Part shown: positions 1 through 64,000 of the stretch, piece after piece
How positions within the stretch are numbered: the stretch's first letter is position 1
How the letters are laid out: every line of letters begins with the position of its first letter
NCBI RefSeq assembly: GCF_044324875.1
Contig: NZ_CP172185.1
Source of the DNA: Escherichia coli
GTDB lineage: Bacteria; Pseudomonadota; Gammaproteobacteria; Enterobacterales; Enterobacteriaceae
Strand: one strand, 5' to 3'
Length of the DNA: 64,000 nucleotides
Notes under the pieces: generated by a model
Told to the model about the DNA's origin: nothing
Database searches by the model: none
The model's input: only the letters and a program-made list of their open reading frames with translations
Program-made: the position numbers and the translations under genes

Positions 1-113
<113 letters not shown>

Positions 114-119
114 TAATAA

Positions 120-1418
<1,299 letters not shown>

Positions 1419-1426
1419 GCAATCAA

Positions 1427-1458
1427 TGTCGGATGCGGCGCGAGCGCCTTATCCGACC
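1427..1458. repeat. REP palindromic element in lacY-lacA spacer
   Basis: tgtcggatgcggcgcgagcgccttatccgacc, the REP consensus family seen repeatedly in this window. Confidence 0.7.
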
Positions 1459-1483
1459 AACATATCAGGACGGAATGATCGCA

Positions 1484-2095
1484 ATGAACATGCCAATGAC
1501 CGAAAGAATAAAAGCAGGCAAGCTATTTACCGATATGTGCGAAGGCTTACCGGAAAAAAGACTTCGTGGGAAAACGTTAATGTATGAGTTTAATCACTCG
1601 CATCCATCAGAAGTTGAAAAAAGAGAAAGCCTGATTAAAGAAATGTTTGCCACGGTAGGGGAAAACGCCTGGGTAGAACCTCCCGTCTATTTCTCTTACG
1701 GTTCCAACATCCATATAGGCCGCAATTTTTATGCAAATTTTAATTTAACCATTGTCGATGACTACACGGTAACAATCGGTGATAACGTACTGATTGCACC
1801 CAACGTTACTCTTTCCGTTACGGGACACCCGGTACACCATGAATTAAGAAAAAACGGTGAGATGTACTCTTTTCCGATAACGATTGGCAATAACGTCTGG
1901 ATCGGAAGTCATGTGGTCATTAATCCAGGCGTCACCATCGGGGATAATTCTGTTATTGGCGCGGGTAGTGTCGTCACAAAAGACATTCCACCAAACGTCG
2001 TGGCTGCTGGCGTTCCTTGTCGGGTTATTCGCGAAATAAACGACCGGGATAAGCACTATTATTACAAAGATTATAAAGTTGAGCCTTCAGTTTAA
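1484..2095 (+). CDS. lacA: galactoside O-acetyltransferase, 203 aa (start MNMPMTERI, internal to the longer track ORF)
   Basis: Hexapeptide-repeat acetyltransferase recognised as LacA; start chosen at the ATG matching 203 aa. Confidence 0.93.
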   Translation: MNMPMTERIKAGKLFTDMCEGLPEKRLRGKTLMYEFNHSHPSEVEKRESLIKEMFATVGENAWVEPPVYFSYGSNIHIGRNFYANFNLTIVDDYTVTIGDNVLIAPNVTLSVTGHPVHHELRKNGEMYSFPITIGNNVWIGSHVVINPGVTIGDNSVIGAGSVVTKDIPPNVVAAGVPCRVIREINDRDKHYYYKDYKVEPSV

Positions 2096-2112
2096 ATAAG
2101 CACTGAAATAAA

Positions 2113-2142
2113 TGTCGGATGCGCCATTGGGCACATCCGACA
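2113..2142. terminator. inverted repeat (tgtcggatg / catccgaca, 9-bp stem) between convergent lacA and cynX
   Basis: Stem-loop seen in sequence; no strong T-run, so terminator function is uncertain. Confidence 0.35.
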
Positions 2143-2182
2143 ATAATTCACTCTTCCATTATCTGGCGAAACAAGCGTCGCA

Positions 2183-3343
2183 TCATGCCTCTTTGACCCA
2201 CAGCTGCGGAAAACGTGCTGGTGCAAAACGCAGGGTTATGATCATCAGCCCAACGACGCACAGCGCATGAAACGCCCAGTCCATCAAGTAATTGCCACTG
2301 ATACTACGCAGCACACCAGAAAACCACGGGGCAAGCCCGGCGATGATAAAACCGATCCCCTGCATAAACGCCACCAGTTTGCCAGCAATAGCGGGTTGCG
2401 CAGAGTGATCGAGCGCCAGCAGCAAACAGAGCGGAAATGCGCCGCCCAGACCTAAACCACACACCATCGACCACAATACCGGCAATTGCAGCGGCAGCCA
2501 GATAAAGCCGCAGAAACCCACCAGTTGTAACGCCAGCGCCAGCATCAAAAGTTTGCGCCGATCCTGATGGCGAGCCATAGCAGGCATCAGCAATGCCCCT
2601 GCTGCTTGCCCAAGCGTCATCAATGCCAGCAAGGAACCGCTGTACTGCGCGCTGGCACCAATCTCAATATAGAAAGCGGGTAACCAGGCAATCAGGCTGG
2701 CGTAACCACCGTTAATCAGACCGAAGTAAACACCCAGCGTCCACGCGCGGGGAGTAAATACCACGCGAACCGGAGTGGTTGTTGTCTTGTGAGAAGAGGC
2801 GACCTCGCGGGCGCTTTGCCACCACCAGGCAAAGAGCGCAACAACGGCAGGCAGCGCCCACCAGGCGAGTGTTTGATACCAGGTTTCGCTATGTTGAACT
2901 AACCAGGGCGTCAGGGCAGCACCAAGGCCACCGCCGCCCATCAGAGCCGCGGACCACAGCCCCATCACCAGTGGCGTGCGCTGCTGAAACCGCCGTTTAA
3001 TCACCGAAGGCATCACCGCCTGAATGATGCCGATCCCCACCCCACCGAGCAGTGCGCTGCTAAGCAGCAGCGCACTTTGGGGGTAAAGCTCACGCATCAA
3101 TGCACCGACGGCAATCAGCAACAAACTGATGGCGACGCTGCGACGTTCGCTGACATGCTGATGAAGCCAGCTTCCGGCCAGCGCCAGCCCGCCCATGGTA
3201 ACCACCGGCAGAGCGGTCAACAGGGCAGCCACGCTAAAGCTCATTCCGCTTGCCTGGCGCAATTGCGGTAGCAGTGGCCCGACGGAGGTGAGCAGTGGTC
3301 GCATATTAAGACCAATCAGCACCAGAACCAGAACCAGCAGCAT
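2183..3343 (-). CDS. cynX: cyanate transporter (MFS); start uncertain, longest ORF starts at 3370
   Basis: 12-TM-like hydrophobic protein recognised as CynX; last gene of cynTSX on minus strand. Confidence 0.85.
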   Translation of the reverse strand: MLLVLVLVLIGLNMRPLLTSVGPLLPQLRQASGMSFSVAALLTALPVVTMGGLALAGSWLHQHVSERRSVAISLLLIAVGALMRELYPQSALLLSSALLGGVGIGIIQAVMPSVIKRRFQQRTPLVMGLWSAALMGGGGLGAALTPWLVQHSETWYQTLAWWALPAVVALFAWWWQSAREVASSHKTTTTPVRVVFTPRAWTLGVYFGLINGGYASLIAWLPAFYIEIGASAQYSGSLLALMTLGQAAGALLMPAMARHQDRRKLLMLALALQLVGFCGFIWLPLQLPVLWSMVCGLGLGGAFPLCLLLALDHSAQPAIAGKLVAFMQGIGFIIAGLAPWFSGVLRSISGNYLMDWAFHALCVVGLMIITLRFAPARFPQLWVKEA

Positions 3344-3375
3344 CGTGAACGTCTTTTGATGGTTACGCATGGCTG

Positions 3376-3864
<489 letters not shown>

Positions 3865-3876
3865 TTAAAAATAAGG

Positions 3877-4536
3877 TTACGCTGCGGTCGGTTGGCGTAG
3901 CGGTATGGCACAAACGCGAGGATTAGCGGCCAGTGGCACAAACTGGCGGGTTGCGCCGTCAAAAGCTGCGATGCTGCCGCTTTCAATGTCGTAGACCCAG
4001 CCGTGCAGGGCGATCCGCCCCTCTTCGAGCGCCAGGCGCACCGATGGATGCGTTTGCAGATTAGCCAACTGAGCAATCACGTTTTCACGCACCATCGCCG
4101 CAGCTTTTGACGGTAAATCACGATGCGGGCGCGCCTCATTAACGACGCGGGCAGAATCGGCATAACGCAGCCAGTGAGAGACGGCAGGCATATGGTCCAT
4201 GCACTGGCAGCTGGCAATAGCGGTCATTGCGCCACAGTTGGAATGACCGCAAATCACAATGTCAGATACCCGAAGCGCAGCGACGGCGTACTCCACCGAA
4301 GCAGAAACGCCACCGGGTTCTGGCCCGTAGGAAGGGACGATATTGCCCGCGTTGCGAATAACGAACAGATCGCCAGGTTCACGTTGCGTCACCAGCTCAG
4401 GGACCAGACGGCTGTCGGAGCAGGAGATAAAAAGGGTGCGCGGGCTTTGCTGTGTCGCCAGCTGTTTAAACAAGGCTTCCCGCTTCGGAAATGCCTCGCG
4501 CTGGAATTTAAGGAATCCATCAATAATCTCTTTCAC
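3877..4536 (-). CDS. cynT: beta-class carbonic anhydrase, 219 aa
   Basis: Protein recognised as CynT; CSDSR and HxxCG zinc-ligand motifs present. Confidence 0.95.
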
Positions 4537-4645
4537 CGTTAACCTCTGTCTGTCTCTGGAATGAGAGGCAGACTACTCGCCGATTGTCATAAGGTAAAAG
4601 ACTCATTTATGATGAGTTCTATTGGATTTACTTATAGGTTGGCGA

Positions 4646-5545
4646 ATGCTCTCTCGACATATCAATTATTTTCTTGCCGTGGCTGAACATGGCAGCTTCA
4701 CCCGTGCCGCCAGTGTGTTGCACGTCTCCCAGCCTGCGCTTTCCCAGCAGATTCGCCAGTTAGAGGAGAGTTTAGGCGTGCCGCTGTTTGACCGTAGCGG
4801 GCGAACGATTCGTCTCACTGATGCAGGAGAAGTCTGGCGACAGTACGCCAGCCGGGCGTTACAGGAACTCGGGGCGGGTAAACGGGCGATTCATGATGTT
4901 GCCGATCTGACGCGAGGATCGCTGCGTATCGCCGTCACTCCCACCTTTACAAGCTACTTTATCGGCCCTTTAATGGCGGGTTTCTATGCGCGCTACCCCG
5001 GCATCACGCTCCAGCTACAGGAAATGTCGCAGGAGAAAATCGAAGATCTGCTTTGTCGCGACGAGTTGGACGTTGGGATTGCCTTCGCGCCTGTGCATTC
5101 GCCGGAGCTGGAGGCAATTCCTTTACTGACAGAAAGTTTAGCGTTAGTCGTGGCGCAACATCATCCGCTGGCTGCCTGTGAACAGGTGGCGTTGAGTCGC
5201 TTGCATGATGAAAAACTGGTCCTGCTCAGCGCGGAATTTGCCACCAGAGAGCAAATTGACCACTACTGCGAGAAAGCGGGGCTACATCCACAGGTGGTCA
5301 TTGAGGCGAACTCAATTAGCGCGGTTCTGGAGCTGATTCGCCGCACTTCCCTTTCCACATTGTTGCCAGCAGCGATTGCCACACAACATGAAGGGCTTAA
5401 AGCTATTTCTCTTGCCCCACCACTACTGAAGAGAACGGCGGTTTTGTTGCGGCGGAAAAATAGCTGGCAGACAGCCGCCGCGAAGGCATTTTTGCAAATG
5501 GCGTTGGATAAATGCGCGGTTGTTGGCGGGAATGAATCGCGGTAA
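4646..5545 (+). CDS. cynR: LysR-family activator of cyn operon, 299 aa (start [12 protein letters not shown])
   Basis: LysR HTH N-terminus; divergent from cynT as in the known cyn locus. Confidence 0.9.
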
Positions 5546-5560
5546 CCACTGACACAATTG

Positions 5561-5640
5561 CCTGATGCGCTACGCTTATCAGGCCTACGAGTTCAGTGCT
5601 CTACGTAGGCCGGATAAGGCGTTCACGCCGCATCCGGCAT
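5561..5640. repeat. BIME (two REPs in inverted orientation) between cynR and codA
   Basis: gcctgatgcgctacgcttatcaggcctac ... gtaggccggataaggcgttcacgccgcatccggca. Confidence 0.8.
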
Positions 5641-5677
5641 AAACTACGCTCGCTTTGTCAACACACAGCCCAGCCGA

Positions 5678-6961
5678 TCACCGTTTGTAATCGATGGCTT
5701 CTGGCTGCTCCAGATATACGGTGGTTTGTGCCGGTTGTGTGCTGGCAATCACCTTGCCGCCACGTACCGAATAACGTACCGGAACCTGACGGCGCAGCGC
5801 ATCAAATCCATTTTCAGCCGGCAGGATAATCAGGTTGGCGCTGTTTCCGGCGGCAATGCCGTAATCCTGCAAATTCAACGTCCTGGCGCTGTGGTGGGTG
5901 ATTAAATTCAGGCCGTCGTTAATCTGCCCGTAGCCCATCAGCTGGCAAACATGCAGCCCCATATGCAGCACTTGCAGCATATTCGCCGTTCCCAGCGGAT
6001 ACCACGGATCGAAGACATCATCGTGACCAAAGCAGACGTTAATGCCTGACTCCAGCATCTCTTTAACGCGCGTGATGCCGCGACGTTTTGGATACGTATC
6101 GAAACGCCCTTGTAGATGAATATTGACCAACGGGTTGGCGACAAAGTTAATACCGGACATTTTCAGCAGGCGGAACAGGCGTGAGGTATACGCCCCGTTA
6201 TAGGAGTGCATTGCCGTAGTATGGCTGGCGGTGACTCGTGCGCCCATTCCTTCACGGTGCGCCAGGGCGGCAACGGTTTCGACAAAGCGCGACTGCTCAT
6301 CATCGATCTCATCACAGTGAACGTCGATGAGACGGTCGTATTTTTGCGCCAGGGCGAAGGTTTTATGCAGCGACTCCACGCCATATTCACGGGTAAATTC
6401 AAAATGCGGAATCGCCCCAACAACGTCTGCTCCTAAGCGTAGCGCCTCTTCCAGCAACGCTTCACCGTTGGGATACGACAAAATCCCTTCCTGCGGGAAG
6501 GCGACGATTTGCAGATCAATCCACGGCGCAACTTCCTGTTTCACTTCCAGCATCGCTTTCAACGCAGTCAGCGTTGCGTCGGAAACATCGACATGGGTAC
6601 GCACATGCTGAATGCCGTTGGCAATCTGCCATTTCAGCGTTTGCCATGCGCGTTGTTTCACATCGTCATGGGTTAATAACGCTTTGCGCTCGGCCCAGCG
6701 TTCAATGCCTTCAAACAGCGTGCCGGACTGATTCCAGTTCGGTTGCCCGGCGGTTTGCGTGGTGTCCAGGTGAATATGCGGCTCCACAAACGGCGGTAAA
6801 ACTAAACCTTGTTCGGCATCCAGGCTGTTTTCAGTTACGGGCATCACACCAGATTGCGCATCAATGGCGCTGATTTTTCCGTCCTGCAGATGAATCTGCC
6901 ACAGCCCCTCTTTGCCGGGTAACCGGGCGTTAATAATTGTTTGTAAAGCGTTATTCGACAC
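5678..6961 (-). CDS. codA: cytosine deaminase, 427 aa with GTG start ([16 protein letters not shown]...)
   Basis: Amidohydrolase recognised as CodA; GTG start 7 bp after codB stop. Confidence 0.93.
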
Positions 6962-8210
6962 TGTTAGCCTCCACATGCGTCATTGCTGCTGTCGTTTTAC
7001 GATTCAAAATCGGGTTAAGGATCAGATAGCTCAGCGCGCCACCTAATACCGCGTTGACCGGAACAATTCCCGGTAACCAGTGGCCTGCGGCAATCCCCAA
7101 GGCGACCGCCAGAATCGCCACCCAATTGACACTCATCATACGCGTGGTCGCAAAGTGCTCATAGCGGCGACGGTTCATCAGATAGTCGGCGATGATCACG
7201 CCCCCTACCGGAGGAATAGCTGCCGAAAGGAAGGTCAGCCAGCCGACAAAATTGTTATACAGCCATAGTGCGCAGACCGTACCGATAATACCGTTAATCA
7301 CCGAAAGGGTTTTGCTCGACATACCGGTAATGTTGGCGAAACCTAAGCCCGACGCATAGAGCGCGTTATCGTTGGTGGTCCAGATATTCAGCCCCAGCAC
7401 CACAATCGCGGGTAGCAGCAGGCCCTGAGCAATCATCACATCAGAGATATCTGCCATGCCCAGTGCCGCCGCTCCCGCTGCACCGAAAATAAACATCAAC
7501 GAGTTGCCAAGGAAAAAGGCCACCATCGCCACCAGCACCGCCAGTTTGGCATTGCGACCAAACCGGACAAAGTCAGCGGTGAGCGTACCCGCGCTGATAA
7601 ATGACCCCACAACCAGCGCCAGCGCGACATTGAAATCTAGCGGTTGTGCAGGAACGACCGCTTTTAATGCGTCCAGGCCGCCCATGCCGTTAACGGCCAG
7701 CCACACGGAATAACCGCCAAGACAGGCGATAGCCGGAACCGCAATCACCGAAAGAACCGTCAGCGCCGAAATGCCAAAGAAGACGGTGACGGTCATCAGT
7801 AAACCGGAAACGGCAATCAGCAAATTAATATCCAGCCCGGTTGCCTTACCCACCGGAATGGCAAACATCGCCACGCCAACGCCAAACCAGCCAACCTGGG
7901 TACCCCCCAGCAGCAGTGAAGGCAGCCATGAGCCTTTAACACCAAACGAGAAGCGAGCAAGAAGATGGGTGGTCAGGCCGGTTTTTGCGCCAATGTAACC
8001 AAGAAATGAAGTGTAAATACCGAGGAGAAGATTACCGATGAGGACTGCGAGGAAGAAATCATGATAGCTAAGACCGGTTCCGAGAGTGCCGCCGGTCCAC
8101 ATACTGGCGGAAAAGAAGGTTAATCCCAGCATGACGAACGTCAATGCCAATACCCCTTTCCGCGCCGACTGCGGGACTGGCCCCTGGCTAAAGTTGTTAT
8201 CTTGCGACAC
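6951..8210 (-). CDS. codB: cytosine permease, 419 aa
   Basis: Protein recognised as CodB ([33 protein letters not shown]...). Confidence 0.95.
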
Positions 8211-8344
8211 GAAATTCCCCCTTTTTGCTGTTTGAAACCCAAAAAATCCGCCGCATTCTATTCATCTGAAGATAAAAAGCAATCGTTTTCGTGGGGAAAT
8301 ATATTTTTTATATGAATGAGTGCAAAAAGGTGGGGGAAAAATTA

Positions 8345-9285
8345 TCCACGGTTCAGGCCTGTGGGCATGATAAGACGCGTCAGCGTCGCATCAGGCATCT
8401 GCGCACGGTGTCGGATGCGGCGCGAGCGCCTTATCTGACCTACGGTTCAGACCTGTAGGCATGATAAGAGGCACCAGCGTCGCATCAGGCATCTGCGCAC
8501 GGTGTCGGATGCGGCGCGAGCGCCTTATCCGACCTACGGTTCAGGCCTGTAGGCATGATAAGACGCGCCAGCGTCGTATCAGGCATCTGCGCACGGTGTC
8601 GGATGCGGCGCGAGCGCCTTATCCGACCTACGGTTCAGGCCTGTAGGCATGATAAGACGCACCAGCGTCGCATCAGGCATCTGCGCACGGTGTCGGATGC
8701 GGCGCGAGCGCCTTATCCGACCTACGGTTCAGACCTGTAGGCATGATAAGACGCGCCAGCGTCGCATCAGGCATCTGCGCATGGTGTCGGATGCGGCGCG
8801 AGCGCCTTATCCGACCTACGGTTCAGGCCTGTAGGCATGATAAGACGCACCAGCGTCGCATCAGGCATCGGCGCACGGTGTCGGATGCGGCGCGAGCGCC
8901 TTATCCGACCTACGGTTCAGGCCTGTAGGCATGATAAGACGCGCCAGCGTCGTATCAGGCATCTGCGCACGGTGTCGGATGCGGCGCGAGCGCCTTATCC
9001 GACCTACGGTTCAGACCTGTAGGCATGATAAGACGCGCCAGCGTCGCATCAGGCATCGGCGCACGGTGTCGGATGCGGCGCGAGCGCCTTATCCGACCTA
9101 CGGTTCAGGCCTGTAGGCATGATAAGACGCGTCAGCGTCGCATCAGGCATCGGCGCACGGTGTCGGATGCGGCGCGAGCGCCTTATCCGACCTACGGTTC
9201 AGGCCTGTAGGCATGATAAGACGCGTCAGCGTCGCATCAGGCATCGGCGCACGGTGTCGGATGCGCCACACGACGCATCCGACAA
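8345..9285. repeat. Tandem BIME array, about 10 copies of a 94-bp unit, each with two inverted REP palindromes
   Basis: Unit atgataagacgc(g/a)(c/t)cagcgtcgcatcaggcat...tgtcggatgcggcgcgagcgccttatccgacctacggttcag(g/a)cctgtaggc recurs every 94 bp from about 8367 to 9213. Confidence 0.88.
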
Positions 9286-9289
9286 TACC

Positions 9290-11176
9290 TTACTCTTCCA
9301 TCGCCTGGCGGATCTGATCCAACGACGCAGGATCATCAATGGTCGTCAGATCCCCAGGATCGCGTCCTTCGCAAATCGCCTGGATCGTGCGGCGCAGCAT
9401 TTTTCCGGATCGCGTTTTCGGCAATTGCGAGACAAACCAGACGTGCGCCGGGCGGCCAAAGTTGCCAATCTGGCTGTCCACCAGCGCCATAATCGCCTTC
9501 TCTTGCGAGTGCGCCACCTCACGGTCTTCCAGACTGTCGCTCTCTTTCGGAATGACAAACGCCACCGCCACCTGCCCTTTCAGCGCATCTTTCACCCCAA
9601 CCACCGCCACTTCGGCAACGCCCGGATGACTGGAGATACTCTCTTCAATCTCGCGCGTCCCCAGCCGATGCCCGGCAACGTTAATCACATCGTCAGTGCG
9701 CCCGAGAATAAAGTGATAACCGTCAGCATCGCGGATACCCCAGTCAAAAGTGGCGTACACCGGACGGGAAAACAGCGACCAGTACGTCTTCACAAAGCGG
9801 TCGTCGTCGCCCCAAATGGTCTGAATACACCCCGGCGGCAATGGCCCTTCCACCACCAGCATCCCTTTCTCGTTGACGCCACACGGTTCGCCGGTGACTT
9901 CATTAAGCAACTGCACGTTATAGCCATACATCGGCACGCCGGGGCTACCCAGACGCGTCGGCCTGTCGTCCAGACCGCGAGCAATCGCCATAATCGGCCA
10001 GCCGGATTCGGTCTGCCAGTAATTGTCGATCACTGGCACATCCAGCGTATTGCTCACCCAACTGGCGGTCGGCTCGTCCAGCGGTTCTCCAGCCAGATAG
10101 AGCACTTCCAGCGACGAGAGATCGTGTTTGCGAATTTCAGCGGTAGGGAATTTTTTCAGCACGCGAATGGCGGTCGGCGCTGAGAACATCCGGCTAACCT
10201 GATATTTCTCGACGATTTTCCACCACACGCCGCAGTCCGGCCAGGTCGGTAATCCTTCGTAAACGATAGTCGCCATCCCCGCCAGCAGCGGCGCGTAGAC
10301 GATATACGAATGCCCCACCACCCAGCCGATATCCGAAGCACAAAAGAACACACCGCCCGCTTTGCCGCCAAAAATGGTGTCCATCGAGGTCGCCAGCGCC
10401 ACCGCATATCCGCCAACGTCACGCTGCACGCCTTTAGGTTTGCCGGTCGTGCCGGAGGTGTAGAGAATGCAGGAGGTTTCGTTGGATTCCAGCCACGCCA
10501 CCGGTACCCGCGCGCCGATGTGTTGATGGCGCAACGACGCGAAATCGACATCCCGCCCGCTGACGCGTGCCATTTTCGCCAGCCCGCGATCCACCAGCAA
10601 AACATGGCGTGGCTGGTGCTGCGCCTGACTTATCGCATCGTCGAGCAATTTTTTATAGGGAATGATTTTGCCACCGCGCGCTCCGGCATCAGCCGAGACA
10701 ATCAGCACCGGTTTAGCATCATCAATTCGCGCCGCCACGCTGTGCGAGGCAAATCCCCCAAACACCACCGAGTGAATAGCGCCAATGCGCGCGCAAGCCA
10801 GCAGAGTAATATGTGCTTCGGCAATCATCGGCATATACACCAGCACCCGATCGCCGCGCTGCACACCCAGCGAGCGCAGCATTGAGGCCACCGCATTCAC
10901 TTCGTCATGTAACTGGCGGAAGGTAAAGGTGCGCTCTTCTTCTGTTTCCGAAGAGACGGCAATCAGCGCCAGCGCCTCTGGCTGTTTCTCCAGCCAGCGG
11001 TCGATAGCGTTGTGACACAAGTTGGTTCGGCCTTCACAAAACCAACGGGCAAACGGCGGATTGCTGTGATCGAGCGTTTGCGTAAAGGGCGTCTGCCAGT
11101 CAATACGCCGGGCCTGCTCGGCCCAGAACTTCTCCGGTTCGTTAATCGAACGCTGATAAAATTCGCTAAAAGACAT
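9290..11176 (-). CDS. prpE: propionyl-CoA synthetase, 628 aa
   Basis: Acyl-CoA synthetase fold recognised as PrpE; last gene of prpBCDE. Confidence 0.95.
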   Translation of the reverse strand: MSFSEFYQRSINEPEKFWAEQARRIDWQTPFTQTLDHSNPPFARWFCEGRTNLCHNAIDRWLEKQPEALALIAVSSETEEERTFTFRQLHDEVNAVASMLRSLGVQRGDRVLVYMPMIAEAHITLLACARIGAIHSVVFGGFASHSVAARIDDAKPVLIVSADAGARGGKIIPYKKLLDDAISQAQHQPRHVLLVDRGLAKMARVSGRDVDFASLRHQHIGARVPVAWLESNETSCILYTSGTTGKPKGVQRDVGGYAVALATSMDTIFGGKAGGVFFCASDIGWVVGHSYIVYAPLLAGMATIVYEGLPTWPDCGVWWKIVEKYQVSRMFSAPTAIRVLKKFPTAEIRKHDLSSLEVLYLAGEPLDEPTASWVSNTLDVPVIDNYWQTESGWPIMAIARGLDDRPTRLGSPGVPMYGYNVQLLNEVTGEPCGVNEKGMLVVEGPLPPGCIQTIWGDDDRFVKTYWSLFSRPVYATFDWGIRDADGYHFILGRTDDVINVAGHRLGTREIEESISSHPGVAEVAVVGVKDALKGQVAVAFVIPKESDSLEDREVAHSQEKAIMALVDSQIGNFGRPAHVWFVSQLPKTRSGKMLRRTIQAICEGRDPGDLTTIDDPASLDQIRQAMEE

Positions 11177-11215
11177 AATGCTCTCCTGTTGAACTTACGC
11201 CTTACCGCTGTTTGC

Positions 11216-12667
11216 TTAAATGACGTACAGGTCGAGATACTCATTGACCGGCATCTGTTCCAGGCGAGCTCTGTCGAGAGAAACCTCCAGAATGCGCTGC
11301 TGTTGGCGAGTCGGGAACTGGCGCGCGAGATTGATTTTGAATTTATCGACCAGCTTCGGAATGCCATCCTGACGGCGGCGAGCATGACCAATTGGGTACT
11401 CCACCACCACTTCTTCAAATCGCGTACCGTCGGTGAACTCAAGGGTTATGGCATTGGCGATGGCACGTTTTTCCGGGTCGTGGTAGTCAGCGGTAAATGC
11501 CGGATCTTCAAAGCAATTGATCTTCTCGCGCAGGGCGTCGATGCGTTTATCTTGCGCAACGTTGTCCTCGTAATCTGCCGCCGTTAAGCGTCCGAACAGC
11601 AGCGGGATCGCCACCATGTACTGAATGCAGTGATCGCGGTCTGCCGGGTTATTGAGCGGTCCTTTTTTGTCGATGATGCGAATACAGGCTTCGTGGGTGC
11701 GAATGGTCACTTTTTCGATATCTGCCGCCGTTTTGCCTGCTGCCTGCATCTGTTCATAGAGCGTCATCGCTGCTTCAACTGCCGTCTGGGAGTGGAACTC
11801 CGCCGGGAAGGAGATTTTGAACAGCACATTTTCCATCACGTAAGAACCGTACGGGCGCTGGAAGCGGAACGACTCACCTTTGAAGGAGACGTCGTAGAAG
11901 CCCCACACAGGCGCAGTCAGGGCTGACGGGTAACCCATTTCGCCCGTTTTCGCCATCAGTGCCAGACGTACCGCGCGGGAAGTGGCATCGCCCGCCGCCC
12001 AGGATTTACGCGTGCCGGTGTTCGGCGCATGGCGATAGGTGCGCAGCGACTGACCGTCCACCCACGCCAGCGAAACGGCGTTGAGAATTTCCTCGCGGGT
12101 CAGGCCGAGCATTTCGGCGACCACGGCGGTGGAAGCCACTTTCACTAACAGAACGTGGTCGAGGCCGACGCGGTTAAAGGAGTTTTCCAGCGCGATGCAG
12201 CCCTGAATTTCATGGGCTTTGATCATTGCGGTCAGCACCTGTTTCATGGTCAACGGCGCTTTGCCGCTGGCGACCGCGTTGCGCGAAAGCCAGTCCGCCG
12301 TTGCCAGAATGCCGCCGAGGTTGTCGGAAGGATGGCCCCACTCCGCCGCCAGCCAGGTATCGTTGAAATCAAGCCAGCGGATCATCGCGCCAATGTTAAA
12401 TGCCGCCTGGACGGGGTCGAGCTGGAACTGAGTTCCGGGGACGCGCACGCCGTTAGGTACGACAGTGCCGGGGACAATTGGCCCCAGCAGTTTTTTACAG
12501 GCCGGGTATTCGAGAGCTTCAAGACCGCAGCCGAGAGTGTCGAGCAGGCAGTAATGTGCGGTGTCGTAGGCCACTTTAGAGCTAATTTCGTAGTTCATGA
12601 CGTAATCGACGATATCAACGATTTCACGATCAAATTCCGGGCGGATGTTGTTGATTTGAGCTGACAT
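11216..12667 (-). CDS. prpD: 2-methylcitrate dehydratase, 483 aa
   Basis: Protein recognised as PrpD ([23 protein letters not shown]...). Confidence 0.95.
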
Positions 12668-12700
12668 TGGGTACGTTTCCTTATTGTTATTCGTAGAGGT

Positions 12701-13870
12701 TTACTGGCGCTTATCCAGCGCGACAAACTGGCGGTCTTCCGGTCCAACATAATTGGCGGAAGGACGGATAATTTTGTTGTCCTGACGTTGTTCGATAATG
12801 TGCGCCGCCCAGCCGGTGACGCGGGCGATAACAAACAGTGGGGTGAACATCTCGGTGGGAACGCCCATCATGTTGTAGGAAACAGCGGAGAACCAGTCGA
12901 GATTGGGGAACATCTTTTTGCTCTCCCACATCACCGTTTCCAGGCGATCGGCGATGTTGTACATCTTCAGCGAACCGCCTTCCTGCGAGAGCTGCTTCGC
13001 CACGCGTTTGATCACCTGATGACGCGGGTCGGCGATGGTGTAAACCGGATGACCAAAACCAATGACCACTTCTCTGTTTTCCACGCGCTTGCGGATATCG
13101 GCTTCGGCTTCGTCCGGCGTTTCGTAGCGTTGTTGGATCTCCAGCGACACTTCATTCGCCCCGCCGTGTTTCGGCCCGCGCAGTGCGCCAATCGCGCCAA
13201 TAATCGCGGAATACATATCAGAGCCGGTGCCCGCAATCACCCGGCTGGTAAAGGTGGAGGCGTTAAACTCGTGTTCGGCGTACAGCACCAGCGAAATATG
13301 CATCGCCTTTTCCCAGCTTTGCGACGGCTTTTCGCCATGCAGCAGATGCAGGAAGTGACCGCCGATGGAGTCGTCATCGGTTTCTGGCTGGATGCGTTCG
13401 CCGTTGTGGCTGTAGTGATACCAGTAGAGAAGAATCGAGCTAAGCGACGCCAACAGTTTGTCGGCAATATCCCGCGCGCCAGAGACAGTGTGCCCTTCTT
13501 TTTCTGGCAGCGTGCAACCGAGTGCGGAAACGCCTGTGCGCATGACATCCATCGGGTGCGACGCCGCCGGTAAGGCTTCCAGCACGGTACGCACGTTAGC
13601 CGGTAAACCGCGCAGGGCTTTCAGTTTTGTTTTGTAAGCGGCGAGTTCGTCACGGGTCGGCAGTTTGCCGTGGATCAGCAGATGCGCCACTTCTTCAAAT
13701 TCGCAATGTTCCGCCAGATCAATAATATCGTAACCACGGTAATGCAAGTCATTGCCACTTTTACCCACGGTGCAGAGCGCCGTATTGCCCGCCGGAACGC
13801 CAGAAAGTGCCACAGATTTTTTCGGTTTAATGACATGGGTACTGTTTTGCAGGATCGTTGTGTCGCTCAT
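12701..13870 (-). CDS. prpC: 2-methylcitrate synthase, 389 aa
   Basis: Citrate synthase family protein recognised as PrpC. Confidence 0.95.
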
Positions 13871-13910
13871 ATTGTCCTCGTCATTGTTATCATTTGTAGG
13901 GTCGAGATTG

Positions 13911-14376
13911 TTGTCGGATGCGACGCTATGCGTCTTATCCGACCTACAGTTCAGTTCACCCCGCAGGCCTGATAAGCCGCGTCAGCGTCGCATCAGGCAT
14001 CGGTTGTCGGATGCGACGCCATGCGTCTTATCCGACCTACAGTTCAGTTCACCCCGTAGGCCTGATAAGTCGCGTCAGCGGCGCATCAGGCATCGGTTGT
14101 CGGATGCGACGCCATACGTCTTATCCGACCTACAGTTCAGCACGCCCCGTAGGCCTGATAAGCCGCGTCAGCGGCGCATCAGGCATCGGTTGTCGGATGC
14201 GACGCTATGCGTCTTATCCGACCTACAGTTCAGTTCACCCCGTAGGCCTGATAAGCCGCGTCAGCGGCGCATCAGGCATCGGTTGTCGGATGCGACGCTA
14301 TGCGTCTTATCCGACCTACAGTTCAGTTCATCCCGTAGGCCTGATAAGCCGCGTCAGCGGCGCATCAGGCATCGGT
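13911..14376. repeat. Tandem BIME array, about 5 copies of a 93-bp unit, in prpB-prpC spacer
   Basis: ttgtcggatgcgacgc(t/c)atgcgtcttatccgacctacagttcag...ggcctgataagccgcgtcagcg(t/g)cgcatcaggcatcgg repeated. Confidence 0.85.
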
Positions 14377-14402
14377 TGTCGAATACAACCAACGGGCGTT
14401 TT

Positions 14403-15293
14403 TTATTTCGCCTGGCTACGGGCAAACAGGTCGTCGAGCTTCTCTTCGTACTGGTAATAGTTGATGCTTTCGTACAGTTCGTTGCGGGTCTGCATGGTGT
14501 CGATGACGCTTTTCTGCGTGCCTTCCTGACGCAGGACGTTGTAGACATGTTCGGCGGCGCGGTTCATGGCGCGAAACGCTGAAAGCGGGTACAGCGCCAT
14601 TGCAACATGGGCACTGCGTAATTCATCGGTAGTAAACAGCGGTGTTGCGCCAAATTCGGTAATGTTGGCGAGGATTGGCACCTGCACCGCATCGGCAAAC
14701 TGGCGGTACATAGCGAGTTCGGTAATCGCCTCCGGGAACAACATCTCGGCACCCGCTTCAACATAGGCCCGCGCACGCTCGATCGCCGCATCCAGCCCTT
14801 CAACCGCCAGCGCATCGGTGCGCGCCATGATCACAAAATCAGGATCGGTTTTCGCATCCACCGCCGCGCGGATCCGATCCACCATCTCCTCTTTCGAGAC
14901 GATCGCTTTATTCGGGCGATGGCCGCAGCGTTTCGCACCAACCTGATCTTCAATATGCAATCCCGCCGCACCGGCTTTAATCATCGATTTCACGGTGCGC
15001 GCAACGTTAAAAGCAGAAGAACCAAAACCGATATCCGCATCTACCAGCAGCGGCAGCGAGCAGACGTCGGTGATACGGCGAATGTCGGTCAGCACGTCAT
15101 CAAGGGTAGAAATACCGAGATCGGGCAGCCCCAGCGAACCTGCCGCCACGCCACCGCCGGAAAGATAAATCGCCTGATATCCGGCACGCTGCGCCAACAG
15201 CGCATGGTTAGCGTTGATGGTGCCAACAATCTGCAATGGATTTTCTTTAGTCAGTGCAGCGCGAAACGCTTTACCTGGAGAGTGTAGAGACAT
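14403..15293 (-). CDS. prpB: 2-methylisocitrate lyase, 296 aa
   Basis: Protein recognised as PrpB ([34 protein letters not shown]...). Confidence 0.95.
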
Positions 15294-15339
15294 AGCCCAT
15301 CCTTTGTTATCAACTTGTTATTTGCGTTAATAAAGACAA

Positions 15340-15355
15340 AGCAAGGGGTGTGCCA
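15340..15355 (-). promoter_or_regulatory. sigma-54 promoter of prpBCDE (minus strand TGGCAC-N5-TTGCT)
   Basis: Plus strand agcaaggggtgtgcca; reverse complement gives GG at -24 and GC at -12 with correct spacing, about 47 bp upstream of prpB ATG; prpBCDE is known to be sigma-54/PrpR dependent. Confidence 0.6.
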
Positions 15356-15531
15356 CAATTGCCTGAATAAAATTAAATGTTTTATTTCAATTTGTTAGAG
15401 ATAAAGTCATGAAGTAATCCGCAAATATGCGTTTCAGTTAACGTTTCAGGCAATGTTTCACCGCGTTTCATTGCAACAATTATGAAACAAGACTAAACCC
15501 AATATTCAGTTTCTTAACTTTGCGGTGCGCT

Positions 15532-17118
15532 ATGGCACATCCACCACGGCTGAATGACGACAAACCGGTTATCTGGACGGTATCGGTGACGCGCCTGTTC
15601 GAGCTGTTTCGCGATATCAGCCTCGAGTTTGATCATCTGGCGAACATTACCCCTATCCAGCTTGGCTTTGAAAAAGCGGTGACCTACATCCGCAAGAAAC
15701 TGGCAAGCGAACGCTGTGACGCCATCATCGCTGCTGGCTCTAACGGCGCATATCTTAAAAGCCGCCTGTCAGTGCCAGTTATTTTGATTAAACCGAGCGG
15801 CTACGATGTGTTGCAGGCACTGGCAAAAGCCGGAAAACTCACCTCTTCTATCGGCGTTGTCACTTATCAGGAAACCATTCCAGCGCTGGTGGCGTTTCAA
15901 AAAACCTTTAATTTGCGCCTCGACCAACGTAGCTACATTACAGAGGAAGACGCACGCGGGCAGATTAACGAGCTGAAAGCTAACGGCACCGAAGCGGTGG
16001 TCGGCGCAGGGCTGATTACCGATTTGGCAGAAGAAGCCGGAATGACCGGAATTTTTATCTATTCCGCCGCCACCGTGCGCCAGGCATTCAGCGATGCGCT
16101 GGATATGACGCGCATGTCGTTACGCCATAACACTCACGATGCCACCCGTAACGCCCTGCGTACTCGTTACGTGCTGGGCGATATGCTCGGTCAATCACCA
16201 CAGATGGAACAGGTACGGCAGACTATTTTGCTGTATGCCCGCTCCAGTGCAGCGGTGTTGATTGAAGGGGAAACGGGGACGGGCAAAGAGCTGGCGGCCC
16301 AGGCGATTCATCGGGAATATTTTGCCCGCCACGATGCGCGACAGGGCAAAAAGTCACATCCGTTTGTTGCCGTCAACTGCGGGGCGATTGCCGAATCGCT
16401 GCTGGAGGCAGAGCTGTTTGGCTATGAGGAAGGGGCGTTTACCGGCTCGCGACGCGGAGGTCGCGCCGGGCTGTTCGAAATCGCCCACGGTGGTACGCTG
16501 TTTCTGGATGAGATTGGCGAAATGCCGCTACCTTTGCAGACTCGCCTGTTACGGGTGCTGGAAGAAAAAGAGGTCACCCGCGTCGGCGGGCATCAGCCTG
16601 TTCCGGTGGATGTGCGAGTCATTAGCGCCACTCACTGCAATCTGGAAGAAGATATGCGGCAAGGGCAGTTTCGCCGTGATCTGTTTTATCGGCTGAGTAT
16701 TTTGCGTCTGCAATTGCCACCACTGCGCGAGCGGGTGACGGATATTCTGCCGCTGGCGGAAAGCTTTTTGAAAGTGTCTCTGGCGGCGCTCTCCGCCCCG
16801 TTTTCTGCCGCATTACGCCAGGGATTACAGGCAAGCGAAACCGTGCTGGTGCACTACGACTGGCCGGGCAATATTCGTGAACTGCGCAATATGATGGAGC
16901 GACTGGCGCTGTTTTTAAGTGTGGAACCGACGCCGGATTTAACGCCGCAATTTTTGCAGCTGCTACTGCCGGAACTGGCGCGCGAGTCGGCGAAAATTCC
17001 CGCCCCATCCTTGCTGACACCACTACAGGCACTGGAGAAATTTAATGGCGATAAAACAGCAGCGGCGAATTATTTAGGCATCAGCCGGACGACGTTCTGG
17101 CGGCGGCTGAAAAGCTGA
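15532..17118 (+). CDS. prpR: sigma-54 dependent activator of prp operon, 528 aa (start [12 protein letters not shown])
   Basis: AAA+ sigma-54 activator motifs ([13 protein letters not shown]) and C-terminal HTH; divergent from prpB. Confidence 0.93.
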
Positions 17119-17215
17119 ACTGCCGAATGCAGCGCGAACGCTTTCTCCGGCATAAATTTCAATAGATGATCACCGATAAACTTACGCATCGGGGATGTTT
17201 ACATAGGGTTCAGAA

Positions 17216-17491
17216 TTACTTCTTCTTATAAATATTTGCCGTGCCGTGGATCTTATTGTCAGTTTGACCAGAGGTCAGTACCAACACATCAGCCCCTTTT
17301 TCATCCGCTTTTTTGATCAAATCTTCTTTCGCATCTGCGGTCGACATTTCATTACTGGTTGAAATATCACCTATTTTTTCATATTGCGATTCAACCTTTT
17401 CAAATTCCGCTTTGGTCATTAATTCTGCGGCATAGACATTGGTAACGGCAAACGCTAACGCACCGACTAACATTTTAGAGATTATTTTCAT
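17216..17491 (-). CDS. yahO: DUF1471 periplasmic stress protein, 91 aa
   Basis: Signal peptide plus recognised YahO sequence. Confidence 0.85.
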
Positions 17492-17637
17492 ATTACGGCT
17501 CCAGAGTTGTTATCACACTATCACCCACCCACATTATTGGGTTGATTAATAATTAGTTCAGTCAGGGCATAAACGCCAGTAACCGGAAATAAGACACTTT
17601 GTGATCTCTCTCGCACCCGATTATTTTTGGTAGAAAT

Positions 17638-18309
17638 ATGATGAAGTTACTTCACTTATTTATGGATGAAATCACTATGGATCCTTTGCACGCCGTTTAT
17701 CTGACCGTAGGACTGTTCGTGATTACTTTTTTTAATCCGGGAGCCAATCTCTTTGTGGTAGTACAAACCAGCCTGGCTTCCGGTCGACGCGCAGGAGTGC
17801 TGACCGGACTGGGCGTGGCGTTGGGCGATGCATTTTATTCCGGGTTGGGTTTGTTTGGTCTTGCAACGCTAATTACGCAGTGTGAGGAGATTTTTTCGCT
17901 TATCAGAATCGTTGGCGGCGCTTATCTCTTATGGTTTGCGTGGTGCAGCATGCGCCGCCAGTCAACACCGCAAATGAGCACACTACAACAACCGATTAGC
18001 GCCCCCTGGTATGTTTTTTTTCGACGTGGATTAATTACCGATCTCTCTAACCCGCAAACCGTTTTATTTTTTATCAGTATTTTCTCAGTAACATTAAATG
18101 CCGAAACACCAACATGGGCACGTTTAATGGCCTGGGCGGGGATTGTGCTCGCATCAGTTATCTGGCGCGTTTTTCTTAGTCAGGCGTTTTCTTTGCCCGC
18201 TGTGCGTCGTGCTTATGGGCGTATGCAACGCGTTGCCAGTCGGGTTATTGGTGCAATTATTGGTATATTCGCGCTACGCCTGATTTACGAAGGGGTGATG
18301 CAGCGGTGA
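17638..18309 (+). CDS. yahN: LysE/RhtB-family amino acid exporter, 223 aa
   Basis: Multi-TM protein recognised as YahN. Confidence 0.85.
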   Translation: MMKLLHLFMDEITMDPLHAVYLTVGLFVITFFNPGANLFVVVQTSLASGRRAGVLTGLGVALGDAFYSGLGLFGLATLITQCEEIFSLIRIVGGAYLLWFAWCSMRRQSTPQMSTLQQPISAPWYVFFRRGLITDLSNPQTVLFFISIFSVTLNAETPTWARLMAWAGIVLASVIWRVFLSQAFSLPAVRRAYGRMQRVASRVIGAIIGIFALRLIYEGVMQR

Positions 18310-18325
18310 GCAGATAATTTACTCT

Positions 18326-18571
18326 CTACGTAATCAACCTGATTTGCCAAATCCCGGTCATCGGCGATGATAGCCCCCGTAATGCGTGGTCCTTATTTCC
18401 GATAAGTTTACTTGAGTCTTTAGCTTCCCATTTCAGCCCACTCTCCCCTGTATGGGCTTTTTTCATTGCTCTGACCCGCCCTGAATAGCCAAACAATGGC
18501 AATGTTTCACTTTGCAGGGATGATAATAAGGGGAGCTGATTCAGAAGAGTTATGAAAAGTTGGACCGCCAT
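18326..18571 (-). CDS. yahM: small uncharacterised protein, 81 aa (start MAVQLFITLL)
   Basis: Position and size match yahM as I recall it; weak evidence. Confidence 0.45.
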   Translation of the reverse strand: MAVQLFITLLNQLPLLSSLQSETLPLFGYSGRVRAMKKAHTGESGLKWEAKDSSKLIGNKDHALRGLSSPMTGIWQIRLIT

Positions 18572-18983
18572 CGAGGCCTCGAACCCCGTACCATACAACA
18601 ATCCTGGTTGTCGTCTGCTCTTCCTGATGAGCTAATGGCGGTTTTTGATATGAGCCTTACAGCATATTTTCTGTCAGGCTTGAGTGCGATGCGTAAGGTA
18701 CAGAAAAGACCCCACACAAACATGATGGAATTATGATTTTTTTCATATGAATGTCAACCCACACATTCACAAAACACCTGCATGAGATCATTTTTTATAC
18801 ACCACATAGCTGCAAAACTACTACTGGTGATTTTTTAAGCGAAGCGTCGCCGATCACAACAAAATATCGGCGAAAAAGGCGGTGGAATGCCATTTGGCAT
18901 ACGGATATACAGATGAAATGATCACCTGCTTTGCGATTCACTCTCTGCTGGAATAACAACTTGCAGGTGGAACCCTTTCTGAA

Positions 18984-19799
18984 CTAAAGAGTGTAGCGGA
19001 TTTTAACGTGCTTATTTACAGGATAATATCTGTCACCTAATTCCTGCACTCTATTCGATATCCATTCGTTTAATCGCGCATCATCTCTGTATGTTTTTAC
19101 GTCCAGAACAGAGAGCAATAACATCACCAGCGATTCAGGAAAAACAGGGTAGATATTTTTTAAGTGTAATAATAATCCATGCGCAAGCGCCTGCTTAATT
19201 GGTGCGTCGCTCTCCGGAATAGACGACATTTCGCGAAGCCATTTTTCCACATGCATACACTCTTTCCCTTTAGGGAAAAGTCTCAGTAAAGGCATATGGT
19301 GTTCAAGAAGAATACATTTGCAATCTGTTCGCACTGAATCGATAAACTGCACTAATTTCTTAAGCCCGGTAAAGCGTCCAGCCTGCACATTTGCTTTAAT
19401 ATCAAGAAACGCATCATCCTGGTCATATACCCAAACTGTCCCTTTTTGATTTTCAAGTATGCGAAAAACAAACTTAACCGGGTAATCAGGGTAATCCATC
19501 CAGTCATAAAATCCCGGGAAATCATTAAACTGTACATTTATGGTAAGTGCGTTATCGTCTGACCACTCACAGTCTCGTACGGCAGCCATGAGATGAATGA
19601 GTTTGTCATCATCGACTAAATCATCACGACAATCATAAGGATAATCATAATATTGTTTAATCAAAACCTTGAATATATCGACACAGGAAACCAGGGAGCT
19701 TTTGATATCCTCCGGTAACTGATTGTTTTTAACCGTATTAAGTATGCTTTGTTGCGTATATGGCATCAAATTATTGTACGGAGCTTTTAATGATATCAT
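18984..19799 (-). CDS. yahL: uncharacterised protein, 271 aa
   Basis: ORF in expected position; sequence recognised as YahL. Confidence 0.8.
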   Translation of the reverse strand: MISLKAPYNNLMPYTQQSILNTVKNNQLPEDIKSSLVSCVDIFKVLIKQYYDYPYDCRDDLVDDDKLIHLMAAVRDCEWSDDNALTINVQFNDFPGFYDWMDYPDYPVKFVFRILENQKGTVWVYDQDDAFLDIKANVQAGRFTGLKKLVQFIDSVRTDCKCILLEHHMPLLRLFPKGKECMHVEKWLREMSSIPESDAPIKQALAHGLLLHLKNIYPVFPESLVMLLLSVLDVKTYRDDARLNEWISNRVQELGDRYYPVNKHVKIRYTL

Positions 19800-19968
19800 C
19801 GCGATCTCTCTTAAATAAAAATAAACGTCGCAGATAATAAAGCCCTGATTAAACCAGGCACTATCAGAAATCGCTCATAACTAACGTATGAAGTATTGTG
19901 TCCTGGAGGGAGTTAATTTAACAATTTGAATTTACGTTATAGGTTTTACCGCTACTTTGATATTATTT

Positions 19969-20002
19969 CGCTCTCCTTAACTAAAAAGTTAAGTGGAGAG
20001 CG
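19969..20002. other. 34-bp near-perfect palindrome cgctctccttaac-taaaaa-gttaagtggagagcg, 40 bp downstream of yahK stop
   Basis: Seen in sequence; no flanking T-run on either strand. Confidence 0.5.
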
Positions 20003-20041
20003 AAGTTAATATGTTAAACCACAGGGTATTTATTAATTGTT

Positions 20042-21091
20042 TCAGTCTGTTAGTGTGCGATTATCGATAACAAAACGATATTTCACATCTCCTCGCAGCA
20101 TTCGCTCATAGGCTTCATTAATTTGATCGGCCCGAATCATCTCTATATCAGCCACGATGCCATGTTCGGCGCAAAAATCGAGCATCTCCTGTGTTTCTGG
20201 AATGCCGCCAATCATAGAGCCGGCTATCGCGCGGCGTTTCATGATCAGGTTGAAAACTTCCGGCGATTTATGCGGTGTCGCAGGCGCACCAACCAGCGTC
20301 ATGGTGCCATCGCGCTTCAGCAAGGTGGTAAAATCGTCGAGATTATGTGGCGCAGCTACTGTATTCAAAATGAAATCGAAACTCTTCAGATGAGCCGCCA
20401 TCTCATCGGCATTGCGTGAGTTAACAACTTCATCGGCCCCCAGGGCTTTTGCCGCTTCGCGTTTTGCCTCAGAAGTGGTAAATGCCACCACATGTGCCCC
20501 CATCGCGTGGGCCAGCTTAATCCCCATATGTCCCAGACCGCCGATGCCAACCACGCCCACTTTTTTACCCGGCCCGGCCTGCCAGTGACGTAGCGGCGAG
20601 TATGTGGTGATCCCTGCACACAATAAAGGAGCCACCGCCGCCAGCTGCTCTTGCGGGTGACGAATACGCAGAACATATCGCTCATGAACGACGATCTGTT
20701 GTGAGTAGCCGCCCAGCGTATGGCCCGGTTCGTCCGGCGTCGGCGAGTTATAGGTGCCGGTCATGTGATCACAGTAGTTTTCCAGCCCGTCTTCACACTC
20801 TTCGCAATGTTTACAACTGTCGACAATACAGCCGACACCGACCAGATCGCCCGTCGCATGTTTTTCTACCTGATCACCAACGGCTACCACACGCCCCACA
20901 ATTTCATGACCCGGCACGCAGGGGTAAACCGTCCCCGCCCACTCGGAACGGACCTGGTGGATATCGGAATGGCAGACGCCACAGTAAGCGATTTCAATTT
21001 TGACATCATGCGGTCCCGGTTCACGCCTGGTAATATCCATCGGTTCCAGCGGTTGCGTCGCGGAATAAGCACCAATAGCCTTGATATTCAT
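20042..21091 (-). CDS. yahK: NADPH-dependent aldehyde reductase (zinc alcohol dehydrogenase family), 349 aa (start MNIKAIGAYS)
   Basis: GHEIVG and CGVCHSD zinc-ADH motifs; recognised as YahK. Confidence 0.9.
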   Translation of the reverse strand: MNIKAIGAYSATQPLEPMDITRREPGPHDVKIEIAYCGVCHSDIHQVRSEWAGTVYPCVPGHEIVGRVVAVGDQVEKHATGDLVGVGCIVDSCKHCEECEDGLENYCDHMTGTYNSPTPDEPGHTLGGYSQQIVVHERYVLRIRHPQEQLAAVAPLLCAGITTYSPLRHWQAGPGKKVGVVGIGGLGHMGIKLAHAMGAHVVAFTTSEAKREAAKALGADEVVNSRNADEMAAHLKSFDFILNTVAAPHNLDDFTTLLKRDGTMTLVGAPATPHKSPEVFNLIMKRRAIAGSMIGGIPETQEMLDFCAEHGIVADIEMIRADQINEAYERMLRGDVKYRFVIDNRTLTD

Positions 21092-21362
21092 TGCATTCAC
21101 TCCTGTTCGAAGAGGTATCTGGATGATGTGAGGAACGTCTTTGCAGCAAAACTCGCTCATTCAATATAGCCAATGAATGGTTGCCCGTGATGGGCTCTGA
21201 GACGTTGATACCGGAGAGTTTAATGACCAATAGTGGTGTCGTTTTTCGTGGCAGATCACACTTTCTGGCACCAGCGATATCCCTTTTCCGCCTTAAAACC
21301 GGGGCGGTATCGTGACTGGCGAATTAGACTGCCGTGAAATTCAATTATTACGCACACGCCGT

Positions 21363-22010
21363 TTACCCCGCAAAAGAAACACGCAATAACTTTAACTGCC
21401 CGTTAATCATGCCAAATTCCAGTATAGTTGTGCCATCACAAACAGCCGGTGGAATTTGTTCATTAGCCTGCGAACCAATATTCAGCGTAATGCCATCGTC
21501 AGAAATATTCCCCGACATCGCCAGTTCACATATTCCCGTGACGTAGTGGCGCTCCCCTTTCTCTTCGTAATAGAAACGTCCATCATTGAGGGGATAATAT
21601 TTTCTTTTTTGCTCCGCTGGCGTCAGCGAATGACTGAGATAATCATCAATCCATTGGGTACCCGGATGTATCGTGAATTTTGTGACATTATGCAGACGCC
21701 GCATAATGGTTTCTGAATGGCGATCAAATAGTGCTTCTGTGAAGGGTTCAGATTCAGGCAACTCAATCTCAGCGAGAAAGCCGAAATAGGTATCGTAGGG
21801 GAATTTTAAGAAGGTTTTTAGTTTCGTGGCATTCTTTGCACTCAGCGCTTGCTGAAACTTTTGCAATTGCGTTAAGGCATCTTTTTTCTGCTCCGGCGTG
21901 ACCAGGGGCTGTATGCGCACCGCCTCGCATTCGTGTTGTGAATTTCCAGCAGGGCAAGTTGCCAGGACGGCCTGACTCAGAAACAACAGCGATAACCAAA
22001 GAAATTTCAC
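21363..22010 (-). CDS. hypothetical secreted protein, 215 aa, with N-terminal signal peptide
   Basis: ORF with signal peptide MKFLWLSLLFLSQAVLA and GGA-rich RBS region; not recognised as a named K-12 protein. Confidence 0.5.
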   Translation of the reverse strand: MKFLWLSLLFLSQAVLATCPAGNSQHECEAVRIQPLVTPEQKKDALTQLQKFQQALSAKNATKLKTFLKFPYDTYFGFLAEIELPESEPFTEALFDRHSETIMRRLHNVTKFTIHPGTQWIDDYLSHSLTPAEQKRKYYPLNDGRFYYEEKGERHYVTGICELAMSGNISDDGITLNIGSQANEQIPPAVCDGTTILEFGMINGQLKLLRVSFAG

Positions 22011-22129
22011 GGCGTCTATCCATCCCTGGATAAAAAAGATAATCCGCAGTGTACGTCATGGGCAAAACGCAGAGGATATCGGGTTTTAAAATCGGAATAG
22101 TGCCTGCCCGGATATCCTCGCTGATAACG

Positions 22130-23508
22130 TTACACCACACTCCCCCACACCAGTTGTCCTTTATGGAACGTTGCCGTTCTCGGCGAGATACGCGCCACCG
22201 CCTCGGCGGAACAGGAGGCGTCCACCAGCACAAAACTGGCGTCATCCTGCGCTTTGGGCCACACGCGCTCGCCTTTTTCATTCAGCGGCAATACATCGCC
22301 AGTGGCTAAAAACAGCGAACGGGACAAATTCTGTTCGTTAGGGCGAATATAGAGCTGCGCGTACAGATTGGCTTTTTCCAGCATGTCGCCCAGGCCATAA
22401 GGTGACCAGTGGTCAATAACGCTGTCAGTTCCGGTCATGACTTTTACGCCTTTGTCGTGCAACTGTTTGAGCGGCATATGCAGCGTGCCAATCGGCACCG
22501 TCGAGGCGATAGAAATTTGCTGCGCCGCCATCCGGTGCGCCAGTTCATCTACCTGTTGTTCGTTGAGCGTTGCCAACGCAAAGGCGTGACTGATGGTCAG
22601 CTTGCCCTTCAGCTGTGGCGTTTTCTCTACCGTTTCAACCATATAATTGATGGCTGCCACACCTGCCGGAGTGGTTTCGTGCAGGTGAATATCGACGCCT
22701 TTGTCGTAGTCCAGCGCAATCTGAAACATGGTGTCGAGGGATTTTTCCATCGCGCCATCAACACTGGTTGGGTCCAGCCCGCCGACGTAATGCGCGCCCG
22801 CCTGCATCGCTTCACGCATTAAGGGTTCTGATTTCGACAGCAGCAAACCGTGCTGCGGGAAGGCGACGATTTCACACTCGAAGCCCGCCTGACGTCGCGC
22901 CAGCACCGCCTGCAAATTTTGCAGATTTTTCAGGCCGGAAACCGGTTCGATATTGCAGTGGCTGCGGGCAATGGTGGTGCCTTTCGACTGCAATAAATCG
23001 ATCAGTTTTTCCGCTCGTTCCTGAGTGTACGGTTGCAGCTCCGGCAGCATTTTCTGCTCGAGTTTGATCATGTCCTGGATGGTGGTCCTGCCGGGCGATT
23101 GAGCGAGCGCCACGGCCCGCCGTAAAAGGTTTTGTCGAGATGAATATGCATGTCGCGGGTGGTGGGCAGCATCAGCTTACCGCCAGCGTCATAGTGCGGC
23201 AGCGTGGCGTCCGGATGCTGCTTGTTCTCGCGCAGGGCAACAATTTTGCCGTTCTGAATCTCTACGGTCTGGTGCGCCGTGCGGGTCTGTACCGCCACAC
23301 CGTTTTCGTAGTCAAAACCGGTTTCCAGCAGCACGTTGTCGAGATAGTAGTGCGGGTCAGTGATTTTCATGGTGTTATTCGCGTCGCAGTTTAGGGTGCC
23401 AGAGACTGCCGCATGGGCGAGCGGCACAGAGGTACCAAACAGCGCGGCGGCGGTGACCATCTTACAGCTCTGGCTCAGAAACTCACGGCGGCTATTGTTT
23501 TTTTTCAT
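22130..23508 (-). pseudogene. yahJ: Tat-signal amidohydrolase/deaminase split by a frameshift into 146-aa and 327-aa ORFs overlapping at 23068-23113
   Basis: N-fragment has SRREFL twin-arginine motif and HxH metal site; C-fragment continues the amidohydrolase fold in another frame; combined length about 460 aa. Confidence 0.75.
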
Positions 23509-23517
23509 CTTACGTCC

Positions 23518-24468
23518 TTACGTTTTAATAATATGTGTGCCTGTTTCACCGCGCAGCGCCGCAGGCAGGCATTCCGGCGTGGTGATAATCACTTCTTTGC
23601 CGCCCTGCTCCAGGAACGTCAGGCTGGCGATGATTTTTGGCAACATGCTGCCAGGCGGGAAATGCCCTTCCTGCATATAGCGGGTCATGGTGGCAATATC
23701 CACCCGATCCAGCGCCTGCTGCTGCGGCTTGCCAAAGTGAATACACACTTTTTCGACGCCGGTGGTGATCACCAGAATGTCGGCGTGAATTTCACGGGCC
23801 AATAGCGCGGTAGAGAGATCTTTGTCGATAACCGCGTCCACGCTTTGGTAATCCCCCGCTTCACTGCACACCACCGGAATTCCACCGCCGCCCGCGCCAA
23901 TCACCACAAAACCTTGTTGGATCAGCGCCTTAATGGCAGGTGCTTCGACAATACGTTTCGGTTCCGGCGAGGCGACCACGCGGCGATAGCCCCGTCCGGC
24001 ATCTTCAACAAAACGCCAGTCAGGGTTTGCCTTTTGTAATTCGTCACGCTGGCTTTCACTGAAGAATGCGCCGATGGGCTTGGTGGGATGAGCAAATCCC
24101 GGATCGTTTTTATCCACTTCCACCTGAGTCACCACGGTGACGGCTTTTTTCTCGCCGTGACGCGCCAGTCGGTTATTCAGCGCCTGTTGGATCAGGTAGC
24201 CGATGCCACCTTGCGTATCCGCCACACAGTTCGCCAGCGGCGTTAAGGGCAGCCCTTCGCGCTCGTGGGCAATCTCCGCACGGCGTAAATCCAGCCCGAC
24301 CTGCGGCCCGTTGCCGTGGGTCAGCACAATGTCGTAATCGGAAGCCAGCATTTCCAGCACCGTATCGGCGACGGCCTTCACCGCCTCCGCCTGATGCTCA
24401 ATCGACTGGCTGGCGTTATCTTTGATAATGCTGTTGCCACCAATGGCAACGACCACAAGTTCTTTCAT
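23518..24468 (-). CDS. yahI: carbamate kinase-like protein, 316 aa
   Basis: Amino-acid kinase fold (VVAIGGN..., THGNGPQVG) recognised as YahI. Confidence 0.9.
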   Translation of the reverse strand: MKELVVVAIGGNSIIKDNASQSIEHQAEAVKAVADTVLEMLASDYDIVLTHGNGPQVGLDLRRAEIAHEREGLPLTPLANCVADTQGGIGYLIQQALNNRLARHGEKKAVTVVTQVEVDKNDPGFAHPTKPIGAFFSESQRDELQKANPDWRFVEDAGRGYRRVVASPEPKRIVEAPAIKALIQQGFVVIGAGGGGIPVVCSEAGDYQSVDAVIDKDLSTALLAREIHADILVITTGVEKVCIHFGKPQQQALDRVDIATMTRYMQEGHFPPGSMLPKIIASLTFLEQGGKEVIITTPECLPAALRGETGTHIIKT

Positions 24469-24518
24469 GTTGTTATGTCCGCTACAGAGGGTGATGGGGT
24501 TATGACCAACGCCAGACT

Positions 24519-24700
24519 GCCTGATGCGCTACGCTTATCAGGCCTAGAATTCTCGTGCCATTCGTAGGCCGGATAAGGCGTTCACGCCGCATCCGGCAAT
24601 GGTGACAAATGCCTGATGCGCTACGCTTATCAGGCCTACAGATTCTCGCGCCACTCGTAGGCCGGATAAGGCGTTCACGCCGCATCCGGCAGAGACAACG
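24519..24700. repeat. BIME with four REP palindromes between yahG and yahI
   Basis: Two copies of gcctgatgcgctacgcttatcaggcctac...gtaggccggataaggcgttcacgccgcatccggca. Confidence 0.8.
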
Positions 24701-24713
24701 CGCACTTTGCAGG

Positions 24714-26132
24714 TCAGACGCCGTAACGTTCGCACCAGCCAAGAATGGCTTTCTCGAAGCAGGCGAATGGTGGATGCACAATGCCCGCGCCAATCATGCC
24801 GACGCCCGCATCTTTATGGGCGATGGCGGTGTTGATCACCGGCAGAATGCCGCTACTGCCCACGCGGGTTATGTCGATTGCCGACGGCACGCCCATAAAA
24901 CCGAGCAGCGGAATGGTGACGTTGGGATTTTCGCCGAGAGTGATTTCGCGCATCTGGCGGGAGAAATCGATGGCCTCTTCCACCGTACCGCCCACCAGCG
25001 CGACGATTGCAGGCGCGGTCGCCATAGCAAATCCACCAATGCCGTAGGTTTCGGTGATGGCGCTGTCGCCAATATCCAACCCAGAATCTTCCGGCTTATA
25101 ACCGGCAAACATCGGGCCGATGACCTGCTGCGCCGGACCGGTAAACCATTGCCCCGGTAATCCGCTGACCCGCAGGCCGAACTCGACGCCGTTACGCGCC
25201 ATGGTGGTCACCACAGTGCTGTATTCGATGCCGTGCGCCGCATCCATCGCCGCTTTACACATCGCCATCCACGTCGGGCCGGAGAAGTAGTCACTGCTGG
25301 CGACAAACTCAAACACTTCGCGCTGTTGCTCGACGGAGTAGCCCGCCTGAATAATCCCCGGCGTCAGCGCCTGAATCAGCAGCGTCGTCCCGGCGTTATT
25401 GCGGTTATGGCACTCATCGCCCATATGCAGCGCCTGCGCCAGCATTAAGCGCAGATCGATCTCGCCGATAATTTTCATCGCATCGCGCAGCATTGGCCCC
25501 TGCACATCACGCATCCAGTTGAGTCGGTCGATCACGCTCTGGTCGTTAGCGCCCATACGCAAAATCTTTGCCATCTGCTCGCTCATATTGGTGTAAGCGA
25601 TGTTGCCGTAGGTTTTGTTTTTCACGATGTGCATAAACATCGAGGCCGAGGTAACACCCGCCATCGATCCCACGCAGTCATGTTCGTGGCACGGCGAGAA
25701 GGTGATCTCCCCGGAGGCCGCCAGTTCAGCCGCCTCATCGAGATCTTTCGCCAGCCCTTCGAACACCAGCGCTCCGGTGACCGCGCCTTTCATCGCGCCA
25801 CACATTTTTTCCCAGGTGATCGGCGGTCCGGCGTGAAGAATGGTTTTCGGCGTCATACCCGGCACCACGTTAATCGCCTGATCAAAACCAATCAGCACCG
25901 GATGCGACTGGATAATGCGCTCCAAAGCCTGCTGGTTAGCGGCGGCGATTTTGTCTGCCAGCGGCGAATCGGCAATGTTATCCAGCGCCTGCACCACCTG
26001 CATATTGCCCTGCCCCGGCGGCGTCCAGTCGAGTTGAGTCACTTCTACATGCTGCTTTTTCAGGTCATCGCTAAACATGGCGATGCCGACGTTAATAACG
26101 TTCAACGGTTGGCTAAACAGTGACTGGCTCAT
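24714..26132 (-). CDS. yahG: DUF1116 protein, 472 aa (YlbE paralog)
   Basis: Recognised as YahG. Confidence 0.88.
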   Translation of the reverse strand: MSQSLFSQPLNVINVGIAMFSDDLKKQHVEVTQLDWTPPGQGNMQVVQALDNIADSPLADKIAAANQQALERIIQSHPVLIGFDQAINVVPGMTPKTILHAGPPITWEKMCGAMKGAVTGALVFEGLAKDLDEAAELAASGEITFSPCHEHDCVGSMAGVTSASMFMHIVKNKTYGNIAYTNMSEQMAKILRMGANDQSVIDRLNWMRDVQGPMLRDAMKIIGEIDLRLMLAQALHMGDECHNRNNAGTTLLIQALTPGIIQAGYSVEQQREVFEFVASSDYFSGPTWMAMCKAAMDAAHGIEYSTVVTTMARNGVEFGLRVSGLPGQWFTGPAQQVIGPMFAGYKPEDSGLDIGDSAITETYGIGGFAMATAPAIVALVGGTVEEAIDFSRQMREITLGENPNVTIPLLGFMGVPSAIDITRVGSSGILPVINTAIAHKDAGVGMIGAGIVHPPFACFEKAILGWCERYGV

Positions 26133-27679
26133 CAGGCTTCCTCCCCTTTGCAGATAAATTCACGCGCCAGCAATCCGGTATTGGTGCTGCTGCTTGCCAG
26201 AATTACCCCAGCATCAAGCAGCATCTGGCTTTGTTGTTCTAATGATGGCGTATCAAGATCGGTACCCAGCACATAGGCGAGAATGATCAACTCACGTCCT
26301 TCGGCAGCGGCGATCGCTTTCGCTTCTTTGATCGCATCGATGGTGGAGCCGACCGGATCTTCATGCGATCCAAATCCGAGCACAAAATCCATCACGATCA
26401 CCGCCACTTCTGGATCGCGCGCTTCTTCGATCAAGCGACTGATGCGGTTGGTCGGGTCAATCATTGGATGCGGCTTGCCGTTGGTGAAGTCGTCATCACC
26501 AAAGTCGAGGAAGGTGTGTTTGATGCTGCGGCTGATATCTTGCAGGCGGAATTCCGGATCGGGCTGAATGTTGCTGTAGACATCGCCGTGTTTTTCCATC
26601 ACCGCGAACATCGTTTCGTCGCACAGCGTGCCGCCGCAGAACAGGCCACGAATGTATTTCTGTTGCGGTTGCAGGCGAGCGCGCACGTCAGCAATCAATG
26701 GCTGGTTCAGGGTATGCAGGTCGAGATGTTCTTGTTTCACACCGGAGAGCATCACCGCTTTTAGTGCCGCCTCTTTGGTGCCGCGAGCAAACTGTAGCCC
26801 CTGCTCATCCACTGGCGTTTCGCCACGACCGAGGAAGCAGACTACCACTGGCTTACGGCAGGCGCGTGCGCGTTCCAGCACTTTGCGGGCCACCGCAGGC
26901 GCTGGCGGTTTGGAGATAAGCACAATGATTTCAGTTTGCGGATCGTTTTCCAGCATCCCGATGGCGTCGAGCATCATCAGGCCGCCGATTTTCTCGCTCA
27001 GGTCGCGCCCGCCGGTGCCGATCAGTTGCGAAACGCCGCCGCCAAATTCATGAATGCGGACGCTCAGCTCCTGGCTGCCGGTGCCGGATGCGCCAACAAT
27101 ACCGATGTTGCCGCGACGCACGGCGTTACCAAAGCAGAGCGCCGCGCCGTTGATAATCGCCGTACCGCAGTCTGGCCCCATCATCAGCAGCCCTTTTTCG
27201 TGGGCCAACTGTTTGAGCGCCAGTTCATCTTCAACTGAGACGTTATCGGAAAACAGCATCACTTTAAGATCGTTTTGCAGCGCCTGACGCGCTTCGCGAG
27301 CGGCAAACAGACCGTTGACCGAAATCACCGCCAGGTTACTTTCCGGGATATGCTTTTTGGCGCTGGCAATAGTGGCATAGCGTGCTTCATGTGAACCAGT
27401 TTGAGCTTTGGTGTTGAACAGTTCTTCAATCTCCACCAGCAACTGCTCGTTGTCCGCACCCGATTTACCATTGATGACAATCATCAGGTCACCGTTTTTC
27501 GCCTGCTCCAGTTCCGGCGTCAGCAGTCCTAAATTCTTCAGCACACCTTTGTTCATTTCGGTCGCCATCGCCACAAATGCCTGCTCGACGCCGTCGAGTT
27601 TATTTGCACGCGTGGAGATAGACATCAGCGAGACAGAATCAAAATAGGTATTCGGTTTAATGACTATTTTAACTGACAT
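26132..27679 (-). CDS. yahF: FdrA-like CoA-binding / succinyl-CoA-synthetase-like protein, 515 aa
   Basis: Recognised as YahF. Confidence 0.88.
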   Translation of the reverse strand: MSVKIVIKPNTYFDSVSLMSISTRANKLDGVEQAFVAMATEMNKGVLKNLGLLTPELEQAKNGDLMIVINGKSGADNEQLLVEIEELFNTKAQTGSHEARYATIASAKKHIPESNLAVISVNGLFAAREARQALQNDLKVMLFSDNVSVEDELALKQLAHEKGLLMMGPDCGTAIINGAALCFGNAVRRGNIGIVGASGTGSQELSVRIHEFGGGVSQLIGTGGRDLSEKIGGLMMLDAIGMLENDPQTEIIVLISKPPAPAVARKVLERARACRKPVVVCFLGRGETPVDEQGLQFARGTKEAALKAVMLSGVKQEHLDLHTLNQPLIADVRARLQPQQKYIRGLFCGGTLCDETMFAVMEKHGDVYSNIQPDPEFRLQDISRSIKHTFLDFGDDDFTNGKPHPMIDPTNRISRLIEEARDPEVAVIVMDFVLGFGSHEDPVGSTIDAIKEAKAIAAAEGRELIILAYVLGTDLDTPSLEQQSQMLLDAGVILASSSTNTGLLAREFICKGEEA

Positions 27680-28160
27680 AATTCCCTCCGTAGGTTTGGC
27701 TCAGCGCACAACCATCGGCCATGCCATACAGCATGTCGCAGCCGGAACTGGAGCCAATATGTTTAATTTTTTCTATTGCCTGGGTTGAATTCCCAGGGAC
27801 ACCATAAATAATATCGTGAATAAAATGATGAATATTTTCCCGGCAGCGTTGTTGTAATGCGGCTTCCAGCGTTATGGCACTTAATAACGTGGTATTATTT
27901 CTGCCGCGTTGCAGACCGATATAAAATTCCTCTTTGTATTTTTCCGCCGGATGTCCGGAAATAAATAAAATAAGCGCCAGACCTGTTAAATAATCATCGG
28001 CTGATGGCGTAAGGCCAATCCCTAACCCCATCATACTGGCGACCGCTAAGGCGATATTTTTTTTATCGTTTACTTCCTGAATAACTGCCCGTCGTTTAAT
28101 ATGTAATTCTTTATTTAACGCCTGATAAAACGGATTATCGCCGCGATAATTAAACAGGGT
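27669..28160 (-). pseudogene. yahE: C-terminal 164 codons of DUF2877 protein yahE; 5' part replaced by IS1
   Basis: Own translation shows the frame open from the IS1 junction (28160) down to the stop at 27669, with no start codon upstream of the junction. Confidence 0.75.
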
Positions 28161-28175
28161 GGTAATGACTCCAAC

Positions 28176-28679
28176 TTATTGATAGTGTTTTATGTTCAGA
28201 TAATGCCCGATGACTTTGTCATGCAGCTCCACCGATTTTGAGAACGACAGCGACTTCCGTCCCAGCCGTGCCAGGTGCTGCCTCAGATTCAGGTTATGCC
28301 GCTCAATTCGCTGCGTATATCGCTTGCTGATTACGTGCAGCTTTCCCTTCAGGCGGGATTCATACAGTGGCCAGCCATCCGTCATCCATATCACCACGTC
28401 AAAGGGTGACAGCAGGCTCATAAGACGCCCCAGCGTCGCCATAGTGCGTTCACCGAATACGTGCGCAACAACCGTCTTCCGGAGCCTGTCATACGCGTAA
28501 AACAGCCAGCGCTGGCGCGATTTAGCCCCGACATAGCCCCACTGTTCGTCCATTTCCGCGCAGACGATGACGTCACTGCCCGGCTGTATGCGCGAGGTTA
28601 CCGACTGCGGCCTGAGTTTTTTAAGTGACGTAAAATCGTGTTGAGGCCAACGCCCATAATGCGGGCAGTTGCCCGGCAT
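28176..28679 (-). CDS. insB: IS1 InsB reading frame (expressed as InsAB' by -1 frameshift)
   Basis: Recognised InsB sequence. Confidence 0.9.
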
Positions 28680-28873
28680 CCAACGCCATTCATGGCCATA
28701 TCAATGATTTTCTGGTGCGTACCGGGTTGAGAAGCGGTGTAAGTGAACTGCAGTTGCCATGTTTTACGGCAGTGAGAGCAGAGATAGCGCTGATGTCCGG
28801 CGGTGCTTTTGCCGTTACGCACCACCCCGTCAGTAGCTGAACAGGAGGGACAGCTGATAGAAACAGAAGCCAC
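28598..28873 (-). CDS. insA: IS1 InsA, 91 aa, GTG start
   Basis: Recognised InsA ([42 protein letters not shown]...). Confidence 0.93.
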
Positions 28874-28928
28874 TGGAGCACCTCAAAAACACCATCATAC
28901 ACTAAATCAGTAAGTTGGCAGCATCACC

Positions 28929-29270
28929 AGAGATTTACCAACTGCTGAAGCGGAAATATCTCGCGTGCAGGCGTCTATTATCAAATGGTATGCGTCAGAA
29001 TACCATAATGGCAGGCAAGTTCTCGATGAGATACAAACGCCTTCAGCAATTAACAGTGAGCTTTATACAAAAATGATATATCTGACCAGGAACTGGTCAT
29101 TGTATCCGAACGGTGATGGCTGTGTAACTATAAGCTCACCAGAAATAAAAAATAAATACCCTGCTGCCATTTGCCTGGCTCTGGGATTTTTTCTAAGCTT
29201 TGTAATTTCTGTAATGTTTTGCCTTGTCAAAAAAATGGTAGATGAATACCAACAAAACTCTGGGCAGTAA
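28929..29270 (+). pseudogene. 3' remnant of a gene truncated by IS1, possibly ykgH
   Basis: Open frame runs from the IS1 junction to stop at 29270 with a C-terminal hydrophobic segment; ykgH assignment is from expected synteny only. Confidence 0.35.
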
Positions 29271-29512
29271 TAAACAGCATTCTGATAGAGAGTGCCTGTA
29301 TAAAGCTGAAGTGACAATGACCGGGAAGGGAACCCGTTTTCAGGAATGGATGCCTGTCTTTTTCACTGTAAATATCCTGGCATTACTAATGCCAGGATAT
29401 TTACAGAAGAGCAGCATAACCATGACGGAACGGGGTTAAGTCAGGTTGTCCTTAACGCTATTCACAACCTCGTATGCCGACTTCAGGTTTATGTCCAGAC
29501 TTCATATCTCTC

Positions 29513-30208
29513 TCAGCAATCCTCAATAATCAGATACACCGCTTTCACCGGGCCATGAACCCCGACGACTTTGATAAGCTCAATATCCGCCGTTGAACTA
29601 GGGCCGCTAATGATGTTAATGCAGGACGGCATTCGTTCACCGGCCTGCGCTTTCTGATGCAATTTTTCTGCGAGTTGCGCTACACGCGGCAGGATTGTGC
29701 TTTTACGCAGGATAAAAAGAGAAGATTCCGGGAGCAGGCTCAATGAACGCCCGCGCCCGGCGGCGGAAAAAAGAACCACGCCTCCCGATTCGGTTAAACC
29801 ATATTCAGCATACACGACACCCACTTTAGCCTGCTCTGCTTGTGATATGTTCTCAATACCTTTCGCCGGATCCCAAACAACGGCATTGCATTCCTGCTGC
29901 AAACGTTCGCTAATCCCCAATTCCTCCAGCCTCGTGTCACCGCTAATCACGACCGACTGATCTCCCAGCTCTTTACACAGACGTATTGCAGCTTCTGCCG
30001 CCTTCGCCTCGCTGGTCAGTTCACAGCGCGTCAACATAACATCGCTGGCAAACTGAATAAACGCGTCACAACGCTGCTGTTGGGTAAGTTGGGTAAGCCG
30101 CTCGTTAGCATAGTTGTTAAGCGGCGCATCTTCTGCTTGCGGTTCAAGTCGCAGCGGGCGACCCAGTGCCTGAGCAACGTTATTCAAAAATTCGCTCCGA
30201 TTATCCAT
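29513..30208 (-). CDS. ykgG: LutC-family lactate utilisation protein, 231 aa (start MDNRSEFLNN)
   Basis: Recognised as YkgG; start overlaps ykgF stop by 8 bp. Confidence 0.88.
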   Translation of the reverse strand: MDNRSEFLNNVAQALGRPLRLEPQAEDAPLNNYANERLTQLTQQQRCDAFIQFASDVMLTRCELTSEAKAAEAAIRLCKELGDQSVVISGDTRLEELGISERLQQECNAVVWDPAKGIENISQAEQAKVGVVYAEYGLTESGGVVLFSAAGRGRSLSLLPESSLFILRKSTILPRVAQLAEKLHQKAQAGERMPSCINIISGPSSTADIELIKVVGVHGPVKAVYLIIEDC

Positions 30209-31628
30209 TCTTTTTCTCCTGCGCCTGATGTTTCTTAAACCAACTACGGAAACTCTCTCCGTCAGCTTCAGGAAGATCGCGTGCTTCCATCCAGTCGCTA
30301 ATCGCGCCAAATTTGAGTGGTGTTTTGCCGCCATTGATAAACCAGCTTGCCGCATGAGCACCAGCCATCATCCCGACTTTCCACAATCCTGGATGACTAT
30401 TGGCATAAGCGAACATTTTTATCGCCCGTTGCTCTGCTTTTGCGGTGATCCCTTTTTCAGCCATCACCCGACGATGACGCAAAATCAGTTTTGACAGCGG
30501 AATACGCACCGGACACACGCTGTCACAAGCGGTGCATAAAGAGCAGGCGTAGGGTAAATCTTTAAAATCTTTATAGCCGCCAAGTAGCGGAGAAATCACC
30601 GCACCAATTGGCCCTGGATAAATAGAGCCATATCCATGACCGCCAATATGGCGATATGCCGGACAAGTATTCATACAAGCCCCGCAGCGAATACAGCGCA
30701 GCACATCCCGAAATTCAGAGGCCAGCACCTCAGAACGCCCGTTATCGACAATAACCAGATGAAACTCTTCAGGACCATCAACGTGCCCCGCTTCGCGCGG
30801 TCCTGTCAGCCAGGTGTTGTATCCCGTCAAACGTGCACCAACGGCACTGCGCGCCAGCATGGTGATCAATACATCTACCTCGGCAAACGTGGGGGCAATA
30901 CGCTCCATTCCCATCACTGCAATATGCGTTTTAGGCAGCGTGGTACACATTCGCGCATTACCTTCATTGGTCACCAGGCATACCGAACCGGTCTCTGCCA
31001 CCGCGAAATTACAGCCGGTAATACCTATTTCAGCACTGAGGAAATCTTCGCGGATTTTTTGCCGGATGAATAAGGTCATTGCTTCAGGCGTTTCCGACCC
31101 CTCATAGCCCAGACGTTCGTGTAGCACCCGACGGATCTGATGGCGATCTTTATGAATTGCCGGGACCACAACATGAGAGGGCGGATCTTGATCCAGCTGG
31201 AGAATGTATTCACCCAGATCGGTTTCAATCACCTGAATGCCAGCATCCTGCAACACATGATTGACACCAATCTCTTCGGTCACCATCGATTTAGATTTCA
31301 CCACCTTCCGGGCATTTTTGCGTTGGGCAACCTGTAAAATGTAGCGAGTGGCGTCTTCTTTAGTTTTTGCAAAATAGACGTGACCGCCGTTTTGCGTCAC
31401 TTTTTCTGAGAGCTGGTACAGATAAGCGTCGAGATTACTCAGAACATGATCACGTATCTGGGCGGCCCGATCGCGCCACTCCTCCCAGTGCCCCAATTCA
31501 TCGACCATTTTTTGCCGATTTGCCCCGATACGCTGCTGCGCGTTTGCCACCGCTTTGCGCATGATCGGATCTTCAATTTGCTGACGGATGCGTGTCTTAA
31601 AATCTGTATTACTGGTTTTGATCGACAT
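30201..31628 (-). CDS. ykgF: LutB-family iron-sulfur protein, 475 aa
   Basis: Two CxxCxxCxxxCP ferredoxin motifs; recognised as YkgF. Confidence 0.92.
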   Translation of the reverse strand: MSIKTSNTDFKTRIRQQIEDPIMRKAVANAQQRIGANRQKMVDELGHWEEWRDRAAQIRDHVLSNLDAYLYQLSEKVTQNGGHVYFAKTKEDATRYILQVAQRKNARKVVKSKSMVTEEIGVNHVLQDAGIQVIETDLGEYILQLDQDPPSHVVVPAIHKDRHQIRRVLHERLGYEGSETPEAMTLFIRQKIREDFLSAEIGITGCNFAVAETGSVCLVTNEGNARMCTTLPKTHIAVMGMERIAPTFAEVDVLITMLARSAVGARLTGYNTWLTGPREAGHVDGPEEFHLVIVDNGRSEVLASEFRDVLRCIRCGACMNTCPAYRHIGGHGYGSIYPGPIGAVISPLLGGYKDFKDLPYACSLCTACDSVCPVRIPLSKLILRHRRVMAEKGITAKAEQRAIKMFAYANSHPGLWKVGMMAGAHAASWFINGGKTPLKFGAISDWMEARDLPEADGESFRSWFKKHQAQEKKNG

Positions 31629-31638
31629 CTTTATATCC

Positions 31639-32358
31639 TCAGCGGCTCATCAGCACTTCAGCAATATGCATTACTTTGACTTTCTGCCCTTCCCGTTGTA
31701 ATCGCCCACTGATGTTCAGCAGGCAACTCACGTCAGCACCAATTAAATACTCAGGGCGGACTTCCATCAGGTGCGCAACCTTTTCTTTCACCATCTCGCC
31801 GGATATTTCGGCCATTTTGACCGAGAACGTGCCGCCAAATCCGCAGCAGGTATCCTGTTCAGCAAAGGTCAACAGCTCCAGTCCACGCACATTTTTCAGC
31901 AGCATAAGTGGCTCGTCCTTCCCCCCCAGCTTACGGGCCAGGCTACAAGATGGGTGATACACCGCTCTCCCTTGCAAACTGGCACCTACATCGACTACCC
32001 CTAATGTATTAACAATAAAAGAGGTGAGATCCTGCATACGCGCGGCAACCTTTTCGGCACGTGATGCCCATTCAGGCTCATCCGCCAGATACGTTGGGTA
32101 ACTTTTTACGGCATAGGTACAGGAGCCAGCCGGTGAAATAATGGGATCGTCGTTATCCTCCAGTGCGGCGATCAGATTTTTCATCCCTGGAATCGCTTCT
32201 TTGATATAACCACTATTGATCGCAGGCTGACCGCAGCATCCCTGTTTCTCCGGGAAATTTACGCGACAGCCGAGTTTTTCCAGTAGCAGCACGGAGTCTC
32301 GTGCCATTCTTGATTTCAGGGCGTCACCAATACAGGTGACAAAGAAATTGACATTCAC
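31639..32358 (-). CDS. ykgE: LutA-family cysteine-rich (CCG) protein, 239 aa
   Basis: Recognised as YkgE. Confidence 0.92.
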   Translation of the reverse strand: MNVNFFVTCIGDALKSRMARDSVLLLEKLGCRVNFPEKQGCCGQPAINSGYIKEAIPGMKNLIAALEDNDDPIISPAGSCTYAVKSYPTYLADEPEWASRAEKVAARMQDLTSFIVNTLGVVDVGASLQGRAVYHPSCSLARKLGGKDEPLMLLKNVRGLELLTFAEQDTCCGFGGTFSVKMAEISGEMVKEKVAHLMEVRPEYLIGADVSCLLNISGRLQREGQKVKVMHIAEVLMSR

Positions 32359-32875
32359 AACTAATACTCCATTACTTCATGCCCATTTATGCCCGATGGT
32401 TCCCCCCTTCCGGGGGATCAATCATCAATAAATATGGCGTTCTTTTTTAATTGGCTAGCAACATACCACCCCTCATTTGTATGACAAATGATAATCTTTG
32501 ATCCAAACTTCAAATGCAATAACTAATTTTATTTCTTTCGGCATCGCTCACATTTTATAGGGAAATCGACGATCATTTTTGGCATAAGAAATCCATTTAA
32601 AAAGGCTACATCCCTTATACCTATTCAGTGCTACTTATTCAGGGGTTATTGAGATATACACTGATGGTGTACAAACAAAATCACCAACAATAATTACGTA
32701 TCAAGTAATAATCGGCATTTTATTTAATTGAAGCAATTTAGTTTGTATCTTTTATTTAATTACTAAGCCAGACCACTTCAAAAAAATATATAAAAAACTT
32801 GGAAATAGAAATAGTTGAAAGGCTCACAACTCCCGGAATGCGGATTATCTTTGCCCTGATTTCTGGCGGTTTTAT

Positions 32876-33730
32876 TCAGGGTGCAAGCTGTCTGACCCTT
32901 TCCCGATATTCTCCCGGGGTACAACCAAACTCGCGAACAAACGCCTTGTGAAAAGATGATTCACTGGCATAGCCTACTGACTCAGCGATCACCACAACAG
33001 GGAGCGTTTCCCGGGAAAACATCTGGGCCGCTATTTGTAGACGCAACTTTGTTAATACAGCCAGCGGCGTGGTTCCGGAAACATCACGGAAAAGCTGGGC
33101 AAAACTTGCCCGGGACATGTGGGCGATGCTGGCCAGCGATTCGACGGTCCAGGCGTGTCCTGGCATTTCCAGCATTTGCTGTATTACCGCACCAAGACGT
33201 GGATGCAGAAGCAAACTGAGAATGTTTTTCTCTGTATTAACCTGTGCAATCCACTCACGCACCGCGAGGATAAAGAATGTAGCGCAGATCTGGCTACACA
33301 GTGCATCCACTCCCGGCATTGCCGATCTGGATTCCTGTTGTAAAAACGGGATCGCCTCCCTCAGCCAGTTATATTCCACGCTATGGTTCACTGGTGCTAC
33401 AAACAGCGTTTCCGGCAAAGACGTTAAAAAATAACGCGCCGAATGTTGCAGCCGAAGAGTGCCACAGACAATATAGGTCGATTCATTATCGACATGACTC
33501 AGGCGATGAGCTGAATTTTGTGGTAGCAGGACCACATTTCCCGGGCGTAATGTAAAAATCTCTCCCGTCGGCATTTCCAGCTTCGCCGCTCCTTGCGTTA
33601 ACGCATGCCAACGAATAACCGACAATTCCCCGGCACCATGTGGAAGTTGCCAGTCACTTCCTAACACGCAATTCTTATCGATCGTTCCTTGTGGAGCGTT
33701 AAGCATCAACAAACGGCTAAGAGCATCCAT
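32876..33730 (-). CDS. rclR: AraC-family reactive-chlorine-responsive regulator, 284 aa (start MDALSRLLML)
   Basis: AraC HTH C-terminus; divergent from rclA. Confidence 0.88.
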   Translation of the reverse strand: MDALSRLLMLNAPQGTIDKNCVLGSDWQLPHGAGELSVIRWHALTQGAAKLEMPTGEIFTLRPGNVVLLPQNSAHRLSHVDNESTYIVCGTLRLQHSARYFLTSLPETLFVAPVNHSVEYNWLREAIPFLQQESRSAMPGVDALCSQICATFFILAVREWIAQVNTEKNILSLLLHPRLGAVIQQMLEMPGHAWTVESLASIAHMSRASFAQLFRDVSGTTPLAVLTKLRLQIAAQMFSRETLPVVVIAESVGYASESSFHKAFVREFGCTPGEYRERVRQLAP

Positions 33731-33956
33731 ATCAGACTCCTGAGTGGTTTTTTGATTACAAACACCAACAATCTTAGTCAATAATTAATCTAATACCATC
33801 AAATAGTTAATCATGATTTTTGTTTTGTGATTCTGATTAAGAAAAAGAAAATACCAGACGATAAGACAAAATATCAAGCGTTGTGAAGAAATGTTATTTG
33901 CTCTTTTGCGTCTATAGTCATGATGTCAAATGAACGCGTTTCGACAGGAAATCATC

Positions 33957-35282
33957 ATGAATAAATATCAGGCAGTTATTATTGGTTTTGGCAAGGCTGG
34001 AAAAACATTAGCCGTCACGCTGGCAAAAGCAGGTTGGCGTGTGGCTCTCATCGAACAATCAAATGCAATGTATGGCGGGACCTGTATTAATATCGGCTGC
34101 ATCCCAACCAAAACATTGGTTCATGACGCACAGCAGCACACAGATTTTGTCCGTGCCATACAGCGTAAAAATGAAGTGGTTAATTTTTTACGTAATAAGA
34201 ATTTTCATAATCTTGCGGATATGCCCAATATCGACGTGATCGACGGCCAGGCGGAGTTTATCAATAATCATAGCCTGCGTGTTCATCGGCCTGAGGGAAA
34301 TCTGGAAATTCATGGCGAGAAAATTTTTATTAATACCGGTGCACAAACCGTGGTTCCGCCAATTCCTGGAATTACCACCACGCCAGGAGTATATGACAGC
34401 ACCGGATTACTTAATCTAAAAGAATTGCCTGGGCATTTAGGTATTTTGGGCGGCGGATATATTGGCGTTGAGTTCGCCTCTATGTTCGCTAATTTTGGCA
34501 GCAAGGTAACCATTTTAGAAGCAGCTTCGCTGTTTTTGCCTCGGGAAGATCGGGATATTGCTGATAATATCGCGACGATTTTACGCGATCAGGGCGTCGA
34601 TATAATCCTCAATGCCCATGTGGAGCGAATCAGTCACCATGAAAATCAAGTGCAAGTGCATAGCGAGCACGCCCAACTGGCGGTGGATGCACTGTTAATA
34701 GCTTCCGGTCGTCAACCGGCTACCGCTTCGTTACATCCAGAAAATGCCGGTATCGCAGTAAACGAGCGCGGGGCAATTGTCGTTGACAAGCTATTACATA
34801 CCACCGCAGACAATATTTGGGCGATGGGAGATGTTACCGGCGGGCTGCAATTTACTTATATTTCACTGGATGATTACCGCATTGTGCGTGATGAGTTGCT
34901 GGGAGAAGGCAGACGTAGTACTGATGATCGGAAAAATGTGCCTTATTCCGTATTCATGACACCGCCACTGTCCCGGGTTGGTATGACAGAAGAACAGGCC
35001 AGAGAGAGTGGTGCTGATATTCAGGTGGTGACATTGCCTGTAGCTGCAATTCCGCGTGCCAGAGTGATGAACGATACCCGTGGGGTATTAAAAGCGATTG
35101 TTGATAATAAAACCCAACGTATATTAGGGGCATCACTGCTGTGTGTTGACTCCCACGAGATGATCAATATAGTGAAAATGGTGATGGATGCCGGGCTGCC
35201 TTATAGCATATTACGCGATCAGATATTTACTCATCCGTCGATGAGCGAATCACTCAATGATCTATTTTCATTAGTCAAATAA
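33957..35282 (+). CDS. rclA: pyridine nucleotide-disulfide oxidoreductase, 441 aa (start MNKYQAVIIG)
   Basis: GGTCINIGCIPTK redox-active disulfide motif; recognised as RclA. Confidence 0.9.
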   Translation: MNKYQAVIIGFGKAGKTLAVTLAKAGWRVALIEQSNAMYGGTCINIGCIPTKTLVHDAQQHTDFVRAIQRKNEVVNFLRNKNFHNLADMPNIDVIDGQAEFINNHSLRVHRPEGNLEIHGEKIFINTGAQTVVPPIPGITTTPGVYDSTGLLNLKELPGHLGILGGGYIGVEFASMFANFGSKVTILEAASLFLPREDRDIADNIATILRDQGVDIILNAHVERISHHENQVQVHSEHAQLAVDALLIASGRQPATASLHPENAGIAVNERGAIVVDKLLHTTADNIWAMGDVTGGLQFTYISLDDYRIVRDELLGEGRRSTDDRKNVPYSVFMTPPLSRVGMTEEQARESGADIQVVTLPVAAIPRARVMNDTRGVLKAIVDNKTQRILGASLLCVDSHEMINIVKMVMDAGLPYSILRDQIFTHPSMSESLNDLFSLVK

Positions 35283-35390
35283 ACTCAAAATCAGACGCCA
35301 GAACAAATATTCTGGCGTCTCAGAGAAAAGAATCTTATTAATTCCCTGTTACTTTATAACTTCTTAATCACTTCATTGATGGTATTTTAT

Positions 35391-35627
35391 ATGTTTAAAA
35401 AATCTGTTTTATTTGCAACACTATTATCTGGCGTTATGGCATTTTCCACCAATGCAGATGATAAAATAATTCTGAAACATATCAGCGTCTCGTCAGTATC
35501 AGCATCACCGACAGTTCTTGAGGATGCCATTGCTGATATAGCCAGAAAATATAATGCTTCATCCTGGAAAGTCACATCGATGCGAATTGATAATAATTCA
35601 ACCGCAACAGCAGTATTGTATAAATAA
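35391..35627 (+). CDS. rclB: small periplasmic protein, 78 aa
   Basis: Signal peptide; position between rclA and rclC. Confidence 0.8.
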   Translation: MFKKSVLFATLLSGVMAFSTNADDKIILKHISVSSVSASPTVLEDAIADIARKYNASSWKVTSMRIDNNSTATAVLYK

Positions 35628-35638
35628 GGATGTTCACA

Positions 35639-50024: not shown

Positions 50025-50945
50025 ATGAAAACTGTTTCGATAAAACATACTTACTGGGATATAGCTGCTGATATCTATTTCCCTGACGATTTTAATAGTG
50101 AAAAAAAGTATCCTGCCATTATCAGCGCCCATCCAATTGGAAGCTGCAAAGAACAGACATCGGGTAGTGTGTATGGTGCCGCCCTGGCAAAAGCTGGCTT
50201 TATCGTCATTGCTTTTGATGCCAGTTTTCAGGGAAGCAGCGGTGGAGAACCGCGTTATCTGGAAGATCCAACAATGCGAGTAAAAGACTTCAGCATTGTC
50301 GTTGATTACCTTACCACCTTACCTTACGTTGATGCCGGGCGTATTGGTGTACTGGGTATTTGTGGTGGAGGTGGATATGCCATTAATGCCGCAATGACAG
50401 AACGTCGAATTAAAGCTATTGGTACTGTCACGGGTGCAAACTACGGGCGTCTTATGCGTGAGGGATTTACAGCGTTTAATCCTATCGGAGCACTCGAAGC
50501 GATGGCGCAACAAAGAACAGACGAAGCTAACGGCGCAAAACTTCGCGTAGATGATTTACTCCCCTCTTCTCCGGATGCAGCTCTTGAAGCGGGATTAACA
50601 GAAATAGACCTTTTTGAAGCCACAGAATATTATCGTTCGCCACGAGGCTGTGCACCTAATGGGGTAAATCGTTCGCTATTCTCACATCAGACTGTTGCCG
50701 TGGGTTGGGATGCATTTCATCTTGCAGAAGTCCTGTTAACTCAACCAATAATGGTTGTGGTGGGCGATAGAGTGGGCGCATTTGGTGCCTACCGTGACGG
50801 CTGCGAAATTATTGGCCGCGCTGCCTCAAAACATAAAGAGCTGGTCGTGGTTGAAGGTTATTCACATTACGACCTGTATGATAAGCCAGAACCTGTGAAA
50901 CAGGCACTCGAAAAATTAATTCCTTTTTATAAAACACATTTGTAA
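50025..50945 (+). CDS. alpha/beta hydrolase (dienelactone-hydrolase-like), 306 aa
   Basis: GICGGGG nucleophile-elbow-like motif. Confidence 0.8.
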   Translation: MKTVSIKHTYWDIAADIYFPDDFNSEKKYPAIISAHPIGSCKEQTSGSVYGAALAKAGFIVIAFDASFQGSSGGEPRYLEDPTMRVKDFSIVVDYLTTLPYVDAGRIGVLGICGGGGYAINAAMTERRIKAIGTVTGANYGRLMREGFTAFNPIGALEAMAQQRTDEANGAKLRVDDLLPSSPDAALEAGLTEIDLFEATEYYRSPRGCAPNGVNRSLFSHQTVAVGWDAFHLAEVLLTQPIMVVVGDRVGAFGAYRDGCEIIGRAASKHKELVVVEGYSHYDLYDKPEPVKQALEKLIPFYKTHL

Positions 50946-51117
50946 TAATCTTACAGGGAGATTCCTTATCTCCCTGACATTTATCCTTTATTGACTACAC
51001 AACAATAATAAAATTACTCAAAAAGAATTCTATTAAAGGAAAAAAGCATCAAAAAGTAGCAACTCAACTTATTAAGATTATACGCATTAAAATCAGATAA
51101 ACATTTGAGGTATTGTT

Positions 51118-52260
51118 ATGACAAATAAACACCCATCATTGTTTTCTCCTTTTATGCTGACAGAAAAAATAAAGCTACGTAATCGTATCGTTATGGCCCC
51201 TATGACGACCTGGTCAGCGAATCCTGATGGAACCATCTCTGAGCAAGAACTCGAATTTTATAAACGCCGCTCACAAAATGTTGGTTTAGTAATAACAGGA
51301 TGTACCTATGTCACGCCAAGCGGCATTGGGTTTACTCATGAATTTGCCGCGTATGACGACCGTTTCATTAACAGCCTTGAAAAGTTAGCAGCGGCAGCCA
51401 AAAGTGGCGGTGCTCCGGCTATTTTGCAGATTTTCCACGCCGGTAATAAAGCCATCCCGGAGCTTGTACCAAATAACGATGTTATTAGTGCCAGCGCATC
51501 AAGCGTAAAATCTGGTGACTTTATGAAGAGAGTGGTACAAAGCAGGGAAATGACTGAAAACGAAATTCAGGAAACCATTAGAGCATTCGGAGATGTCACA
51601 AAAAGGGCGATTAAAGCAGGTTTTGATGGCATTGAACTTCATGGTGCGCACGGATTCCTTCTACAGAATTTCTTCTCCCCTCTATTTAACCAGCGTAATG
51701 ACCGATGGGGAGGAGATCTCGAAAGACGTATGCGATTCCCGCTGGCCGTATTACAGGAAGTAAAAAATGTAGTCTATGAATATGCGACAAAGCCCTTTGC
51801 CATCGGTTACAGAATATCTCCTGAAGAATCTGCAACAGGGGGGCTGCGGATAGAGGATACTTATAAACTCCTTGATCGGCTCATTGCATCCGGTATTTCG
51901 TATATACATACCTCGCTGGTCAGTATTAACGATAGCTACCCTGTTGAGTCGCCAAATGGCCCCCGAACTATTGAATTGATTTTAAATCATATTGCAGGCA
52001 GAGTGCCGGTAATCGCTGCAGGTAAAATACGCACACCGTCTCAGGCTCAAGAAGCAATTTCCACTGGCCTGCCACTTGTTGCGATCGGTAAAGGGCTGGT
52101 GATAAATCCAGAATGGGTGACTTTAGCTGAATCAGGTAGAAGCCATGAAATTCAAACAACCCTTAATCCACAACTTGTTCCTGAATTAACCATTCCGGAT
52201 AAACTATGGGATCAAATTCAGGCATCGAAAGGAACTGGCTGGTTTCCGTTAATGGATTAA
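51118..52260 (+). CDS. Old-Yellow-Enzyme family NADH:flavin oxidoreductase, 380 aa
   Basis: OYE TIM-barrel signatures (HGAHGFLL, RxGGD). Confidence 0.85.
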   Translation: MTNKHPSLFSPFMLTEKIKLRNRIVMAPMTTWSANPDGTISEQELEFYKRRSQNVGLVITGCTYVTPSGIGFTHEFAAYDDRFINSLEKLAAAAKSGGAPAILQIFHAGNKAIPELVPNNDVISASASSVKSGDFMKRVVQSREMTENEIQETIRAFGDVTKRAIKAGFDGIELHGAHGFLLQNFFSPLFNQRNDRWGGDLERRMRFPLAVLQEVKNVVYEYATKPFAIGYRISPEESATGGLRIEDTYKLLDRLIASGISYIHTSLVSINDSYPVESPNGPRTIELILNHIAGRVPVIAAGKIRTPSQAQEAISTGLPLVAIGKGLVINPEWVTLAESGRSHEIQTTLNPQLVPELTIPDKLWDQIQASKGTGWFPLMD

Positions 52261-52689
52261 ATATCTATTACTCTCCCGAGTGTAAAACTATCAAACCAAT
52301 GAGTAACCGATACAGCCTCGCAAATTCTTTCAGATAATTAACCCGTCACTGCGGCACGTTCTCTCATAAGGCGTGCCTGCTGTGTAATCCAGTATGGATC
52401 CAGCATAGTTGACGGCTTAATAGACTCAATTCCTTTCCCAGGTTACCAACAACGATATCTTGTATAACACCCCAGAAGATACGACATTATGATGAGATGA
52501 GGTATGCTCCTCAGCGCCAATCAACGCCAGGGCTGGGCCAGTTTTGAGATCAGACTCATTCCCGGACTGACTTCAGGCGACATATATCAATGACGTTGGG
52601 GCAATAAAAGATAGCCGATGTAATACATCTATTCAAATTTGTGATACATGTCAAAAAATTGGTTGACCAAACTCGTTATTTATATAAGG

Positions 52690-52714
52690 GCACTTACGAA
52701 GTGCACTCTTTTTT
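52690..52714 (+). terminator. short hairpin gcactt-acg-aagtgc followed by T6, immediately upstream of ykgR
   Basis: Seen in sequence. Confidence 0.4.
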
Positions 52715-52731
52715 AAAGCGAGGAAGTACCA

Positions 52732-52833
52732 ATGAAAGAGAATAAAGTACAACAAATCAGTCATAAACTGATTAATATCGTTGTTTTTGTCGCAATTGTA
52801 GAATACGCCTATTTATTTCTCCATTTCTATTAA
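52732..52833 (+). CDS. ykgR: small hydrophobic protein, 33 aa (MKENKVQQISHKLINIVVFVAIVEYAYLFLHFY), ykgR-like
   Basis: Own translation; GAGGAAG RBS 7 bp upstream; below the ORF-track size cutoff. Confidence 0.5.
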   Translation: MKENKVQQISHKLINIVVFVAIVEYAYLFLHFY

Positions 52834-53162
52834 TAACGGCAATAAACTGTTCACTTCAGTGATATTAAAAAATATGCATCCTCTCCCTTTTTTGTAAGTA
52901 ATTATTATATCCGTGGGAGAGGAATACACGCTGTCCGGCAATCAATCAAACTGCGATAAATCATCGGCCAGTAAAATGGAGATAGCCTCCATTCTCGAAA
53001 AATTCATACTCTCAGCGAAACCATCACTCATCAAGGCGTTTATGGGAGCGTCGCCAATGGCTGCTAACAATGCCAGACTTCCCCGTTGCCGAAATTCCAC
53101 ATACCACAAATGGTCACAGGGATTGGGTGTTGAAATGATCCGGATGAGCATGTATCTTTATG

Positions 53163-53180
53163 GTTATGTTATAACATAAC
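53163..53180 (+). promoter_or_regulatory. Zur box: perfect 18-bp palindrome GTTATGTTATAACATAAC upstream of ykgM
   Basis: Palindrome seen in sequence 12 bp upstream of ykgM start; ykgM-ykgO are known Zur-repressed paralogs. Confidence 0.75.
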
Positions 53181-53191
53181 AGGTAAAAATG

Positions 53192-53455
53192 ATGAAGCCC
53201 AATATCCATCCTGAGTATCGTACTGTGGTGTTCCACGACACCAGTGTTGATGAGTACTTTAAAATCGGCTCGACTATCAAAACAGACCGTGAGATTGAGC
53301 TGGATGGCGTAACGTATCCGTACGTGACAATTGATGTCTCTTCTAAATCGCACCCGTTCTATACAGGGAAGCTGAGAACAGTGGCATCAGAAGGAAATGT
53401 TGCACGATTCACCCAACGTTTTGGTCGTTTTGTTAGCACGAAAAAGGGGGCATGA
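53192..53455 (+). CDS. ykgM: zinc-independent ribosomal protein L31 paralog, 87 aa
   Basis: Recognised L31 type B sequence ([18 protein letters not shown]...). Confidence 0.9.
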
Positions 53456-53595
53456 TGAAAGTCCTTAACTCTCTGCGTACCGCAAAAGAACGCCATCCAG
53501 ACTGTCAGATTGTGAAGCGAAAAGGACGGCTATATGTGATTTGTAAATCTAATCCACGTTTTAAGGCCGTTCAGGGTCGTAAGAAAAAACGTTGA
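53455..53595 (+). CDS. ykgO: ribosomal protein L36 paralog, 46 aa ([46 protein letters not shown])
   Basis: Own translation; start overlaps ykgM stop (ATGA); below ORF-track cutoff. Confidence 0.85.
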
Positions 53596-53645
53596 TTCAA
53601 AATTCGACGAATTAACGATATTTGTCTGATTAATAATCAGACCGG

Positions 53646-53684
53646 ATTAATGTTGGTGTATTTATTACACCAGCATTAATTTTC
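53646..53684 (+). terminator. rho-independent terminator after ykgMO (attaatgttggtgta / tacaccagcattaat, then TTT)
   Basis: 15-bp stem with one mismatch, followed by T-run. Confidence 0.6.
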
Positions 53685-54172
53685 CTGAGGATGTATCTTC
53701 CTGTTCATTTAAGGTCAACTGCCTGACGTTTCTCTCCGAATATTCCATTATATTAATGTTGACTTGTTGACCAGGTGCGCCCTGTATGCTGGCATCAACT
53801 CTCTTTTAGACTGAACACGCCACTCAGTTTCCTCCCTTTGCGACGCAGCCTGCATTTACACTCAAACGGTTAAGATGATAAATGTGGTAAATCTGTTGGT
53901 ACTGACATAAAAACGTTTACGCCACAGGAACGGCCTGATCCACCGGTAACCCCATCGCCGACGTTCGAGTGCCAGTTAGAGTAACGCGCACAGATGACTG
54001 AATGCAGTGCCCTGGCAAAGAGGCCATCGTTCCTGTGACAACTGGCAGTCTTCGTTTAACTTCACTTAATTTGGCTCTTAGGGGGCTTACCGGACAGATG
54101 ACGTACTTACACCTGTTTAATTTTTCATCACTTATTGGGATGAACACCCATAACCATGGTAATGACTCCAAC

Positions 54173-54676
54173 TTATTGATAGTGTTTTATGTTCAGATAA
54201 TGCCCGATGACTTTGTCATGCAGCTCCACCGATTTTGAGAACGACAGCGACTTCCGTCCCAGCCGTGCCAGGTGCTGCCTCAGATTCAGGTTATGCCGCT
54301 CAATTCGCTGCGTATATCGCTTGCTGATTACGTGCAGCTTTCCCTTCAGGCGGGATTCATACAGTGGCCAGCCATCCGTCATCCATATCACCACGTCAAA
54401 GGGTGACAGCAGGCTCATAAGACGCCCCAGCGTCGCCATAGTGCGTTCACCGAATACGTGCGCAACAACCGTCTTCCGGAGCCTGTCATACGCGTAAAAC
54501 AGCCAGCGCTGGCGCGATTTAGCCCCGACATAGCCCCACTGTTCGTCCATTTCCGCGCAGACGATGACGTCACTGCCCGGCTGTATGCGCGAGGTTACCG
54601 ACTGCGGCCTGAGTTTTTTAAGTGACGTAAAATCGTGTTGAGGCCAACGCCCATAATGCGGGCAGTTGCCCGGCAT
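54173..54676 (-). CDS. insB: IS1 InsB reading frame
   Basis: Identical to first copy. Confidence 0.9.
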
Positions 54677-54870
54677 CCAACGCCATTCATGGCCATATCA
54701 ATGATTTTCTGGTGCGTACCGGGTTGAGAAGCGGTGTAAGTGAACTGCAGTTGCCATGTTTTACGGCAGTGAGAGCAGAGATAGCGCTGATGTCCGGCGG
54801 TGCTTTTGCCGTTACGCACCACCCCGTCAGTAGCTGAACAGGAGGGACAGCTGATAGAAACAGAAGCCAC
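54595..54870 (-). CDS. insA: IS1 InsA
   Basis: Identical to first copy. Confidence 0.93.
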
Positions 54871-55396
54871 TGGAGCACCTCAAAAACACCATCATACACT
54901 AAATCAGTAAGTTGGCAGCATCACCCATGAACACCCATAACCATTTTGTGCGGCATGTTAATCCATTAAAACACCTTACTGATTGGCAAATCATCTTTAA
55001 TTATGACTCATGATAGTTTTATATTCTATTTATTATCATTTAAACTTGTTTTTTTACTAGTCCATTACACAACACATTAAGACTATTCCTAACACCTCAG
55101 GGCAAAGTTCCTGGCTAATATAAAATGCAAGTAAGAATTGAACGTTATATTGCCAATAACCTTATGAAACTGAATGTCTTTTTCTTCTTATCAAAAAAGC
55201 AATATTTTCATTTTTTGTAAATATTGACTTAACCATGGAATTCCTTTTCTGTTCACATATTGACACTCATCAGGAAAAAAACATAAATTTAAACCTAATC
55301 GAAATAATTAAAACTTAATCTCGTTTAACCTATATTGATATGTGCTACGTATCTTATTTACTTCCGATTTACTAAAGAAACTGAATGTACCTGTAA

Positions 55397-56008
<612 letters not shown>

Positions 56009-56082
56009 ACTCCAGGCAAGTTAGTTTTAAAAAATGACTCACAGGGACATCACGTCCTCAATTCAACTCGGGAAGAAAAGCA

Positions 56083-56670
56083 ATGAAAAAAAAGGTTCTG
56101 GCAATAGCTCTGGTAACGGTGTTTACCGGCATGGGTGTGGCGCAGGCTGCTGACGTAACAGCTCAGGCTGTAGCGACCTGGTCAGCAACAGCCAAAAAAG
56201 ACACCACCAGTAAGCTGGTTGTGACGCCACTCGGTAGCCTGGCGTTCCAGTATGCCGAAGGCATTAAAGGTTTTAACTCACAGAAAGGTCTATTTGACGT
56301 AGCTATCGAGGGTGACTCAACGGCTACCGCCTTTAAACTGACCTCACGTCTTATCACCAACACCTTAACCCAGTTGGATACCTCAGGTTCCACACTGAAT
56401 GTGGGCGTGGATTATAACGGCGCGGCAGTCGAAAAAACTGGCGATACCGTGATGATCGATACCGCCAACGGCGTACTGGGCGGCAACCTTAGCCCACTGG
56501 CTAACGGTTACAATGCCAGCAATCGTACCACCGCACAGGATGGTTTCACTTTCTCCATCATCAGCGGCACCACCAATGGTACCACCGCAGTAACCGATTA
56601 CAGCACTCTACCGGAAGGCATCTGGAGCGGCGACGTTAGCGTACAGTTCGACGCGACCTGGACCAGTTAA
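56083..56670 (+). CDS. ecpA: E. coli common pilus major pilin, 195 aa
   Basis: Signal peptide; recognised as EcpA/MatB. Confidence 0.93.
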
Positions 56671-56685
56671 TCTCTCTGATGTACC

Positions 56686-56706
56686 AGCAGGGGTAGCCCC
56701 CCTGCT
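56686..56706 (+). terminator. GC-rich stem-loop (agcagggg / cccctgct) after ecpA, candidate intra-operon attenuator
   Basis: Seen in sequence; weak T-tract. Confidence 0.4.
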
Positions 56707-56727
56707 TTATTCCTGGACGGAATTGTT

Positions 56728-57396
56728 ATGAAAAAGCACCTTCTGCCTCTCGCTCTGCTGTTTTCCGGAATATCTCCGGCCCAGGCGCTGGATGTCGGCG
56801 ATATATCATCGTTTATGAACAGTGACAGCAGCACGCTGAGCAAAACGATCAAAAACAGTACCGACAGTGGTCGCCTTATCAATATCCGTCTCGAACGGCT
56901 CTCTTCACCGCTTGACGACGGGCAGGTTATCTCAATGGACAAGCCGGATGAGTTGCTACTCACTCCCGCCAGCTTGCTGCTACCCGCCCAAGCCAGCGAA
57001 GTGATCCGCTTCTTCTATAAGGGACCCGCAGATGAAAAAGAGCGCTACTACCGCATTGTCTGGTTTGATCAGGCCCTCAGTGATGCGCAGCGCGATAATG
57101 CCAACCGTAGCGCTGTGGCCACTGCTTCCGCCCGCATCGGCACCATTCTGGTCGTCGCCCCTCGCCAGGCGAACTACCACTTTCAGTACGCCAACGGCTC
57201 CCTGACAAATACAGGAAATGCGACGCTGCGGATCCTCGCCTACGGCCCCTGCCTGAAAGCCGCCAATGGTAAGGAGTGTAAAGAGAATTACTACCTGATG
57301 CCGGGCAAGTCGCGTCGTTTTACCCGCGTGGACACGGCGGATAACAAAGGACGGGTTGCACTTTGGCAGGGTGATAAGTTCATTCCCGTGAAATAG
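56728..57396 (+). CDS. ecpB: pilus chaperone, 222 aa
   Basis: Recognised as EcpB. Confidence 0.9.
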
Positions 57397-57421
57397 ATAG
57401 CTGTGCAGATGGATAACGACA

Positions 57422-59947
57422 ATGCCTTTACGACGGTTCTCCCCAGGACTGAAAGCCCAGTTTGCCTTCGGCATGGTCTTTTTGTTCGTTCAGCCCGATG
57501 CCAGCGCTGCTGACATAAGTGCGCAGCAAATAGGTGGGGTGATTATTCCGCAGGCCTTCAGTCAGGCGCTCCAGGACGGCATGAGCGTCCCGCTTTATAT
57601 TCATCTCGCCGGTAGCCAGGGTCGCCAGGACGATCAGCGAATCGGAAGCGCTTTTATCTGGCTGGATGATGGACAGCTACGCATCCGGAAAATACAGCTG
57701 GAAGAGAGTGAAGATAACGCCAGTGTCAGCGAACAAACTCGACAGCAGCTGATGGCTCTGGCGAACGCCCCGTTCAATGAGGCCCTTACCATCCCCCTGA
57801 CTGACAACGCGCAGCTGGATCTCAGCTTGCGCCAACTGCTGCTGCAGCTAGTGGTCAAGCGCGAAGCGCTGGGCACCGTACTACGCTCACGTAGCGAAGA
57901 CATCGGGCAGTCCAGTGTTAACACCCTCAGCAGTAATCTGAGCTATAACTTCGGCGTCTATAACAACCAGTTGCGTAACGGCGGGAGCAACACATCCAGC
58001 TATCTGTCGCTGAATAACGTTACTGCACTGCGCGAACATCACGTGGTGCTCGACGGCTCGCTGTACGGGATCGGTAGCGGTCAACAGGACAGTGAATTAT
58101 ATAAAGCGATGTATGAACGCGATTTTGCCGGTCACCGATTTGCCGGTGGAATGCTCGACACCTGGAACTTGCAGTCCTTAGGGCCGATGACCGCCATTTC
58201 AGCAGGGAAGATTTACGGCCTTTCCTGGGGAAACCAGGCCAGCTCCACCATCTTCGACAGCAGCCAGTCAGCCACGCCAGTGATCGCCTTTTTACCGGCG
58301 GCGGGCGAAGTACATCTCACCCGTGATGGGCGGCTATTAAGCGTTCAGAACTTCACCATGGGCAATCATGAAGTGGATACCCGGGGTCTACCGTACGGTA
58401 TTTACGATGTGGAAGTTGAGGTGATCGTTAACGGTCGCGTGATCAGCAAACGTACTCAACGGGTCAATAAGCTGTTTAGCCGGGGGCGCGGCGTCGGTGC
58501 ACCACTGGCGTGGCAGATATGGGGCGGTAGCTTTCATATGGATCGCTGGTCGGAAAACGGGAAAAAGACGCGACCAGCTAAAGAGAGTTGGCTGGCAGGT
58601 GCCTCGACCTCCGGCTCACTGAGTACGCTTAGCTGGGCGGCAACGGGATATGGATACGATAATCAGGCGGTGGGTGAAACCCGTCTGACGCTGCCGCTTG
58701 GGGGGGCGATCAACGTTAACCTGCAAAACATGCTGGCCAGTGACAGCTCATGGAGCAACATCGCCAGCATCAGCGCCACTCTACCGGGAGGCTTCAGTTC
58801 GCTGTGGGTTAACCAGGAAAAAACCCGCATTGGCAATCAATTGCGACGTAGCGATGCCGACAACCGTGCAATCGGCGGCACACTCAACCTGAACTCACTG
58901 TGGTCGAAGCTGGGTACGTTCAGCATCAGCTACAATGATGACCGCCGCTACAACAGCCATTATTACACGGCAGATTACTATCAAAGTGTCTACAGCGGTA
59001 CCTTTGGTTCGCTTGGCCTGCGGGCCGGTATTCAGCGCTATAACAACGGCGACAGCAGCGCCAATACAGGGAAATATATCGCTCTCGATCTCTCGCTACC
59101 ACTGGGCAACTGGTTTAGCGCAGGGATGACCCATCAAAACGGCTACACCATGGCAAACCTGTCAGCACGCAAACAGTTTGATGAAGGAACCATTCGCACT
59201 GTTGGTGCCAATCTGTCACGAGCCATCTCCGGCGATACCGGTGATGACAAAACCCTCAGCGGTGGGGCGTATGCACAGTTCGACGCTCGTTACGCCAGCG
59301 GAACGCTGAACGTTAATAGCGCGGCGGACGGCTACATCAATACCAATTTGACCGCCAACGGCAGCGTCGGCTGGCAGGGTAAAAACATCGCTGCCAGCGG
59401 GCGGACCGATGGCAACGCTGGGGTGATATTCGACACTGGCCTGGAGAACGATGGTCAGATCAGCGCCAAAATCAACGGGCGGATTTTCACGCTTAACGGC
59501 AAGCGTAACTATCTCCCGCTCTCTCCCTATGGAAGATATGAGGTGGAGTTGCAGAACAGCAAAAACTCACTCGACAGTTACGATATCGTCAGCGGTCGCA
59601 AAAGCCATCTGACTCTCTATCCAGGCAATGTCGCTGTCATTGAGCCAGAGGTGAAGCAGATGGTTACCGTCTCCGGTCGTATCCGTGCGGAAGACGGCAC
59701 ACTGCTGGCTAACGCACGGATTAACAACCATATCGGCCGAACCCGAACCGATGAAAACGGCGAGTTTGTCATGGACGTAGATAAGAAATACCCCACTATC
59801 GATTTTCGCTACAGTGGCAATAAAACCTGCGAAGTGGCACTGGAACTCAACCAGGCGCGCGGTGCCGTCTGGGTCGGTGATGTGGTCTGCAGCGGCCTCT
59901 CATCGTGGGCGGCGGTGACGCAGACAGGAGAAGAGAATGAGAGTTAA
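57422..59947 (+). CDS. ecpC: pilus usher, 841 aa
   Basis: Recognised as EcpC. Confidence 0.92.
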
Positions 59948-61580
59948 CCTACTGATAGCGATGATAATATTTGCGCTAATCTGGCCTGCAACCGCGCTCA
60001 GAGCTGCAGTGAGCAAAACAACCTGGGCGGATGCACCGGCAAGCGAGTTTGTGTTTGTCGAAAACAACTCAGACGACAACTTTTTCGTCACGCCTGGCGG
60101 GGCGCTGGATCCGCGCCTGACCGGTGCCAACCGCTGGACCGGTTTAAAATACACTGGCTCAGGAACCATCTATCAACAAAGCCTCGGCTACATTGATAAC
60201 GGTTACAACACCGGCCTCTATACCAACTGGAAGTTTGATATGTGGCTGGAAAATTCGCCGGTTTCATCTCCTTTAACTGGCTTACGCTGCATCAACTGGT
60301 ACGCAGGGTGTAATATGACCACCAGTCTTATCCTGCCGCAAACCACCGACGCCAGTGGATTTTATGGCGCGACGGTGACCAGCGGCGGCGCGAAGTGGAT
60401 GCACGGCATGTTGTCAGACGCGTTTTACCAGTATATGCAACAAATGCCCGTCGGCAGCAGCTTTACAATGACCATCAATGCCTGCCAGACCTCAGTGAAC
60501 TATGACGCCAGCAGCGGCGCGCGTTGTAAGGATCAGGCCTCCGGAAACTGGTATGTTCGCAATGTCACCCATACAAAAGCAGCAAATCTGCGGTTGATAA
60601 ATACCCACTCGCTGGCGGAGGTGTTTATCAACAGCGACGGAGTACCGACTCTGGGCGAAGGGAACGCCGACTGCCGGACACAAACCATCGGCAGCCTTTC
60701 AGGATTAAGTTGTAAGATGGTTAACTATACCCTGCAAACAAACGGACTCAGCAACACCTCAATCCATATCTTCCCGGCGATCGCCAACTCGTCGTTAGCC
60801 TCGGCCGTCGGGGCGTACGATATGCAGTTCAGTCTGAATGGCAGTTCATGGAAACCGGTGAGCAATACTGCCTATTACTACACCTTCAACGAGATGAAGA
60901 GCGCAGACTCGATCTATGTTTTCTTCTCGAGCAACTTCTTTAAACAGATGGTGAACCTCGGGATCAGCGATATCAACACCAAAGATCTGTTCAACTTTCG
61001 CTTTCAGAACACCACATCACCGGAGTCTGGCTGGTATGAATTTTCTACCTCCAACACGCTGATTATCAAACCCCGTGATTTCAGCATCAGTATTATCTCC
61101 GATGAATATACTCAGACACCGTCGCGGGAGGGATATGTCGGCAGCGGCGAGTCGGCACTCGATTTCGGCTATATCGTAACCACCAGCGGTAAAACAGCTG
61201 CCGACGAAGTGCTGATCAAGGTGACCGGACCCGCGCAGGTGATTGGCGGGCGCTCCTATTGTGTCTTCAGCTCCGATGACGGTAAGGCGAAAGTACCGTT
61301 CCCGGCGACGCTTTCCTTTATTACCCGCAACGGAGCTACAAAAACCTACGATGCCGGGTGCGATGATAGCTGGCGGGATATGACCGATGCGCTGTGGCTG
61401 ACCACACCGTGGACTGATATCTCTGGCGAAGTGGGGCAGATGGATAAGACCACAGTCAAATTTTCGATTCCAATGGATAACGCCATTTCGCTGCGTACGG
61501 TAGATGATAACGGCTGGTTTGGCGAAGTCAGCGCTTCAGGAGAAATTCATGTTCAGGCGACGTGGCGTAACATTAACTAA
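59937..61580 (+). CDS. ecpD: pilus tip adhesin, 547 aa
   Basis: Recognised as EcpD. Confidence 0.9.
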
Positions 61581-62259
61581 GGCCCTGCTGACAGCGGTCT
61601 GTATGCTGGCGGCACCTTTGACACAGGCGATTTCGGTCGGCAATCTGACATTTTCGCTGCCGTCCGAGACTGACTTTGTCAGCAAACGTGTAGTGAATAA
61701 CAACAAAAGCGCACGGATATACCGTATTGCCATCAGTGCTATTGATAGCCCGGGCAGCAGTGAATTGCGCACCCGACCGGTGGATGGTGAACTACTTTTC
61801 GCCCCCCGCCAGCTGGCGTTGCAGGCTGGTGAGAGCGAGTATTTTAAATTTTACTATCATGGTCCACAGGATAACCGCGAGCGCTACTACCGGGTCTCAT
61901 TTCGCGAGGTCCCCACTCGCAACCAGACAAGACGCAGCCCAACCGGCGGCGAGGTCAGCACGGAGCCGGTGGTGGTGATGGATACCATTCTGGTAGTACG
62001 ACCACGTCAGGTTCAGTTTAAATGGTCCTTCGACCAGGTGACAGGAACGGTAAGTAACACCGGCAACACGTGGTTTAAGCTACTGATTAAACCAGGATGT
62101 GATTCGACCGAAGAGGAAGGCGACGCCTGGTATCTACGTCCGGGAGACGTTGTTCATCAGCCTGAGTTACGTCAGCCGGGGAATCATTATCTGGTCTATA
62201 ACGACAAATTCATTAAGATTAGCGATTCCTGTCCGGCTAAGCCCCCTTCGGCGGACTAA
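61549..62259 (+). CDS. ecpE: second pilus chaperone, 236 aa (start [10 protein letters not shown])
   Basis: Recognised as EcpE; overlaps ecpD end. Confidence 0.85.
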
Positions 62260-62571
62260 GACTTATCCATCGGTCGAGGGAAGAACTCCACCTCAGAGCC
62301 CCAAAAATCGTTTAAATGATGTGGAAGCGATCGTCAATATCACCTGTAACGATGGGCTTTCTCATATGCACACAATAGTGTTCAGGAGACACGGAAAGGT
62401 ACCAGGCAGCCTGCTAACGAGTGGTTTATTCACGAATTAGTACGTAAAATCGGTAACGGCTGGAAATCATTCAATACTCACACTATCGAAAGTTCCCCAG
62501 CCAACCGCGGTACGTTCTTACATACGATGTACCGCTGTTCTCTTTACGATTTATAGCTGTACTGGTGAATT

Positions 62572-62901
62572 ATGAGCAATCTGAATCCATGCATGACGTG
62601 TGGTGCCTGTTGTGCATTTTTCCGCGTCTCTTTTTACTGGGCCGAAGCCGACGATGCTGGCGGTACCATTCCCGCCAGGCTCACTGAACAAATATCCCCT
62701 TTTCACCGATGCATGAGCGGTACCAATCAGAAAAACCCCCGATGTATTGCCCTTGCAGGAACACCGGGCAAAAATGCCTGCTGCACGATATATAAAAATC
62801 GATCGTCCACGTGCAGAGAATTCGCCATGTCTGGTGAGAACGGAGTCGTCAATGAGGCTTGCAATCGTGCAAGAGCTAAATACGGGCTGACACCGTTATA
62901 A
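62572..62901 (+). CDS. ykgJ: cysteine-rich ferredoxin-like protein, 109 aa
   Basis: Recognised as YkgJ. Confidence 0.85.
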
Positions 62902-62923
62902 ATATGCAATAATTAATTGCACT

Positions 62924-62957
62924 GCCCCGCCAGCTATAATCGCGGGGCTTCGTTTTT
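62924..62957 (+). terminator. rho-independent terminator after ykgJ (gccccgc / gcggggc, then TTCGTTTTT)
   Basis: 7-bp GC stem plus T-run. Confidence 0.6.
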
Positions 62958-63104
62958 CAGGGATAACAAAACCCGAAACTTCTTCCATCTGCCAGCAACA
63001 ATGCCTCTTCCTCTATAGTGTTCTCCGGATCTACAGCATCCTGAAGTAGCGCGATGTACTCATTGGCTATCTGCATCAGAAAGTTAAAAACAATGTTTTT
63101 AACC

Positions 63105-64000: not shown

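Follow-up and report, generated by a model that had tools for sequence, protein, structure and literature searches.

A block of tandem palindromic repeats separates prpE from codB in the Escherichia coli genome GCF_044324875.1, and it raises three connected questions: to which class of element it belongs, whether its length is genuine and how it compares with the same locus in other strains, and what such an array would do between these two genes. We examined the locus in a 64,000-nucleotide stretch of contig NZ_CP172185.1 (hereafter the window), to which all positions refer unless another sequence is named. The block is very probably the resident BIME-2 of the prpE–codB intergenic region in a ten-unit allele, to which we ascribe a putative mRNA-stabilising, attenuating and gyrase-site role.

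Anatomy of the array and its genomic position

Tandem Repeats Finder resolves a single array at 8348–9265, with a period of 94, 9.8 copies, 96% matches, no indels and a score of 1703, in agreement with the first-pass annotation of a BIME array of about ten copies between codB and prpE. An independent repeat search returned nine in-register copies at a spacing of exactly 94 nt, and alignment of the units in register shows that they differ by scattered single bases only. Repetition of the 94-bp unit is far above chance expectation, and the G+C content of the array is 62.8%, as against 50% in the rest of the window.

When the register is rotated to begin at a REP foot, each unit can be dissected into a Z2-type REP of 36 nt (GTAGGCATGATAAGACGCGCCAGCGTCGCATCAGGC), a head-to-head linker of 13 nt (ATCTGCGCACGGT), a Y-type REP of 34 nt in the opposite orientation (GTCGGATGCGGCGCGAGCGCCTTATCCGACCTAC) and a tail-to-tail linker of 11 nt (GGTTCAGGCCT). 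The earlier reading, in which every 94-bp unit contains two REP palindromes in inverted orientation, is thus correct. The tetranucleotide GTAG starts nine of the ten Z2 REPs (the first has GTGG) and CTAC ends all nine Y REPs, and in DNA folding each REP forms its own hairpin. Altogether the array contains 20 palindromes, comprising ten Z2 REPs, nine full Y REPs and one short Y-like terminal hairpin. The features of the locus are as follows, with scores given in bits against the Rfam naRNA4 model discussed below.

6951–8210, minus strand: codB, cytosine permease, 419 aa, the downstream gene (ORF, and annotation in homologous loci)
8348–9283, minus strand: whole BIME-2 array, between the prpE stop codon and the codB promoter region
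8348–8360, minus strand: left edge, consisting of an isolated tail-to-tail linker copy, ACGGTTCAGGCCT (left-junction comparison)
8361–8454, minus strand: unit 1, with Z2 at 8361–8396, head-to-head linker at 8397–8409, Y at 8410–8443 and tail-to-tail linker at 8444–8454; 64.1 bits at 8364–8440
8455–8548, minus strand: unit 2, Z2 at 8455–8490 and Y at 8504–8537; 63.3 bits at 8458–8534
8549–8642, minus strand: unit 3, Z2 at 8549–8584 and Y at 8598–8631; 71.3 bits at 8552–8628
8643–8736, minus strand: unit 4, Z2 at 8643–8678 and Y at 8692–8725; 70.6 bits at 8646–8722
8737–8830, minus strand: unit 5, Z2 at 8737–8772 and Y at 8786–8819; 70.4 bits at 8740–8816
8831–8924, minus strand: unit 6, Z2 at 8831–8866 and Y at 8880–8913; 70.8 bits at 8834–8910
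8925–9018, minus strand: unit 7, Z2 at 8925–8960 and Y at 8974–9007; 71.3 bits at 8928–9004
9019–9112, minus strand: unit 8, Z2 at 9019–9054 and Y at 9068–9101; 72.4 bits at 9022–9098
9113–9206, minus strand: unit 9, Z2 at 9113–9148 and Y at 9162–9195; 70.3 bits at 9116–9192
9207–9255, minus strand: unit 10, truncated, Z2 at 9207–9242 and head-to-head linker at 9243–9255; 49.9 bits at 9210–9284, under the gathering score
9256–9283, minus strand: terminal Y-like hairpin, GTCGGATGCG-ccacacga-CGCATCCGAC, replacing the Y REP of unit 10
9290–11176, minus strand: prpE, propionate--CoA ligase, 628 aa, whose 3′ region is the array (ORF, and annotation in homologous loci)

The array together with its terminal hairpin spans 8348–9283, or 938 bp if counted to 9285. 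The terminal hairpin is perfect and shorter than a Y REP; it folds as RNA into a 13-bp stem from U9284 to A9255, and as DNA with −11.6 kcal/mol (z = −4.25). It begins 5 nt past the prpE UAA (9292–9290) and is kept in all E. coli examined, one-unit strains included (C, K-12, M8, O157:H7 and TUM13867).

The window ORFs and the RefSeq annotation of homologous loci place prpE and codB in tandem on the minus strand; contrary to the first-pass annotation, the flanking genes are not convergent. The published model relevant to the locus is therefore the one in which a REP separates tandem genes and serves as terminator and stabiliser, and not that of REPs between convergent genes. In the direction of transcription, the prpE stop codon is followed by the terminal hairpin, the array and a putative codB promoter, a promoter-like site at 8326–8298 on the minus strand that the promoter scan identified with its −35 hexamer 21 bp beyond the last repeat base. 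The array is the 3′ region of prpE and lies upstream of this predicted promoter.

The left junction (8331–8360) is rearranged in the window's clade, with a linker copy in place of the 16 nt GGTGTAAAAACAGTGG that are present in K-12, C, M8, O157:H7 and TUM13867. This change sits approximately 21–35 bp upstream of the −35 hexamer predicted for codB, at a position that we take to be the site of NAC, an activator of codBA; NAC control of codBA was reportedly described by Muse et al. in 2003. On the other side of the predicted promoter, 8279–8292 (gcaatcgttttcgt) resembles what we presume to be the PurR operator of codB.

Array length across E. coli

The gap between codB and prpE measures 1079 bp (8211–9289) in the window and 329 bp in K-12 MG1655 (354593–354921). 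Between the same anchors the distances are 959 bp and 209 bp, which correspond to ten units in the window and two in K-12, so the array is indeed larger than its K-12 orthologue, as the first-pass annotation had stated. For the survey of other strains we used a 3,000-nt query made of the flanks only, with insert size calculated as match span minus query length; a query containing the array was abandoned because it gave misleading coverage for alleles of other lengths (for example, 69% for a nine-unit match). The flanks-only query found the locus in 5,232 of 5,426 complete E. coli genomes, and an even-step sample down the flank-match ranking of these 5,232 yielded 59 usable loci, distributed as follows.

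1 unit: 17 of 59 sampled loci (for example, strain C)
2 units: 26 of 59 (for example, K-12)
3 units: 6 of 59 (for example, M8)
5 units: 1 of 59 (042)
8 units: 6 of 59 (three O157:H7, two TUM13867-type and one AR_0085)
interrupted by IS621: 3 of 59 (for example, 98234)

One or two units are thus found in roughly three quarters of E. coli. Close relatives of the window, defined as the 48 records with flank identities to it of 99.2% or more among the matches listed, form a clade of long arrays with a different distribution.

5 units: 4 of 48 close relatives among the matches listed
7 units: 1 of 48
8 units: 6 of 48
9 units: 31 of 48
10 units: 5 of 48
11 units: 1 of 48 (CNREC_004-43)

The comparison of array length across E. 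coli genomes that the first-pass annotation had proposed therefore yields a range of 1 to 11 units among the complete genomes looked at, mostly one or two, and bears out the claim that copy number differs between strains and lineages. The description of the array as expanded holds relative to K-12 only and fails within its own clade, where nine units are the norm; among the matches listed, the ten units of the window exceed the mode of that clade by one and approach the species maximum. Length can also be constant within a lineage, as in O157:H7, in which six of six sampled genomes have the same array length.

An insertion sequence of the IS110 family, IS621, occupies the prpE–codB intergenic REP region in approximately 5% of the sampled genomes. 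In strain 98234 the leftmost Z2 REP has the IS directly behind its GTAG foot, and seven further matches among those listed carry IS621. TUM13867, without the IS, has an extra 7-nt GTAGTGG at the same spot that may be its footprint.

Unit haplotypes and changes in copy number

Letters were assigned to the distinct 94-nt units of nine related arrays, in the register starting from ACGGTTCAG, and the arrays then read as follows.

Window: ABCDEFCGHI
ECA64: JKCDEFCCGI
300033: JKCDFCCCGI
CNREC_004-43: JKCDFCDFCGI
STN0717-11 and BEC1-S17: JKCDFCCGI
WP8-S18: JKCDFCLI
SW070912: JDFCCGI
042: JCGHI

Each of units A and B is set apart from J and K by a single private SNP. Among these relatives, arrays always differ in register and by complete units of 94 bp: one C is gained between STN0717-11 and 300033, a block of three units is duplicated in CNREC_004-43, KC is lost in SW070912, and five units disappear from window-type to 042-type arrays. 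The five-unit loss would be explained by a crossover within the approximately 50 nt that are identical across a unit boundary. Unit L of WP8-S18 combines the 5′ state of C with the 3′ state of G, which marks it as a chimera from exchange within a unit.

The flanks of 042 (NC_017626.1, 415895–419362) are 100% identical to those of the window over 3,000 nt, yet it has five units and the window ten. Haplotype H is limited to these two among the nine arrays compared. The five units of 042 are explained either by a recent deletion of five others or by collapse of the array in that older assembly.

That the closest genome by flank identity among the matches listed carries half as many units is the one observation that could favour an assembly artefact, in which a shorter array was over-expanded and the strain really has fewer units, as the first-pass annotation had feared. 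We regard this as extremely unlikely. A spurious expansion would normally duplicate identical copies, and nine of the ten window units are distinguishable by their SNP combinations, haplotype C alone occurring twice. The order of the units also agrees with independent assemblies, since the sub-order CDEFC recurs in ECA64 and CGHI in 042. Comparable lengths have been assembled repeatedly in complete genomes of relatives, with exactly ten units in at least three other distinct genomes (ECA64, CB6837 and 300033), 11 in CNREC_004-43 and nine in 31 of the 48 related records among the matches listed.

Copy number in this family of arrays would change through in-register unequal homologous exchange between units or through replication slippage. 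Ton-Hoang et al. proposed that the REP-associated transposase, TnpA(REP), could likewise add or remove BIME units (PMC3333891), and the sequences appear to fit slippage or unequal exchange and TnpA(REP)/RAYT amplification alike. More distantly, the eight-unit array of TUM13867, whose flanks are 98.4% identical and whose left junction is ancestral, has haplotypes C, D, F, G and I in common with the window, indicating that the two arrays are homologous and did not expand independently. The units of O157:H7 have their own SNPs.

Among the related arrays, duplications most often involve haplotype C. The C-to-T SNP that defines it creates weak sigma-70-like matches on the minus strand at 8958–8931 and 8582–8555 (CTGATA, a 16-nt spacer and TATCAT; 9 of 12 positions), which point towards codB and are consensus matches only.

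Relationship to BIME-2 and to REP325

BIME-2 elements are defined by Y and Z2 REPs joined by a short S linker and repeated in tandem, with the copy number at any one locus differing from strain to strain (PMC3333891). The window array has Y- and Z2-type REPs that alternate in inverted orientation; a head-to-head linker that at 13 nt is short, unlike the long L linker with IHF site of BIME-1; tandem copies that vary between strains at the orthologous locus; and an extragenic position with GTAG or CTAC at the REP feet. Set against the classification of Gilson, Bachellier and Hofnung (reviewed in PMC3333891), it is the same in REP arrangement, short linker, tandem repetition, extragenic location and variable copy number, and no difference is categorical. 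The Y REP is a local variant, with GTCGGAT...ATCCGAC in place of the usual GCCGGAT...ATCCGGC, a compensatory pair change.

Several other classes were considered and set aside. A BIME-1 or IHF-binding RIP element is excluded by the short linker and by the lack of a match to the IHF consensus WATCAANNNNTTR within 8348–9285. A CRISPR array is excluded because the whole 94-nt period repeats at 96% identity, leaving no unique spacers, and a protein-coding array because the only ORFs are of 33 aa and 61 aa, repeat every 94 nt and shift frame with each unit. A search with the generic REP pattern GATGCGNCGNNNNNCGNCTTATC matched only the prpB–prpC array; it misses the prpE–codB array because the loop length differs.

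The nearest well-described counterpart is REP325, the K-12 model of a large REP, with 12 hairpins; the window allele is longer, with its 20 palindromes. REP325 lies between yjdM and yjdN, also genes on the same strand, and has the same build of Z2 REP, 13-nt linker, Y REP and tail-to-tail linker. The Z2 REPs are identical at 34 of 36 positions and the Y REPs at 29 of 34, with two of the five Y differences forming a compensatory stem pair. While the flanking genes differ and REP325 has a period of 100 with 5.8 copies, as against a period of 94 with ten units here, the difference in period results from a tail-to-tail linker of 17 nt in REP325 and 11 nt in the window, and apart from these six additional nucleotides the two units align over their full length. 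The K-12 allele of the prpE–codB element itself shares position, stop-proximal hairpin and unit type with that of the window, and differs in having two units, eight fewer, and in retaining the 16 nt at the left junction where the window's clade has a linker copy.

The likeness to REP325 bears on a different reading, in which the array is a cluster of naRNA4-type non-coding RNA genes whose transcripts bind HU, bridge cruciform DNA and condense the chromosome. Nine units score 63.3–72.4 bits against Rfam RF02564 (naRNA4, a family derived from REP325), above its gathering score of 59.5 and all on the minus strand, the prpE sense strand, while plus-strand scores of 35–54 bits are all under the threshold; Qian et al. 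(2015) moreover described condensation of DNA by REP325, naRNA4 and HU (PMC4550694). RF02564, however, also matches the prpB–prpC array and an element at 24567–24636 and is in effect a detector of any Y/Z2 pair, so that its hits provide no evidence for a specific RNA gene, and the promoter scan found no evident dedicated unit promoter beyond weak consensus matches. The function is disputed even for the type element: a 2026 study in which the original laboratory took part did not support the HU/naRNA4 nucleoid-condensation model, reporting no stable ternary complex of HU, cruciform DNA (crfDNA) and naRNA4, a nucleoid size unchanged on REP325 deletion or overexpression, and no REP–REP contacts in Hi-C (10.64898/2026.03.23.713779). 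We therefore judge naRNA4-type function at this locus to be highly unlikely, and continue with the array as a BIME-2.

Other repeats in the window

A second BIME array, at 13910–14381 (period 93, 5.1 copies, 96% matches), is placed within the prp operon, between prpC (12701–13870, minus strand) and prpB (14403–15293, minus strand). It has 5.1 copies in the window (532-bp gap) and 4.1 in K-12 (439 bp), and four of its units are above the naRNA4 threshold. A REP pair at 24518–24691 (period 93, 1.9 copies), with a consensus resembling a shorter Z1-type REP and a Y REP, contains the window's best naRNA4 score, 78 bits at 24567–24636 on the plus strand. A short tandem repeat is present at 48002–48112 (period 47, 2.4 copies, 81% matches), and 62944–63144 on the minus strand matches Rfam IS009 (RF02111) with 192.9 bits against a gathering score of 117. 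For the interval 12000–36000, no end-to-end match was found among complete E. coli genomes; the best matches reach 96–97% coverage and 98.3–98.6% identity in three to nine pieces, which indicates that the region beyond the prp operon is mosaic with respect to the strains that share the array.

Proposed role of the array

As prpE and codB are on the same strand, the array would form the end of the prpBCDE transcript. Its sense-strand RNA is predicted to fold with −501.5 kcal/mol over 966 nt (z = −10.8), and another fold of the sense RNA gave z = −6.1. No hairpin followed by a U-tract was found in the array, which rules out an intrinsic (Rho-independent) terminator there; the only terminator-like site in 8000–9500 is at 8178–8190 on the plus strand, outside the array.

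In the REP325 model, the repeats lie between same-strand genes and follow the upstream gene as part of its 3′ region, as they do here. REP325 was reported to attenuate downstream transcription approximately ten-fold, in a partly Rho-dependent manner, and to protect the upstream mRNA, with a ladder of truncated hairpin-containing transcripts (bioRxiv 10.64898/2026.03.23.713779). By analogy, the approximately 20 stable hairpins of the prpE–codB array would block 3′-to-5′ exonucleases and thereby stabilise prpE mRNA, and would attenuate read-through into codBA; we propose that the attenuation would be partly Rho-dependent because the array has no hairpins with U-tracts. At the DNA level, gyrase cleavage sites are enriched in BIME-2, mostly in Y REPs and independently of transcription (PMC6379681), and the array may similarly offer up to nine Y-REP gyrase sites. 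Two supplementary files of that gyrase-mapping paper make no mention of prpE or codB, and a literature search that combined BIME with prpE or codB returned nothing relevant.

The terminal hairpin may have an effect of its own. REPs no more than 15 nt from a stop codon stall ribosomes and lower translation according to Liang, Rudd and Deutscher (2015), as cited in PMC12306157, and the prpE hairpin at 5 nt is within that limit, so it may slow termination of prpE translation. Since this conserved hairpin is common to all alleles, the likeness lies in the hairpin and is not a property of the expansion.

Taken together, these comparisons suggest that the array would most likely stabilise the prp message at its 3′ end, provide leaky insulation in front of codBA and present gyrase with clustered sites, and that more units would probably bring more of the same effect. 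A competing view holds that the array is a functionally neutral selfish repeat that is tolerated, drifts in length by slippage and has no effect on prpE or codBA. Array length does vary from 1 to 11 units among healthy lineages whose flanks are otherwise conserved, and the interruption by IS621 suggests that disruption of the region is tolerated. REP effects have moreover been reported to be context dependent and often small, with mRNA half-life not uniformly changed (10.64898/2026.03.23.713779), so that function at prpE–codB could be weak or absent and the extra units neutral. On the other hand, every E. coli examined retains the stop-proximal hairpin and one or more Z2 REPs, copy number is stable in lineages such as O157:H7, and hairpin potential is kept, as in the compensatory C–G to T–A change in the Y stem relative to REP325. 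Neutrality thus seems to us a serious though somewhat unlikely alternative, and we favour the array as a stabiliser, leaky insulator and gyrase-site cluster.

Implications for E. coli

The class of BIME-2, its functions and its copy-number polymorphism are already established, and the window array is a long allele of a known element. Such arrays and their variation in copy number between strains have been described since the 1990s. The locus can serve as a lineage marker, with a length that is stable in O157:H7 and varies between 5 and 11 units across the 042-like clade. Its approximately 0.94 kb of 96%-identical repeats will make short-read assemblies break off or collapse, and length differences between assemblies therefore need care.

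A more far-reaching idea, which we consider unlikely, is that array length is a heritable stepwise dial, each Y/Z2 pair adding an increment of attenuation between the propionate-induced prpBCDE transcript and codBA together with one gyrase site. Were this so, the 8- to 11-unit alleles fixed in the 042-like clade and O157:H7 would insulate cytosine uptake from propionate metabolism more strongly than the one- and two-unit alleles of most E. coli, and the natural series of 1, 2, 3, 5, 7, 8, 9, 10 and 11 units would amount to a titration of REP dose dependence. Whether attenuation and stabilisation by REPs scale with hairpin number was left open by the 2026 study of REP325 (10.64898/2026.03.23.713779), and a natural allelic series between two genes whose regulation is well understood is suited to testing it.

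Follow-up and report, generated by a model that had tools for sequence, protein, structure and literature searches.

Within the window, by which is meant the whole 64-kb stretch of Escherichia coli DNA that was analysed, the genes prpB for 2-methylisocitrate lyase (14403–15293) and prpC for 2-methylcitrate synthase (12701–13870) are both located on the minus strand, and in the transcript prpB lies upstream and prpC downstream of a spacer of 532 bp (13871–14402). The spacer is mostly occupied by a tandem array of REP sequences, which is wholly extragenic and confined to it. The assignment of prpB is based on the NCBIfam models NF008455 (560 bits) and TIGR02317 (456 bits) and on an identical RefSeq record in which the gene is named prpB, and that of prpC on the model NF009006 (720 bits). 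NCBIfam equivalog models likewise pick out prpD, prpE and the divergent prpR, each with a score well over the respective cut-off.

Tandem Repeats Finder reports for the array a period of 93 bp with 5.1 copies, 96% matches, no indels and a score of 874 at 13910–14381, and in a repeat search of the window the copies were found to be in register and spaced exactly 93 bp. An earlier note on this DNA had placed about five copies of a 93-bp unit in the prpB-prpC spacer at 13911–14376, which is correct with respect to number and, to within a few bases, to position. The note had also called the array the second one inside the prpBCDE operon. It does lie inside the operon, but it is the sole intra-operon array; the other large array (8348–9265) is found past prpE, between prpE and codB. 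Besides the prpB-prpC array there are two further Y/Z arrays within the same window, and 5–8 places per genome resemble the array in BLAST searches.

Repeat units and their classification

Read in the sense of the transcript, the unit consists of a Z2 REP (TGCCTGATGCGCCGCTGACGCGGCTTATCAGGCCTAC, 37 nt), a linker (GGGGTGAACTGAACT, 15 nt), a Y REP (GTAGGTCGGATAAGACGCATAGCGTCGCATCCGACA, 36 nt) and the 5-nt linker ACCGA. Within a unit Z2 and Y are arranged head-to-head, and neighbouring units are joined tail-to-tail. All units are given here on the minus strand. Unit 1 (14279–14371) has its Z2 REP at 14335–14371, its head linker at 14320–14334, its Y REP at 14284–14319 and its tail linker at 14279–14283. 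The same four elements are located in unit 2 (14186–14278) at 14242–14278, 14227–14241, 14191–14226 and 14186–14190, in unit 3 (14093–14185) at 14149–14185, 14134–14148 (with the variant head linker GGGGCGTGCTGAACT), 14098–14133 and 14093–14097, and in unit 4 (14000–14092) at 14056–14092, 14041–14055, 14005–14040 and 14000–14004. Unit 5 (13907–13999) has Z2 at 13963–13999, the head linker at 13948–13962, Y at 13912–13947 and a junction at 13907–13911.

The array is bordered on the prpB side by a left flank of 31 nt directly after the prpB stop codon (14372–14402, minus strand), which holds the sequence GTTGTATTCGACAACCGA. By its sequence this looks like the decayed 3' half of a Y REP followed by the tail linker; it folds as a weak hairpin only (−7.9 kcal/mol, z = −1.5) and aligns with the complete Y REP found past the stop codon of prpB in Salmonella and Citrobacter. 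On the other side is a right flank of 41 nt (13871–13911, minus strand) with the Shine-Dalgarno sequence of prpC, GAGGA, at 13875–13879. The right flank is conserved across E. coli alleles and other genera.

BIME-2 elements are composed of z2 and y REPs that are separated by short linkers and repeated several times in tandem, the copy number varying between strains (Ton-Hoang 2012, PMC3333891). These features are found in the prp array, in which Y and Z2 alternate in inverted orientation, the linkers are short (15 and 5 nt), the tandem copies are 96% identical and their number is strain-variable. The published lengths are 35 nt for y, 29 nt for z1 and 37 nt for z2 REPs (Corneloup 2021); in the prp array Y has 36 and Z2 has 37 nt, and both are imperfect palindromes that form stem-loops. 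The tetranucleotide GTAG, which is conserved at the head of the REP palindrome (PMC8266576), is present as GTAG/CTAC in nine of the ten REPs, the exception being the Z2 REP of unit 5 with a mutated head (CTGC instead of CTAC, i.e., GCAG for GTAG). All ten contain the AA/GC bulge (GATAAG...CGCATC), whose AA and GC are unpaired in the Rfam structure line.

When compared with the consensus sequences of Nunvar 2010 (Table 1; PMC2817692), the Z2 REPs, read on the strand opposite to the transcript, agree at 27 of the 27 conserved positions in units 1–4 and at 26 in unit 5. The Y REPs share the consensus core GTAGG, GATAAG and CGCATC and depart from the consensus in a conserved G, which is replaced by A with a compensating change in the opposite arm (a T-A pair for C-G), as well as in one additional loop base and further loop substitutions. 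Taken together, the Y and Z2 REPs with their GTAG heads, the AA/GC bulge, the alternating orientation, the extragenic location and the variable copy number support the designation as a tandem BIME array that the earlier note had proposed. The layout supports the assignment to the BIME-2 type; the linker motifs named for this type are S between the REPs and s, l or r on the flanks, and a chimeric combination of these would instead make the array an "atypical BIME". An "atypical" array of Y and Z1 is ruled out by the published lengths of z1 (29 nt) and z2 (37 nt), and a CRISPR-like or other spacer-containing array by the fact that the units abut without unique spacers.

The four Y-Z2 junctions were also recognised, in independent support of the classification, by the Rfam model naRNA4 (RF02564), the gathering score of which is 59.5 bits. 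On the minus strand, which is that of the transcript, all four junctions reach it with 61.8–67.4 bits: 67.4 bits at 14245–14316 (covering Y of unit 1 and Z2 of unit 2), 67.4 bits at 14152–14223, 63.5 bits at 14059–14130 and 61.8 bits at 13966–14037. The matches on the plus strand (49–58 bits) are under the gathering score. Over the three arrays of the window the model gives 14 matches; in effect it works essentially as a detector of any Y-Z2 pair.

An array at the same place is present in E. coli K-12 W3110 and MG1655, with four units in a spacer of 439 bp. In MG1655 it is catalogued as REP25 (349606–349970, prpB/prpC, "Tandem") in the supplement of Harris et al. 2026 (bioRxiv 10.64898/2026.03.23.713779), and the end coordinate given there is where the last Y REP stops in our unit map of the K-12 spacer. 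The prp array is the orthologue of this already catalogued element. The two have the locus, the flanks and the 93-bp Z2/Y unit in common, and the spacer together with the flanking prpB and prpC segments is approximately 95.5% identical. They differ in that K-12 has 4 units and 8 REPs in 439 bp versus 5 units and 10 REPs in 532 bp here, in a few single-base changes, mainly in loops and linkers, and in the mutated head (GCAG) of the last Z2 REP of the array in the window. The repeats in prp and the difference in their number between strain ZvL2 and K-12 have already been published (Pobeguts et al. 2020, PMC7360682). The element is therefore already known, and a function proposed for it at this locus is already in print. 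In the accessible literature no prior account was found of the distribution of 0–5 units over thousands of genomes or of the RefSeq mis-annotation discussed below, nor of the mildly new observation that E. albertii, Citrobacter and Salmonella have REPs in the orthologous spacer.

The array is mobile-element-derived repeat DNA of a family that is linked to the REP transposase (TnpA-REP/RAYT). The rayT gene of K-12 is located at about 247.6 kb, roughly 100 kb away from prp, a distance greater than a 64-kb window spans.

Alleles in E. coli and in related genera

The locus was matched in 5,220 of 5,426 complete E. coli genomes, and at least one unit was found in 3,135 of these. A comparison of copy number among strains, which the earlier note had recommended, was made on 60 of 5,222 E. 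coli records, sampled systematically in even steps down the match ranking. In 23 of the 60 (about 38%) there is no unit and no REP at all, prpB and prpC being kept with a spacer of only 44 bp. One unit is found in 16 records (27%; spacer 155–159 bp), two in a single record (2%; 253 bp), three in five (8%; 346 bp), four in 12, many of them K-12 derivatives (20%; 439 bp), and five, as in the window, in two (3%; 532 bp); in one record the operon is partly deleted. None of the 60 sampled records has more than five units.

The alleles that were fetched have constant flanks and differ by in-register steps of 93 bp. Strain LAU-OXA, for example, has a 2-unit allele with PrpB and PrpC identical to the K-12 proteins, and its first unit combines unit 1 of K-12 with unit 2 or 3. 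A hybrid of this kind would be expected from unequal recombination or slippage between units, one of which is thus the likely source of the length changes. Indeed, variation in copy number from strain to strain is general in BIME-2 (PMC3333891; Chiapello 2005, PMC1187871).

The empty 44-nt allele also lacks the 9-nt segment ATAACAATG, which the filled E. coli alleles and the majority of the related genera examined have, as such or as a close variant. By parsimony, the empty allele is more likely to be a secondary loss than the ancestral state.

The spacer was followed beyond E. coli in species with PrpB, each represented by one genome. The same Z2/Y array is found in E. albertii, where the spacer measures 405 nt, and a single unit is found in another Escherichia species. 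Spacers with one or two REPs of a genus-specific type were found in Salmonella enterica subsp. arizonae and diarizonae (93–111 nt) and in many Citrobacter species (80–125 nt); in both genera no more than about 10 nt separate the prpB stop codon from the first REP. In Kluyvera the spacer contains a remnant only. In the single genomes per species of Pseudocitrobacter, Shimwellia, Photorhabdus, Xenorhabdus, Providencia and betaproteobacteria the spacers are short and no REPs were recognisable. The Y-TT-Z pair of Salmonella and Citrobacter aligns with the left edge of the E. coli array, which reads Y relic-ACCGA-Z2. A REP pair after prpB is probably old and was probably amplified in Escherichia.

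Folding and presumed transcription of the spacer

The minimum free energy of the spacer RNA is −266 kcal/mol as compared to −186 ± 6 kcal/mol for shuffled sequences (z = −12.9). A whole unit folds at about −49 kcal/mol, and the single hairpins at −23.5 kcal/mol (Z2; z = −5.9) and −19.2 kcal/mol (Y; z = −6.3), with none of 200 shuffles folding as well. The right flank together with the first prpC codons has a folding energy of −2.3 kcal/mol (z = +0.9), so that the region in which prpC translation is initiated is unstructured and, as far as the folding model goes, is free of sequestration by the REP hairpins. Covariation was analysed with 14 distinct units from six alleles. There is little variation among them, and the one pair that changes on both sides (C-G to U-A) is indistinguishable from what is seen in shuffles.

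A scan of positions 13500–15600 for sigma-70 promoters and intrinsic terminators found neither. The array therefore does not form a transcription unit of its own, nor is it a Rho-independent terminator. Upstream of prpB, in the divergent region between prpR and prpB, there is a sigma-54-type promoter-like element, TGGCACACCCCTTGCT (15340–15355, minus strand), with one mismatch to TGGCAC-N5-TTGCA. It is presumed to be the source of the transcript that crosses the array; this is argued from its position because matches to the pattern are not enriched window-wide. The prp operon has been described as polycistronic (PMC7360682).

Possible functions of the array

Our analysis favours, with a probability of roughly 0.6, that the array, as a co-transcribed BIME-2 orthologous to REP25, raises the expression of prpB over that of prpCDE by a combination of exonuclease block and partial termination. 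The array would be transcribed within the sigma-54/PrpR-driven prpBCDE mRNA, and its RNA would fold into ten stable hairpins. These hairpins would stall 3'-to-5' exonucleases, and prpB-containing decay intermediates would outlive the prpCDE part, RNase R being the candidate enzyme able to clear the hairpin-protected prpB intermediates. The hairpins may also bring about partial, Rho-assisted termination ahead of prpC; in our estimate such termination is as likely to contribute as is the effect on stability. The net result would be an expression of prpB above that of prpCDE, probably graded by the number of units. Since the ribosome-binding site of prpC is unstructured, prpC translation would start independently. 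This does not mean that the array is essential for the operon. Because many E. coli genomes keep an intact operon without it, the array is to be considered a dispensable modulator, whose effect on the balance between prpB and prpCDE expression is probably one of fine-tuning and not of switching.

The differential stability of prpB and prpCDE transcripts that the earlier note had suggested is what textbooks ascribe to REPs within operons. REPs have reportedly been described as mRNA stabilisers by Newbury and co-workers in 1987, e.g., between malE and malF, and BIMEs are said to have been characterised as transcription attenuators by Espeli, Moulin and Boccard in 2001. With these classical elements the prp array has in common that REP hairpins are located between genes of one operon and that the upstream gene is expressed above the downstream gene. 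It should be noted, however, that the classical cases involve two or few REPs rather than ten and that for prp the effect is one that we infer. A further mechanism, ribosome stalling and tmRNA action at a stop-proximal REP, was reportedly described by Liang, Rudd and Deutscher in 2015. For E. coli prp it is not expected, the first strong hairpin beginning 31 nt past the end of prpB. In Citrobacter and Salmonella, in which a REP follows within about 10 nt of the stop, such a mechanism might operate.

More can be learned from REP325 (naRNA1–6), located between yjdM and yjdN. Northern blots of the yjdMN operon have revealed a dual action of REP325, namely stabilisation of the transcript upstream and attenuation of that downstream, in part in a bicyclomycin-sensitive manner, and genome-wide the tandem gene pairs with a REP in between have raised upstream/downstream ratios with a wide scatter (bioRxiv 10.64898/2026.03.23.713779). 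REP325 resembles the prp array in that it is an intra-operon tandem array of alternating Y and Z2 REPs between co-directional genes, and the prp units pass the naRNA4 model. It differs in having 12 hairpins versus ten, a Y-Z2 tail linker with 6 additional nt (which leave a gap in the Rfam alignment) and the canonical GCCGGAT in its Y REPs, which read GTCGGAT...ATCCGAC in the prp array. The function of REP325 was shown by experiment, whereas that of the prp array is inferred.

For the prp operon itself it has been reported that induction of prpB exceeds that of the downstream prp genes (Pobeguts et al. 2020, PMC7360682). In the same paper RNase R is mentioned, with reference to Simonte 2017, as proposed to target the prp repeats (PMC7360682). 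According to the summaries of Simonte 2017 given in PMC10240344 and PMC5371410, RNase R degrades the prpBCDE transcript, and its loss permits K-12 to use propionate under anoxic conditions.

The array could instead be a neutral or selfish passenger, i.e., REP DNA that persists and changes its length by recombination or through TnpA-REP and has no selected or measurable effect on prp. We consider this unlikely, but of all alternatives it is the one to be taken most seriously. In its favour, the number of units ranges from 0 to 5 with the flanking genes intact, more than a third of the sampled genomes (about 38%) having no array, and close relatives differ, as do K-12 with four and LAU-OXA with two units at identical PrpB and PrpC. 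Polymorphism in length is, moreover, family-wide in BIME-2 (PMC3333891, PMC1187871), and the effects of REPs are variable and depend on context, some REPs showing no stabilisation in reporters (bioRxiv 10.64898/2026.03.23.713779). However, ten hairpins of −19 to −24 kcal/mol in an mRNA are unlikely to be inert, and the reported excess of prpB induction over that of the downstream genes does not fit a passenger. That REPs are found in the same spacer of E. albertii, Citrobacter and Salmonella suggests long-term tolerance or benefit.

A role at the level of the DNA would be that of a strong, transcription-independent site for gyrase binding and cleavage, with the management of supercoiling around prp as the main task of the array. 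Some of the BIME-2 elements are enriched in gyrase cleavage sites; cleavage is mainly at y-type REPs and increases when transcription is blocked (PMC6379681). The prp array offers five Y REPs, and thus the type preferred for cleavage, but these are of the variant GTCGGAT...ATCCGAC, cleavage is restricted to a subset of BIME-2, and the prpB-prpC array is not named in the text or in the accessible supplements of the gyrase Topo-seq paper (PMC6379681). Considering also that the array is missing from many strains, we regard gyrase binding as an improbable main role. It would be compatible with the role in RNA and does not exclude it.

The four Y-Z2 pairs that score over the gathering score of naRNA4 on the transcribed strand bring to mind the model in which naRNA4 acts together with HU in chromosome condensation (PMC4550694), and the array could be a source of such nucleoid-associated RNAs. 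This is very improbable since the Rfam model picks up essentially any Y-Z2 pair, since prp is induced only by propionate and the RNA would rarely be made, and since REP325/naRNA4 itself was recently found to have no measurable effect on nucleoid compaction, with REP-REP contacts undetected (2026, bioRxiv 10.64898/2026.03.23.713779).

The long phantom ORFs that had been noticed on the plus strand do exist and are built from repeat frames. Because 93 is 3 × 31, plus-strand frames stay open from unit to unit: over the 472-nt array two of the three plus-strand frames are free of stops, and all three frames in transcript sense are closed. One ORF of 179 amino acids (13918–14457, plus strand) starts with ATG and consists of five 31-residue repeats, antisense to the operon; another of 276 amino acids (13752–14582, plus strand) runs from the antisense of the prpC interior through the array into the antisense of prpB. 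The former is annotated as "hypothetical protein" WP_001526095.1 in the RefSeq record NZ_CP018957 of strain Ecol_316, whose sequence is 100% identical to that of the window over 1.5 kb. In Pfam no family was convincingly over the cut-off for either ORF; SepSecS scored exactly at it (21.1 bits), with no matched stretch passing alone. Despite its ATG and its annotation, it is hardly conceivable that the 179-residue ORF is a real gene: it is the translation of five REP units, kept open only by a unit length (93) divisible by 3, it would grow and shrink with the number of units and does not exist in alleles with 0 or 1 units, it is antisense to the operon, has neither a predicted promoter nor a convincing Pfam family, and is not annotated in K-12 and nine other RefSeq strains fetched, including the 5-unit strain KE47. 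In MG1655 the locus tags skip from b0331 (prpB) to b0333 (prpC), which would fit the withdrawal of an ORF, presumably yahH, once called in the spacer. The "hypothetical protein" in RefSeq can thus be flagged as an annotation artefact, namely translated REP DNA.

The finding of the array as such matters little, since it is the rediscovery of the catalogued REP25. What it provides is a set of natural alleles, with 0 to 5 units in otherwise near-identical operons, which could be used to quantify how the number of REPs tunes the upstream/downstream expression ratio. Going further, one can speculate, although this is unlikely, that the number of units is a heritable and rapidly mutable rheostat for the ratio of PrpB to PrpCDE and, via the sensitivity to RNase R, for the use of propionate in the anoxic gut. 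If this were true, REPs would have persisted between prpB and prpC in Escherichia, Citrobacter and Salmonella owing to selection and would not merely have been tolerated.

REP sequences and repeats elsewhere in the window

The tandem Y/Z2 array between prpE and codB (window 8348-9265) is far larger than the one between prpB and prpC. It consists of 9.8 copies of a 94-bp unit, which are 96% identical, and contains nine matches, all on the minus strand, to naRNA4 (Rfam RF02564), a model that in effect detects Y-Z2 REP pairs. In K-12 the orthologous element, REP26, comprises only 171 bp, and the approximately 20 REPs present here are more than the range of 1-12 palindromic units given for REP elements of K-12.

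The third BIME of the window, 1.9 copies of a 93-bp unit at 24518-24691, is flanked by a gene for carbamate kinase (23518-24468, minus strand) and an ORF (24714-26132, minus strand). Its naRNA4 match is on the plus strand, antisense to both flanking genes, and has the highest naRNA4 score of the whole window (78 bits); its Z REP is of the short type (about 30 nt). The window also carries a full-length match to Rfam IS009 (RF02111) at 62944-63144 on the minus strand (192.9 bits versus a gathering score of 117) and, at 48002-48124, an imperfect 23/47-nt tandem repeat with the consensus ATGCCAAACCGTGATCGATTCG (4.3 copies, 73-81% matches).

The "hypothetical protein" WP_001526095.1 in RefSeq, from a strain with 100% identity to the window over 1.5 kb (NZ_CP018957.1, 2503228-2503767), corresponds to the REP-derived ORF at window 13918-14457 (plus strand). 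It is an annotation artefact, because it is composed of five 31-amino-acid repeats of translated REP DNA.

Transcription signals around prp

The divergent region between prpR and prpB contains a sigma-54-type element, TGGCACACCCCTTGCT (window 15340-15355, minus strand), which precedes the start codon of prpB by 47-62 nt. With respect to Rho, Harris et al. (2026) include in their supplementary data a NusG-dependent rut (Rho utilisation) peak at MG1655 349966-350088 on the minus strand, which is antisense to the 5' region of prpC and touches the edge of REP25, the K-12 orthologue of the prpB-prpC array. The orthologous segment here is at about window 13795-13917 on the plus strand. Among the rut peaks of that data set that the analysis covered, there is none on the sense strand at REP25.

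Variation of the prpB-prpC spacer

Some E. coli strains have an empty spacer of 44 bp (L004, L012), which also lacks the 9-nt segment ATAACAATG that precedes the prpC ribosome-binding site. Since ATAACAATG is present in the filled E. coli alleles, and itself or as a close variant in most of the related genera examined, sequence comparison suggests that the empty allele is the derived state. In one sampled strain, SCU-171, a deletion extending from within prpB to within codB has removed the array together with prpCDE, and both remnants are annotated as pseudogenes. In the window the prpC-proximal Z2 REP carries GCAG in place of the head GTAG (13963-13966, plus strand), a substitution shared by strain KE47; the GTAG head has been reported to be essential for recognition by TnpA-REP.

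REPs are found in the orthologous spacer of E. albertii, Citrobacter spp. and Salmonella enterica subsp. arizonae and diarizonae (L014, L018-L033). Whereas in E. coli 31 nt separate the prpB stop codon from the first strong hairpin, in Citrobacter and Salmonella the REP starts about 10 nt or less past the stop codon, where it could affect the translation of prpB.

Follow-up and report, generated by a model that had tools for sequence, protein, structure and literature searches.

A stem-loop without a U-tract as the probable determinant of the yahK mRNA 3′ end in Escherichia coli

Intrinsic terminators usually release the transcript about 7-9 nt from the stem of their hairpin. Another route to a defined mRNA end is linked to Rho, and the hypothesis behind the 3′-terminal protective stem-loops of Rho-dependent transcripts reportedly goes back to Peters et al. 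in 2012. Genome-wide, Rho-dependent transcripts of E. coli have their ends directly behind stable stem-loops without U-rich tails (Dar & Sorek 2018, NAR, PMC6061677). These ends arise through PNPase- and RNase II-dependent trimming of longer primary transcripts, and C is enriched over G just downstream of them (PMC6061677). A related group of elements is formed by the REP/BIME palindromes, which block 3′-to-5′ exonucleases and are often associated with Rho-terminated genes (PMC6061677).

The palindrome described here lies between yahK and yahL and is most likely a further example of this well-described class, its 3′ end already standing in a public table, unremarked, as an ‘orphan’. Like the members of the Dar & Sorek class, it is a stable stem-loop in a 3′ UTR that lacks a U-rich tail, is directly followed by a precise 3′ end, and has next to it, on the downstream side, a C-over-G tract and a region published as bicyclomycin-sensitive. 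It differs from them in its weak Rho signal and in an unusually symmetric stem, whose pairs are all Watson-Crick and which is prolonged by A-U pairs. The locus resembles the REP/BIME stabilisers of mRNA 3′ ends (e.g. malE-malF) in being an extragenic palindrome. In contrast to them, it occurs as a single copy, bears no resemblance to the REP consensus and has an AT-rich stem top.

The reading preferred here, with a probability of about two in three, is that the palindrome acts as a U-less stem-loop in the yahK 3′ UTR, setting and protecting the steady-state 3′ end of the yahK mRNA. It builds on a structure, a single-copy conservation, 3′ ends at the base of the stem, a bicyclomycin-sensitive region and a C-rich tract that were observed in this analysis or have been published.

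Position and fold of the palindrome

The window, the whole 64,000-nt stretch of DNA that was analysed, is from E. coli and is inverted relative to the K-12 map. Its segment 19800-20100 matches strain 042 and several further strains at 100% identity, and 5113 of 5426 complete E. coli genomes contain it. In RefSeq, the spacer between yahK and yahL carries no annotation in either strain 042 or K-12. The features that frame the palindrome are the following:

20042-21091, minus strand: yahK, encoding an NADPH-dependent aldehyde reductase of 349 aa (annotated in RefSeq for K-12 and for the identical region of strain 042)
20005-20041, minus strand: yahK 3′ UTR between the stop codon and the hairpin, 37 nt
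19967-20004, minus strand: core hairpin in the yahK 3′ UTR, identical in K-12 at 343971-344008
19960-20010, minus strand: extended hairpin with an outer stem of 6 A-U pairs (AUAUUA / UAAUAU), minimum-free-energy fold -22.9 kcal/mol
18984-19799, minus strand: yahL, the next gene on the same strand, AT-rich

A preliminary description of this DNA had placed a 34-bp palindrome at 19969-20002, downstream of yahK. The sequence CGCTCTCCTTAACTAAAAAGTTAAGTGGAGAGCG was found there, between the two genes as listed. The 13 paired bases given for each arm also held. The arms are not uninterrupted, however, as a 2-nt bulge had gone unmentioned, and the loop is not TAAAAA: pairing runs 1 bp further inward, leaving a loop of AAAA, and 2 bp further outward (TT/AA), to give 10 + 6 bp. 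With this outward pairing the core palindrome spans 19967-20004 and reads TTCGCTCTCC TTAACT AAAA AGTTAA GT GGAGAGCGAA on the plus strand. The stop codon of yahK ends at 20042, and the yahK transcript carries the hairpin, which begins 38 nt after that stop codon; its end is 168 nt short of the start codon of yahL. In the sense RNA the core hairpin is UUCGCUCUCC-AC-UUAACU-UUUU-AGUUAA-GGAGAGCGAA, composed of a GC-rich lower stem of 10 bp, the 2-nt bulge (GT on the plus strand, AC on the yahK-sense strand), an upper stem of 6 bp and a 4-nt loop.

As RNA, the palindrome folds at -25.0 kcal/mol on the plus strand and at -22.9 kcal/mol on the minus (yahK-sense) strand. Dinucleotide shuffles gave -8.1 and -4.8, respectively, which places the palindrome at z values of -7.1 and -8.6, a fold that none of the 200 shuffles matched. 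The window has 11 places with perfect inverted repeats of 10 bp or more and loops of 3-20 nt, whereas random sequence with matching dinucleotide composition would be expected to give 1.1, and the palindrome exceeds chance expectation. Its absolute folding energy is unexceptional in the window because GC-rich coding sequence folds equally strongly, 3% of the 60-nt windows in this stretch reaching -22.9 kcal/mol. The signal of the palindrome is its contrast with the local composition (the yahK-yahL spacer has about 35% G+C) together with its near-perfect symmetry. All its pairs are Watson-Crick and the hairpin of the antisense strand is equally good; the sequence alone therefore fits selection on either strand, as DNA or as RNA.

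Two translational readings of the palindrome were set aside. A 19-codon open reading frame on the plus strand, antisense to the end of yahK (GGAG, 12 nt, then ATG at 20011), was rejected because an extra T in the S10EC allele described below shifts its frame. The Shine-Dalgarno-like AAGGAGAG in the 3′ arm of the sense strand has no start codon after it.

RNA 3′ ends and Rho between yahK and yahL

K-12 is identical to the window across the element, and K-12 RNA data therefore apply to it, the K-12 coordinate being 343933 + (20042 - window position). For LB at OD 2.0 the curated Term-seq data have an RNA 3′ end at 344013(+), and for M63 glucose one at 344011(+) (Adams et al. 2021, eLife, supplementary file 1, PMC7815308). 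These ends lie 5 and 3 nt past the core stem, respectively, within the 3′ strand of the outer A-U stem. RNA 3′ ends around yahK had been named in the preliminary description as the place to look, and yahK-sense ends that adjoin the stem are indeed seen in two growth conditions (PMC7815308). The printed flank runs ...UUCGCUCUCCACUUAACUUUUUAGUUAAGGAGAGCGAAAUAAU up to the end and AUCAAAG beyond it; on the yahK-sense strand it is also given as ...GGAGAGCGAAAUAAU, again followed by AUCAAAG (PMC7815308). For the opposite strand at the palindrome the same tables list no 3′ end, and the ends at 344011 and 344013 are classed as ‘orphan’ solely because their distance downstream of the stop codon exceeds 50 nt (PMC7815308). 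Further on, in the direction of yahL, a Rho termination region has its best coordinate at 344049(+), equivalent to 19926 in the window (Adams et al. 2021, supplementary file 2, PMC7815308). Two features are thereby added to those above:

19962-19964, minus strand: equivalents of the K-12 3′ ends, placed by the flanking sequence in PMC7815308 and by coordinate mapping
19890-19935, minus strand: C-rich, G-poor tract UUAACUCCCUCCAGGACACAAUACUUCAUAC, a candidate Rho loading (rut) region that contains 19926

The Rho region has a Rho score of 3.61 and a p value of 1.8e-5 (PMC7815308). These figures rest on low counts in 800-nt windows, with 32 reads upstream and 24 downstream in cultures without bicyclomycin and 83 and 225 in cultures with it (PMC7815308). 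With the drug, downstream reads exceed upstream reads, and de-silenced promoters in the AT-rich yahL may therefore supply part of the signal. According to the authors of that study, Rho coordinates of this kind are closer to processed 3′ ends than to true termination sites (PMC7815308). The 3′ ends themselves carry no Rho score because the growth conditions differ, the Rho data coming from LB at OD 0.5 and the 3′ ends from LB at OD 2.0 and from M63 (PMC7815308). In the sense direction, from 19935 to 19890, the C/G ratio is 2.6-3.0 in 40-nt windows.

In the mechanism favoured here, RNA polymerase would first transcribe through the hairpin. Rho would then load on the unstructured, C-rich and G-poor tract 40-90 nt further on and terminate diffusely before or within the AT-rich yahL. 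Finally, the 3′-to-5′ exonucleases PNPase and RNase II would trim the tail and come to a halt a few nucleotides short of the GC-rich lower stem. The yahK mRNA would in this way acquire a defined and stabilised end, and transcription would seldom continue into yahL, which the termination region is proposed to shield. The hairpin would act in stabilising the yahK mRNA. Clear termination at the site had been named in the preliminary description as an outcome that would count against its own suggestion. RNA ends do accumulate there, and their most likely origin is trimming as far as the hairpin rather than release at it. The suggestion of an RNA processing element rather than a terminator, made in that description, is the better label, since the yahK transcript ends 3-5 nt beyond the stem with a Rho-sensitive region just downstream.

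The hairpin could also be a weak, non-canonical intrinsic terminator which, perhaps with NusA or NusG, releases the polymerase within a few nucleotides in spite of the poor U-tract and leaves to Rho only a back-up role on read-through. This is an unlikely reading, although several features of the locus agree with it. As in a canonical intrinsic terminator, a GC-rich hairpin follows the stop codon at short distance, with precise 3′ ends right behind it. On the sense strand, 3 of the 8 nt that follow the stem (AUAAUAUC) are U. The yahK orthologues of Enterobacter sp. BIGb0383 and Salmonella bongori have downstream hairpins with U-rich tails in the same relative place, and intermediate cases that combine inefficient hairpin termination with Rho have been discussed (Dar & Sorek, PMC6061677). 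Against this reading, the absence of terminator features in the preliminary description was borne out: a consensus terminator scan gave no match at the site, and no U-tract follows the stem on either strand. On the other strand the stem is followed by GUUAAUAU, and neither strand has the roughly 7-8 U-rich residues of a canonical terminator. In contrast to such a terminator, the yahK hairpin has neither a U run nor an upstream A-tract. The 3′ ends, only 3-5 nt from the stable stem, are nearer to it than is usual, and the bicyclomycin-sensitive region that follows immediately downstream argues against full Rho independence.

Cleavage by RNase III, a double-strand-specific endonuclease, is a very unlikely source of these ends. 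The enzyme would cut an interrupted helix of about 22 bp and so separate yahK from the downstream RNA. A suitable length is reached in the common allele when the outer A-U pairs are counted, provided that the bulge and a single unpaired step are allowed for, and both of these shorten the continuous helix; in the perfect allele (see below) the helix is 23 bp with a single bulge. The mapped 3′ ends do fall within the outer helix, but ends 3-5 nt from the stable stem are equally expected from exonuclease stalling.

Other signals were noted along the same transcript direction. A small hairpin, CCTGGTTTAATCAGG followed by GCTTTATTAT, lies on the minus strand at 19844-19858, some 45 nt upstream of the yahL start. 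The yahK-yahL spacer has no other terminator-like consensus match, and at this hairpin no published 3′ end is listed. Further downstream, 345390(+) was reported as an RNA 3′ end, and yahM was reported to have a strong Rho termination region at 345585(+), with a Rho score of 6.2 (Adams et al. 2021). From these two signals the whole yahL-yahM segment appears to be Rho-controlled.

Conservation and natural alleles

Multiple genomic copies, which would have marked the element as a known repeat family, had been named in the preliminary description as evidence against its view. The window, searched at up to 3 mismatches, contains one copy. Of 5426 complete E. coli genomes, 5088 (~94%) carry the palindrome, with a median of a single place per genome; where a genome shows a second ‘place’, this is the palindrome matching itself on the opposite strand. 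No Rfam family reaches its threshold for the palindrome; the best matches are eukaryotic microRNA precursor models at less than half of the gathering score, and are generic hairpin matches. A dispersed repeat family was accordingly rejected.

Among the 80 loci listed from a scan of genome contigs with YahK, which include no Escherichia, none shares the yahK-yahL intergenic sequence. The nearest non-E. coli YahK proteins, at 86-91% identity, are found in unrelated gene contexts and are followed by unrelated hairpins; the two looked at in detail, in Enterobacter sp. BIGb0383 and Salmonella bongori, are those with the U-rich tails noted above. As a separate observation, YahK is 78-85% identical to proteins of Pseudomonas, Bordetella-like Betaproteobacteria, Paracoccus and Microvirga among the matches listed. 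Identity this high across classes is unusual and suggests, as far as protein comparison goes, a recent horizontal spread of the aldehyde reductase gene.

Within E. coli, three natural alleles of the palindrome were distinguished, with shares estimated from identity bands and evenly spaced rows of E. coli genome matches:

Allele of the window, K-12 and 042, ~78% of genomes: right arm (plus strand) AGTTAAGTGGAGAGCG, 2-nt bulge, sense-strand fold -22.9 kcal/mol
Allele of SF-088 and CFT073, ~14% of genomes: right arm (plus strand) AGTTAAGTGGAGCG, 2x2 internal loop, sense-strand fold -21.2 kcal/mol
Allele of S10EC, ~8% of genomes: right arm (plus strand) AGTTAAGGAGAGCGAAA, perfect 17-bp palindrome, sense-strand fold -30.2 kcal/mol

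All differences among the three alleles fall at the imperfection of the stem (the bulge) or at the first flanking pair, and a stable sense-strand hairpin is kept in each. This pattern could be explained by selection for stem stability and also by hairpin-templated mutation, and it fits importance of either strand. The carriers of the two minority alleles are B2-type strains that lack yahL and keep the whole yahK-yahL spacer; yahL is absent from the four B2-type strains examined.

In the B2-type strains SF-088, S10EC and CFT073 an 11-nt deletion affects the C-rich tract (window 19888-19912). These same strains have lost the whole of yahL, the boundary of that deletion falling immediately upstream of its start codon. 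The candidate rut is therefore altered in exactly those examined strains that have no yahL to shield. In one genome, NZ_CP102947.1, an IS1 element sits in the loop/right arm of the palindrome; yahK and the sequence beyond it are deleted, and the junction runs into a truncated hyxB.

The hairpin and the Rho region might together form a regulated gate into yahL-xtpA-yahM, or the Watson-Crick symmetry might reflect a putative DNA-binding protein; little probability is given to this pair of ideas. If a gate existed, altered Rho activity, translation at the end of yahK or a factor that binds the stem would lead to read-through into yahL-xtpA-yahM, an E. coli-specific segment that would otherwise be silent. 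The bulged, internal-loop and perfect alleles would then tune the gate. Under the preferred reading of a protective stem-loop, yahK gains a defined 3′ UTR of 80 nt and an unannotated intergenic palindrome gains a mechanistic label, with little import beyond annotation. A U-less hairpin after a gene would, by the same reading, be taken first as a Rho-associated protective stem-loop.

DNA-level explanations and neighbouring elements

A role for the palindrome as DNA is highly improbable. It might be the operator of a putative dimeric regulator of yahL (TTAACT-N4-AGTTAA), or a relic of recombination or of a mobile element at the border between yahK and yahL-yahM. The wholly Watson-Crick pairing and the perfect 17-bp palindrome in one allele fit such a site, as does the position 168 bp upstream of yahL, where the G+C content drops. 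The palindrome is, however, single-copy, with no repeat-family or Rfam match, and it is kept in B2 strains that have no yahL. Neither annotation nor reported binding was found at its position. An RNA polymerase genomic SELEX peak (minor sigma factors) is located inside yahL, off the palindrome, and CRP, which is no more than a predicted regulator of yahL, has no matching motif at the palindrome. The RNA 3′ ends, moreover, are already explained by the RNA model.

The GTTAAGT of the right arm fits the core motif of integron attC sites, GTTRRRY. In attC, RYYYAAC and GTTRRRY boxes form the base of a structured site of ~57 bp or longer with extrahelical bases. In the palindrome the TTAAC and GTTAA motifs are loop-proximal and 6 nt apart instead of at the base, and the whole element measures 38-51 nt, less than attC sites are known to measure; an attC site was rejected. 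The Reg-Seq lead was also dropped, since the paper merely names yahL among its targets.

Several genes and repeats of the surrounding region are of note for annotation. Between yahJ and yahK, the minus strand of the window carries a hypothetical gene of 215 aa at 21363-22010, which is also present in strain 042. It is unannotated in K-12, where the gap between yahJ and yahK is only 376 bp. The small RefSeq gene xtpA (b4845, ‘putative transcriptional regulator’) occupies 345252-345434 in K-12 and overlaps the start of yahM.

The window also contains two tandem arrays. The first, at 8348-9265 in the prpE-codB spacer, has a period of 94 nt and 9.8 copies with 96% matches. The second, at 13910-14381 in the prpB-prpC spacer, has a period of 93 nt and 5.1 copies, likewise with 96% matches. 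The array consensus has REP-like palindromes (GCCTGATAAGACGCG...CGTCGCATCAGGC) and the units are strongly hairpin-forming, which identifies the arrays as BIME/REP clusters. The annotation of strain 042 has a 540-nt ‘hypothetical protein’, EC042_RS29940, spanning the prpB-prpC spacer to which the second array maps; this may be a spurious ORF.

A further palindrome is found at 29364-29408, where perfect arms of 19 bp enclose a 3-nt loop (CTGTAAATATCCTGGCATT ACT AATGCCAGGATATTTACAG) directly after a T-rich stretch. This stretch coincides with a very abundant ‘orphan’ 3′ end at K-12 324603 on the minus strand, represented by ~126,000 reads (PMC7815308).

Follow-up and report, generated by a model that had tools for sequence, protein, structure and literature searches.

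The systems closest to the locus described here are the AllFGH oxamic transcarbamylase with AllK of the anaerobic allantoin pathway (PMC11326118, PMC9843812) and, for the protein encoded by yahJ, the AtzC-type N-isopropylammelide isopropylaminohydrolases (6nbo, 2qt3, 4cqb) together with cytosine deaminase CodA. The neighbours of yahJ match the AllF, AllG and AllH Pfam families and carbamate kinase, and RefSeq names the yahE product 'AllH family protein'. However, the yah genes form a locus separate from AllFGH/AllK, and the likeness is one of family membership only. The two AllFGH papers do not mention the yah genes, and no YahJ-like Tat-exported amidohydrolase is described in the anaerobic allantoin pathway. 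YahJ has the HxH motif and the barrel in common with the AtzC-type enzymes and CodA; unlike them, it has an additional N-terminal region as well as a Tat signal, and its gene is broken in the window, by which we mean the whole 64,000-nt stretch of Escherichia coli DNA analysed here.

Our literature search on the function of the yah cluster returned only two descriptions. One places YahJ, with the signal MKESNSRREFLSQSGKMVTAAALFGTSVPLAHA, among predicted Tat substrates whose function is unknown (PMC7549933), and the other assigns yahJ to an uncharacterised y-ome cluster (PMC11551758). No published activity for the yah genes was found in this search. In the extraintestinal pathogenic (ExPEC) strain PCN033, deletion of yahJ put the mutant at a mild competitive disadvantage in mice (competitive index 0.70, p = 0.02; PMC7549933), so yahJ is not neutral in every setting.

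In the window, yahI, yahG and yahF are intact, and the AllH homolog encoded by yahE is truncated next to an IS1 element (Table 1). The corresponding cluster in GCA_900482385.1 (locus L008 below) contains PF27530, PF06545, PF11392 and PF00696, that is, adjacent homologs of AllF, AllG, AllH and carbamate kinase, and a 121-aa PF11392 AllH fragment was called in another locus (L009). Judged by these family assignments, the yah pathway looks like an AllFGH-like carbamoyltransferase combined with a carbamate kinase and an amidohydrolase. Strains with an intact yahJ (WP_000665140.1; BEC1-S17-ESBL-09 and 2021CK-01784) share 99.3% nucleotide identity with the yahJ of the window and have the same gene order: yahK, a gene for a 215-aa hypothetical protein, yahJ, yahI, yahG, yahF and yahE. 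The intact yahJ is b0324 in K-12. The 215-aa ORF between yahJ and yahK (window 21363-22010, minus strand) is annotated as 'hypothetical protein' WP_000670937.1 and has no NCBIfam or Pfam match; its N-terminal end resembles a signal peptide or lipobox (MKFLWLSLLFLSQAVLATC), and it is presumably not part of the yah region of K-12.

Table 1. Features of the yah cluster and its surroundings, in window coordinates.
Feature	Position	Strand	Description and basis
yahJ pseudogene	22130..23508	-	1379 nt vs 1380 nt intact (459 codons + stop); RefSeq match, repaired translation
N-terminal fragment ORF	23068..23508	-	146 aa, ATG start, ends ...KTFYGGPWRSLNRPAGPPSRT (elsewhere given as RSLNRPAGPPSRT)
Longest mechanical C-terminal ORF	22130..23113	-	327 aa, GTG start, begins MALAQSPGRTTIQDMIKLE
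C-terminal fragment as called by gene finders	22130..23071	-	313 aa, start is native M148
1-nt deletion site	23086..23087	-	Gene strand GGCAGG[C]ACCACC; alignment, indel list, codon numbering
HxH metal-binding motif H121-I-H123	23140..23148	-	DMHIHLDK, aligned with EGHTHLDK of 6nbo
Tat signal peptide coding region	23410..23508	-	Residues 1-33 (MKKNNSRREFLSQSCKMVTAAALFGTSVPLAHA); SRREFL read from the sequence
yahI, carbamate kinase family	23518..24468	-	Intact, 316 aa, directly upstream of yahJ; NF009007, 646 bits
yahG (AllG/YlbE family)	24714..26132	-	Intact, 472 aa; PF06545 AllG
yahF/fdrA paralog (AllF family)	26132..27679	-	Intact, 515 aa; NF004760, 488.9 bits
yahE 3' remnant (AllH family)	27669..28160	-	First 372 nt deleted; alignment to L007
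IS1, 768 bp	28161..28928		Replaces 11,263 bp of the comparator strain; NF033558, 145.6 bits
REP/BIME-like array	8348-9265		codB/prpE interval; 94 nt x 9.8 copies
REP/BIME-like array	13910-14381		prpC/prpB interval; 93 nt x 5.1 copies
REP/BIME-like array	24518-24691		yahG/yahI interval; 93 nt x 1.9 copies

The original prediction, made from the window alone, read yahJ as two overlapping ORFs, and the ORF list contains both, on the minus strand. The 46 bp over which they were said to overlap in different frames is the interval 23068..23113, common to the two. The prediction also held that a single missing base splits an amidohydrolase of about 460 aa, and re-inserting one C indeed restores a 459-aa ORF whose translation is free of other lesions. 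Alignment with three intact yahJ alleles, 1,380 nt long in the three fetched strains, places one single-base gap in the window gene and zero further gaps; at the junction, GGCAGGCACCACC of the intact alleles is replaced by GGCAGG-ACCACC in the window (allele sequence across the deletion: GGCAGGACC). The base is missing after gene nt 422, between window positions 23086 and 23087, and is a C on the gene strand and a G on the plus strand. It is the third position of codon 141, where GGC becomes GGA and Gly is kept, and the first altered residue is 142. The N-terminal fragment carries native residues 1-141, then five aberrant ones (PPSRT), then TGA. An indel whose length is not divisible by three is followed by a premature stop after 146 codons, as in a frameshift pseudogene, and the single uninterrupted ORF of about 459 codons of a YahJ-type amidohydrolase is lacking.

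The 46-bp overlap itself is a product only of the rule that takes the longest mechanical ORF. Residues 1-9 of the 327-aa ORF (MALAQSPGR) come from native codons 133-141 read out of frame, and the native sequence resumes at TTIQDM. Gene callers choose the ATG at 23071, whose overlap with the upstream TGA is the 4-nt ATGA (ACATGATC); they call the 313-aa ORF because this TGA happens to overlap native Met148. An AGGA lies only 1 nt upstream of that ATG, a poor Shine-Dalgarno spacing.

Both fragments match one NCBIfam model, NF005312 (PRK06846; 412 positions; curated cut-off 447 bits), the N-terminal one at positions 2-92 with 134.4 bits and the C-terminal one at positions 89-409 with 566.9 bits, alone above the cut-off. 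Since they cover abutting parts of one model, the ORF pair is not a chance arrangement. In the repaired protein, residues 104-454 are homologous to the AtzC-type aminohydrolase 6nbo (E 4e-44); CodA (1k6w) is matched at E 1e-15, and the Pfam matches are Amidohydro_3 and Amidohydro_1. The HxH motif that belongs at the end of barrel strand 1 is present at residues 121-123 and aligns with the AtzC and CodA structures, so the break falls just after that strand, and the motif now lies on a polypeptide separate from the remaining barrel. The twin-arginine motif (S-R-R-x-F-L) is present as SRREFL at residues 6-11, and a Tat signal is predicted.

The 146-aa product retains the Tat signal peptide, the N-terminal beta domain and HxH, and about 310 residues, comprising some seven-eighths of the (beta/alpha)8 barrel and all other catalytic residues, are severed from it. 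Loss of YahJ function is expected, because the Tat signal and HxH are no longer joined to the remainder of the barrel. Neither fragment would be active as a periplasmic enzyme: the N-terminal one would have no barrel, and a C-terminal one re-initiated at the ATGA would have neither an export signal nor the HxH ligands. Some re-initiation at the ATGA is conceivable. As judged from its reading frame, the yahJ of the window is a pseudogene of the NF005312 family, not a functional member.

The same allele recurs in other isolates. The exact 146-aa product is SRB26449.1, present on 31 contigs, and the next accession, SRB26450.1, is the downstream product of 313 aa, on 33 contigs; the truncated 146-aa product is indexed in 33 collection blocks. 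We fetched thirteen loci, from GCA_900482385.1 and GCA_958308375.1 (NCBI) and from at least 10 separate SRA runs. All thirteen have the deletion junction, lack the intact one and carry a yahJ identical to that of the window, so that the lesion is independently reproduced in 13 assemblies from different samples. These loci differ at flanking SNPs (19480, 19304 and 20408) and at a 1-nt indel (17727), which indicates distinct isolates of one clone rather than one copied assembly; divergence between isolates of the clone amounts to at most 2 SNPs per 9.4 kb. When the window is aligned to the comparator strain, the yahJ deletion is the sole frame-breaking intragenic indel in about 32 kb, so the window assembly is not noisy.

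Beyond this clone the allele is rare. Of the 5,426 complete RefSeq E. coli genomes, 5,042 matched a 1,441-nt query at annotated yahJ ('amidohydrolase family protein'), the best matches spanning 1442 nt against the 1441 nt of the query. An 80-mer across the site had no exact match in complete RefSeq E. coli, where the matches listed all span 81 nt, and a junction-centred 40-mer, which seeds only on the deleted allele, was found in 0 of the 5,426 genomes. Reference alleles, to which the original prediction had pointed as a check, show no two-ORF structure at this site in the complete RefSeq E. coli genomes. The 27-nt deletion junction occurred on 0 contigs of the metagenome collection and in 0 GTDB representative genomes; the intact junction, used as a control, was present on 58 metagenome contigs. 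The best identity of the window to any complete E. coli is about 98.5%.

The repaired YahJ of the window is identical to WP_000665140.1 at residues 106-459 and has six amino-acid differences from it in the first 105 residues. Two of these are private to the lineage, E3K (23502) and G15C (23466); both are nonsynonymous and fall within the Tat signal, and two such changes are too few to show relaxed selection. The same deletion occurs on an ENA metagenome contig at 5x coverage (L018), whose haplotype shows 12 differences over 1.7 kb. This contig lacks the private changes of the window clone (nt 7, E3K; nt 43, G15C) and is otherwise nearer to the window allele than any intact allele. The simplest reading of these haplotypes is a single, somewhat older origin of the deletion, followed by divergence, although transfer by recombination or recurrence could also account for L018. 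The deletion would thus have arisen once in a rare E. coli lineage and been inherited clonally from then on. That it arose more than once, in the window clone and in L018, through an unrecognised mutational hotspot or selected loss, is a remote possibility.

A second lesion lies at the other end of the cluster, where a complete IS1 with its transposase occupies a deletion junction. Relative to 2021CK-01784, the window has lost the first 372 nt of yahE, then yahD, yahC, yahB, pdeL, betT, betI, betB and betA, and the first 327 nt of ykgH. The alignment to locus L007 stops at window position 28160 (L007 22014), inside yahE (21523-22386). The junctions are 28160 and 28929, and the flanks of the IS1 differ (...aaacagggt and agagattta...), without a target-site duplication. 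The structure reads as an IS1-mediated adjacent deletion of 11.3 kb, for which differing flanks are expected. If yahE-yahF-yahG-yahI-yahJ is transcribed from upstream of yahE, as the gene layout would suggest, the deletion would have removed the promoter of the cluster. By way of this IS1 deletion, the window strain is also without the genes for conversion of choline to glycine betaine and without the PdeL phosphodiesterase.

The order of the two events can be read from the isolates. L008 shares the yahJ frameshift but retains yahE, yahD, yahC, yahB, pdeL and betT, and it aligns with the window at 99.99% up to the IS1 junction at 28160 and no further. Since L008 carries the frameshift and not the deletion, the frameshift is the older event and the IS1 deletion took place later, in a sub-branch; the reverse order, with the IS1 deletion first and yahJ decay second, is rejected on the same ground. 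GCA_958308375.1 is 100% identical to window 14260-28287, where its contig breaks off, 127 nt into the IS1. A second IS1, at window 54158-54925, is identical to the first over 768 bases and has the same orientation; it is a simple insertion into the intergenic region that separates the ykgL side from ecpR. With only about 91% identity to the IS1 of strain 5283, the two copies represent a different IS1 isoform.

These features resemble the decay driven by insertion sequences in E. coli and Shigella: an IS1 abuts a deletion without target duplication, a point frameshift lies in the same cluster, and a second identical IS1 and an IS21-family insertion occur within the 64 kb. In contrast to that pattern, the pseudogene density of the window is modest, with the one frame-breaking intragenic indel in about 32 kb. 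A Shigella-like, heavily decayed genome, which the IS copies and the identity of about 98.5% had led us to suspect, is not supported, given this single indel and the recorded sources, which say E. coli.

yahJ appears dispensable, as a match is absent from 384 of the 5,426 complete E. coli genomes. Public data hold other truncating yahJ alleles (P0003, P0004, P0005, P0007, P0009, P0013 and P0014), several of which end within a few codons of the site in the window. They are different mutations on different haplotypes: in some the frame shifts at KTF(Y) or following ERAEK, and others seem to have a nonsense change following TTI or MIKL; P0004 reaches the same stop codon as the window allele after an earlier -1 shift. 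Among the truncated yahJ products P0003-P0015, the -1 shift at KTF(Y) was found in ECZU strains, and some of these products may be assembly errors. The closest strain with an intact yahJ, BEC1-S17-ESBL-09, has an internal stop in the neighbouring fdrA/yahF (L001 1-560). From these alleles, the yah cluster seems to have been inactivated repeatedly in E. coli.

Taken with the recurrence of the allele, this makes it very probable that the yahJ lesion is a genuine, heritable loss-of-function allele, created by a spontaneous 1-bp deletion. Neutral decay of a dispensable accessory pathway would be the most likely evolutionary cause. An adaptive version of the same history, in which the mutation is real and first yahJ, then the whole yah/bet region was inactivated under positive selection, is unlikely. 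Two independent lesions in one gene cluster of one lineage, the same deletion on the second haplotype (L018) and the many independent truncating yahJ alleles in public data are what such selection might leave behind. However, the allele is very rare, the sole experimental datum is the mild cost of yahJ loss in infection, and IS1-mediated adjacent deletions are common enough to need no selection.

It is also very unlikely that the two ORFs form a functional split gene, in which the N-terminal fragment (Tat signal and HxH) and the 313-aa re-initiated C-terminal fragment assemble non-covalently and are possibly co-exported by Tat. Tat is a system for the export of complexes in the folded state, the overlap of an in-frame ATG (M148) with the upstream TGA is a classic translational-coupling arrangement, the 313-aa product is predicted by gene callers, and the C-terminal part is free of further lesions. 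Yet this freedom from lesions tells little, because the allele is confined to a rare, recent clone. The AGGA is poorly spaced, 1 nt from the ATG; the break lies inside the barrel just after strand 1, with residues 142-147 lost; and the 5' end of the operon was later deleted in the window, which argues against selection for upkeep of the pathway.

There is next to no chance that the layout is functional through recoding, with a programmed -1 ribosomal frameshift or transcriptional slippage restoring full-length YahJ. The ORFs do overlap, and the second is read in the -1 frame with respect to the first. However, direct inspection of the overlap codons (CGC CCG GCA GGA CCA CCA TCC AGG ACA TGA) found neither an X XXY YYZ heptamer nor an A/T run, and the layout is derived, by a one-base deletion in a single-ORF gene. 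It is also unconserved, being found in 0 of the 5,426 complete genomes, with the metagenome contigs giving 58 intact junctions against 0 deleted ones. We therefore rejected programmed frameshifting. Sequencing or assembly error, by which one base was dropped from a truly intact yahJ, is just as hard to sustain: single-base indels are the usual error type on some platforms and the IS copies within the 64-kb contig suggest long-read data, but the same deletion recurs in the 13 assemblies with differing SNPs, samples and pipelines (NCBI WGS and Logan assemblies of SRA runs), and no second frame-breaking intragenic indel occurs in about 32 kb.

The original prediction had offered a genuine pseudogene and a homopolymer sequencing error as alternatives. 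The first of these stands on the 13 assemblies and their flanking SNPs. The second falls on the same evidence and on the site itself, since the missing C lies between G and A, outside any run, where a homopolymer error does not fit.

The yahJ allele is a case of ordinary lineage-specific gene decay, already deposited in public databases under two CDS annotations. SRB26449.1 and SRB26450.1, deposited as two 'deaminase' CDSs, should be one pseudogene. The locus illustrates the ordered, stepwise decay of a dispensable cluster, in which a point frameshift in yahJ was followed by the 11.3-kb IS1 deletion, which took bet genes and pdeL as well. Both the frameshift and the IS1 junction might be used to mark this rare clone, and natural knock-outs such as the window allele would be useful should a function be established for the yah cluster. 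Beyond annotation, the yahJ split matters little.

Several other features of the window deserve a record. Identity to BEC1-S17-ESBL-09 is 99.4% over 19100-24505 and 96.5% over 24706-26686; the change is located at the yahI/yahG REP array and suggests a recombination breakpoint there and a mosaic ancestry of the region. The array between codB and prpE is about 1 kb long in the window, compared with about 60-150 bp in 2021CK-01784, and a 179-aa 'hypothetical protein' that RefSeq annotates across the prpC-prpB array is probably spurious. One isolate of the window clone (L016, SRR31139564) carries an extra 1-nt deletion in yahN, which encodes a LysE-family transporter, at window 17727, so that 184 aa are called instead of 210. 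The IS21-family element at window 45493-48131 (istA 46364-48010, istB 45592-46590) is absent from comparator strain 5283; it truncates a LysR-family regulator gene (48011-48817), leaving a 268-aa remnant that covers model positions 2-205 only. The inverse autotransporter adhesin gene fdeC (window 38487-42740, minus strand) is an intact ORF of 1,417 aa in the window and is flagged by RefSeq as frameshifted in strain 5283.

Follow-up and report, generated by a model that had tools for sequence, protein, structure and literature searches.

When a copy of IS1 stands between fragments of two different genes, has the element simply inserted there, or does it mark the place where a piece of the chromosome was lost? 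This question is raised by a locus of Escherichia coli (GCF_044324875.1, NZ_CP172185.1), which we analysed within a stretch of 64,000 nucleotides, hereafter called the window. A preliminary description of this DNA had interpreted the IS1 as the joint of a deletion rather than as a simple insertion. The range which it assigned to the joint, positions 27669–29512, brackets a gene remnant, the IS1 and a second gene remnant, and extends from the stop codon of yahE to the base before the stop codon of ykgG. The coordinates of the individual features are given in Table 1.

Table 1. Features at and around the IS1 joint, and the second IS1 copy of the window.
Feature	Position	Strand	Description
yahF (fdrA-like acyl-CoA synthetase)	26132..27679	-	Intact, 515 aa; nearest complete gene on the left side
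yahE 3′ remnant	27669..28160	-	Codons 125-287 and stop codon; codons 1-124 and upstream sequence lost
Left flanking 9-mer AAACAGGGT	28152..28160	.	Same junction in other public samples
IS1	28161..28928	-	768 bp; IRR-type end at 28161, IRL-type end at 28928; intact
insB	28176-28679	-	Frame open, InsB 167 aa
insA	28598-28873	-	Frame open, InsA 91 aa
Right flanking 9-mer AGAGATTTA	28929..28937	.	Same junction in another public sample
ykgH 3′ remnant	28929..29270	+	Codons 110-222 and stop codon
ykgG	29513..30208	-	Intact, 231 aa; nearest complete gene on the right side
Second IS1	54158..54925	-	Simple insertion, flanked by a target duplication

The element at the joint is a bona fide IS1 by every sequence criterion tested. 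Both termini show 0 mismatches to the imperfect terminal inverted repeats of IS1 (GGTGATGCTGCCAAC... and GGTAATGACTCCAAC...); the IRR-type end begins with GGTAATGACTCCAAC... and the IRL-type end finishes with ...GTTGGCAGCATCACC. In addition to the two open reading frames, the coding strand contains the A6C programmed-frameshift motif TTAAAAAACTC. Over the 768 bp, the element differs from IS1C of K-12 at 9 positions and from RefSeq copies annotated as 'IS1A family' at 2–4 positions.

The joint IS1 lacks a target-site duplication (TSD) of any plausible length. The flanking 9-mers had been described as different, and they are exactly AAACAGGGT on the left and AGAGATTTA on the right, two unrelated sequences. 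A direct repeat of 8–10 bp immediately next to the element was looked for on both sides and none was found. Nor do the two 20-bp flanks have any repeat of at least 4 bp in common, so there is no microhomology at the joint.

Both flanks were then aligned to the genome of K-12 MG1655 using blastn. The window is colinear with K-12 from position 363343 down to 302754, in reverse orientation. The left flank ends at K-12 position 336297, inside yahE (335925–336788; 95.5% identity), and the right flank starts at position 325037, inside ykgH (324696–325364; 98.1% identity). The alignment thus leaves a gap of 11,259 bp, K-12 positions 325038–336296, which are missing from the window, while the flanks keep the relative orientation that they have in K-12. 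A tblastn search of K-12 proteins against the window gave matches to residues 117–287 of YahE and 110–222 of YkgH; the last 8 aligned codons of the YahE match are a spurious read-through into IS1. The left flank is therefore the interior of yahE, as had been proposed, and the 3′ gene remnant that precedes ykgG on the right could be assigned to ykgH.

The missing interval comprises the 5′ part of ykgH, betA, betB, betI, betT, yahV, pdeL, yahB, yahC, yahD and the 5′ part of yahE. All genes that the preliminary description had listed as missing are correct; the only omissions are yahV, which is a small ORF, and the lost 5′ portion of yahE. Searches with K-12 proteins (tblastn) found no match to BetA, BetB, BetI, BetT, PdeL, YahC or YahD within the 64-kb window, and the absence of the four Bet proteins bears out the claim that betaine synthesis from choline was removed. 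A YahB orthologue is absent as well; the weak matches of 30–41% identity in the window are to LysR-family genes at ~48.2–49.8 kb. Other genes of the window, including lacY, lacA, cyn, cod, prp and ecp, are intact as judged by tblastn of the K-12 proteins. Their intactness, together with a count of just three IS elements in the 64 kb, led us to reject a Shigella origin, which had been suspected since the best match to any complete E. coli genome was 99.4%. Separately, yahJ is frameshifted both in the source lineage and in its relatives, which indicates that the yah gene cluster was already decaying.

We also compared the locus with a near-identical relative. A protein identical to the YahF of the window sits in an intact bet–yah context in GCA_050232825.1, and this exact match located its contig ABYWRS010000002.1. 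Compared with window positions 20132–28160, the contig shows 0 mismatches over 8,029 bp and then, past the left junction, runs on into the rest of yahE, yahD, yahC, yahB, pdeL and betT. On the other side, the piece reached via the EaeH protein of the window differs from positions 28929–45492 by 3 mismatches over 16,564 bp, and its ykgH is intact. The two junction points lie 11,260 bp apart in ABYWRS010000002.1, where the interval occupies positions 404385–415644; there is no IS1 at this place and the whole interval is present. The identical YahF and EaeH alleles (213 and 229 index blocks) are carried by some 200 or more public assemblies. Because the interval is intact in a near-identical relative, its loss is derived and recent. 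The sequences that flank the IS1 are thus separated by ~11.26 kb in K-12 as well as in the near-identical relative, and this separation, together with the lack of a TSD, confirms that the IS1 is not a simple insertion.

Next, we surveyed other genomes for the same joint. yahE and ykgG are not naturally adjacent: of 5,426 complete E. coli genomes, 5,039 contain at least 80% of the K-12 interval and 162 had no match to it at all, and the closest relative contains the interval too. The joint, or either junction alone, was found in none of these 5,426 genomes. The source lineage is not among them, the best match reaching 99.4% identity on yahE–yahF. The left-junction query was covered by 12 genomes, as two pieces 126 bp apart that represent a different IS1 site in yahE. 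The right-junction query was covered by GTEN_97 only, in which an IS1 lies 7 bp away in ykgH with a normal TSD, TACCAACTG.

Assemblies outside the complete genomes do contain the two junctions. The left half-joint is present with 100% identity at a contig end of GCA_958308375.1, together with 127 bp of IS1, and again with 100% identity in a Logan contig common to SRR8502383 and nine other samples, together with 27 bp of IS1. The right half-joint opens a 21.3-kb Logan contig of ERR1512459, where 27 bp of IS1 are followed by AGAGATTTACC...; this contig, which was reached via a nonsense mutation private to the source subclade, has 0 mismatches to the window over 16,591 bp. Both junctions are real and shared with other public samples, each seen singly, as the short-read contigs end inside IS1 and the linkage of the two halves is not visible per sample. 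An exact-pattern scan for the right junction gave 0 matches in species-representative genomes and JGI metagenomes. In look-ups, neither the 101-aa ORF of the ykgH remnant, entered with V as well as with M at its start, nor its 65-aa ORF was on record. Look-ups with YkgF, PdeL and YkgG returned unrelated lineages only, which is uninformative for such conserved proteins. The literature search found no paper on ykgH with IS1 and none on an IS1/betT deletion specific to this joint. What is new here is only the particular joint, which is in no complete genome surveyed and on which no paper was found.

The window contains three IS elements only, one of them being a second IS1 ~25 kb from the joint. 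It is identical to the joint IS1 at 768 of 768 positions, has the same orientation and is missing from GCA_050232825.1. This copy arose by simple insertion: a separate target duplication surrounds it, and the sequences on its two sides adjoin each other in the relative. It was therefore not involved in the deletion and was rejected as a partner in the rearrangement. Its identity with the joint IS1, its fresh TSD and its absence from the relative show that IS1 was active on the same short time scale, and IS1 has thus been recently active in the source strain. Two new IS1 copies in 64 kb also show that the element inserts frequently in this strain. As the sole other visible copy is fully identical, a surviving IS1 that was a chimera of two copies would be unrecognizable.

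How was the joint made? In our view the most likely route, with a somewhat better than even chance, is an IS1 insertion followed by a transposase-mediated adjacent deletion. IS1 would first have inserted in yahE or ykgH of an ancestor with the normal ykgH–betABIT–pdeL–yahBCDE order. The IS1 transposase (InsAB′) would then have linked one end of the element with another target site on the same chromosome, 11.26 kb away, an intramolecular replicative transposition that is classically called IS1-promoted adjacent deletion. The intervening DNA would have left as a non-replicating circle with a second IS1 copy and been lost, and one intact IS1 would have stayed behind, linking yahE from codon 125 onwards to ykgH from codon 110 onwards. 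The locus carries the hallmark of an adjacent deletion, namely one intact IS between flanks that are colinear in the ancestral orientation, with only the intervening DNA gone.

We favour this route because it takes the fewest events, one insertion and one intramolecular step, within a very short divergence time, because adjacent deletion is a classical, established activity of IS1, and because there is a natural precedent in the same region (SCEC020022 and YZMc10-2, see below). From these considerations we infer the order of events, the movement of one end, and transposase rather than homologous recombination as the maker of the joint; which end moved cannot be read from the end product. The preliminary description had regarded the joint as the signature of an IS1-mediated adjacent deletion. 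The IS1-joint structure fits this proposal, but the signature is not unique, as other IS1-dependent routes leave the same sequence. The reverse order, in which the deletion came first and IS1 inserted at the joint later, was rejected, as it would leave a TSD. A simple IS1 insertion at either junction, as expected of a precursor, was found in none of the 5,426 complete genomes. The predicted precursor fusions YahE(1-127)+GDAANLLI and YkgH(1-112)+GNDSNLLIV...HRF were not on record, a weak negative that presupposes a TSD of 9 bp as well as specific gene calls.

Adjacent deletion and recombination between identical ISs are both common causes of missing TSDs (PMC11708052), and homologous recombination between two IS1 copies yields the same end product, so that the sequence alone cannot separate the two. 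In the present case, two same-orientation insertions, in yahE (TSD AAACAGGGT) and in ykgH (TSD AGAGATTTA), would have been followed by homologous recombination between the 768-bp copies, excising 11.26 kb and one IS1. We consider this history possible but less probable than adjacent deletion. It predicts the exact product, one IS1 with two unrelated 9-mers, and recombination of this kind is a frequent cause of missing TSDs (PMC11708052). The frequent insertion of IS1 in this strain, where an identical copy in the same orientation (54158–54925) is absent from the relative, makes a history with two insertions less unlikely, and yahE and ykgH are repeated IS1 targets elsewhere, the ykgH insertion of GTEN_97 being 7 bp from the joint. 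However, three events, two insertions and a recombination, would have to fit within 0–3 substitutions per 8–16 kb, and no isolate with either or both insertions was found among the 5,426 complete genomes or by exact protein look-ups, which is a weak negative.

Alternatively, insertion and deletion could have occurred together in one step if a transposing IS1 joined its ends to two targets 11.26 kb apart, leaving no TSD and requiring no precursor. TSD-less IS movements with large rearrangements have been proposed for IS5 and IS481 (PMC11708052), and the fact that no precursor was found is consistent with such an event, although it is weak evidence. We nevertheless regard the one-step event as unlikely, since IS1 is not known to move in this way and 14 of 14 re-examined IS150 deletions were resolved into an insertion and then an adjacent deletion (PMC11708052). 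That nothing was lost at all, either because two IS1 copies were merged during assembly and the intervening DNA was left out or because the 11.26-kb segment moved elsewhere in the genome, is highly improbable: our view is confined to 64 kb and the short-read contigs of other samples stop inside IS1 with the flanks unlinked, but the window sequence runs directly across the IS1, the 64-kb window lacks any homologue of bet, pdeL, yahC or yahD, the fusion protein expected from a junction between the 5′ part of yahE and IS1 is not on record, and the flanks have the ancestral relative orientation that a deletion predicts.

The adjacent deletion that we favour would place the locus beside a number of described cases. 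It belongs to the IS-bounded deletions, a very well known class, and is a classical phenomenon, real but ordinary. IS1-promoted adjacent deletions were reportedly described by Reif and Saedler in 1975 in the gal region of E. coli K-12. Like our locus, the classical gal-region cases keep a single IS1 at the joint, with the DNA on one side removed and no target duplication spanning the element; here, in contrast, the deletion is in a natural isolate, and a fixed side with an anchored precursor insertion was not observed. In the IS150 adjacent deletions of the Lenski long-term lines, too, the joint holds an IS and lacks a TSD, but IS150 is an IS3-family element that transposes by copy-out-paste-in, and time series showed that the insertion came first and the adjacent deletion afterwards (PMC11708052).

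Comparable deletions were also found in the same region of other E. coli. In SCEC020022, IS1 has inserted simply into ykgH and is flanked by the TSD TGCCTTGTC. YZMc10-2 shares with SCEC020022 the IS1 variant and the right junction, with a right flank that is 99.97% identical, but its left junction lies upstream of yahD. YZMc10-2 is thus a one-ended deletion from an anchored IS1, and the two genomes form a clear precursor/product pair. YZMc10-2 resembles our locus in its region and IS1 orientation, in the loss of the bet–pdeL–yah segment and in having an IS1 without TSD; however, both junction positions differ, the lineage is unrelated, and a precursor is known there only. Two further types of TSD-less IS1 joint have one end in yahE and have lost the bet genes. 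In the yahE–IS1–ecpR deletion of 12 complete genomes (e.g., DA33133, YJ3 and NDM2), the end point lies 126 bp further into yahE and ~25 kb are removed, whereas in WP2-S18-ESBL-08 and MLI105 an 87-bp yahE stub is joined through IS1 to an intact ykgH. Both are independent of the event described here.

Simple IS1 insertions in ykgH, ykgG and yahE are also present in other E. coli. All IS1 copies retrieved in the region share one orientation, and as the search joins same-strand pieces only, it favours that orientation. The joints that we tallied are those of the source strain, of YZMc10-2, of WP2-S18-ESBL-08 and MLI105, and of the 12-genome yahE–IS1–ecpR group, in addition to the simple insertions in ykgH, ykgG and yahE. 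IS1 has thus struck or removed the ykgH–bet–pdeL–yahE segment on many independent occasions in E. coli, and we count at least five independent TSD-less joints in unrelated lineages. A reading to which we give a low probability is that the segment is a recurrent site of IS1-bounded loss with selection behind the recurrence. Should some niche favour the loss of betaine synthesis and/or pdeL, these events would represent convergent adaptive gene loss. The alternative to selection is a mere target preference, with a hot spot for IS1 in AT-rich DNA.

For genome annotation, the truncated yahE and ykgH are probably pseudogenes, so their fragments should be annotated as such, and the IS1 between them is not to be scored as a simple insertion. 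The joint also provides a clean clonal marker: none of the 5,426 complete genomes has it, and its halves occur in a few public read sets. With yahD and the region upstream of yahE gone, yahF–yahG–yahI would now be without their native upstream region. Transcription of IS1 itself runs toward yahF–yahG–yahI and might read through into them.

Judging from established gene functions, the deletion would have abolished choline uptake (betT) and the oxidation of choline to glycine betaine (betA and betB) along with the regulator betI. The c-di-GMP phosphodiesterase/regulator pdeL would be lost too, as would yahB, yahC and yahD. Uptake of ready-made glycine betaine by ProP and ProU should be unaffected. 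The predicted phenotype is therefore that choline would not serve as an osmoprotectant in the strain and its small subclade. IS1 is well known for its role in reductive genome change, and the locus is a further documented example, in a segment that has been hit repeatedly.

Comparison with other genomes places some changes in time relative to the first IS1, which joins the remnants of yahE and ykgH. The yahJ gene is split in two by a frameshift. As the same split is called in two relatives (L037 and L040), it is older than the deletion at the IS1 joint. In the ykgA homologue, a C-to-T nonsense change shortens the product from 285 aa, the full length in relatives, to 160 aa. This change was found in this subclade alone, including the public read sample ERR1512459. 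The IS21-family element, with an apparent 6-bp duplication (TAAAGC), is missing from both ERR1512459 and the near-identical genome GCA_050232825.1, and is therefore younger than the IS1 joint. It interrupts a LysR-family regulator gene.

Features of the region, in window coordinates
Feature	Position	Detail
yahJ, frameshifted	22136-23508	frameshift near 23086-23095
ykgA homologue, AraC/GyrI-like	37509-38366	mutation at 37989
eaeH, full-length	38487-42740	1,417 aa
Segment without K-12 counterpart	43291-52169	8.9 kb
IS21-family element	45493-48131	2,639 bp
IstB-like ORF	45592-46590	minus strand
IstA-like ORF	46364-48010	minus strand
Second IS1 with flanking repeats	54140-54944	element 54158-54925

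The eaeH gene is whole here, whereas in K-12 it is an IS3-disrupted pseudogene. The segment without K-12 counterpart encodes two aldo-keto reductases and two LysR regulators, along with a hydrolase and an FMN oxidoreductase.

The second IS1 lies between 18-bp direct repeats, ATGAACACCCATAACCAT, twice the usual 9-bp IS1 duplication, and one additional C (54926) separates its IRL end from the right-hand copy. K-12 (311811-311828) and the close relative GCA_050232825.1 hold this sequence once, and the latter lacks the insertion.

Many independent IS1 events were observed around ykgG-ykgH-yahE in other E. coli (L002, L003, L004, L005, L006, L028 and L029). Simple insertions show the target-site duplications TGCCTTGTC, TGGTAGATG, TACCAACTG and CGCGGCAGG. 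No such duplication flanks the IS1 that joins yahD to the 3′ end of ykgH (upstream of ykgG), nor the one in the joints yahE stub-IS1-ykgH and yahE-IS1-ecpR, the last in 12 genomes. L003 and L004 are a precursor/product pair. All IS1 copies at these loci share one orientation, which the search method favours.

Finally, the yahE-yahG side of the lost interval (24518-28160; 95.5% identity) is far more diverged from K-12 than the ykgH-rclC side (28929-36520; 98.1%), and their best complete-genome matches are different strains. This suggests that the two sides had different recombination histories.

Follow-up and report, generated by a model that had tools for sequence, protein, structure and literature searches.

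The leader hairpin of ompA mRNA, said to have been described by Emory, Bouvet and Belasco in 1992 as a 5'-terminal stabilising stem-loop, is among the closest known counterparts of the small hairpin located in front of the Escherichia coli gene ykgR. Similarly to the ompA element, the ykgR hairpin is small, would leave no more than about two unpaired bases at the 5' end of the message and is followed by a single-stranded A/U-rich segment and a Shine-Dalgarno sequence, whereas the ompA leader is much longer and contains a second hairpin, and the 5' end of ykgR mRNA is an inferred one. Another group suitable for comparison is represented by intrinsic terminators and attenuators of the trp and pyrBI type, with which the ykgR element shares a stem-loop, a U6 run within a few bases of it and the position between promoter and start codon. 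In contrast to them, it has a short stem of low stability, the U-run is preceded by four non-U bases, the leader is devoid of antiterminator, leader peptide or mapped 3' end, and the whole element probably falls within the first ~26 nt of the transcript. As for the encoded product, AzuC is a small E. coli protein whose synthesis responds to CRP, while AcrZ, MgtS and KdpF are small membrane modulators. YkgR resembles this set in having not more than 50 amino acids, a single hydrophobic helix and induction by growth phase or carbon source, and deviates from it in that its family is almost confined to Escherichia; unlike the members of this set, it has, to our knowledge, neither a known partner protein nor a phenotype. 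The discovery of YkgR is attributed to Hemm et al. (2008), in whose work YkgR tagged on the chromosome was reportedly detected; activation of ykgR by CRP is reportedly noted in the abstract of Hemm et al. (2010; J Bacteriol 192:46).

The ykgR locus was considered here within a window of 64 kb (the whole stretch of 64,000 nucleotides of E. coli DNA that was analysed and to which the coordinates refer). On balance we incline to the view that ykgR constitutes a monocistronic CRP-driven unit, in which the hairpin would represent the 5'-terminal stem-loop of the mRNA and might serve as its stabiliser. Features of the promoter, leader and coding sequence are as follows:

52616..52688, + strand: conserved promoter block, near-identical in E. 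coli and in the lineages designated L034/L066, L077 and L003
52637..52658, + strand: CRP-like site with core TGTGA-tacatg-TCAAA (core 52640-52655, centre 52647.5), one mismatch to TGTGAN6TCACA
52659-52670, + strand: palindrome TTGGTTGACCAA, downstream of the CRP-like site and upstream of the -10 candidates
52677-52686, + strand: AT-rich -10 candidates TATTTATATA, within the promoter block
52690..52704, + strand: 6-bp hairpin GCACUU-ACG-AAGUGC with a 3-nt loop, -6.2 kcal/mol
52705..52714, + strand: spacer ACTC and then T6 (52709-52714), with 52705 being A/G polymorphic
52720..52726, + strand: Shine-Dalgarno sequence GAGGAAG, 5 nt before ATG, kept in all lineages
52732..52833, + strand: ykgR CDS, 33 aa, RefSeq "small membrane protein YkgR", WP_000662258.1

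The identity of the 33-codon ORF is near certain: it is ykgR itself, b4671 of K-12. Its translation from ATG (52732) to TAA (52833) on the + strand is MKENKVQQISHKLINIVVFVAIVEYAYLFLHFY, the protein annotated under the above accession as ykgR, adjoining ykgM and ykgO, in records 100% identical to the window; YkgR of K-12 and BW25113 bears the same accession as well. With the NCBIfam equivalog model NF041474 it scored 78.1 bits against a curated cut-off of 40 bits, residues 1-33 covering positions 1-33 of 33, and the Pfam profile search with YkgR returned no match, yet the precomputed label PF28062:YkgR is attached to its relatives. Of 5,426 complete E. coli genomes, about 5,070 possess the gene; the surrounding segment 52260-53190 (931 bases) is 100% identical to many complete E. 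coli genomes, and at least 80% of it is carried by 5,016 of the 5,426. Being a gene that is both annotated and conserved, the ORF by far exceeds what chance would produce. The sequence-only reading, which had spoken of a "ykgR-like" ORF, was thereby borne out and even understated, since the protein is identical to annotated ykgR, and the traits it had listed (33-aa hydrophobic ORF, good RBS, single TM helix) are all present in the sequence. The gene call is right and already known: ykgR is a catalogued and experimentally studied gene for an inner-membrane small protein, and in this sense the finding is an ordinary one.

In K-12 MG1655, b4671 occupies positions 313141-313242 of the minus strand, and promoter, hairpin, leader and YkgR protein are all identical to those of the window. 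Downstream on the same strand ykgM and ykgO are found in both cases, the gene itself showing no difference. The upstream environment is dissimilar: window-identical records have an alpha/beta hydrolase gene and a gene of NADH-dependent flavin oxidoreductase (the OYE gene), so that the source strain possesses intact hydrolase and OYE-type genes, whereas all that survives there in K-12 is ykgP, a 90-nt oxidoreductase remnant. Pairing of the ykgR Shine-Dalgarno sequence with the anti-Shine-Dalgarno is predicted to yield -7.8 kcal/mol, the variant met in L003 being GAGGAAA. Several deviations of the coding sequence were encountered along the way. The T5 run at 52784-52788 inside ykgR is shortened to T4 in O157:H7 (L008, strain F6667), RefSeq calls the gene frameshifted in the O157:H7 records examined, and the same change truncates the product in one metagenome contig; such a frameshift makes ykgR seem dispensable in the O157:H7 lineage. 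A natural E3K allele (G52738A, GAG to AAG, WP_000739809.1) was encountered in APEC O2:K1, in B2/APEC strains and in a few metagenome contigs (3-4 of the 98 described below). Finally, the segment 52780-52900 (3' end of ykgR and downstream sequence) has a second partial match elsewhere in ~840 E. coli genomes, window-identical ones included, with no second copy within the window and a single copy in K-12.

Residues 13-31 of YkgR are hydrophobic (mean Kyte-Doolittle value of 2.0 over 19 residues) and follow a Lys-rich N-terminus; the membrane-spanning part is conserved, with mostly synonymous changes, and Glu24, located inside the helix, is invariant. Plasmid-expressed YkgR was detected and found to cross-link to SRP, which recognises it post-translationally (PMC7549839), and the intramembrane S2P protease RseP cleaves it both in vitro and in vivo, chromosomally encoded RseP included (PMC10470546). 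An N-terminus in the cytoplasm and a C-terminus in the periplasm are given in the part of PMC7558204 that cites Fontaine 2011, and stationary-phase induction of ykgR is stated in PMC10502375. By analogy with the small membrane proteins listed in the opening paragraph, YkgR would most likely act as a modulator of some larger membrane protein when carbon is limiting or in stationary phase. Its interpretation as a type I toxin was also considered and rejected, the protein being employed as a high-yield fusion tag (PMC7558204); scanning of the antisense strand gave one weak promoter-like match without antisense terminator, and Rfam antitoxin families had no match at the ykgR locus.

By all appearances in sequence collections, the YkgR family is very narrow and essentially confined to Escherichia. 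Exhaustive phmmer search with YkgR over 1.84 billion representatives returned 9 hits with identities of 66% or more, the majority of them frameshift or adapter artefacts, and the scan with a back-translated motif in one genome per species yielded only one chance hit and two very short contigs of contaminating E. coli DNA. These contigs (L005 and L007, 403 and 264 bp) show full identity to the K-12 ykgR locus and represent contamination by E. coli of assemblies assigned to Sulfoacidibacillus thermotolerans and Alkalicoccobacillus porphyridii. A motif variant excluding the E. coli codon found nothing in the metagenomes scanned. One more assembly, L004 (GCA_900603405.1), was left out on account of many homopolymer indels.

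Lineages sufficiently diverged for comparison are nevertheless available. L034/L066 have hydrolase and OYE genes upstream as in the window and different genes downstream; in L034 no difference from E. coli is seen over the 81 nt preceding ATG, and the CDS carries 6 changes, 4 of them synonymous. In L077 an OYE remnant is fused ~115 nt upstream of ykgR, the substitution C52704T turns the closing pair of the hairpin into G·U, and the spacer, having lost 2 nt, is reduced to AC with T6 kept. L003, which comes from a Logan assembly, probably belongs to another species, since its neighbouring genes share ~83% identity with those of E. coli; it has two stem substitutions, A52692G and A52700G, each of which creates a G·U pair, and its T-run is T5. 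Similarity between the lineages begins ~115-125 nt upstream of ATG whatever lies beyond, and therefore promoter, hairpin, Shine-Dalgarno sequence and ORF travel as one module. In the alignment of five sequences 30 of 30 cells of the hairpin are paired, three pairs showing one-sided change and none a double compensatory one, and for L003 and L077 pairing is kept only in RNA of the + strand, while the DNA palindrome is broken. The chance that three random stem substitutions all stay compatible with pairing is ~4% by a rough estimate, which suggests RNA-level constraint on the hairpin. Within E. coli the stem is invariant in 10 genomes spread over the identity range and conserved no more than its flanks. 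It is also almost invariant in 98 contigs returned by a metagenome scan with fixed flanks (TTGGTTGACCAA ... AGGAARTACCAATGAA) and the hairpin left free: the window allele is present in 67 of them, A52705G alone (just past the stem) in 24, and the remainder are singletons.

The promoter block preserved in these lineages contains a plausible site for CRP. The sequence TGTGAtacatgTCAAA (52640-52655) coincides with the CRP consensus in 9 of its 10 specified positions, and matches of such quality number 2 in the 64-kb window versus 1.9 expected, so the count as such is not above chance. Both half-sites are invariant in four lineages, variation being restricted to the N6 spacer, and the block as a whole stays near-identical despite the fact that sequences upstream of ~52606 are unrelated in L077 and L003. 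No canonical sigma-70 pair of -35 and -10 hexamers was detected in the block by the promoter scan, which fits an activator-dependent promoter; no hexamer of the -10 region combines A at position 2 with T at position 6, and TTGACC (52663-68), tried as a -35 element, was rejected, no -10 being found at 16-18 bp distance. At class II promoters CRP is centred at -41.5. The ykgR promoter is probably CRP-dependent, with the above candidate site, and if its arrangement is of class II, counting from the centre at 52647.5 would place +1 at ~52689 (52688-52690) and make the hairpin begin at +1 to +3. With the alternative -10 element TATATA (52681-86) the start would shift into the 5' arm, and the RNA would lack the hairpin. 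The 5-2-5 palindrome TTGGTTGACCAA is invariant in E. coli and in L003, the latter retrieved independently of this motif, and could be a second regulator site.

Relative to the OYE stop codon (52260) the hairpin starts 430 nt downstream, and 17 nt separate the last T of the T-run from the ATG of ykgR, so that the features noticed initially (hairpin with T6 ~420 bp past the OYE gene and just before the ORF) are confirmed. By itself their combination is no more than chance expectation. The fold has z = -2.0, with 12 of 200 shuffles folding as well; the terminator pattern scan gave 1 site in 1.7 kb versus 1.4 expected from shuffles; and among 267 T-run-adjacent hairpins, collected at all runs of five or more T in the 64-kb window, this one ranks 88th, 87 being better. 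Its score of d'Aubenton-Carafa type is ~-56, whereas terminators have values above 0. Folding of the region 52600-52716 produced no antiterminator competing for either arm, the ORF list contains no leader ORF with RBS upstream of ykgR, and the Rfam search gave nothing better than E = 0.57, none near the gathering score, that is, no known riboswitch.

Transcript ends provide an independent view on the limits of the ykgR unit. They were taken from the tables supplied with Adams et al. 2021 (PMC7815308), and their K-12 coordinates were mapped onto the window, adding two features to the above list:

~52340..52380, + strand: Rho-termination region, K-12 313613(-), window ~52361 (approximate mapping)
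52879..52923, + strand: 3' stem-loop, -19.4 kcal/mol, with the mapped 3' end 5 nt after it, at 52928

The curated Term-seq 3' end at K-12 313047(-), classed as "orphan" (PMC7815308, supplementary file 1), corresponds to window position 52928, 95 nt past the ykgR stop codon. Its score is 48,378 in the LB OD 0.4 tab and 59,236 in that of LB OD 2.0, and it is absent from the M63-glucose tab (PMC7815308); this loss in glucose fits catabolite control. The stem-loop in front of it, UCCUCUCCC-N27-GGGAGAGGA, begins 46 nt past the ykgR stop codon and is a pronounced one (z = -4.6, none of 200 shuffles as good). No U-tract follows, so the end at 52928 has the appearance of a ykgR mRNA 3' end that was processed or protected. 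Among curated Term-seq 3' ends of the three conditions none was found on the minus strand of K-12 in the range 3131xx-3137xx, which includes the leader hairpin at ~313258-313262 (PMC7815308), with the reservation that products of ~22-26 nt, expected if transcription starts at the hairpin base, would escape such libraries. The Rho-termination region has a Rho score of 4.3 with p = 6.8e-8 (PMC7815308, supplementary file 2), this score being built on 800-nt windows and hence having a low resolution of some hundreds of nt. It is situated ~330 nt upstream of the hairpin, in the 430-nt spacer separating the OYE gene (in K-12, the ykgP remnant) from ykgR, and read-in from upstream is therefore already dealt with there.

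Taken as a whole, the preferred scheme of a monocistronic CRP-driven unit assumes the following course of events. CRP-cAMP would switch on the ykgR promoter, giving a monocistronic mRNA of ~240 nt, from ~52689 to 52928. The hairpin at 52690-52704 would form its 5'-terminal stem-loop, at or near +1, and U6/AAAG would remain an unstructured, single-stranded A/U-rich spacer leading to the good Shine-Dalgarno sequence; the 33-codon ORF would come next, and the strong 3' stem-loop would end the message. According to the ompA-type principle, the hairpin might shield such a short mRNA against decay dependent on the 5' end and would not stop transcription. The parts of this scheme deserve different degrees of confidence. 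We regard it as somewhat more probable than not that the hairpin is part of the leader rather than an attenuator; its specific role as a stabiliser, suggested by likeness to ompA, is put forward only tentatively. What is added here to the known gene is a clearer picture of its transcription unit (CRP-like site, 5' hairpin, Shine-Dalgarno sequence, ORF and 3' stem-loop with a published 3' end), along with grounds to drop the attenuator reading, the near confinement of the family to Escherichia, the O157:H7 frameshift and the hint at a DUF1471 neighbour considered below. If the hairpin does act as a stabiliser or a switch, this would slightly extend current knowledge on expression of very short small-protein mRNAs.

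Since the element had been proposed to act as an attenuator, it is this alternative that has to be confronted with the data in the first place. It implies that transcripts from the ykgR promoter stop at the hairpin with U6 unless some signal permits read-through, and it can refer to the fact that hairpin and T-run meet a loose terminator pattern, that the T-run is kept at T5-T6 in all lineages, that the 2-nt deletion in L077 brings it nearer to the stem, as does the alternative GCGC/GCGC register in L003, and that products of ~25 nt are invisible to Term-seq. The rest of the evidence speaks against the proposal: the stem is weak (-6.2 kcal/mol, 6 bp with only 3 G-C pairs), because of ACUC between stem and U6 the hybrid contains two rC:dG pairs in its upstream portion, the element scores below zero as a terminator and ranks 88th of 267, there is no alternative fold, antiterminator, leader ORF or peptide, or known riboswitch, and no Term-seq 3' end is recorded at the hairpin or T-run. 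Furthermore, with the CRP-like site and the -10-like region just upstream, the hairpin would fall at about +1 to +16 and the element as a whole at ~+1 to +26, where no sensor would fit; attenuation is thus not supported, and we consider it improbable. Termination of another kind, whereby hairpin and T-run would end transcripts of the hydrolase/OYE operon and leave ykgR under its own promoter only, draws on the absence of other terminator-like sites between the OYE stop codon and ykgR and on the codirectional orientation of upstream genes in E. coli, L034 and L003. Such an insulator would occupy an odd position downstream of the ykgR promoter elements, it is weak as a hairpin, the Rho-termination region (~52361) already precedes it by ~330 nt, and long transcripts arriving from upstream would have been detectable by Term-seq, which registers no 3' end at the site; we attach hardly any credence to this option.

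Two further interpretations dispense with termination. Control at the level of translation may be imagined, since CUCUUUU (52706-12) can pair with GAAAGAG (52734-40), looping out the Shine-Dalgarno sequence and AUG in the manner of a fourU-like thermometer or an sRNA-responsive switch. The minimum free energy fold of the leader indeed has this 7-bp helix beside the hairpin (-12.4 kcal/mol in total, z from ~-2.1 to -2.3), and the helix is also found in L003, but the significance is marginal, the Shine-Dalgarno sequence itself is unpaired in the fold, the helix is shortened in L077, and the E3K allele of B2/APEC strains introduces a C·A mismatch in its middle (G52738A), all of which makes such regulation very improbable. 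The inverted repeat may also have no function in RNA at all, being either a chance product of an AT-rich promoter or a DNA operator for a dimeric regulator covering the transcription start. Comparable hairpins adjacent to T-runs are common in the window, the whole region is equally invariant within E. coli, and GCACTT-N3-AAGTGC is a perfect DNA palindrome in a place where repressors often bind. On the other side, changes in L003 and L077 break the palindrome in DNA while G·U pairing in RNA of the + strand is kept, which speaks against an operator and mildly against chance; the absence of RNA function is thereby unlikely, and a 5'-terminal leader stem-loop remains our preferred assignment.

The spacer between ykgR and ykgM contains two unannotated reading frames:

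52942-53151, - strand: unannotated ORF, 69 aa
52913-53179, + strand: unannotated ORF, 88 aa

Neither of them has a Pfam or NCBIfam match, so both are probably spurious. The promoter scan revealed TTGAAA-17-TATCTT within 53130-53180 as the ykgMO promoter, and this match corresponds to an entry for an RpoD constitutive promoter and H-NS (PMC3946193), so ykgMO has its own promoter, separate from that of ykgR. It overlaps the palindromic GTTATGTTATAACATAAC, which looks like a putative Zur box. The environment of ykgR is different in three diverged lineages, where the gene adjoins a small DUF1471 (YdgH/BhsA/McbA-family) gene and not ykgMO. This gene is convergent and located downstream, with an SDR oxidoreductase, in L034 (9960-11161) and L077 (1022-2203), and it is codirected and located upstream of ykgR in L003 (2432-2683). 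Such arrangements hint that the ancestral neighbour of ykgR might have been the DUF1471 gene rather than ykgMO. A more far-reaching construction, in which the very short leader would harbour a regulatory device (a promoter-proximal terminator or a translation gate setting the YkgR level after CRP activation) and YkgR would be tied to envelope-stress proteins of the DUF1471 (YdgH/BhsA) family, appears to us speculative and rather improbable. What hints at such a tie is the above neighbourhood together with a T>C suppressor of the detergent sensitivity caused by delta-ydgH, reported in the ykgM-ykgR spacer (PMC11705850). The position of this suppressor, BW25113 308,687, corresponds to ~52993-52999 of the window, ~65-70 nt beyond the 3' end of ykgR mRNA and ~200 nt upstream of ykgM, and together with the DUF1471 neighbourhood it makes a curious coincidence.

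Follow-up and report, generated by a model that had tools for sequence, protein, structure and literature searches.

A perfect 18-bp palindrome upstream of ykgM in a non-K-12 Escherichia coli strain is very likely the known Zur operator of the ykgM-ykgO operon

A 64-kb stretch of DNA from an E. coli strain other than K-12 (hereafter the window) carries a perfect 18-bp palindrome directly in front of ykgM, and we hold with high confidence that this palindrome is the Zur operator of the ykgM-ykgO (ykgMO) operon. The site is already known: it is the characterised ykgMO Zur operator, here in a non-K-12 strain. Because the sequence and the downstream genes are identical, the element in the window is the L31p operator of K-12 in another strain, and Zur binding, the affinity ranking and the Zur- and zinc-dependent repression described below were all shown by others on the identical K-12 sequence. 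Our analysis adds the identity of the element, its uniqueness in the window, its conservation, the geometry of the promoter and where the start codon lies; the precise +1 and the footprint edges are given as predictions.

Results

Sequence, uniqueness and motif fit of the palindrome

Positions 53163-53180 read GTTATGTTATAACATAAC, which is its own reverse complement with arms of 9+9 nucleotides. The original prediction had described a perfect 18-bp palindrome here; the reverse-complement check was positive and the coordinates were exact. The operator and the genes that it precedes are as follows.

53163..53180, no strand assigned: Zur operator core, GTTATGTTA followed by TAACATAAC, a perfect 18-bp palindrome (from sequence, motif fit, K-12 identity and conservation)
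53181..53184, plus strand: Shine-Dalgarno sequence AGGT, 7 nt ahead of the ATG at 53192 (from sequence; a GAGG-like purine block is kept across species)
53192..53455, plus strand: ykgM, type B (zinc-free) 50S ribosomal protein L31, 87 aa (NF002462, RefSeq WP_000803998.1)
53455..53595, plus strand: ykgO, type B (zinc-free) 50S ribosomal protein L36, 46 aa (NF002021, RefSeq)

Even with up to three mismatches allowed, GTTATGTTATAACATAAC has a single match in the 64-kb window, compared with 0.01 expected in shuffled sequence, and no other perfect even palindrome with arms of at least 7 nt occurs there. Palindromy by itself is unremarkable and does not amount to significant evidence: in first-order Markov simulations of the window, 0.355 perfect 18-bp palindromes are expected by chance per 64 kb, and 33% of the simulations contain at least one. 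Because palindromy alone is statistically unstriking, we built the case on the specific sequence, its position and its conservation.

The 18-bp inverted-repeat core bound by Zur was defined as RxxxYRxxR*YxxYRxxxY by Gilston et al. 2014 (PMC4219657). The palindrome agrees with this skeleton (RNNNYRNNR*YNNYRNNNY) at every constrained position. The skeleton is non-discriminating, with 212 matches in the window against about 278 expected, and on these counts it was dropped as evidence for a Zur site. The 20-bp two-dimer pattern TGWNAYRWTATAWYRTNWCA is matched by positions 53162-53181 at 19 of 20 positions, with one mismatch, and only 0.20 matches to it are expected in the window at up to two mismatches. 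The older gamma-proteobacterial 23-bp Zur consensus GAAATGTTATANTATAACATTTC (Panina 2003, as quoted by later papers) fits best in the register 53163-53185, at 16 of the 22 specified positions, and its mirrored register 53158-53180 reaches 15 of 22. Because the centre of the ykgM site is even (9-0-9) and not 11-1-11, the site reads as two overlapping registers of this consensus.

The window holds one other, weak Zur-like match, TGTTACAATACAACATTTTA at 453-476, with two mismatches to the 20-bp Gilston pattern and six to the 23-bp consensus. It sits within the coding ORF of lacY (165-1418), for which reason it is most likely a chance match, and we treated it as such rather than as a second Zur site.

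Genes, start codon and local context

The box lies 11 nt 5' of ykgM, in the promoter of genes for zinc-free ribosomal protein paralogs. The ykgM product matches NF002462 with 122.9 bits (cut-off 86) and the ykgO product matches NF002021 with 91 bits (cut-off 70); ykgO overlaps the stop codon of ykgM. The distance from the palindrome to the ykgM ATG, earlier put at about 12 bp, agrees with our count: 11 nt (AGGTAAAAATG) separate the end of the palindrome from the ATG at 53192. This codon, the start used by RefSeq (position 3093 of our locus L001), is the second of two in-frame ATGs in the ATGATG at 53189-53194, the first of which stands 8 nt past the palindrome. ATG 53189 is found in most E. 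coli; E. albertii and a divergent Escherichia lineage have AAA or ATA there instead, and E. coli GF43 has ATA. Because this upstream ATG is lost in several lineages, we take 53192 to be the conserved ykgM start and rejected 53189.

Upstream, the neighbouring gene is ykgR, which encodes a small membrane protein. The ykgR-ykgM spacer (52834-53188) contains several short ORFs on both strands, none of them supported. Downstream, ykgL (53630-53857, minus strand) is convergent with ykgO. It is annotated as frameshifted in strain 144, which is 100% identical here, and in the window only a 35-aa N-terminal ORF is open. Published work on calprotectin-treated E. coli Nissle places ykgL among the three most induced "genes", a signal that probably comes from ykgMO readthrough and not from expression of ykgL itself.

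Two identical 769-bp copies of IS1 lie in direct orientation at 28160-28928 and 54157-54925, 25,997 bp apart, and bracket the segment with ykgR-ykgM-ykgO-ykgL. The second copy is inserted between ykgL and ecpR, a place where no insertion sequence is annotated in K-12 or strain 144. Recombination between both copies could remove the entire ykgM region. Elsewhere in the window, a 93-bp unit is repeated in tandem 5.1 times at 13910-14381, with 96% matches; the abundance of REP-like palindromic motifs (GATGCGACGC...GCGTCTTATC) in this array gives it the look of a BIME/REP cluster.

Published data on the identical K-12 operator

K-12 MG1655 equals the window across 53125-53200, from the -35 element through the start codon, and the published biochemistry of L31p therefore concerns the same sequence. 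Among the four E. coli Zur operators, L31p was ranked the most palindromic and binds Zur most tightly, with a Kd-app of 0.025e-18 M2; its repression in vivo was 560-fold by RT-PCR (Gilston 2014, PMC4219657). A ykgM-lacZ fusion is silent in the wild type and about 1000-fold derepressed by a zur mutation or by TPEN (Aseev et al. 2020, PMC7297116). Calprotectin causes more than 1000-fold induction in E. coli Nissle according to published biosensor work, and two biosensor papers on engineered probiotics use the ykgM promoter as a zinc or calprotectin sensor. A text search of the literature for the 18-mer gave no match; such sequences are printed in figures only.

These reports support what the original prediction had proposed from sequence alone, a Zur box and the induction of ykgM-ykgO by zinc starvation: the first through the tight Zur binding and repression published for L31p, the second through the derepression with TPEN. 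It had also called for a comparison with published Zur footprints. At the znuABC, L31p and zinT operators the stretch protected by Zur is about 30 bp long (Gilston 2014, PMC4219657), and this protection at L31p applies to an element identical to that of the window.

Distribution and variation in E. coli

Many E. coli chromosomes match the 1.1 kb surrounding the site with 100% identity, and this region occurs in 5086 of 5426 complete genomes. The 76-bp promoter-operator segment is present in 5057 of the 5426 and identical in 2922 records. About 340-370 of the 5426 complete genomes have no match to the ykgM region, and 13-14 further matches to it lie on plasmids, not chromosomes. Variation was sampled in three strains, one per divergence level (O157:H7 F8798, Eco889 and GF43). 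No difference in these three falls within the palindrome or the -35 element; the changes seen are 53160 A to G, 53161 T to C, TATCTT to TATCCT, 53184-53185 TA to CG, and the first ATG to ATA.

Conservation of the operator and its surroundings across species

Scanning one genome per species gave 80 ykgM loci, whose hosts range from Escherichia to Serratia, Photorhabdus, Vibrio and Pseudoalteromonas. All 80 other-species loci have, just 5' of ykgM, a box with no more than four mismatches. In a box-anchored alignment the columns of the core GTTATGTTATAAC are 0.94-1.00 conserved, and the gap between box and ATG is 12-14 nt in 72 of 81 sequences (range 10-26). Two further blocks emerge in the box-anchored columns upstream: TTG at -32 to -30 (T at 0.94), and a TAnnnT hexamer with TA at -9/-8 and T at -4. 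The 17 columns of the promoter spacer are unconserved, each below 0.4 bit, compared with the 0.94-1.00 of the box core. The pattern TTGnnn-(16-18)-TAnnnT ends 2-5 nt 5' of the box in 71 of the 81 sequences, and at any other offset in a 180-nt span it occurs in at most seven.

The layout is thus nearly constant over 80 Enterobacterales and relatives: -35, 17 nt, -10, 3-4 nt, Zur core, 12-14 nt, ATG. This constancy supports a short leader, with transcription starting inside the operator.

Within the box, columns 13-17 of the right arm (53176-53180) are less conserved, at 0.64-0.86 compared with 0.91-1.00 in the left arm (loci L003-L082). Many Enterobacter and Kosakonia have the right arm ACAAAAC or ACAATAC, and the 18-bp symmetry remains perfect in Escherichia, Samsonia and two of four Brenneria loci. 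The left arm may be under tighter constraint because it overlaps the start site and the discriminator.

Promoter geometry and predicted transcription start

The promoter elements and the regions predicted from them are listed here.

53130..53135, plus strand: -35 hexamer TTGAAA of the ykgMO sigma-70 promoter (promoter scan, conservation, Shimada 2014)
53153..53158, plus strand: -10 hexamer TATCTT, preceded by a 17-nt spacer (promoter scan, conservation, Shimada 2014)
53163..53167, plus strand: predicted transcription start zone, 5-9 nt past the -10 (from the conserved promoter geometry)
53157..53186, no strand assigned: expected DNase I footprint of about 30 bp for two Zur dimers (predicted as 30 bp centred on the dyad 53171/53172)

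TTGAAA-17-TATCTT, which agrees with the consensus at 9 of 12 positions, is the sole sigma-70-like match in 52800-53750. One match is no excess over the 2.3 found in shuffles. Because the match count is no higher than in shuffles, the promoter call leans on the cross-species conservation and on Shimada et al. 2014 (PMC3946193), who give TTGAAA-17-TATCTT for ykgMO at an RpoD-holoenzyme genomic SELEX peak in the ykgR-ykgM spacer.

The -10 hexamer ends 4 nt ahead of the Zur box. Because its last base is 53158, the predicted start lies within the left arm: +1 is predicted at 53163-53167, with A 53166 the likeliest position, and the ykgM leader is predicted to be about 27 nt long. Relative to this predicted start the 18-bp core would cover about -3 to +16, and the 30-bp footprint would reach back into the -10. 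Full-text literature searches found no mapped E. coli ykgM transcription start, and the supplements of Mendoza-Vargas 2009 have no ykgM entry. The original prediction had proposed that the leader is very short or that the promoter overlaps the operator. Both are supported in a moderate form, with the start predicted in the left arm of the box and the leader predicted at about 27 nt.

An antisense RNA candidate with its 5' end in the box

A cis-antisense small RNA candidate, ECS017, was described on the minus strand at 53076-53167 by Shinhara et al. 2011 (PMC3175480), with a length of 92 nt by sequencing and a northern band of about 275 nt. Its 5' end (53167) falls within the Zur palindrome, opposite the ykgM promoter. 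Ahead of this end lies a plausible promoter on the minus strand, TTGGGC-18-TATGTT, whose -10 mirrors the left arm of the box. ECS017 has no significant fold (z = +1.68). Because the library was prepared from TAP-treated RNA of M63-grown cells, with no added zinc (Shinhara 2011, PMC3175480), this 5' end may not be a primary start. That the symmetric operator gates transcription both ways, placing a sense mRNA and an antisense RNA under Zur control, seems to us quite unlikely. If the 5' end of ECS017 were a primary start under Zur control, one Zur box would switch on both the sense mRNA and the antisense RNA that overlaps it, and ykgMp could be modulated by the latter.

Alternative readings of the palindrome

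The same Zur operator might instead hold the working promoter inside the box, at an extended -10 TGtTATAAC (53167-53175), with a start at about 53181-53183 and a nearly leaderless mRNA that has about 10 nt before the ATG. TGnTATAAC makes a good extended -10 (5/6 plus TG) and is invariant across species, but that conservation is entirely confounded with the need to bind Zur. Two published observations speak for such an arrangement: Li et al. 2009 (PMC2706843) report the Y. pestis Zur box over the -10 of the mapped ykgM promoter, and the legend to Figure 1 of Gilston 2014 (PMC4219657) mentions an extended -10 within the znuABC operator. In the ykgM site, however, TATAAC lacks an acceptable -35 at 17 nt upstream (AGCATG at 53147-53152 matches 1/6), and the transcript would start at or after the Shine-Dalgarno AGG (53181-53183), with scant room for 30S binding. 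An independent TTG-17-TAnnnT also stands directly upstream in the 71 of 81 sequences noted above, one listed by Shimada 2014. We consider it unlikely that the in-box promoter is the working one; were it used, Zur would compete directly for the -10 element. The in-box element might also act as a second promoter beside the upstream one.

The remaining readings are less likely. One gives the palindrome a role in RNA: transcribed from an upstream start, it would form a leader hairpin that controls translation or mRNA stability, for example in autoregulation by L31B. The full palindrome does fold as a 7-bp hairpin (-6.4 kcal/mol), and the paralogous gene rpmE is subject to autoregulation that acts on its 5' UTR (Aseev et al. 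2020, PMC7297116). But the hairpin is AU-rich with no significant gain in stability over shuffles (z = -1.33), it leaves out the Shine-Dalgarno sequence, and it would not be transcribed in full because the predicted start falls inside the left arm. The predicted leader itself (53166-53215) shows no significant structure (z = -0.01), and across species there is no co-variation between the arms that would keep them paired: in Enterobacter the left arm is unchanged where the right arm is ACAAAAC. A search of Rfam gave no match beyond a chance hit to folP, at 20.8 bits against a gathering score of 99, and bL31 supplied in trans had no effect on ykgM-lacZ (Aseev 2020, PMC7297116). We rejected an RNA-level role on the fold statistics and the Rfam result, and regard it as very unlikely. 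It is more improbable still that another protein, be it Fur, a further member of the Fur family or H-NS, is the main binder and that control by Zur is indirect. Fur-family boxes are all AT-rich inverted repeats, and H-NS was flagged beside the RpoD promoter in the ykgR-ykgM spacer (Shimada 2014, PMC3946193). Against this stand the direct high-affinity binding of Zur at L31p (PMC4219657), the loss of repression in a zur mutant (PMC7297116), the agreement with the structure-derived Zur pattern at 19/20 positions, and the direct binding of Zur to the orthologous Y. pestis site by EMSA and footprinting (PMC2706843). Finally, a functionless chance palindrome in AT-rich intergenic DNA might be considered in view of the third of Markov simulations that contain a perfect 18-bp palindrome. 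This specific sequence is nevertheless expected 0.01 times even at up to three mismatches, its fixed distance to ykgM is kept in 80 species while the flanks diverge, and the box is invariant in the three sampled E. coli variants. Together with the published biochemistry on the identical K-12 sequence, this conservation refutes chance, whose probability we regard as negligible.

Discussion

We conclude that the palindrome is very likely the operator through which Zur controls ykgMO, and the geometry described above suggests how it would work. When zinc is sufficient, two zinc-loaded Zur dimers would cooperate in binding the 18-bp inverted repeat at its overlapping RNNNY elements. Bound Zur would cover about 30 bp, including the last bases of the -10, the predicted start and the first 20 or so nucleotides transcribed. 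By occupying the start site it would exclude sigma-70 RNA polymerase from the strong TTGAAA-17-TATCTT promoter and keep the operon silent, so that repression at ykgM would be ordinary steric occlusion of RNA polymerase. Once zinc runs short, Zur would lose its sensing zinc and leave the DNA, and the promoter would fire. The derepressed mRNA, with its leader of about 27 nt, would encode the zinc-free paralogs of L31 and L36.

The closest known system is ykgMO of K-12 itself (L31p; Panina 2003 as cited by later work, Gilston 2014 PMC4219657), which has the same -35, -10, palindrome, Shine-Dalgarno sequence and start codon. The element is unchanged in the window; the surroundings differ in that the window strain has IS1 about 560 bp 3' of ykgO and lacks the K-12 eaeH/IS3 region upstream. 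The operator of znuA/znuCB, for which a crystal structure of (Zur2)2-DNA is available (Gilston 2014 PMC4219657), equals the ykgM site in its RNNNYRNNRYNNYRNNNY skeleton, in the two-dimer cooperative model and in the roughly 30 bp protected. The znu operator is, however, pseudo-palindromic, binds Zur over 100-fold less tightly and is repressed about 7-fold, whereas the ykgM site is perfectly symmetric; it also serves a divergent promoter pair, and the ykgM site a single operon. In Y. pestis the orthologous operon is ykgM-rpmJ2. According to Li et al. 2009 (PMC2706843), Zur binds there by EMSA and DNase I footprinting, primer extension gave one ykgM start, and the Zur site overlaps the -10 region. 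The nearest relatives in our set, the Serratia loci L081 and L082, have the layout of the window, with -35, 17 nt, -10, 4 nt and box.

Operators of the Fur family share with the ykgM site an AT-rich inverted repeat, a dimeric Fur-family repressor and overlap with the core promoter. The Fur box has the consensus GATAATGATAATCATTATC and the half-site GATAATGAT. The half-sites differ, the ykgM site having GTTATGTTA in place of GATAATGAT. The ykgM site also differs from a Fur box in being reported as Zur-specific and responsive to zinc, not iron.

The ykgM site is the textbook case of the tightest E. coli Zur operator, and its presence in the window carries little weight as a discovery, although the original prediction did recognise the regulatory site correctly from sequence alone. 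The small addition made here is comparative: the layout of promoter, box and ATG is nearly constant among the 80 species.

Follow-up and report, generated by a model that had tools for sequence, protein, structure and literature searches.

Background

IS1 is described as duplicating 8 or 9 bp of its target DNA (PMC12903888, PMC12065110), in agreement with the figure of about 9 bp from which the sequence-only reading of the present locus had started. One data set contains IS1 duplications of 8-10 bp (PMC3031569, which cites Iida and Hiestand-Nauer 1986 for a duplication of 10 bp), and in a large trapping study 78% of the duplications were of 9 bp and 22% of 8 bp, with rare cases of 7, 11 and 23 bp (Sheng et al. 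2023, PMC10359306, main text and Table S7). A long IS1 duplication is rare, yet it has precedent; a length of 18-19 bp does not appear among the IS1 duplication lengths given in PMC10359306 and PMC3031569. According to the text of PMC10359306, the accompanying survey of natural genomes searched only for repeats of 8 and 9 bp, and it would therefore have missed the element presented here.

The insertion described below resembles the non-canonical duplications of these two papers in leaving the range of 8-9 bp, and one of the recorded cases is longer than 18 bp. The events reported there were trapped on plasmids in the laboratory, and the passages of PMC10359306 and PMC3031569 that give duplication lengths mention no extra nucleotide at the junction, unlike the IS1 analysed here.

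Results and discussion

Anatomy of the IS1 element

The 64-kb window (the whole stretch of E. coli DNA that was analysed) carries a complete IS1 of 768 bp at positions 54158-54925, its bounds being set by the terminal repeats. The element is of the IS1A type and lies on the minus strand, with its transposase genes pointing leftward, away from ecpR. The imperfect terminal inverted repeats of IS1 are both present as exact matches: IRR (GGTAATGACTCCAACTTATTGAT) occupies 54158-54180 on the plus strand and begins GGTAATGACTCC at 54158, and IRL (GGTGATGCTGCCAACTTACTGAT) occupies 54903-54925 on the minus strand, where the plus strand reads ...GGCAGCATCACC up to 54925, and forms the end that faces ecpR. 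Two overlapping minus-strand frames from the list of open reading frames, insA (91 aa; 54595-54870) and insB' (167 aa; 54173-54676), fill the interior, and inspection of the sequence places the frameshift motif AAAAAAC (A6C; GTTTTTT on the plus strand) near 54613-54619. The length of 768 bp, the exact IRL and IRR, and the overlapping insA and insB' with their motif for a programmed -1 frameshift are all those of the IS1 family; the target duplication of 8-9 bp, which is typical of the family but not strictly defining, is not found, the flanks carrying instead a repeat of 18 bp (plus one), or of 19 bp with one mismatch. The window contains another IS1 at 28161-28928, in the same orientation and with 0 mismatches over the 768 positions, and five mismatches separate the 54158-54925 element from one in the genome A1.S1.126 that is annotated as 'IS1-like element IS1A family transposase, programmed frameshift'.

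The flanking repeat

The left target copy, ATGAACACCCATAACCAT at 54140-54157 on the plus strand, adjoins the IRR directly, and the right copy, identical and on the same strand, lies at 54927-54944, one base (C 54926) beyond the IRL end. A search of the window thus returned both copies where the sequence-only reading had placed them, directly left of IS1 and again one base past its right end. The 18-mer occurs exactly twice in the 64-kb window, with no third copy at up to 2 mismatches and 0.01 chance matches expected, and the placement of both copies against the two ends of IS1 is far beyond chance. The 9 bp that flank the element are CATAACCAT on one side and CATGAACAC on the other; as these differ, no canonical target duplication is nested within an older repeat.

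The right copy is offset from the IRL by a single base, and the repeat can be described in either of two ways: as 18 bp with a surplus nucleotide next to the IRL, or as 19 bp, beginning at G 54139 on the left, with copies that would differ at their first base (G 54139, C 54926). The latter description abuts both ends of the element, but at the price of the G/C mismatch.

The spacer in other E. coli genomes

The locus was compared with the uninterrupted spacer of other strains, as the sequence-only reading had proposed, using the spacer with the IS removed (1,013 bp) as query and 5,426 complete E. coli genomes as target. The ykgO-ecpR spacer was found in 4,958 of the 5,426 genomes at a coverage of at least 80%; among the matches listed, the typical length was 994 bp, i.e., 19 bp less than the 1,013-bp query. 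Twenty loci (L001-L020), including O157:H7, K-12, B2-type and other backgrounds, were read, and every one of them contains a single copy of the 18-mer, 19 being uninterrupted and one independently interrupted by IS1. The site takes the form ttattgg[G/A/C] ATGAAC.CC..TAACCAT tttgtg in these loci. The 37-nt double-copy junction (18-mer, C, 18-mer) had no match at a coverage of at least 80% in the 5,426 complete genomes, among which no two-copy empty site was therefore seen. The 18-mer varies at four positions across E. coli, and the spacer as a whole is highly polymorphic.

The nearest relative with an empty site, XJ6.1, is near-isogenic with the window in this region: to the left of IS1, 6,026 bp align with 6 mismatches and no gap, and to its right the first ~1.5 kb contain 1 mismatch. 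The single 18 bp of XJ6.1 (L016, 21495-21512) aligns to either flank of the element.

The sequence-only reading had offered two accounts of the repeat: either the target duplication was unusually long, or IS1 had entered a local repeat that was already there. The single-copy empty sites favour the former, and a pre-existing repeat is rejected on the 20 single-copy loci together with the search of the 5,426 genomes for the double-copy junction. Single-copy empty sites, the absence of any double-copy genome from this set and the lack of a nested target duplication together indicate that the 18-bp duplication arose with the insertion. We therefore consider the locus to be best explained by a single transposition of IS1 into a single-copy target, with the 18-19-bp duplication and the junction C as its by-products, and assign this explanation a probability of roughly 0.75. 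Against it count the imperfect join at the IRL, with its added or mismatched C, a length that is missing from those given in the two papers above, and junctions that come from one assembly.

A more restricted form of the pre-existing repeat would have IS1 entering a local tandem duplication carried only by an immediate ancestor outside the sampled genomes. The spacer does gain small tandem duplications, as in the strain AH20K059, which has one of 36 bp about 300 bp downstream; still, none of the 5,426 genomes has two copies, the near-isogenic XJ6.1 has one, and an IS1 that landed between repeat units should have added its own duplication of 8-9 bp, which is not present. We regard such an ancestor as highly improbable.

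The insertion was not found in any other genome: there was no match at 99% or more among the 5,426 complete E. coli genomes, no record was found for the ORFs that span the IS1 junction, the exact left junction was absent from the species-representative genomes searched, and the exact right junction was absent from the metagenome contigs searched. Taken with the identity of the two repeat copies and of the two IS1 copies, this points to a recent and private event.

An independent IS1 in the same spacer

The interrupted locus among the 20 belongs to A1.S1.126 (NZ_CP146588.1; L002, 2051-2818). There, another IS1 has entered the ykgO-ecpR spacer independently, 33 bp beyond the 18-mer on the downstream side and oppositely oriented, and has left a canonical duplication of 9 bp, AAAACACCT. 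The two insertions are alike in the length of 768 bp, the terminal repeats, the AT-rich spacer, and a direct repeat that derives from a single-copy target; they differ in that both copies of the 9-bp repeat abut the IS in A1.S1.126, whereas the element in the window has 18 bp and an extra or mismatched base at its IRL.

That IS1 has entered this spacer on at least two occasions is relevant to a scheme in which two canonical IS1 insertions of the same orientation, with targets offset by 9-10 bp, occurred on sister chromosomes or in two strains, and a crossover within IS1 then brought two abutting 9-bp duplications together. The length fits, 18 being exactly 2 x 9, and IS1 has been recombinogenic in this genome, its other copy sitting at the junction of an 11.3-kb deletion. 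The scheme requires three rare events where one is enough, however, and it leaves C 54926 unexplained; neither of the presumed parental insertions was found in the 5,426 complete E. coli genomes, and the ~1.5 kb on either side resemble XJ6.1 to the same degree, with no sign that two lineages meet at the IS. We judge it very unlikely. A recombination boundary at IS1 that would join two lineages was considered separately and rejected, as the divergence from XJ6.1 climbs only from ~56,400, inside ecpA/ecpB.

The extra nucleotide at the IRL junction

The single C at 54926 (plus strand) lies between the IRL end and the right copy and is missing in the empty site of XJ6.1, which has no such base between the G run and ATGAAC. 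The base equivalent to 54139 is tri-allelic, with G in most genomes, A in K-12 and B2-type genomes, and C in 8 genomes, all from one lineage; these eight have the native site ttattggC ATGAAC and match 19 bp (CATGAACACCCATAACCAT) of the junction query. Because this base is hypervariable, both the 18 + 1 and the 19-bp description are possible.

Two outside sources of the C were examined and rejected. Import of DNA from the lineage with the C allele is contradicted by a further difference of that lineage (gttaaCcc), 17 bp rightward of the repeat, at which the window agrees with XJ6.1, and the IS1 at 28161-28928 has A, not C, as the flanking base on its IRL side. A later random substitution at precisely the junction base is unlikely, with odds that we estimate at about 1 in 2,000 across the flanks and IS compared. 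Since the C stands exactly at the junction, and hardly anything else has changed in the flanks or the IS, we favour an origin in the insertion itself over a later mutation. Candidate origins would be a cut placed one nucleotide beyond the IRL, slippage at the join within the C run, or a gap-repair error at the last position.

C 54926 lengthens a run of C residues (CACC|C), and a sequencing or slippage indel in the CCC run is a possible source of it. An assembly prone to homopolymer errors in general is not supported, there being 0 gaps in 6 kb against XJ6.1, yet an error of this kind is possible for this single base.

On a larger scale, the arrangement might be an artefact of sequencing or assembly, in which a true 9-bp duplication was augmented by bases from the joining of contigs across the repeated IS1, or in which only the C is wrong and a clean 18 bp would be left. 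Repeats such as IS1 are classic sites of mis-joins, the two copies in the window are identical at all 768 positions, as the consensus of a collapsed repeat would be, the C extends a homopolymer run, and the junctions are known from one assembly, with no match in the representative genomes or metagenome contigs. The sequence is nevertheless not prone to indels relative to XJ6.1 (no gap over 6,026 bp and a single one over 9,074 bp), and both IS1 copies have exact ends and a length of exactly 768 bp. That a mis-join should reproduce the exact 18-bp target in the right orientation and at the right end is not to be expected, and 18-19 bp appears to be unlike the usual overlap lengths of assemblers. 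An artefact is, in our assessment, decidedly unlikely.

A possible mechanism

In the single transposition that we favour, the target, present in one copy before the insertion, would have lain at the upstream margin of the AT-rich regulatory region of ecp. The two strand-transfer cuts would have been made about 18-19 bp apart, rather than the usual 8-9 bp, as judged from the length of the repeat, and repair of the two single-stranded gaps would then have duplicated the intervening 18-19 bp. The C at the IRL could have been carried along or added as an extra nucleotide at that end (18 bp + 1); alternatively, a stagger of 19 bp may have been followed by alteration of the junction-proximal base during gap repair, giving G on the left and C on the right.

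The excess of ~10 bp over the usual 8-9 bp is close to one helical turn, and the target borders a tract whose GC content is 25-33%. One may speculate that the same face of the helix was attacked one turn further along DNA that was bent or coated with protein. In its strongest form, this idea would make 18-19 bp not a random imprecision but a discrete alternative geometry of the IS1 transpososome: on AT-rich DNA that is bent or coated with H-NS/IHF, an additional helical turn would separate the strand transfers (8-9 + ~10.5 bp), and the G/C difference would reflect events at the IRL junction, for instance a cut one nucleotide beyond the end or the capture of target DNA with a mismatch. The reported 23-bp IS1 case does not fit neatly with the helical-turn idea, and a discrete geometry of this kind seems to us unlikely. 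If it were true, the lengths of IS1 duplications in a genome-wide survey should form a secondary peak at about 18-20 bp.

Position relative to the ecp regulatory region

The insertion lies between ykgO (type B ribosomal protein L36; 53452-53595, plus strand), which ends 562 bp to the left of IS1, and ecpR (matA; 55418-56008, plus strand). The latter gene is intact, with a GTG start at 55418 and a RefSeq-annotated ATG start at 55466, and encodes an EcpR that matches a very common version of the protein at every residue. A TTCCT-N17-TTCCT motif, which probably represents the EcpR binding boxes, is intact at 55086-55112 (plus strand), 161 bp downstream of the end of IS1 and at -211 to -185 from the predicted transcription start. 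A promoter scan predicted the ecp promoter TTGACA-18-TAAATT at 55260-55289 on the plus strand, which puts the start site near 55297 and leaves 121 bp from there to the GTG at 55418; a published ecpR primer begins at the GTG equivalent to 55418 (PMC4103759), which is consistent with this placement. The end of IS1 at 54925 is thus ~372 bp upstream of the predicted start site (cf. PMC10038029), and the same scan found no promoter-like site at the IS1 end directed outward towards ecpR. The sequence-only reading had located the insertion in the ecpR promoter region, which is borne out as far as the ykgO-ecpR intergenic region is concerned and is too strong for the promoter proper: the core promoter, the TTCCT motif and ecpR are all undisrupted by IS1, and the predicted start lies downstream by the distance given above.

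An IS1 or IS5 upstream of an operon silenced by H-NS can activate it, as in bgl. The present insertion is similar to those events: it borders an AT-rich tract, and the promoter of an operon repressed by H-NS follows several hundred bp downstream. It differs from them in that the predicted ecp promoter and the TTCCT motif are untouched. H-NS is reported to repress ecp (PMC5651002), and an effect of IS1 on ecp through changed H-NS silencing is conceivable.

A separate variant of the same region occurs in AH20K059 (NZ_CP196270.1), in which a perfect 36-bp tandem duplication, ATATTGACTTAACCATGGAATTCATTTTCTGTTCAC (L005, 1295-1330; about 55225-55260 in the coordinates of the window), lies directly upstream of the predicted ecp -35 region and overlaps it; judging from its position, it could alter ecp expression in that strain.

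Other features of the window

The IS1 at 28161-28928 has no flanking duplication (...AAACAGGGT|IS1|AGAGATTTACC...) and stands at the junction of a deletion: compared with XJ6.1, the window lacks 11,259 bp that begin inside yahE and end inside ykgH, and the lost DNA includes yahD, yahC, yahB, pdeL and betTIBA. From its sequence, this junction looks like the product of an IS1-mediated adjacent deletion. An IS21-family element of 2.6 kb at ~45493-48131, which encodes an IstA transposase and an IstB helper ATPase on the minus strand, lies inside a gene for a LysR-family regulator; it is missing in XJ6.1, of which ~6 bp align on both sides of the element.

Two tandem arrays are found in intergenic regions, one between codB and prpE (8348-9265; 94-bp unit, 9.8 copies, 96% matches) and the other between prpC and prpB (13910-14381; 93-bp unit, 5.1 copies, 96% matches), and the units of both look like REP/BIME-type palindromic elements. 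The divergence from XJ6.1 is ~0.1% over 48132-56400 and ~1.3-2% from ~56400-56850 to the end of the window, which suggests a boundary of homologous recombination inside ecpA/ecpB, unrelated to IS1.

Conclusions

The IS1 at 54158-54925 is a genuine insertion with a non-canonical duplication of 18-19 bp and one odd base at a junction, an unusual instance of a known element and of its known variability and not a new system. Its value is mainly that of a caution and a small data point, and it leaves what is known of IS1 or of ECP unchanged. The caution concerns pipelines that demand flanking repeats of 8 or 9 bp, which would call this genuine insertion duplication-less. In the natural allele that the insertion has created, the ecp promoter is set apart from the far-upstream portion of the spacer between ykgO and ecpR, and this allele could serve to probe the role of upstream DNA in the H-NS silencing of the common pilus operon.
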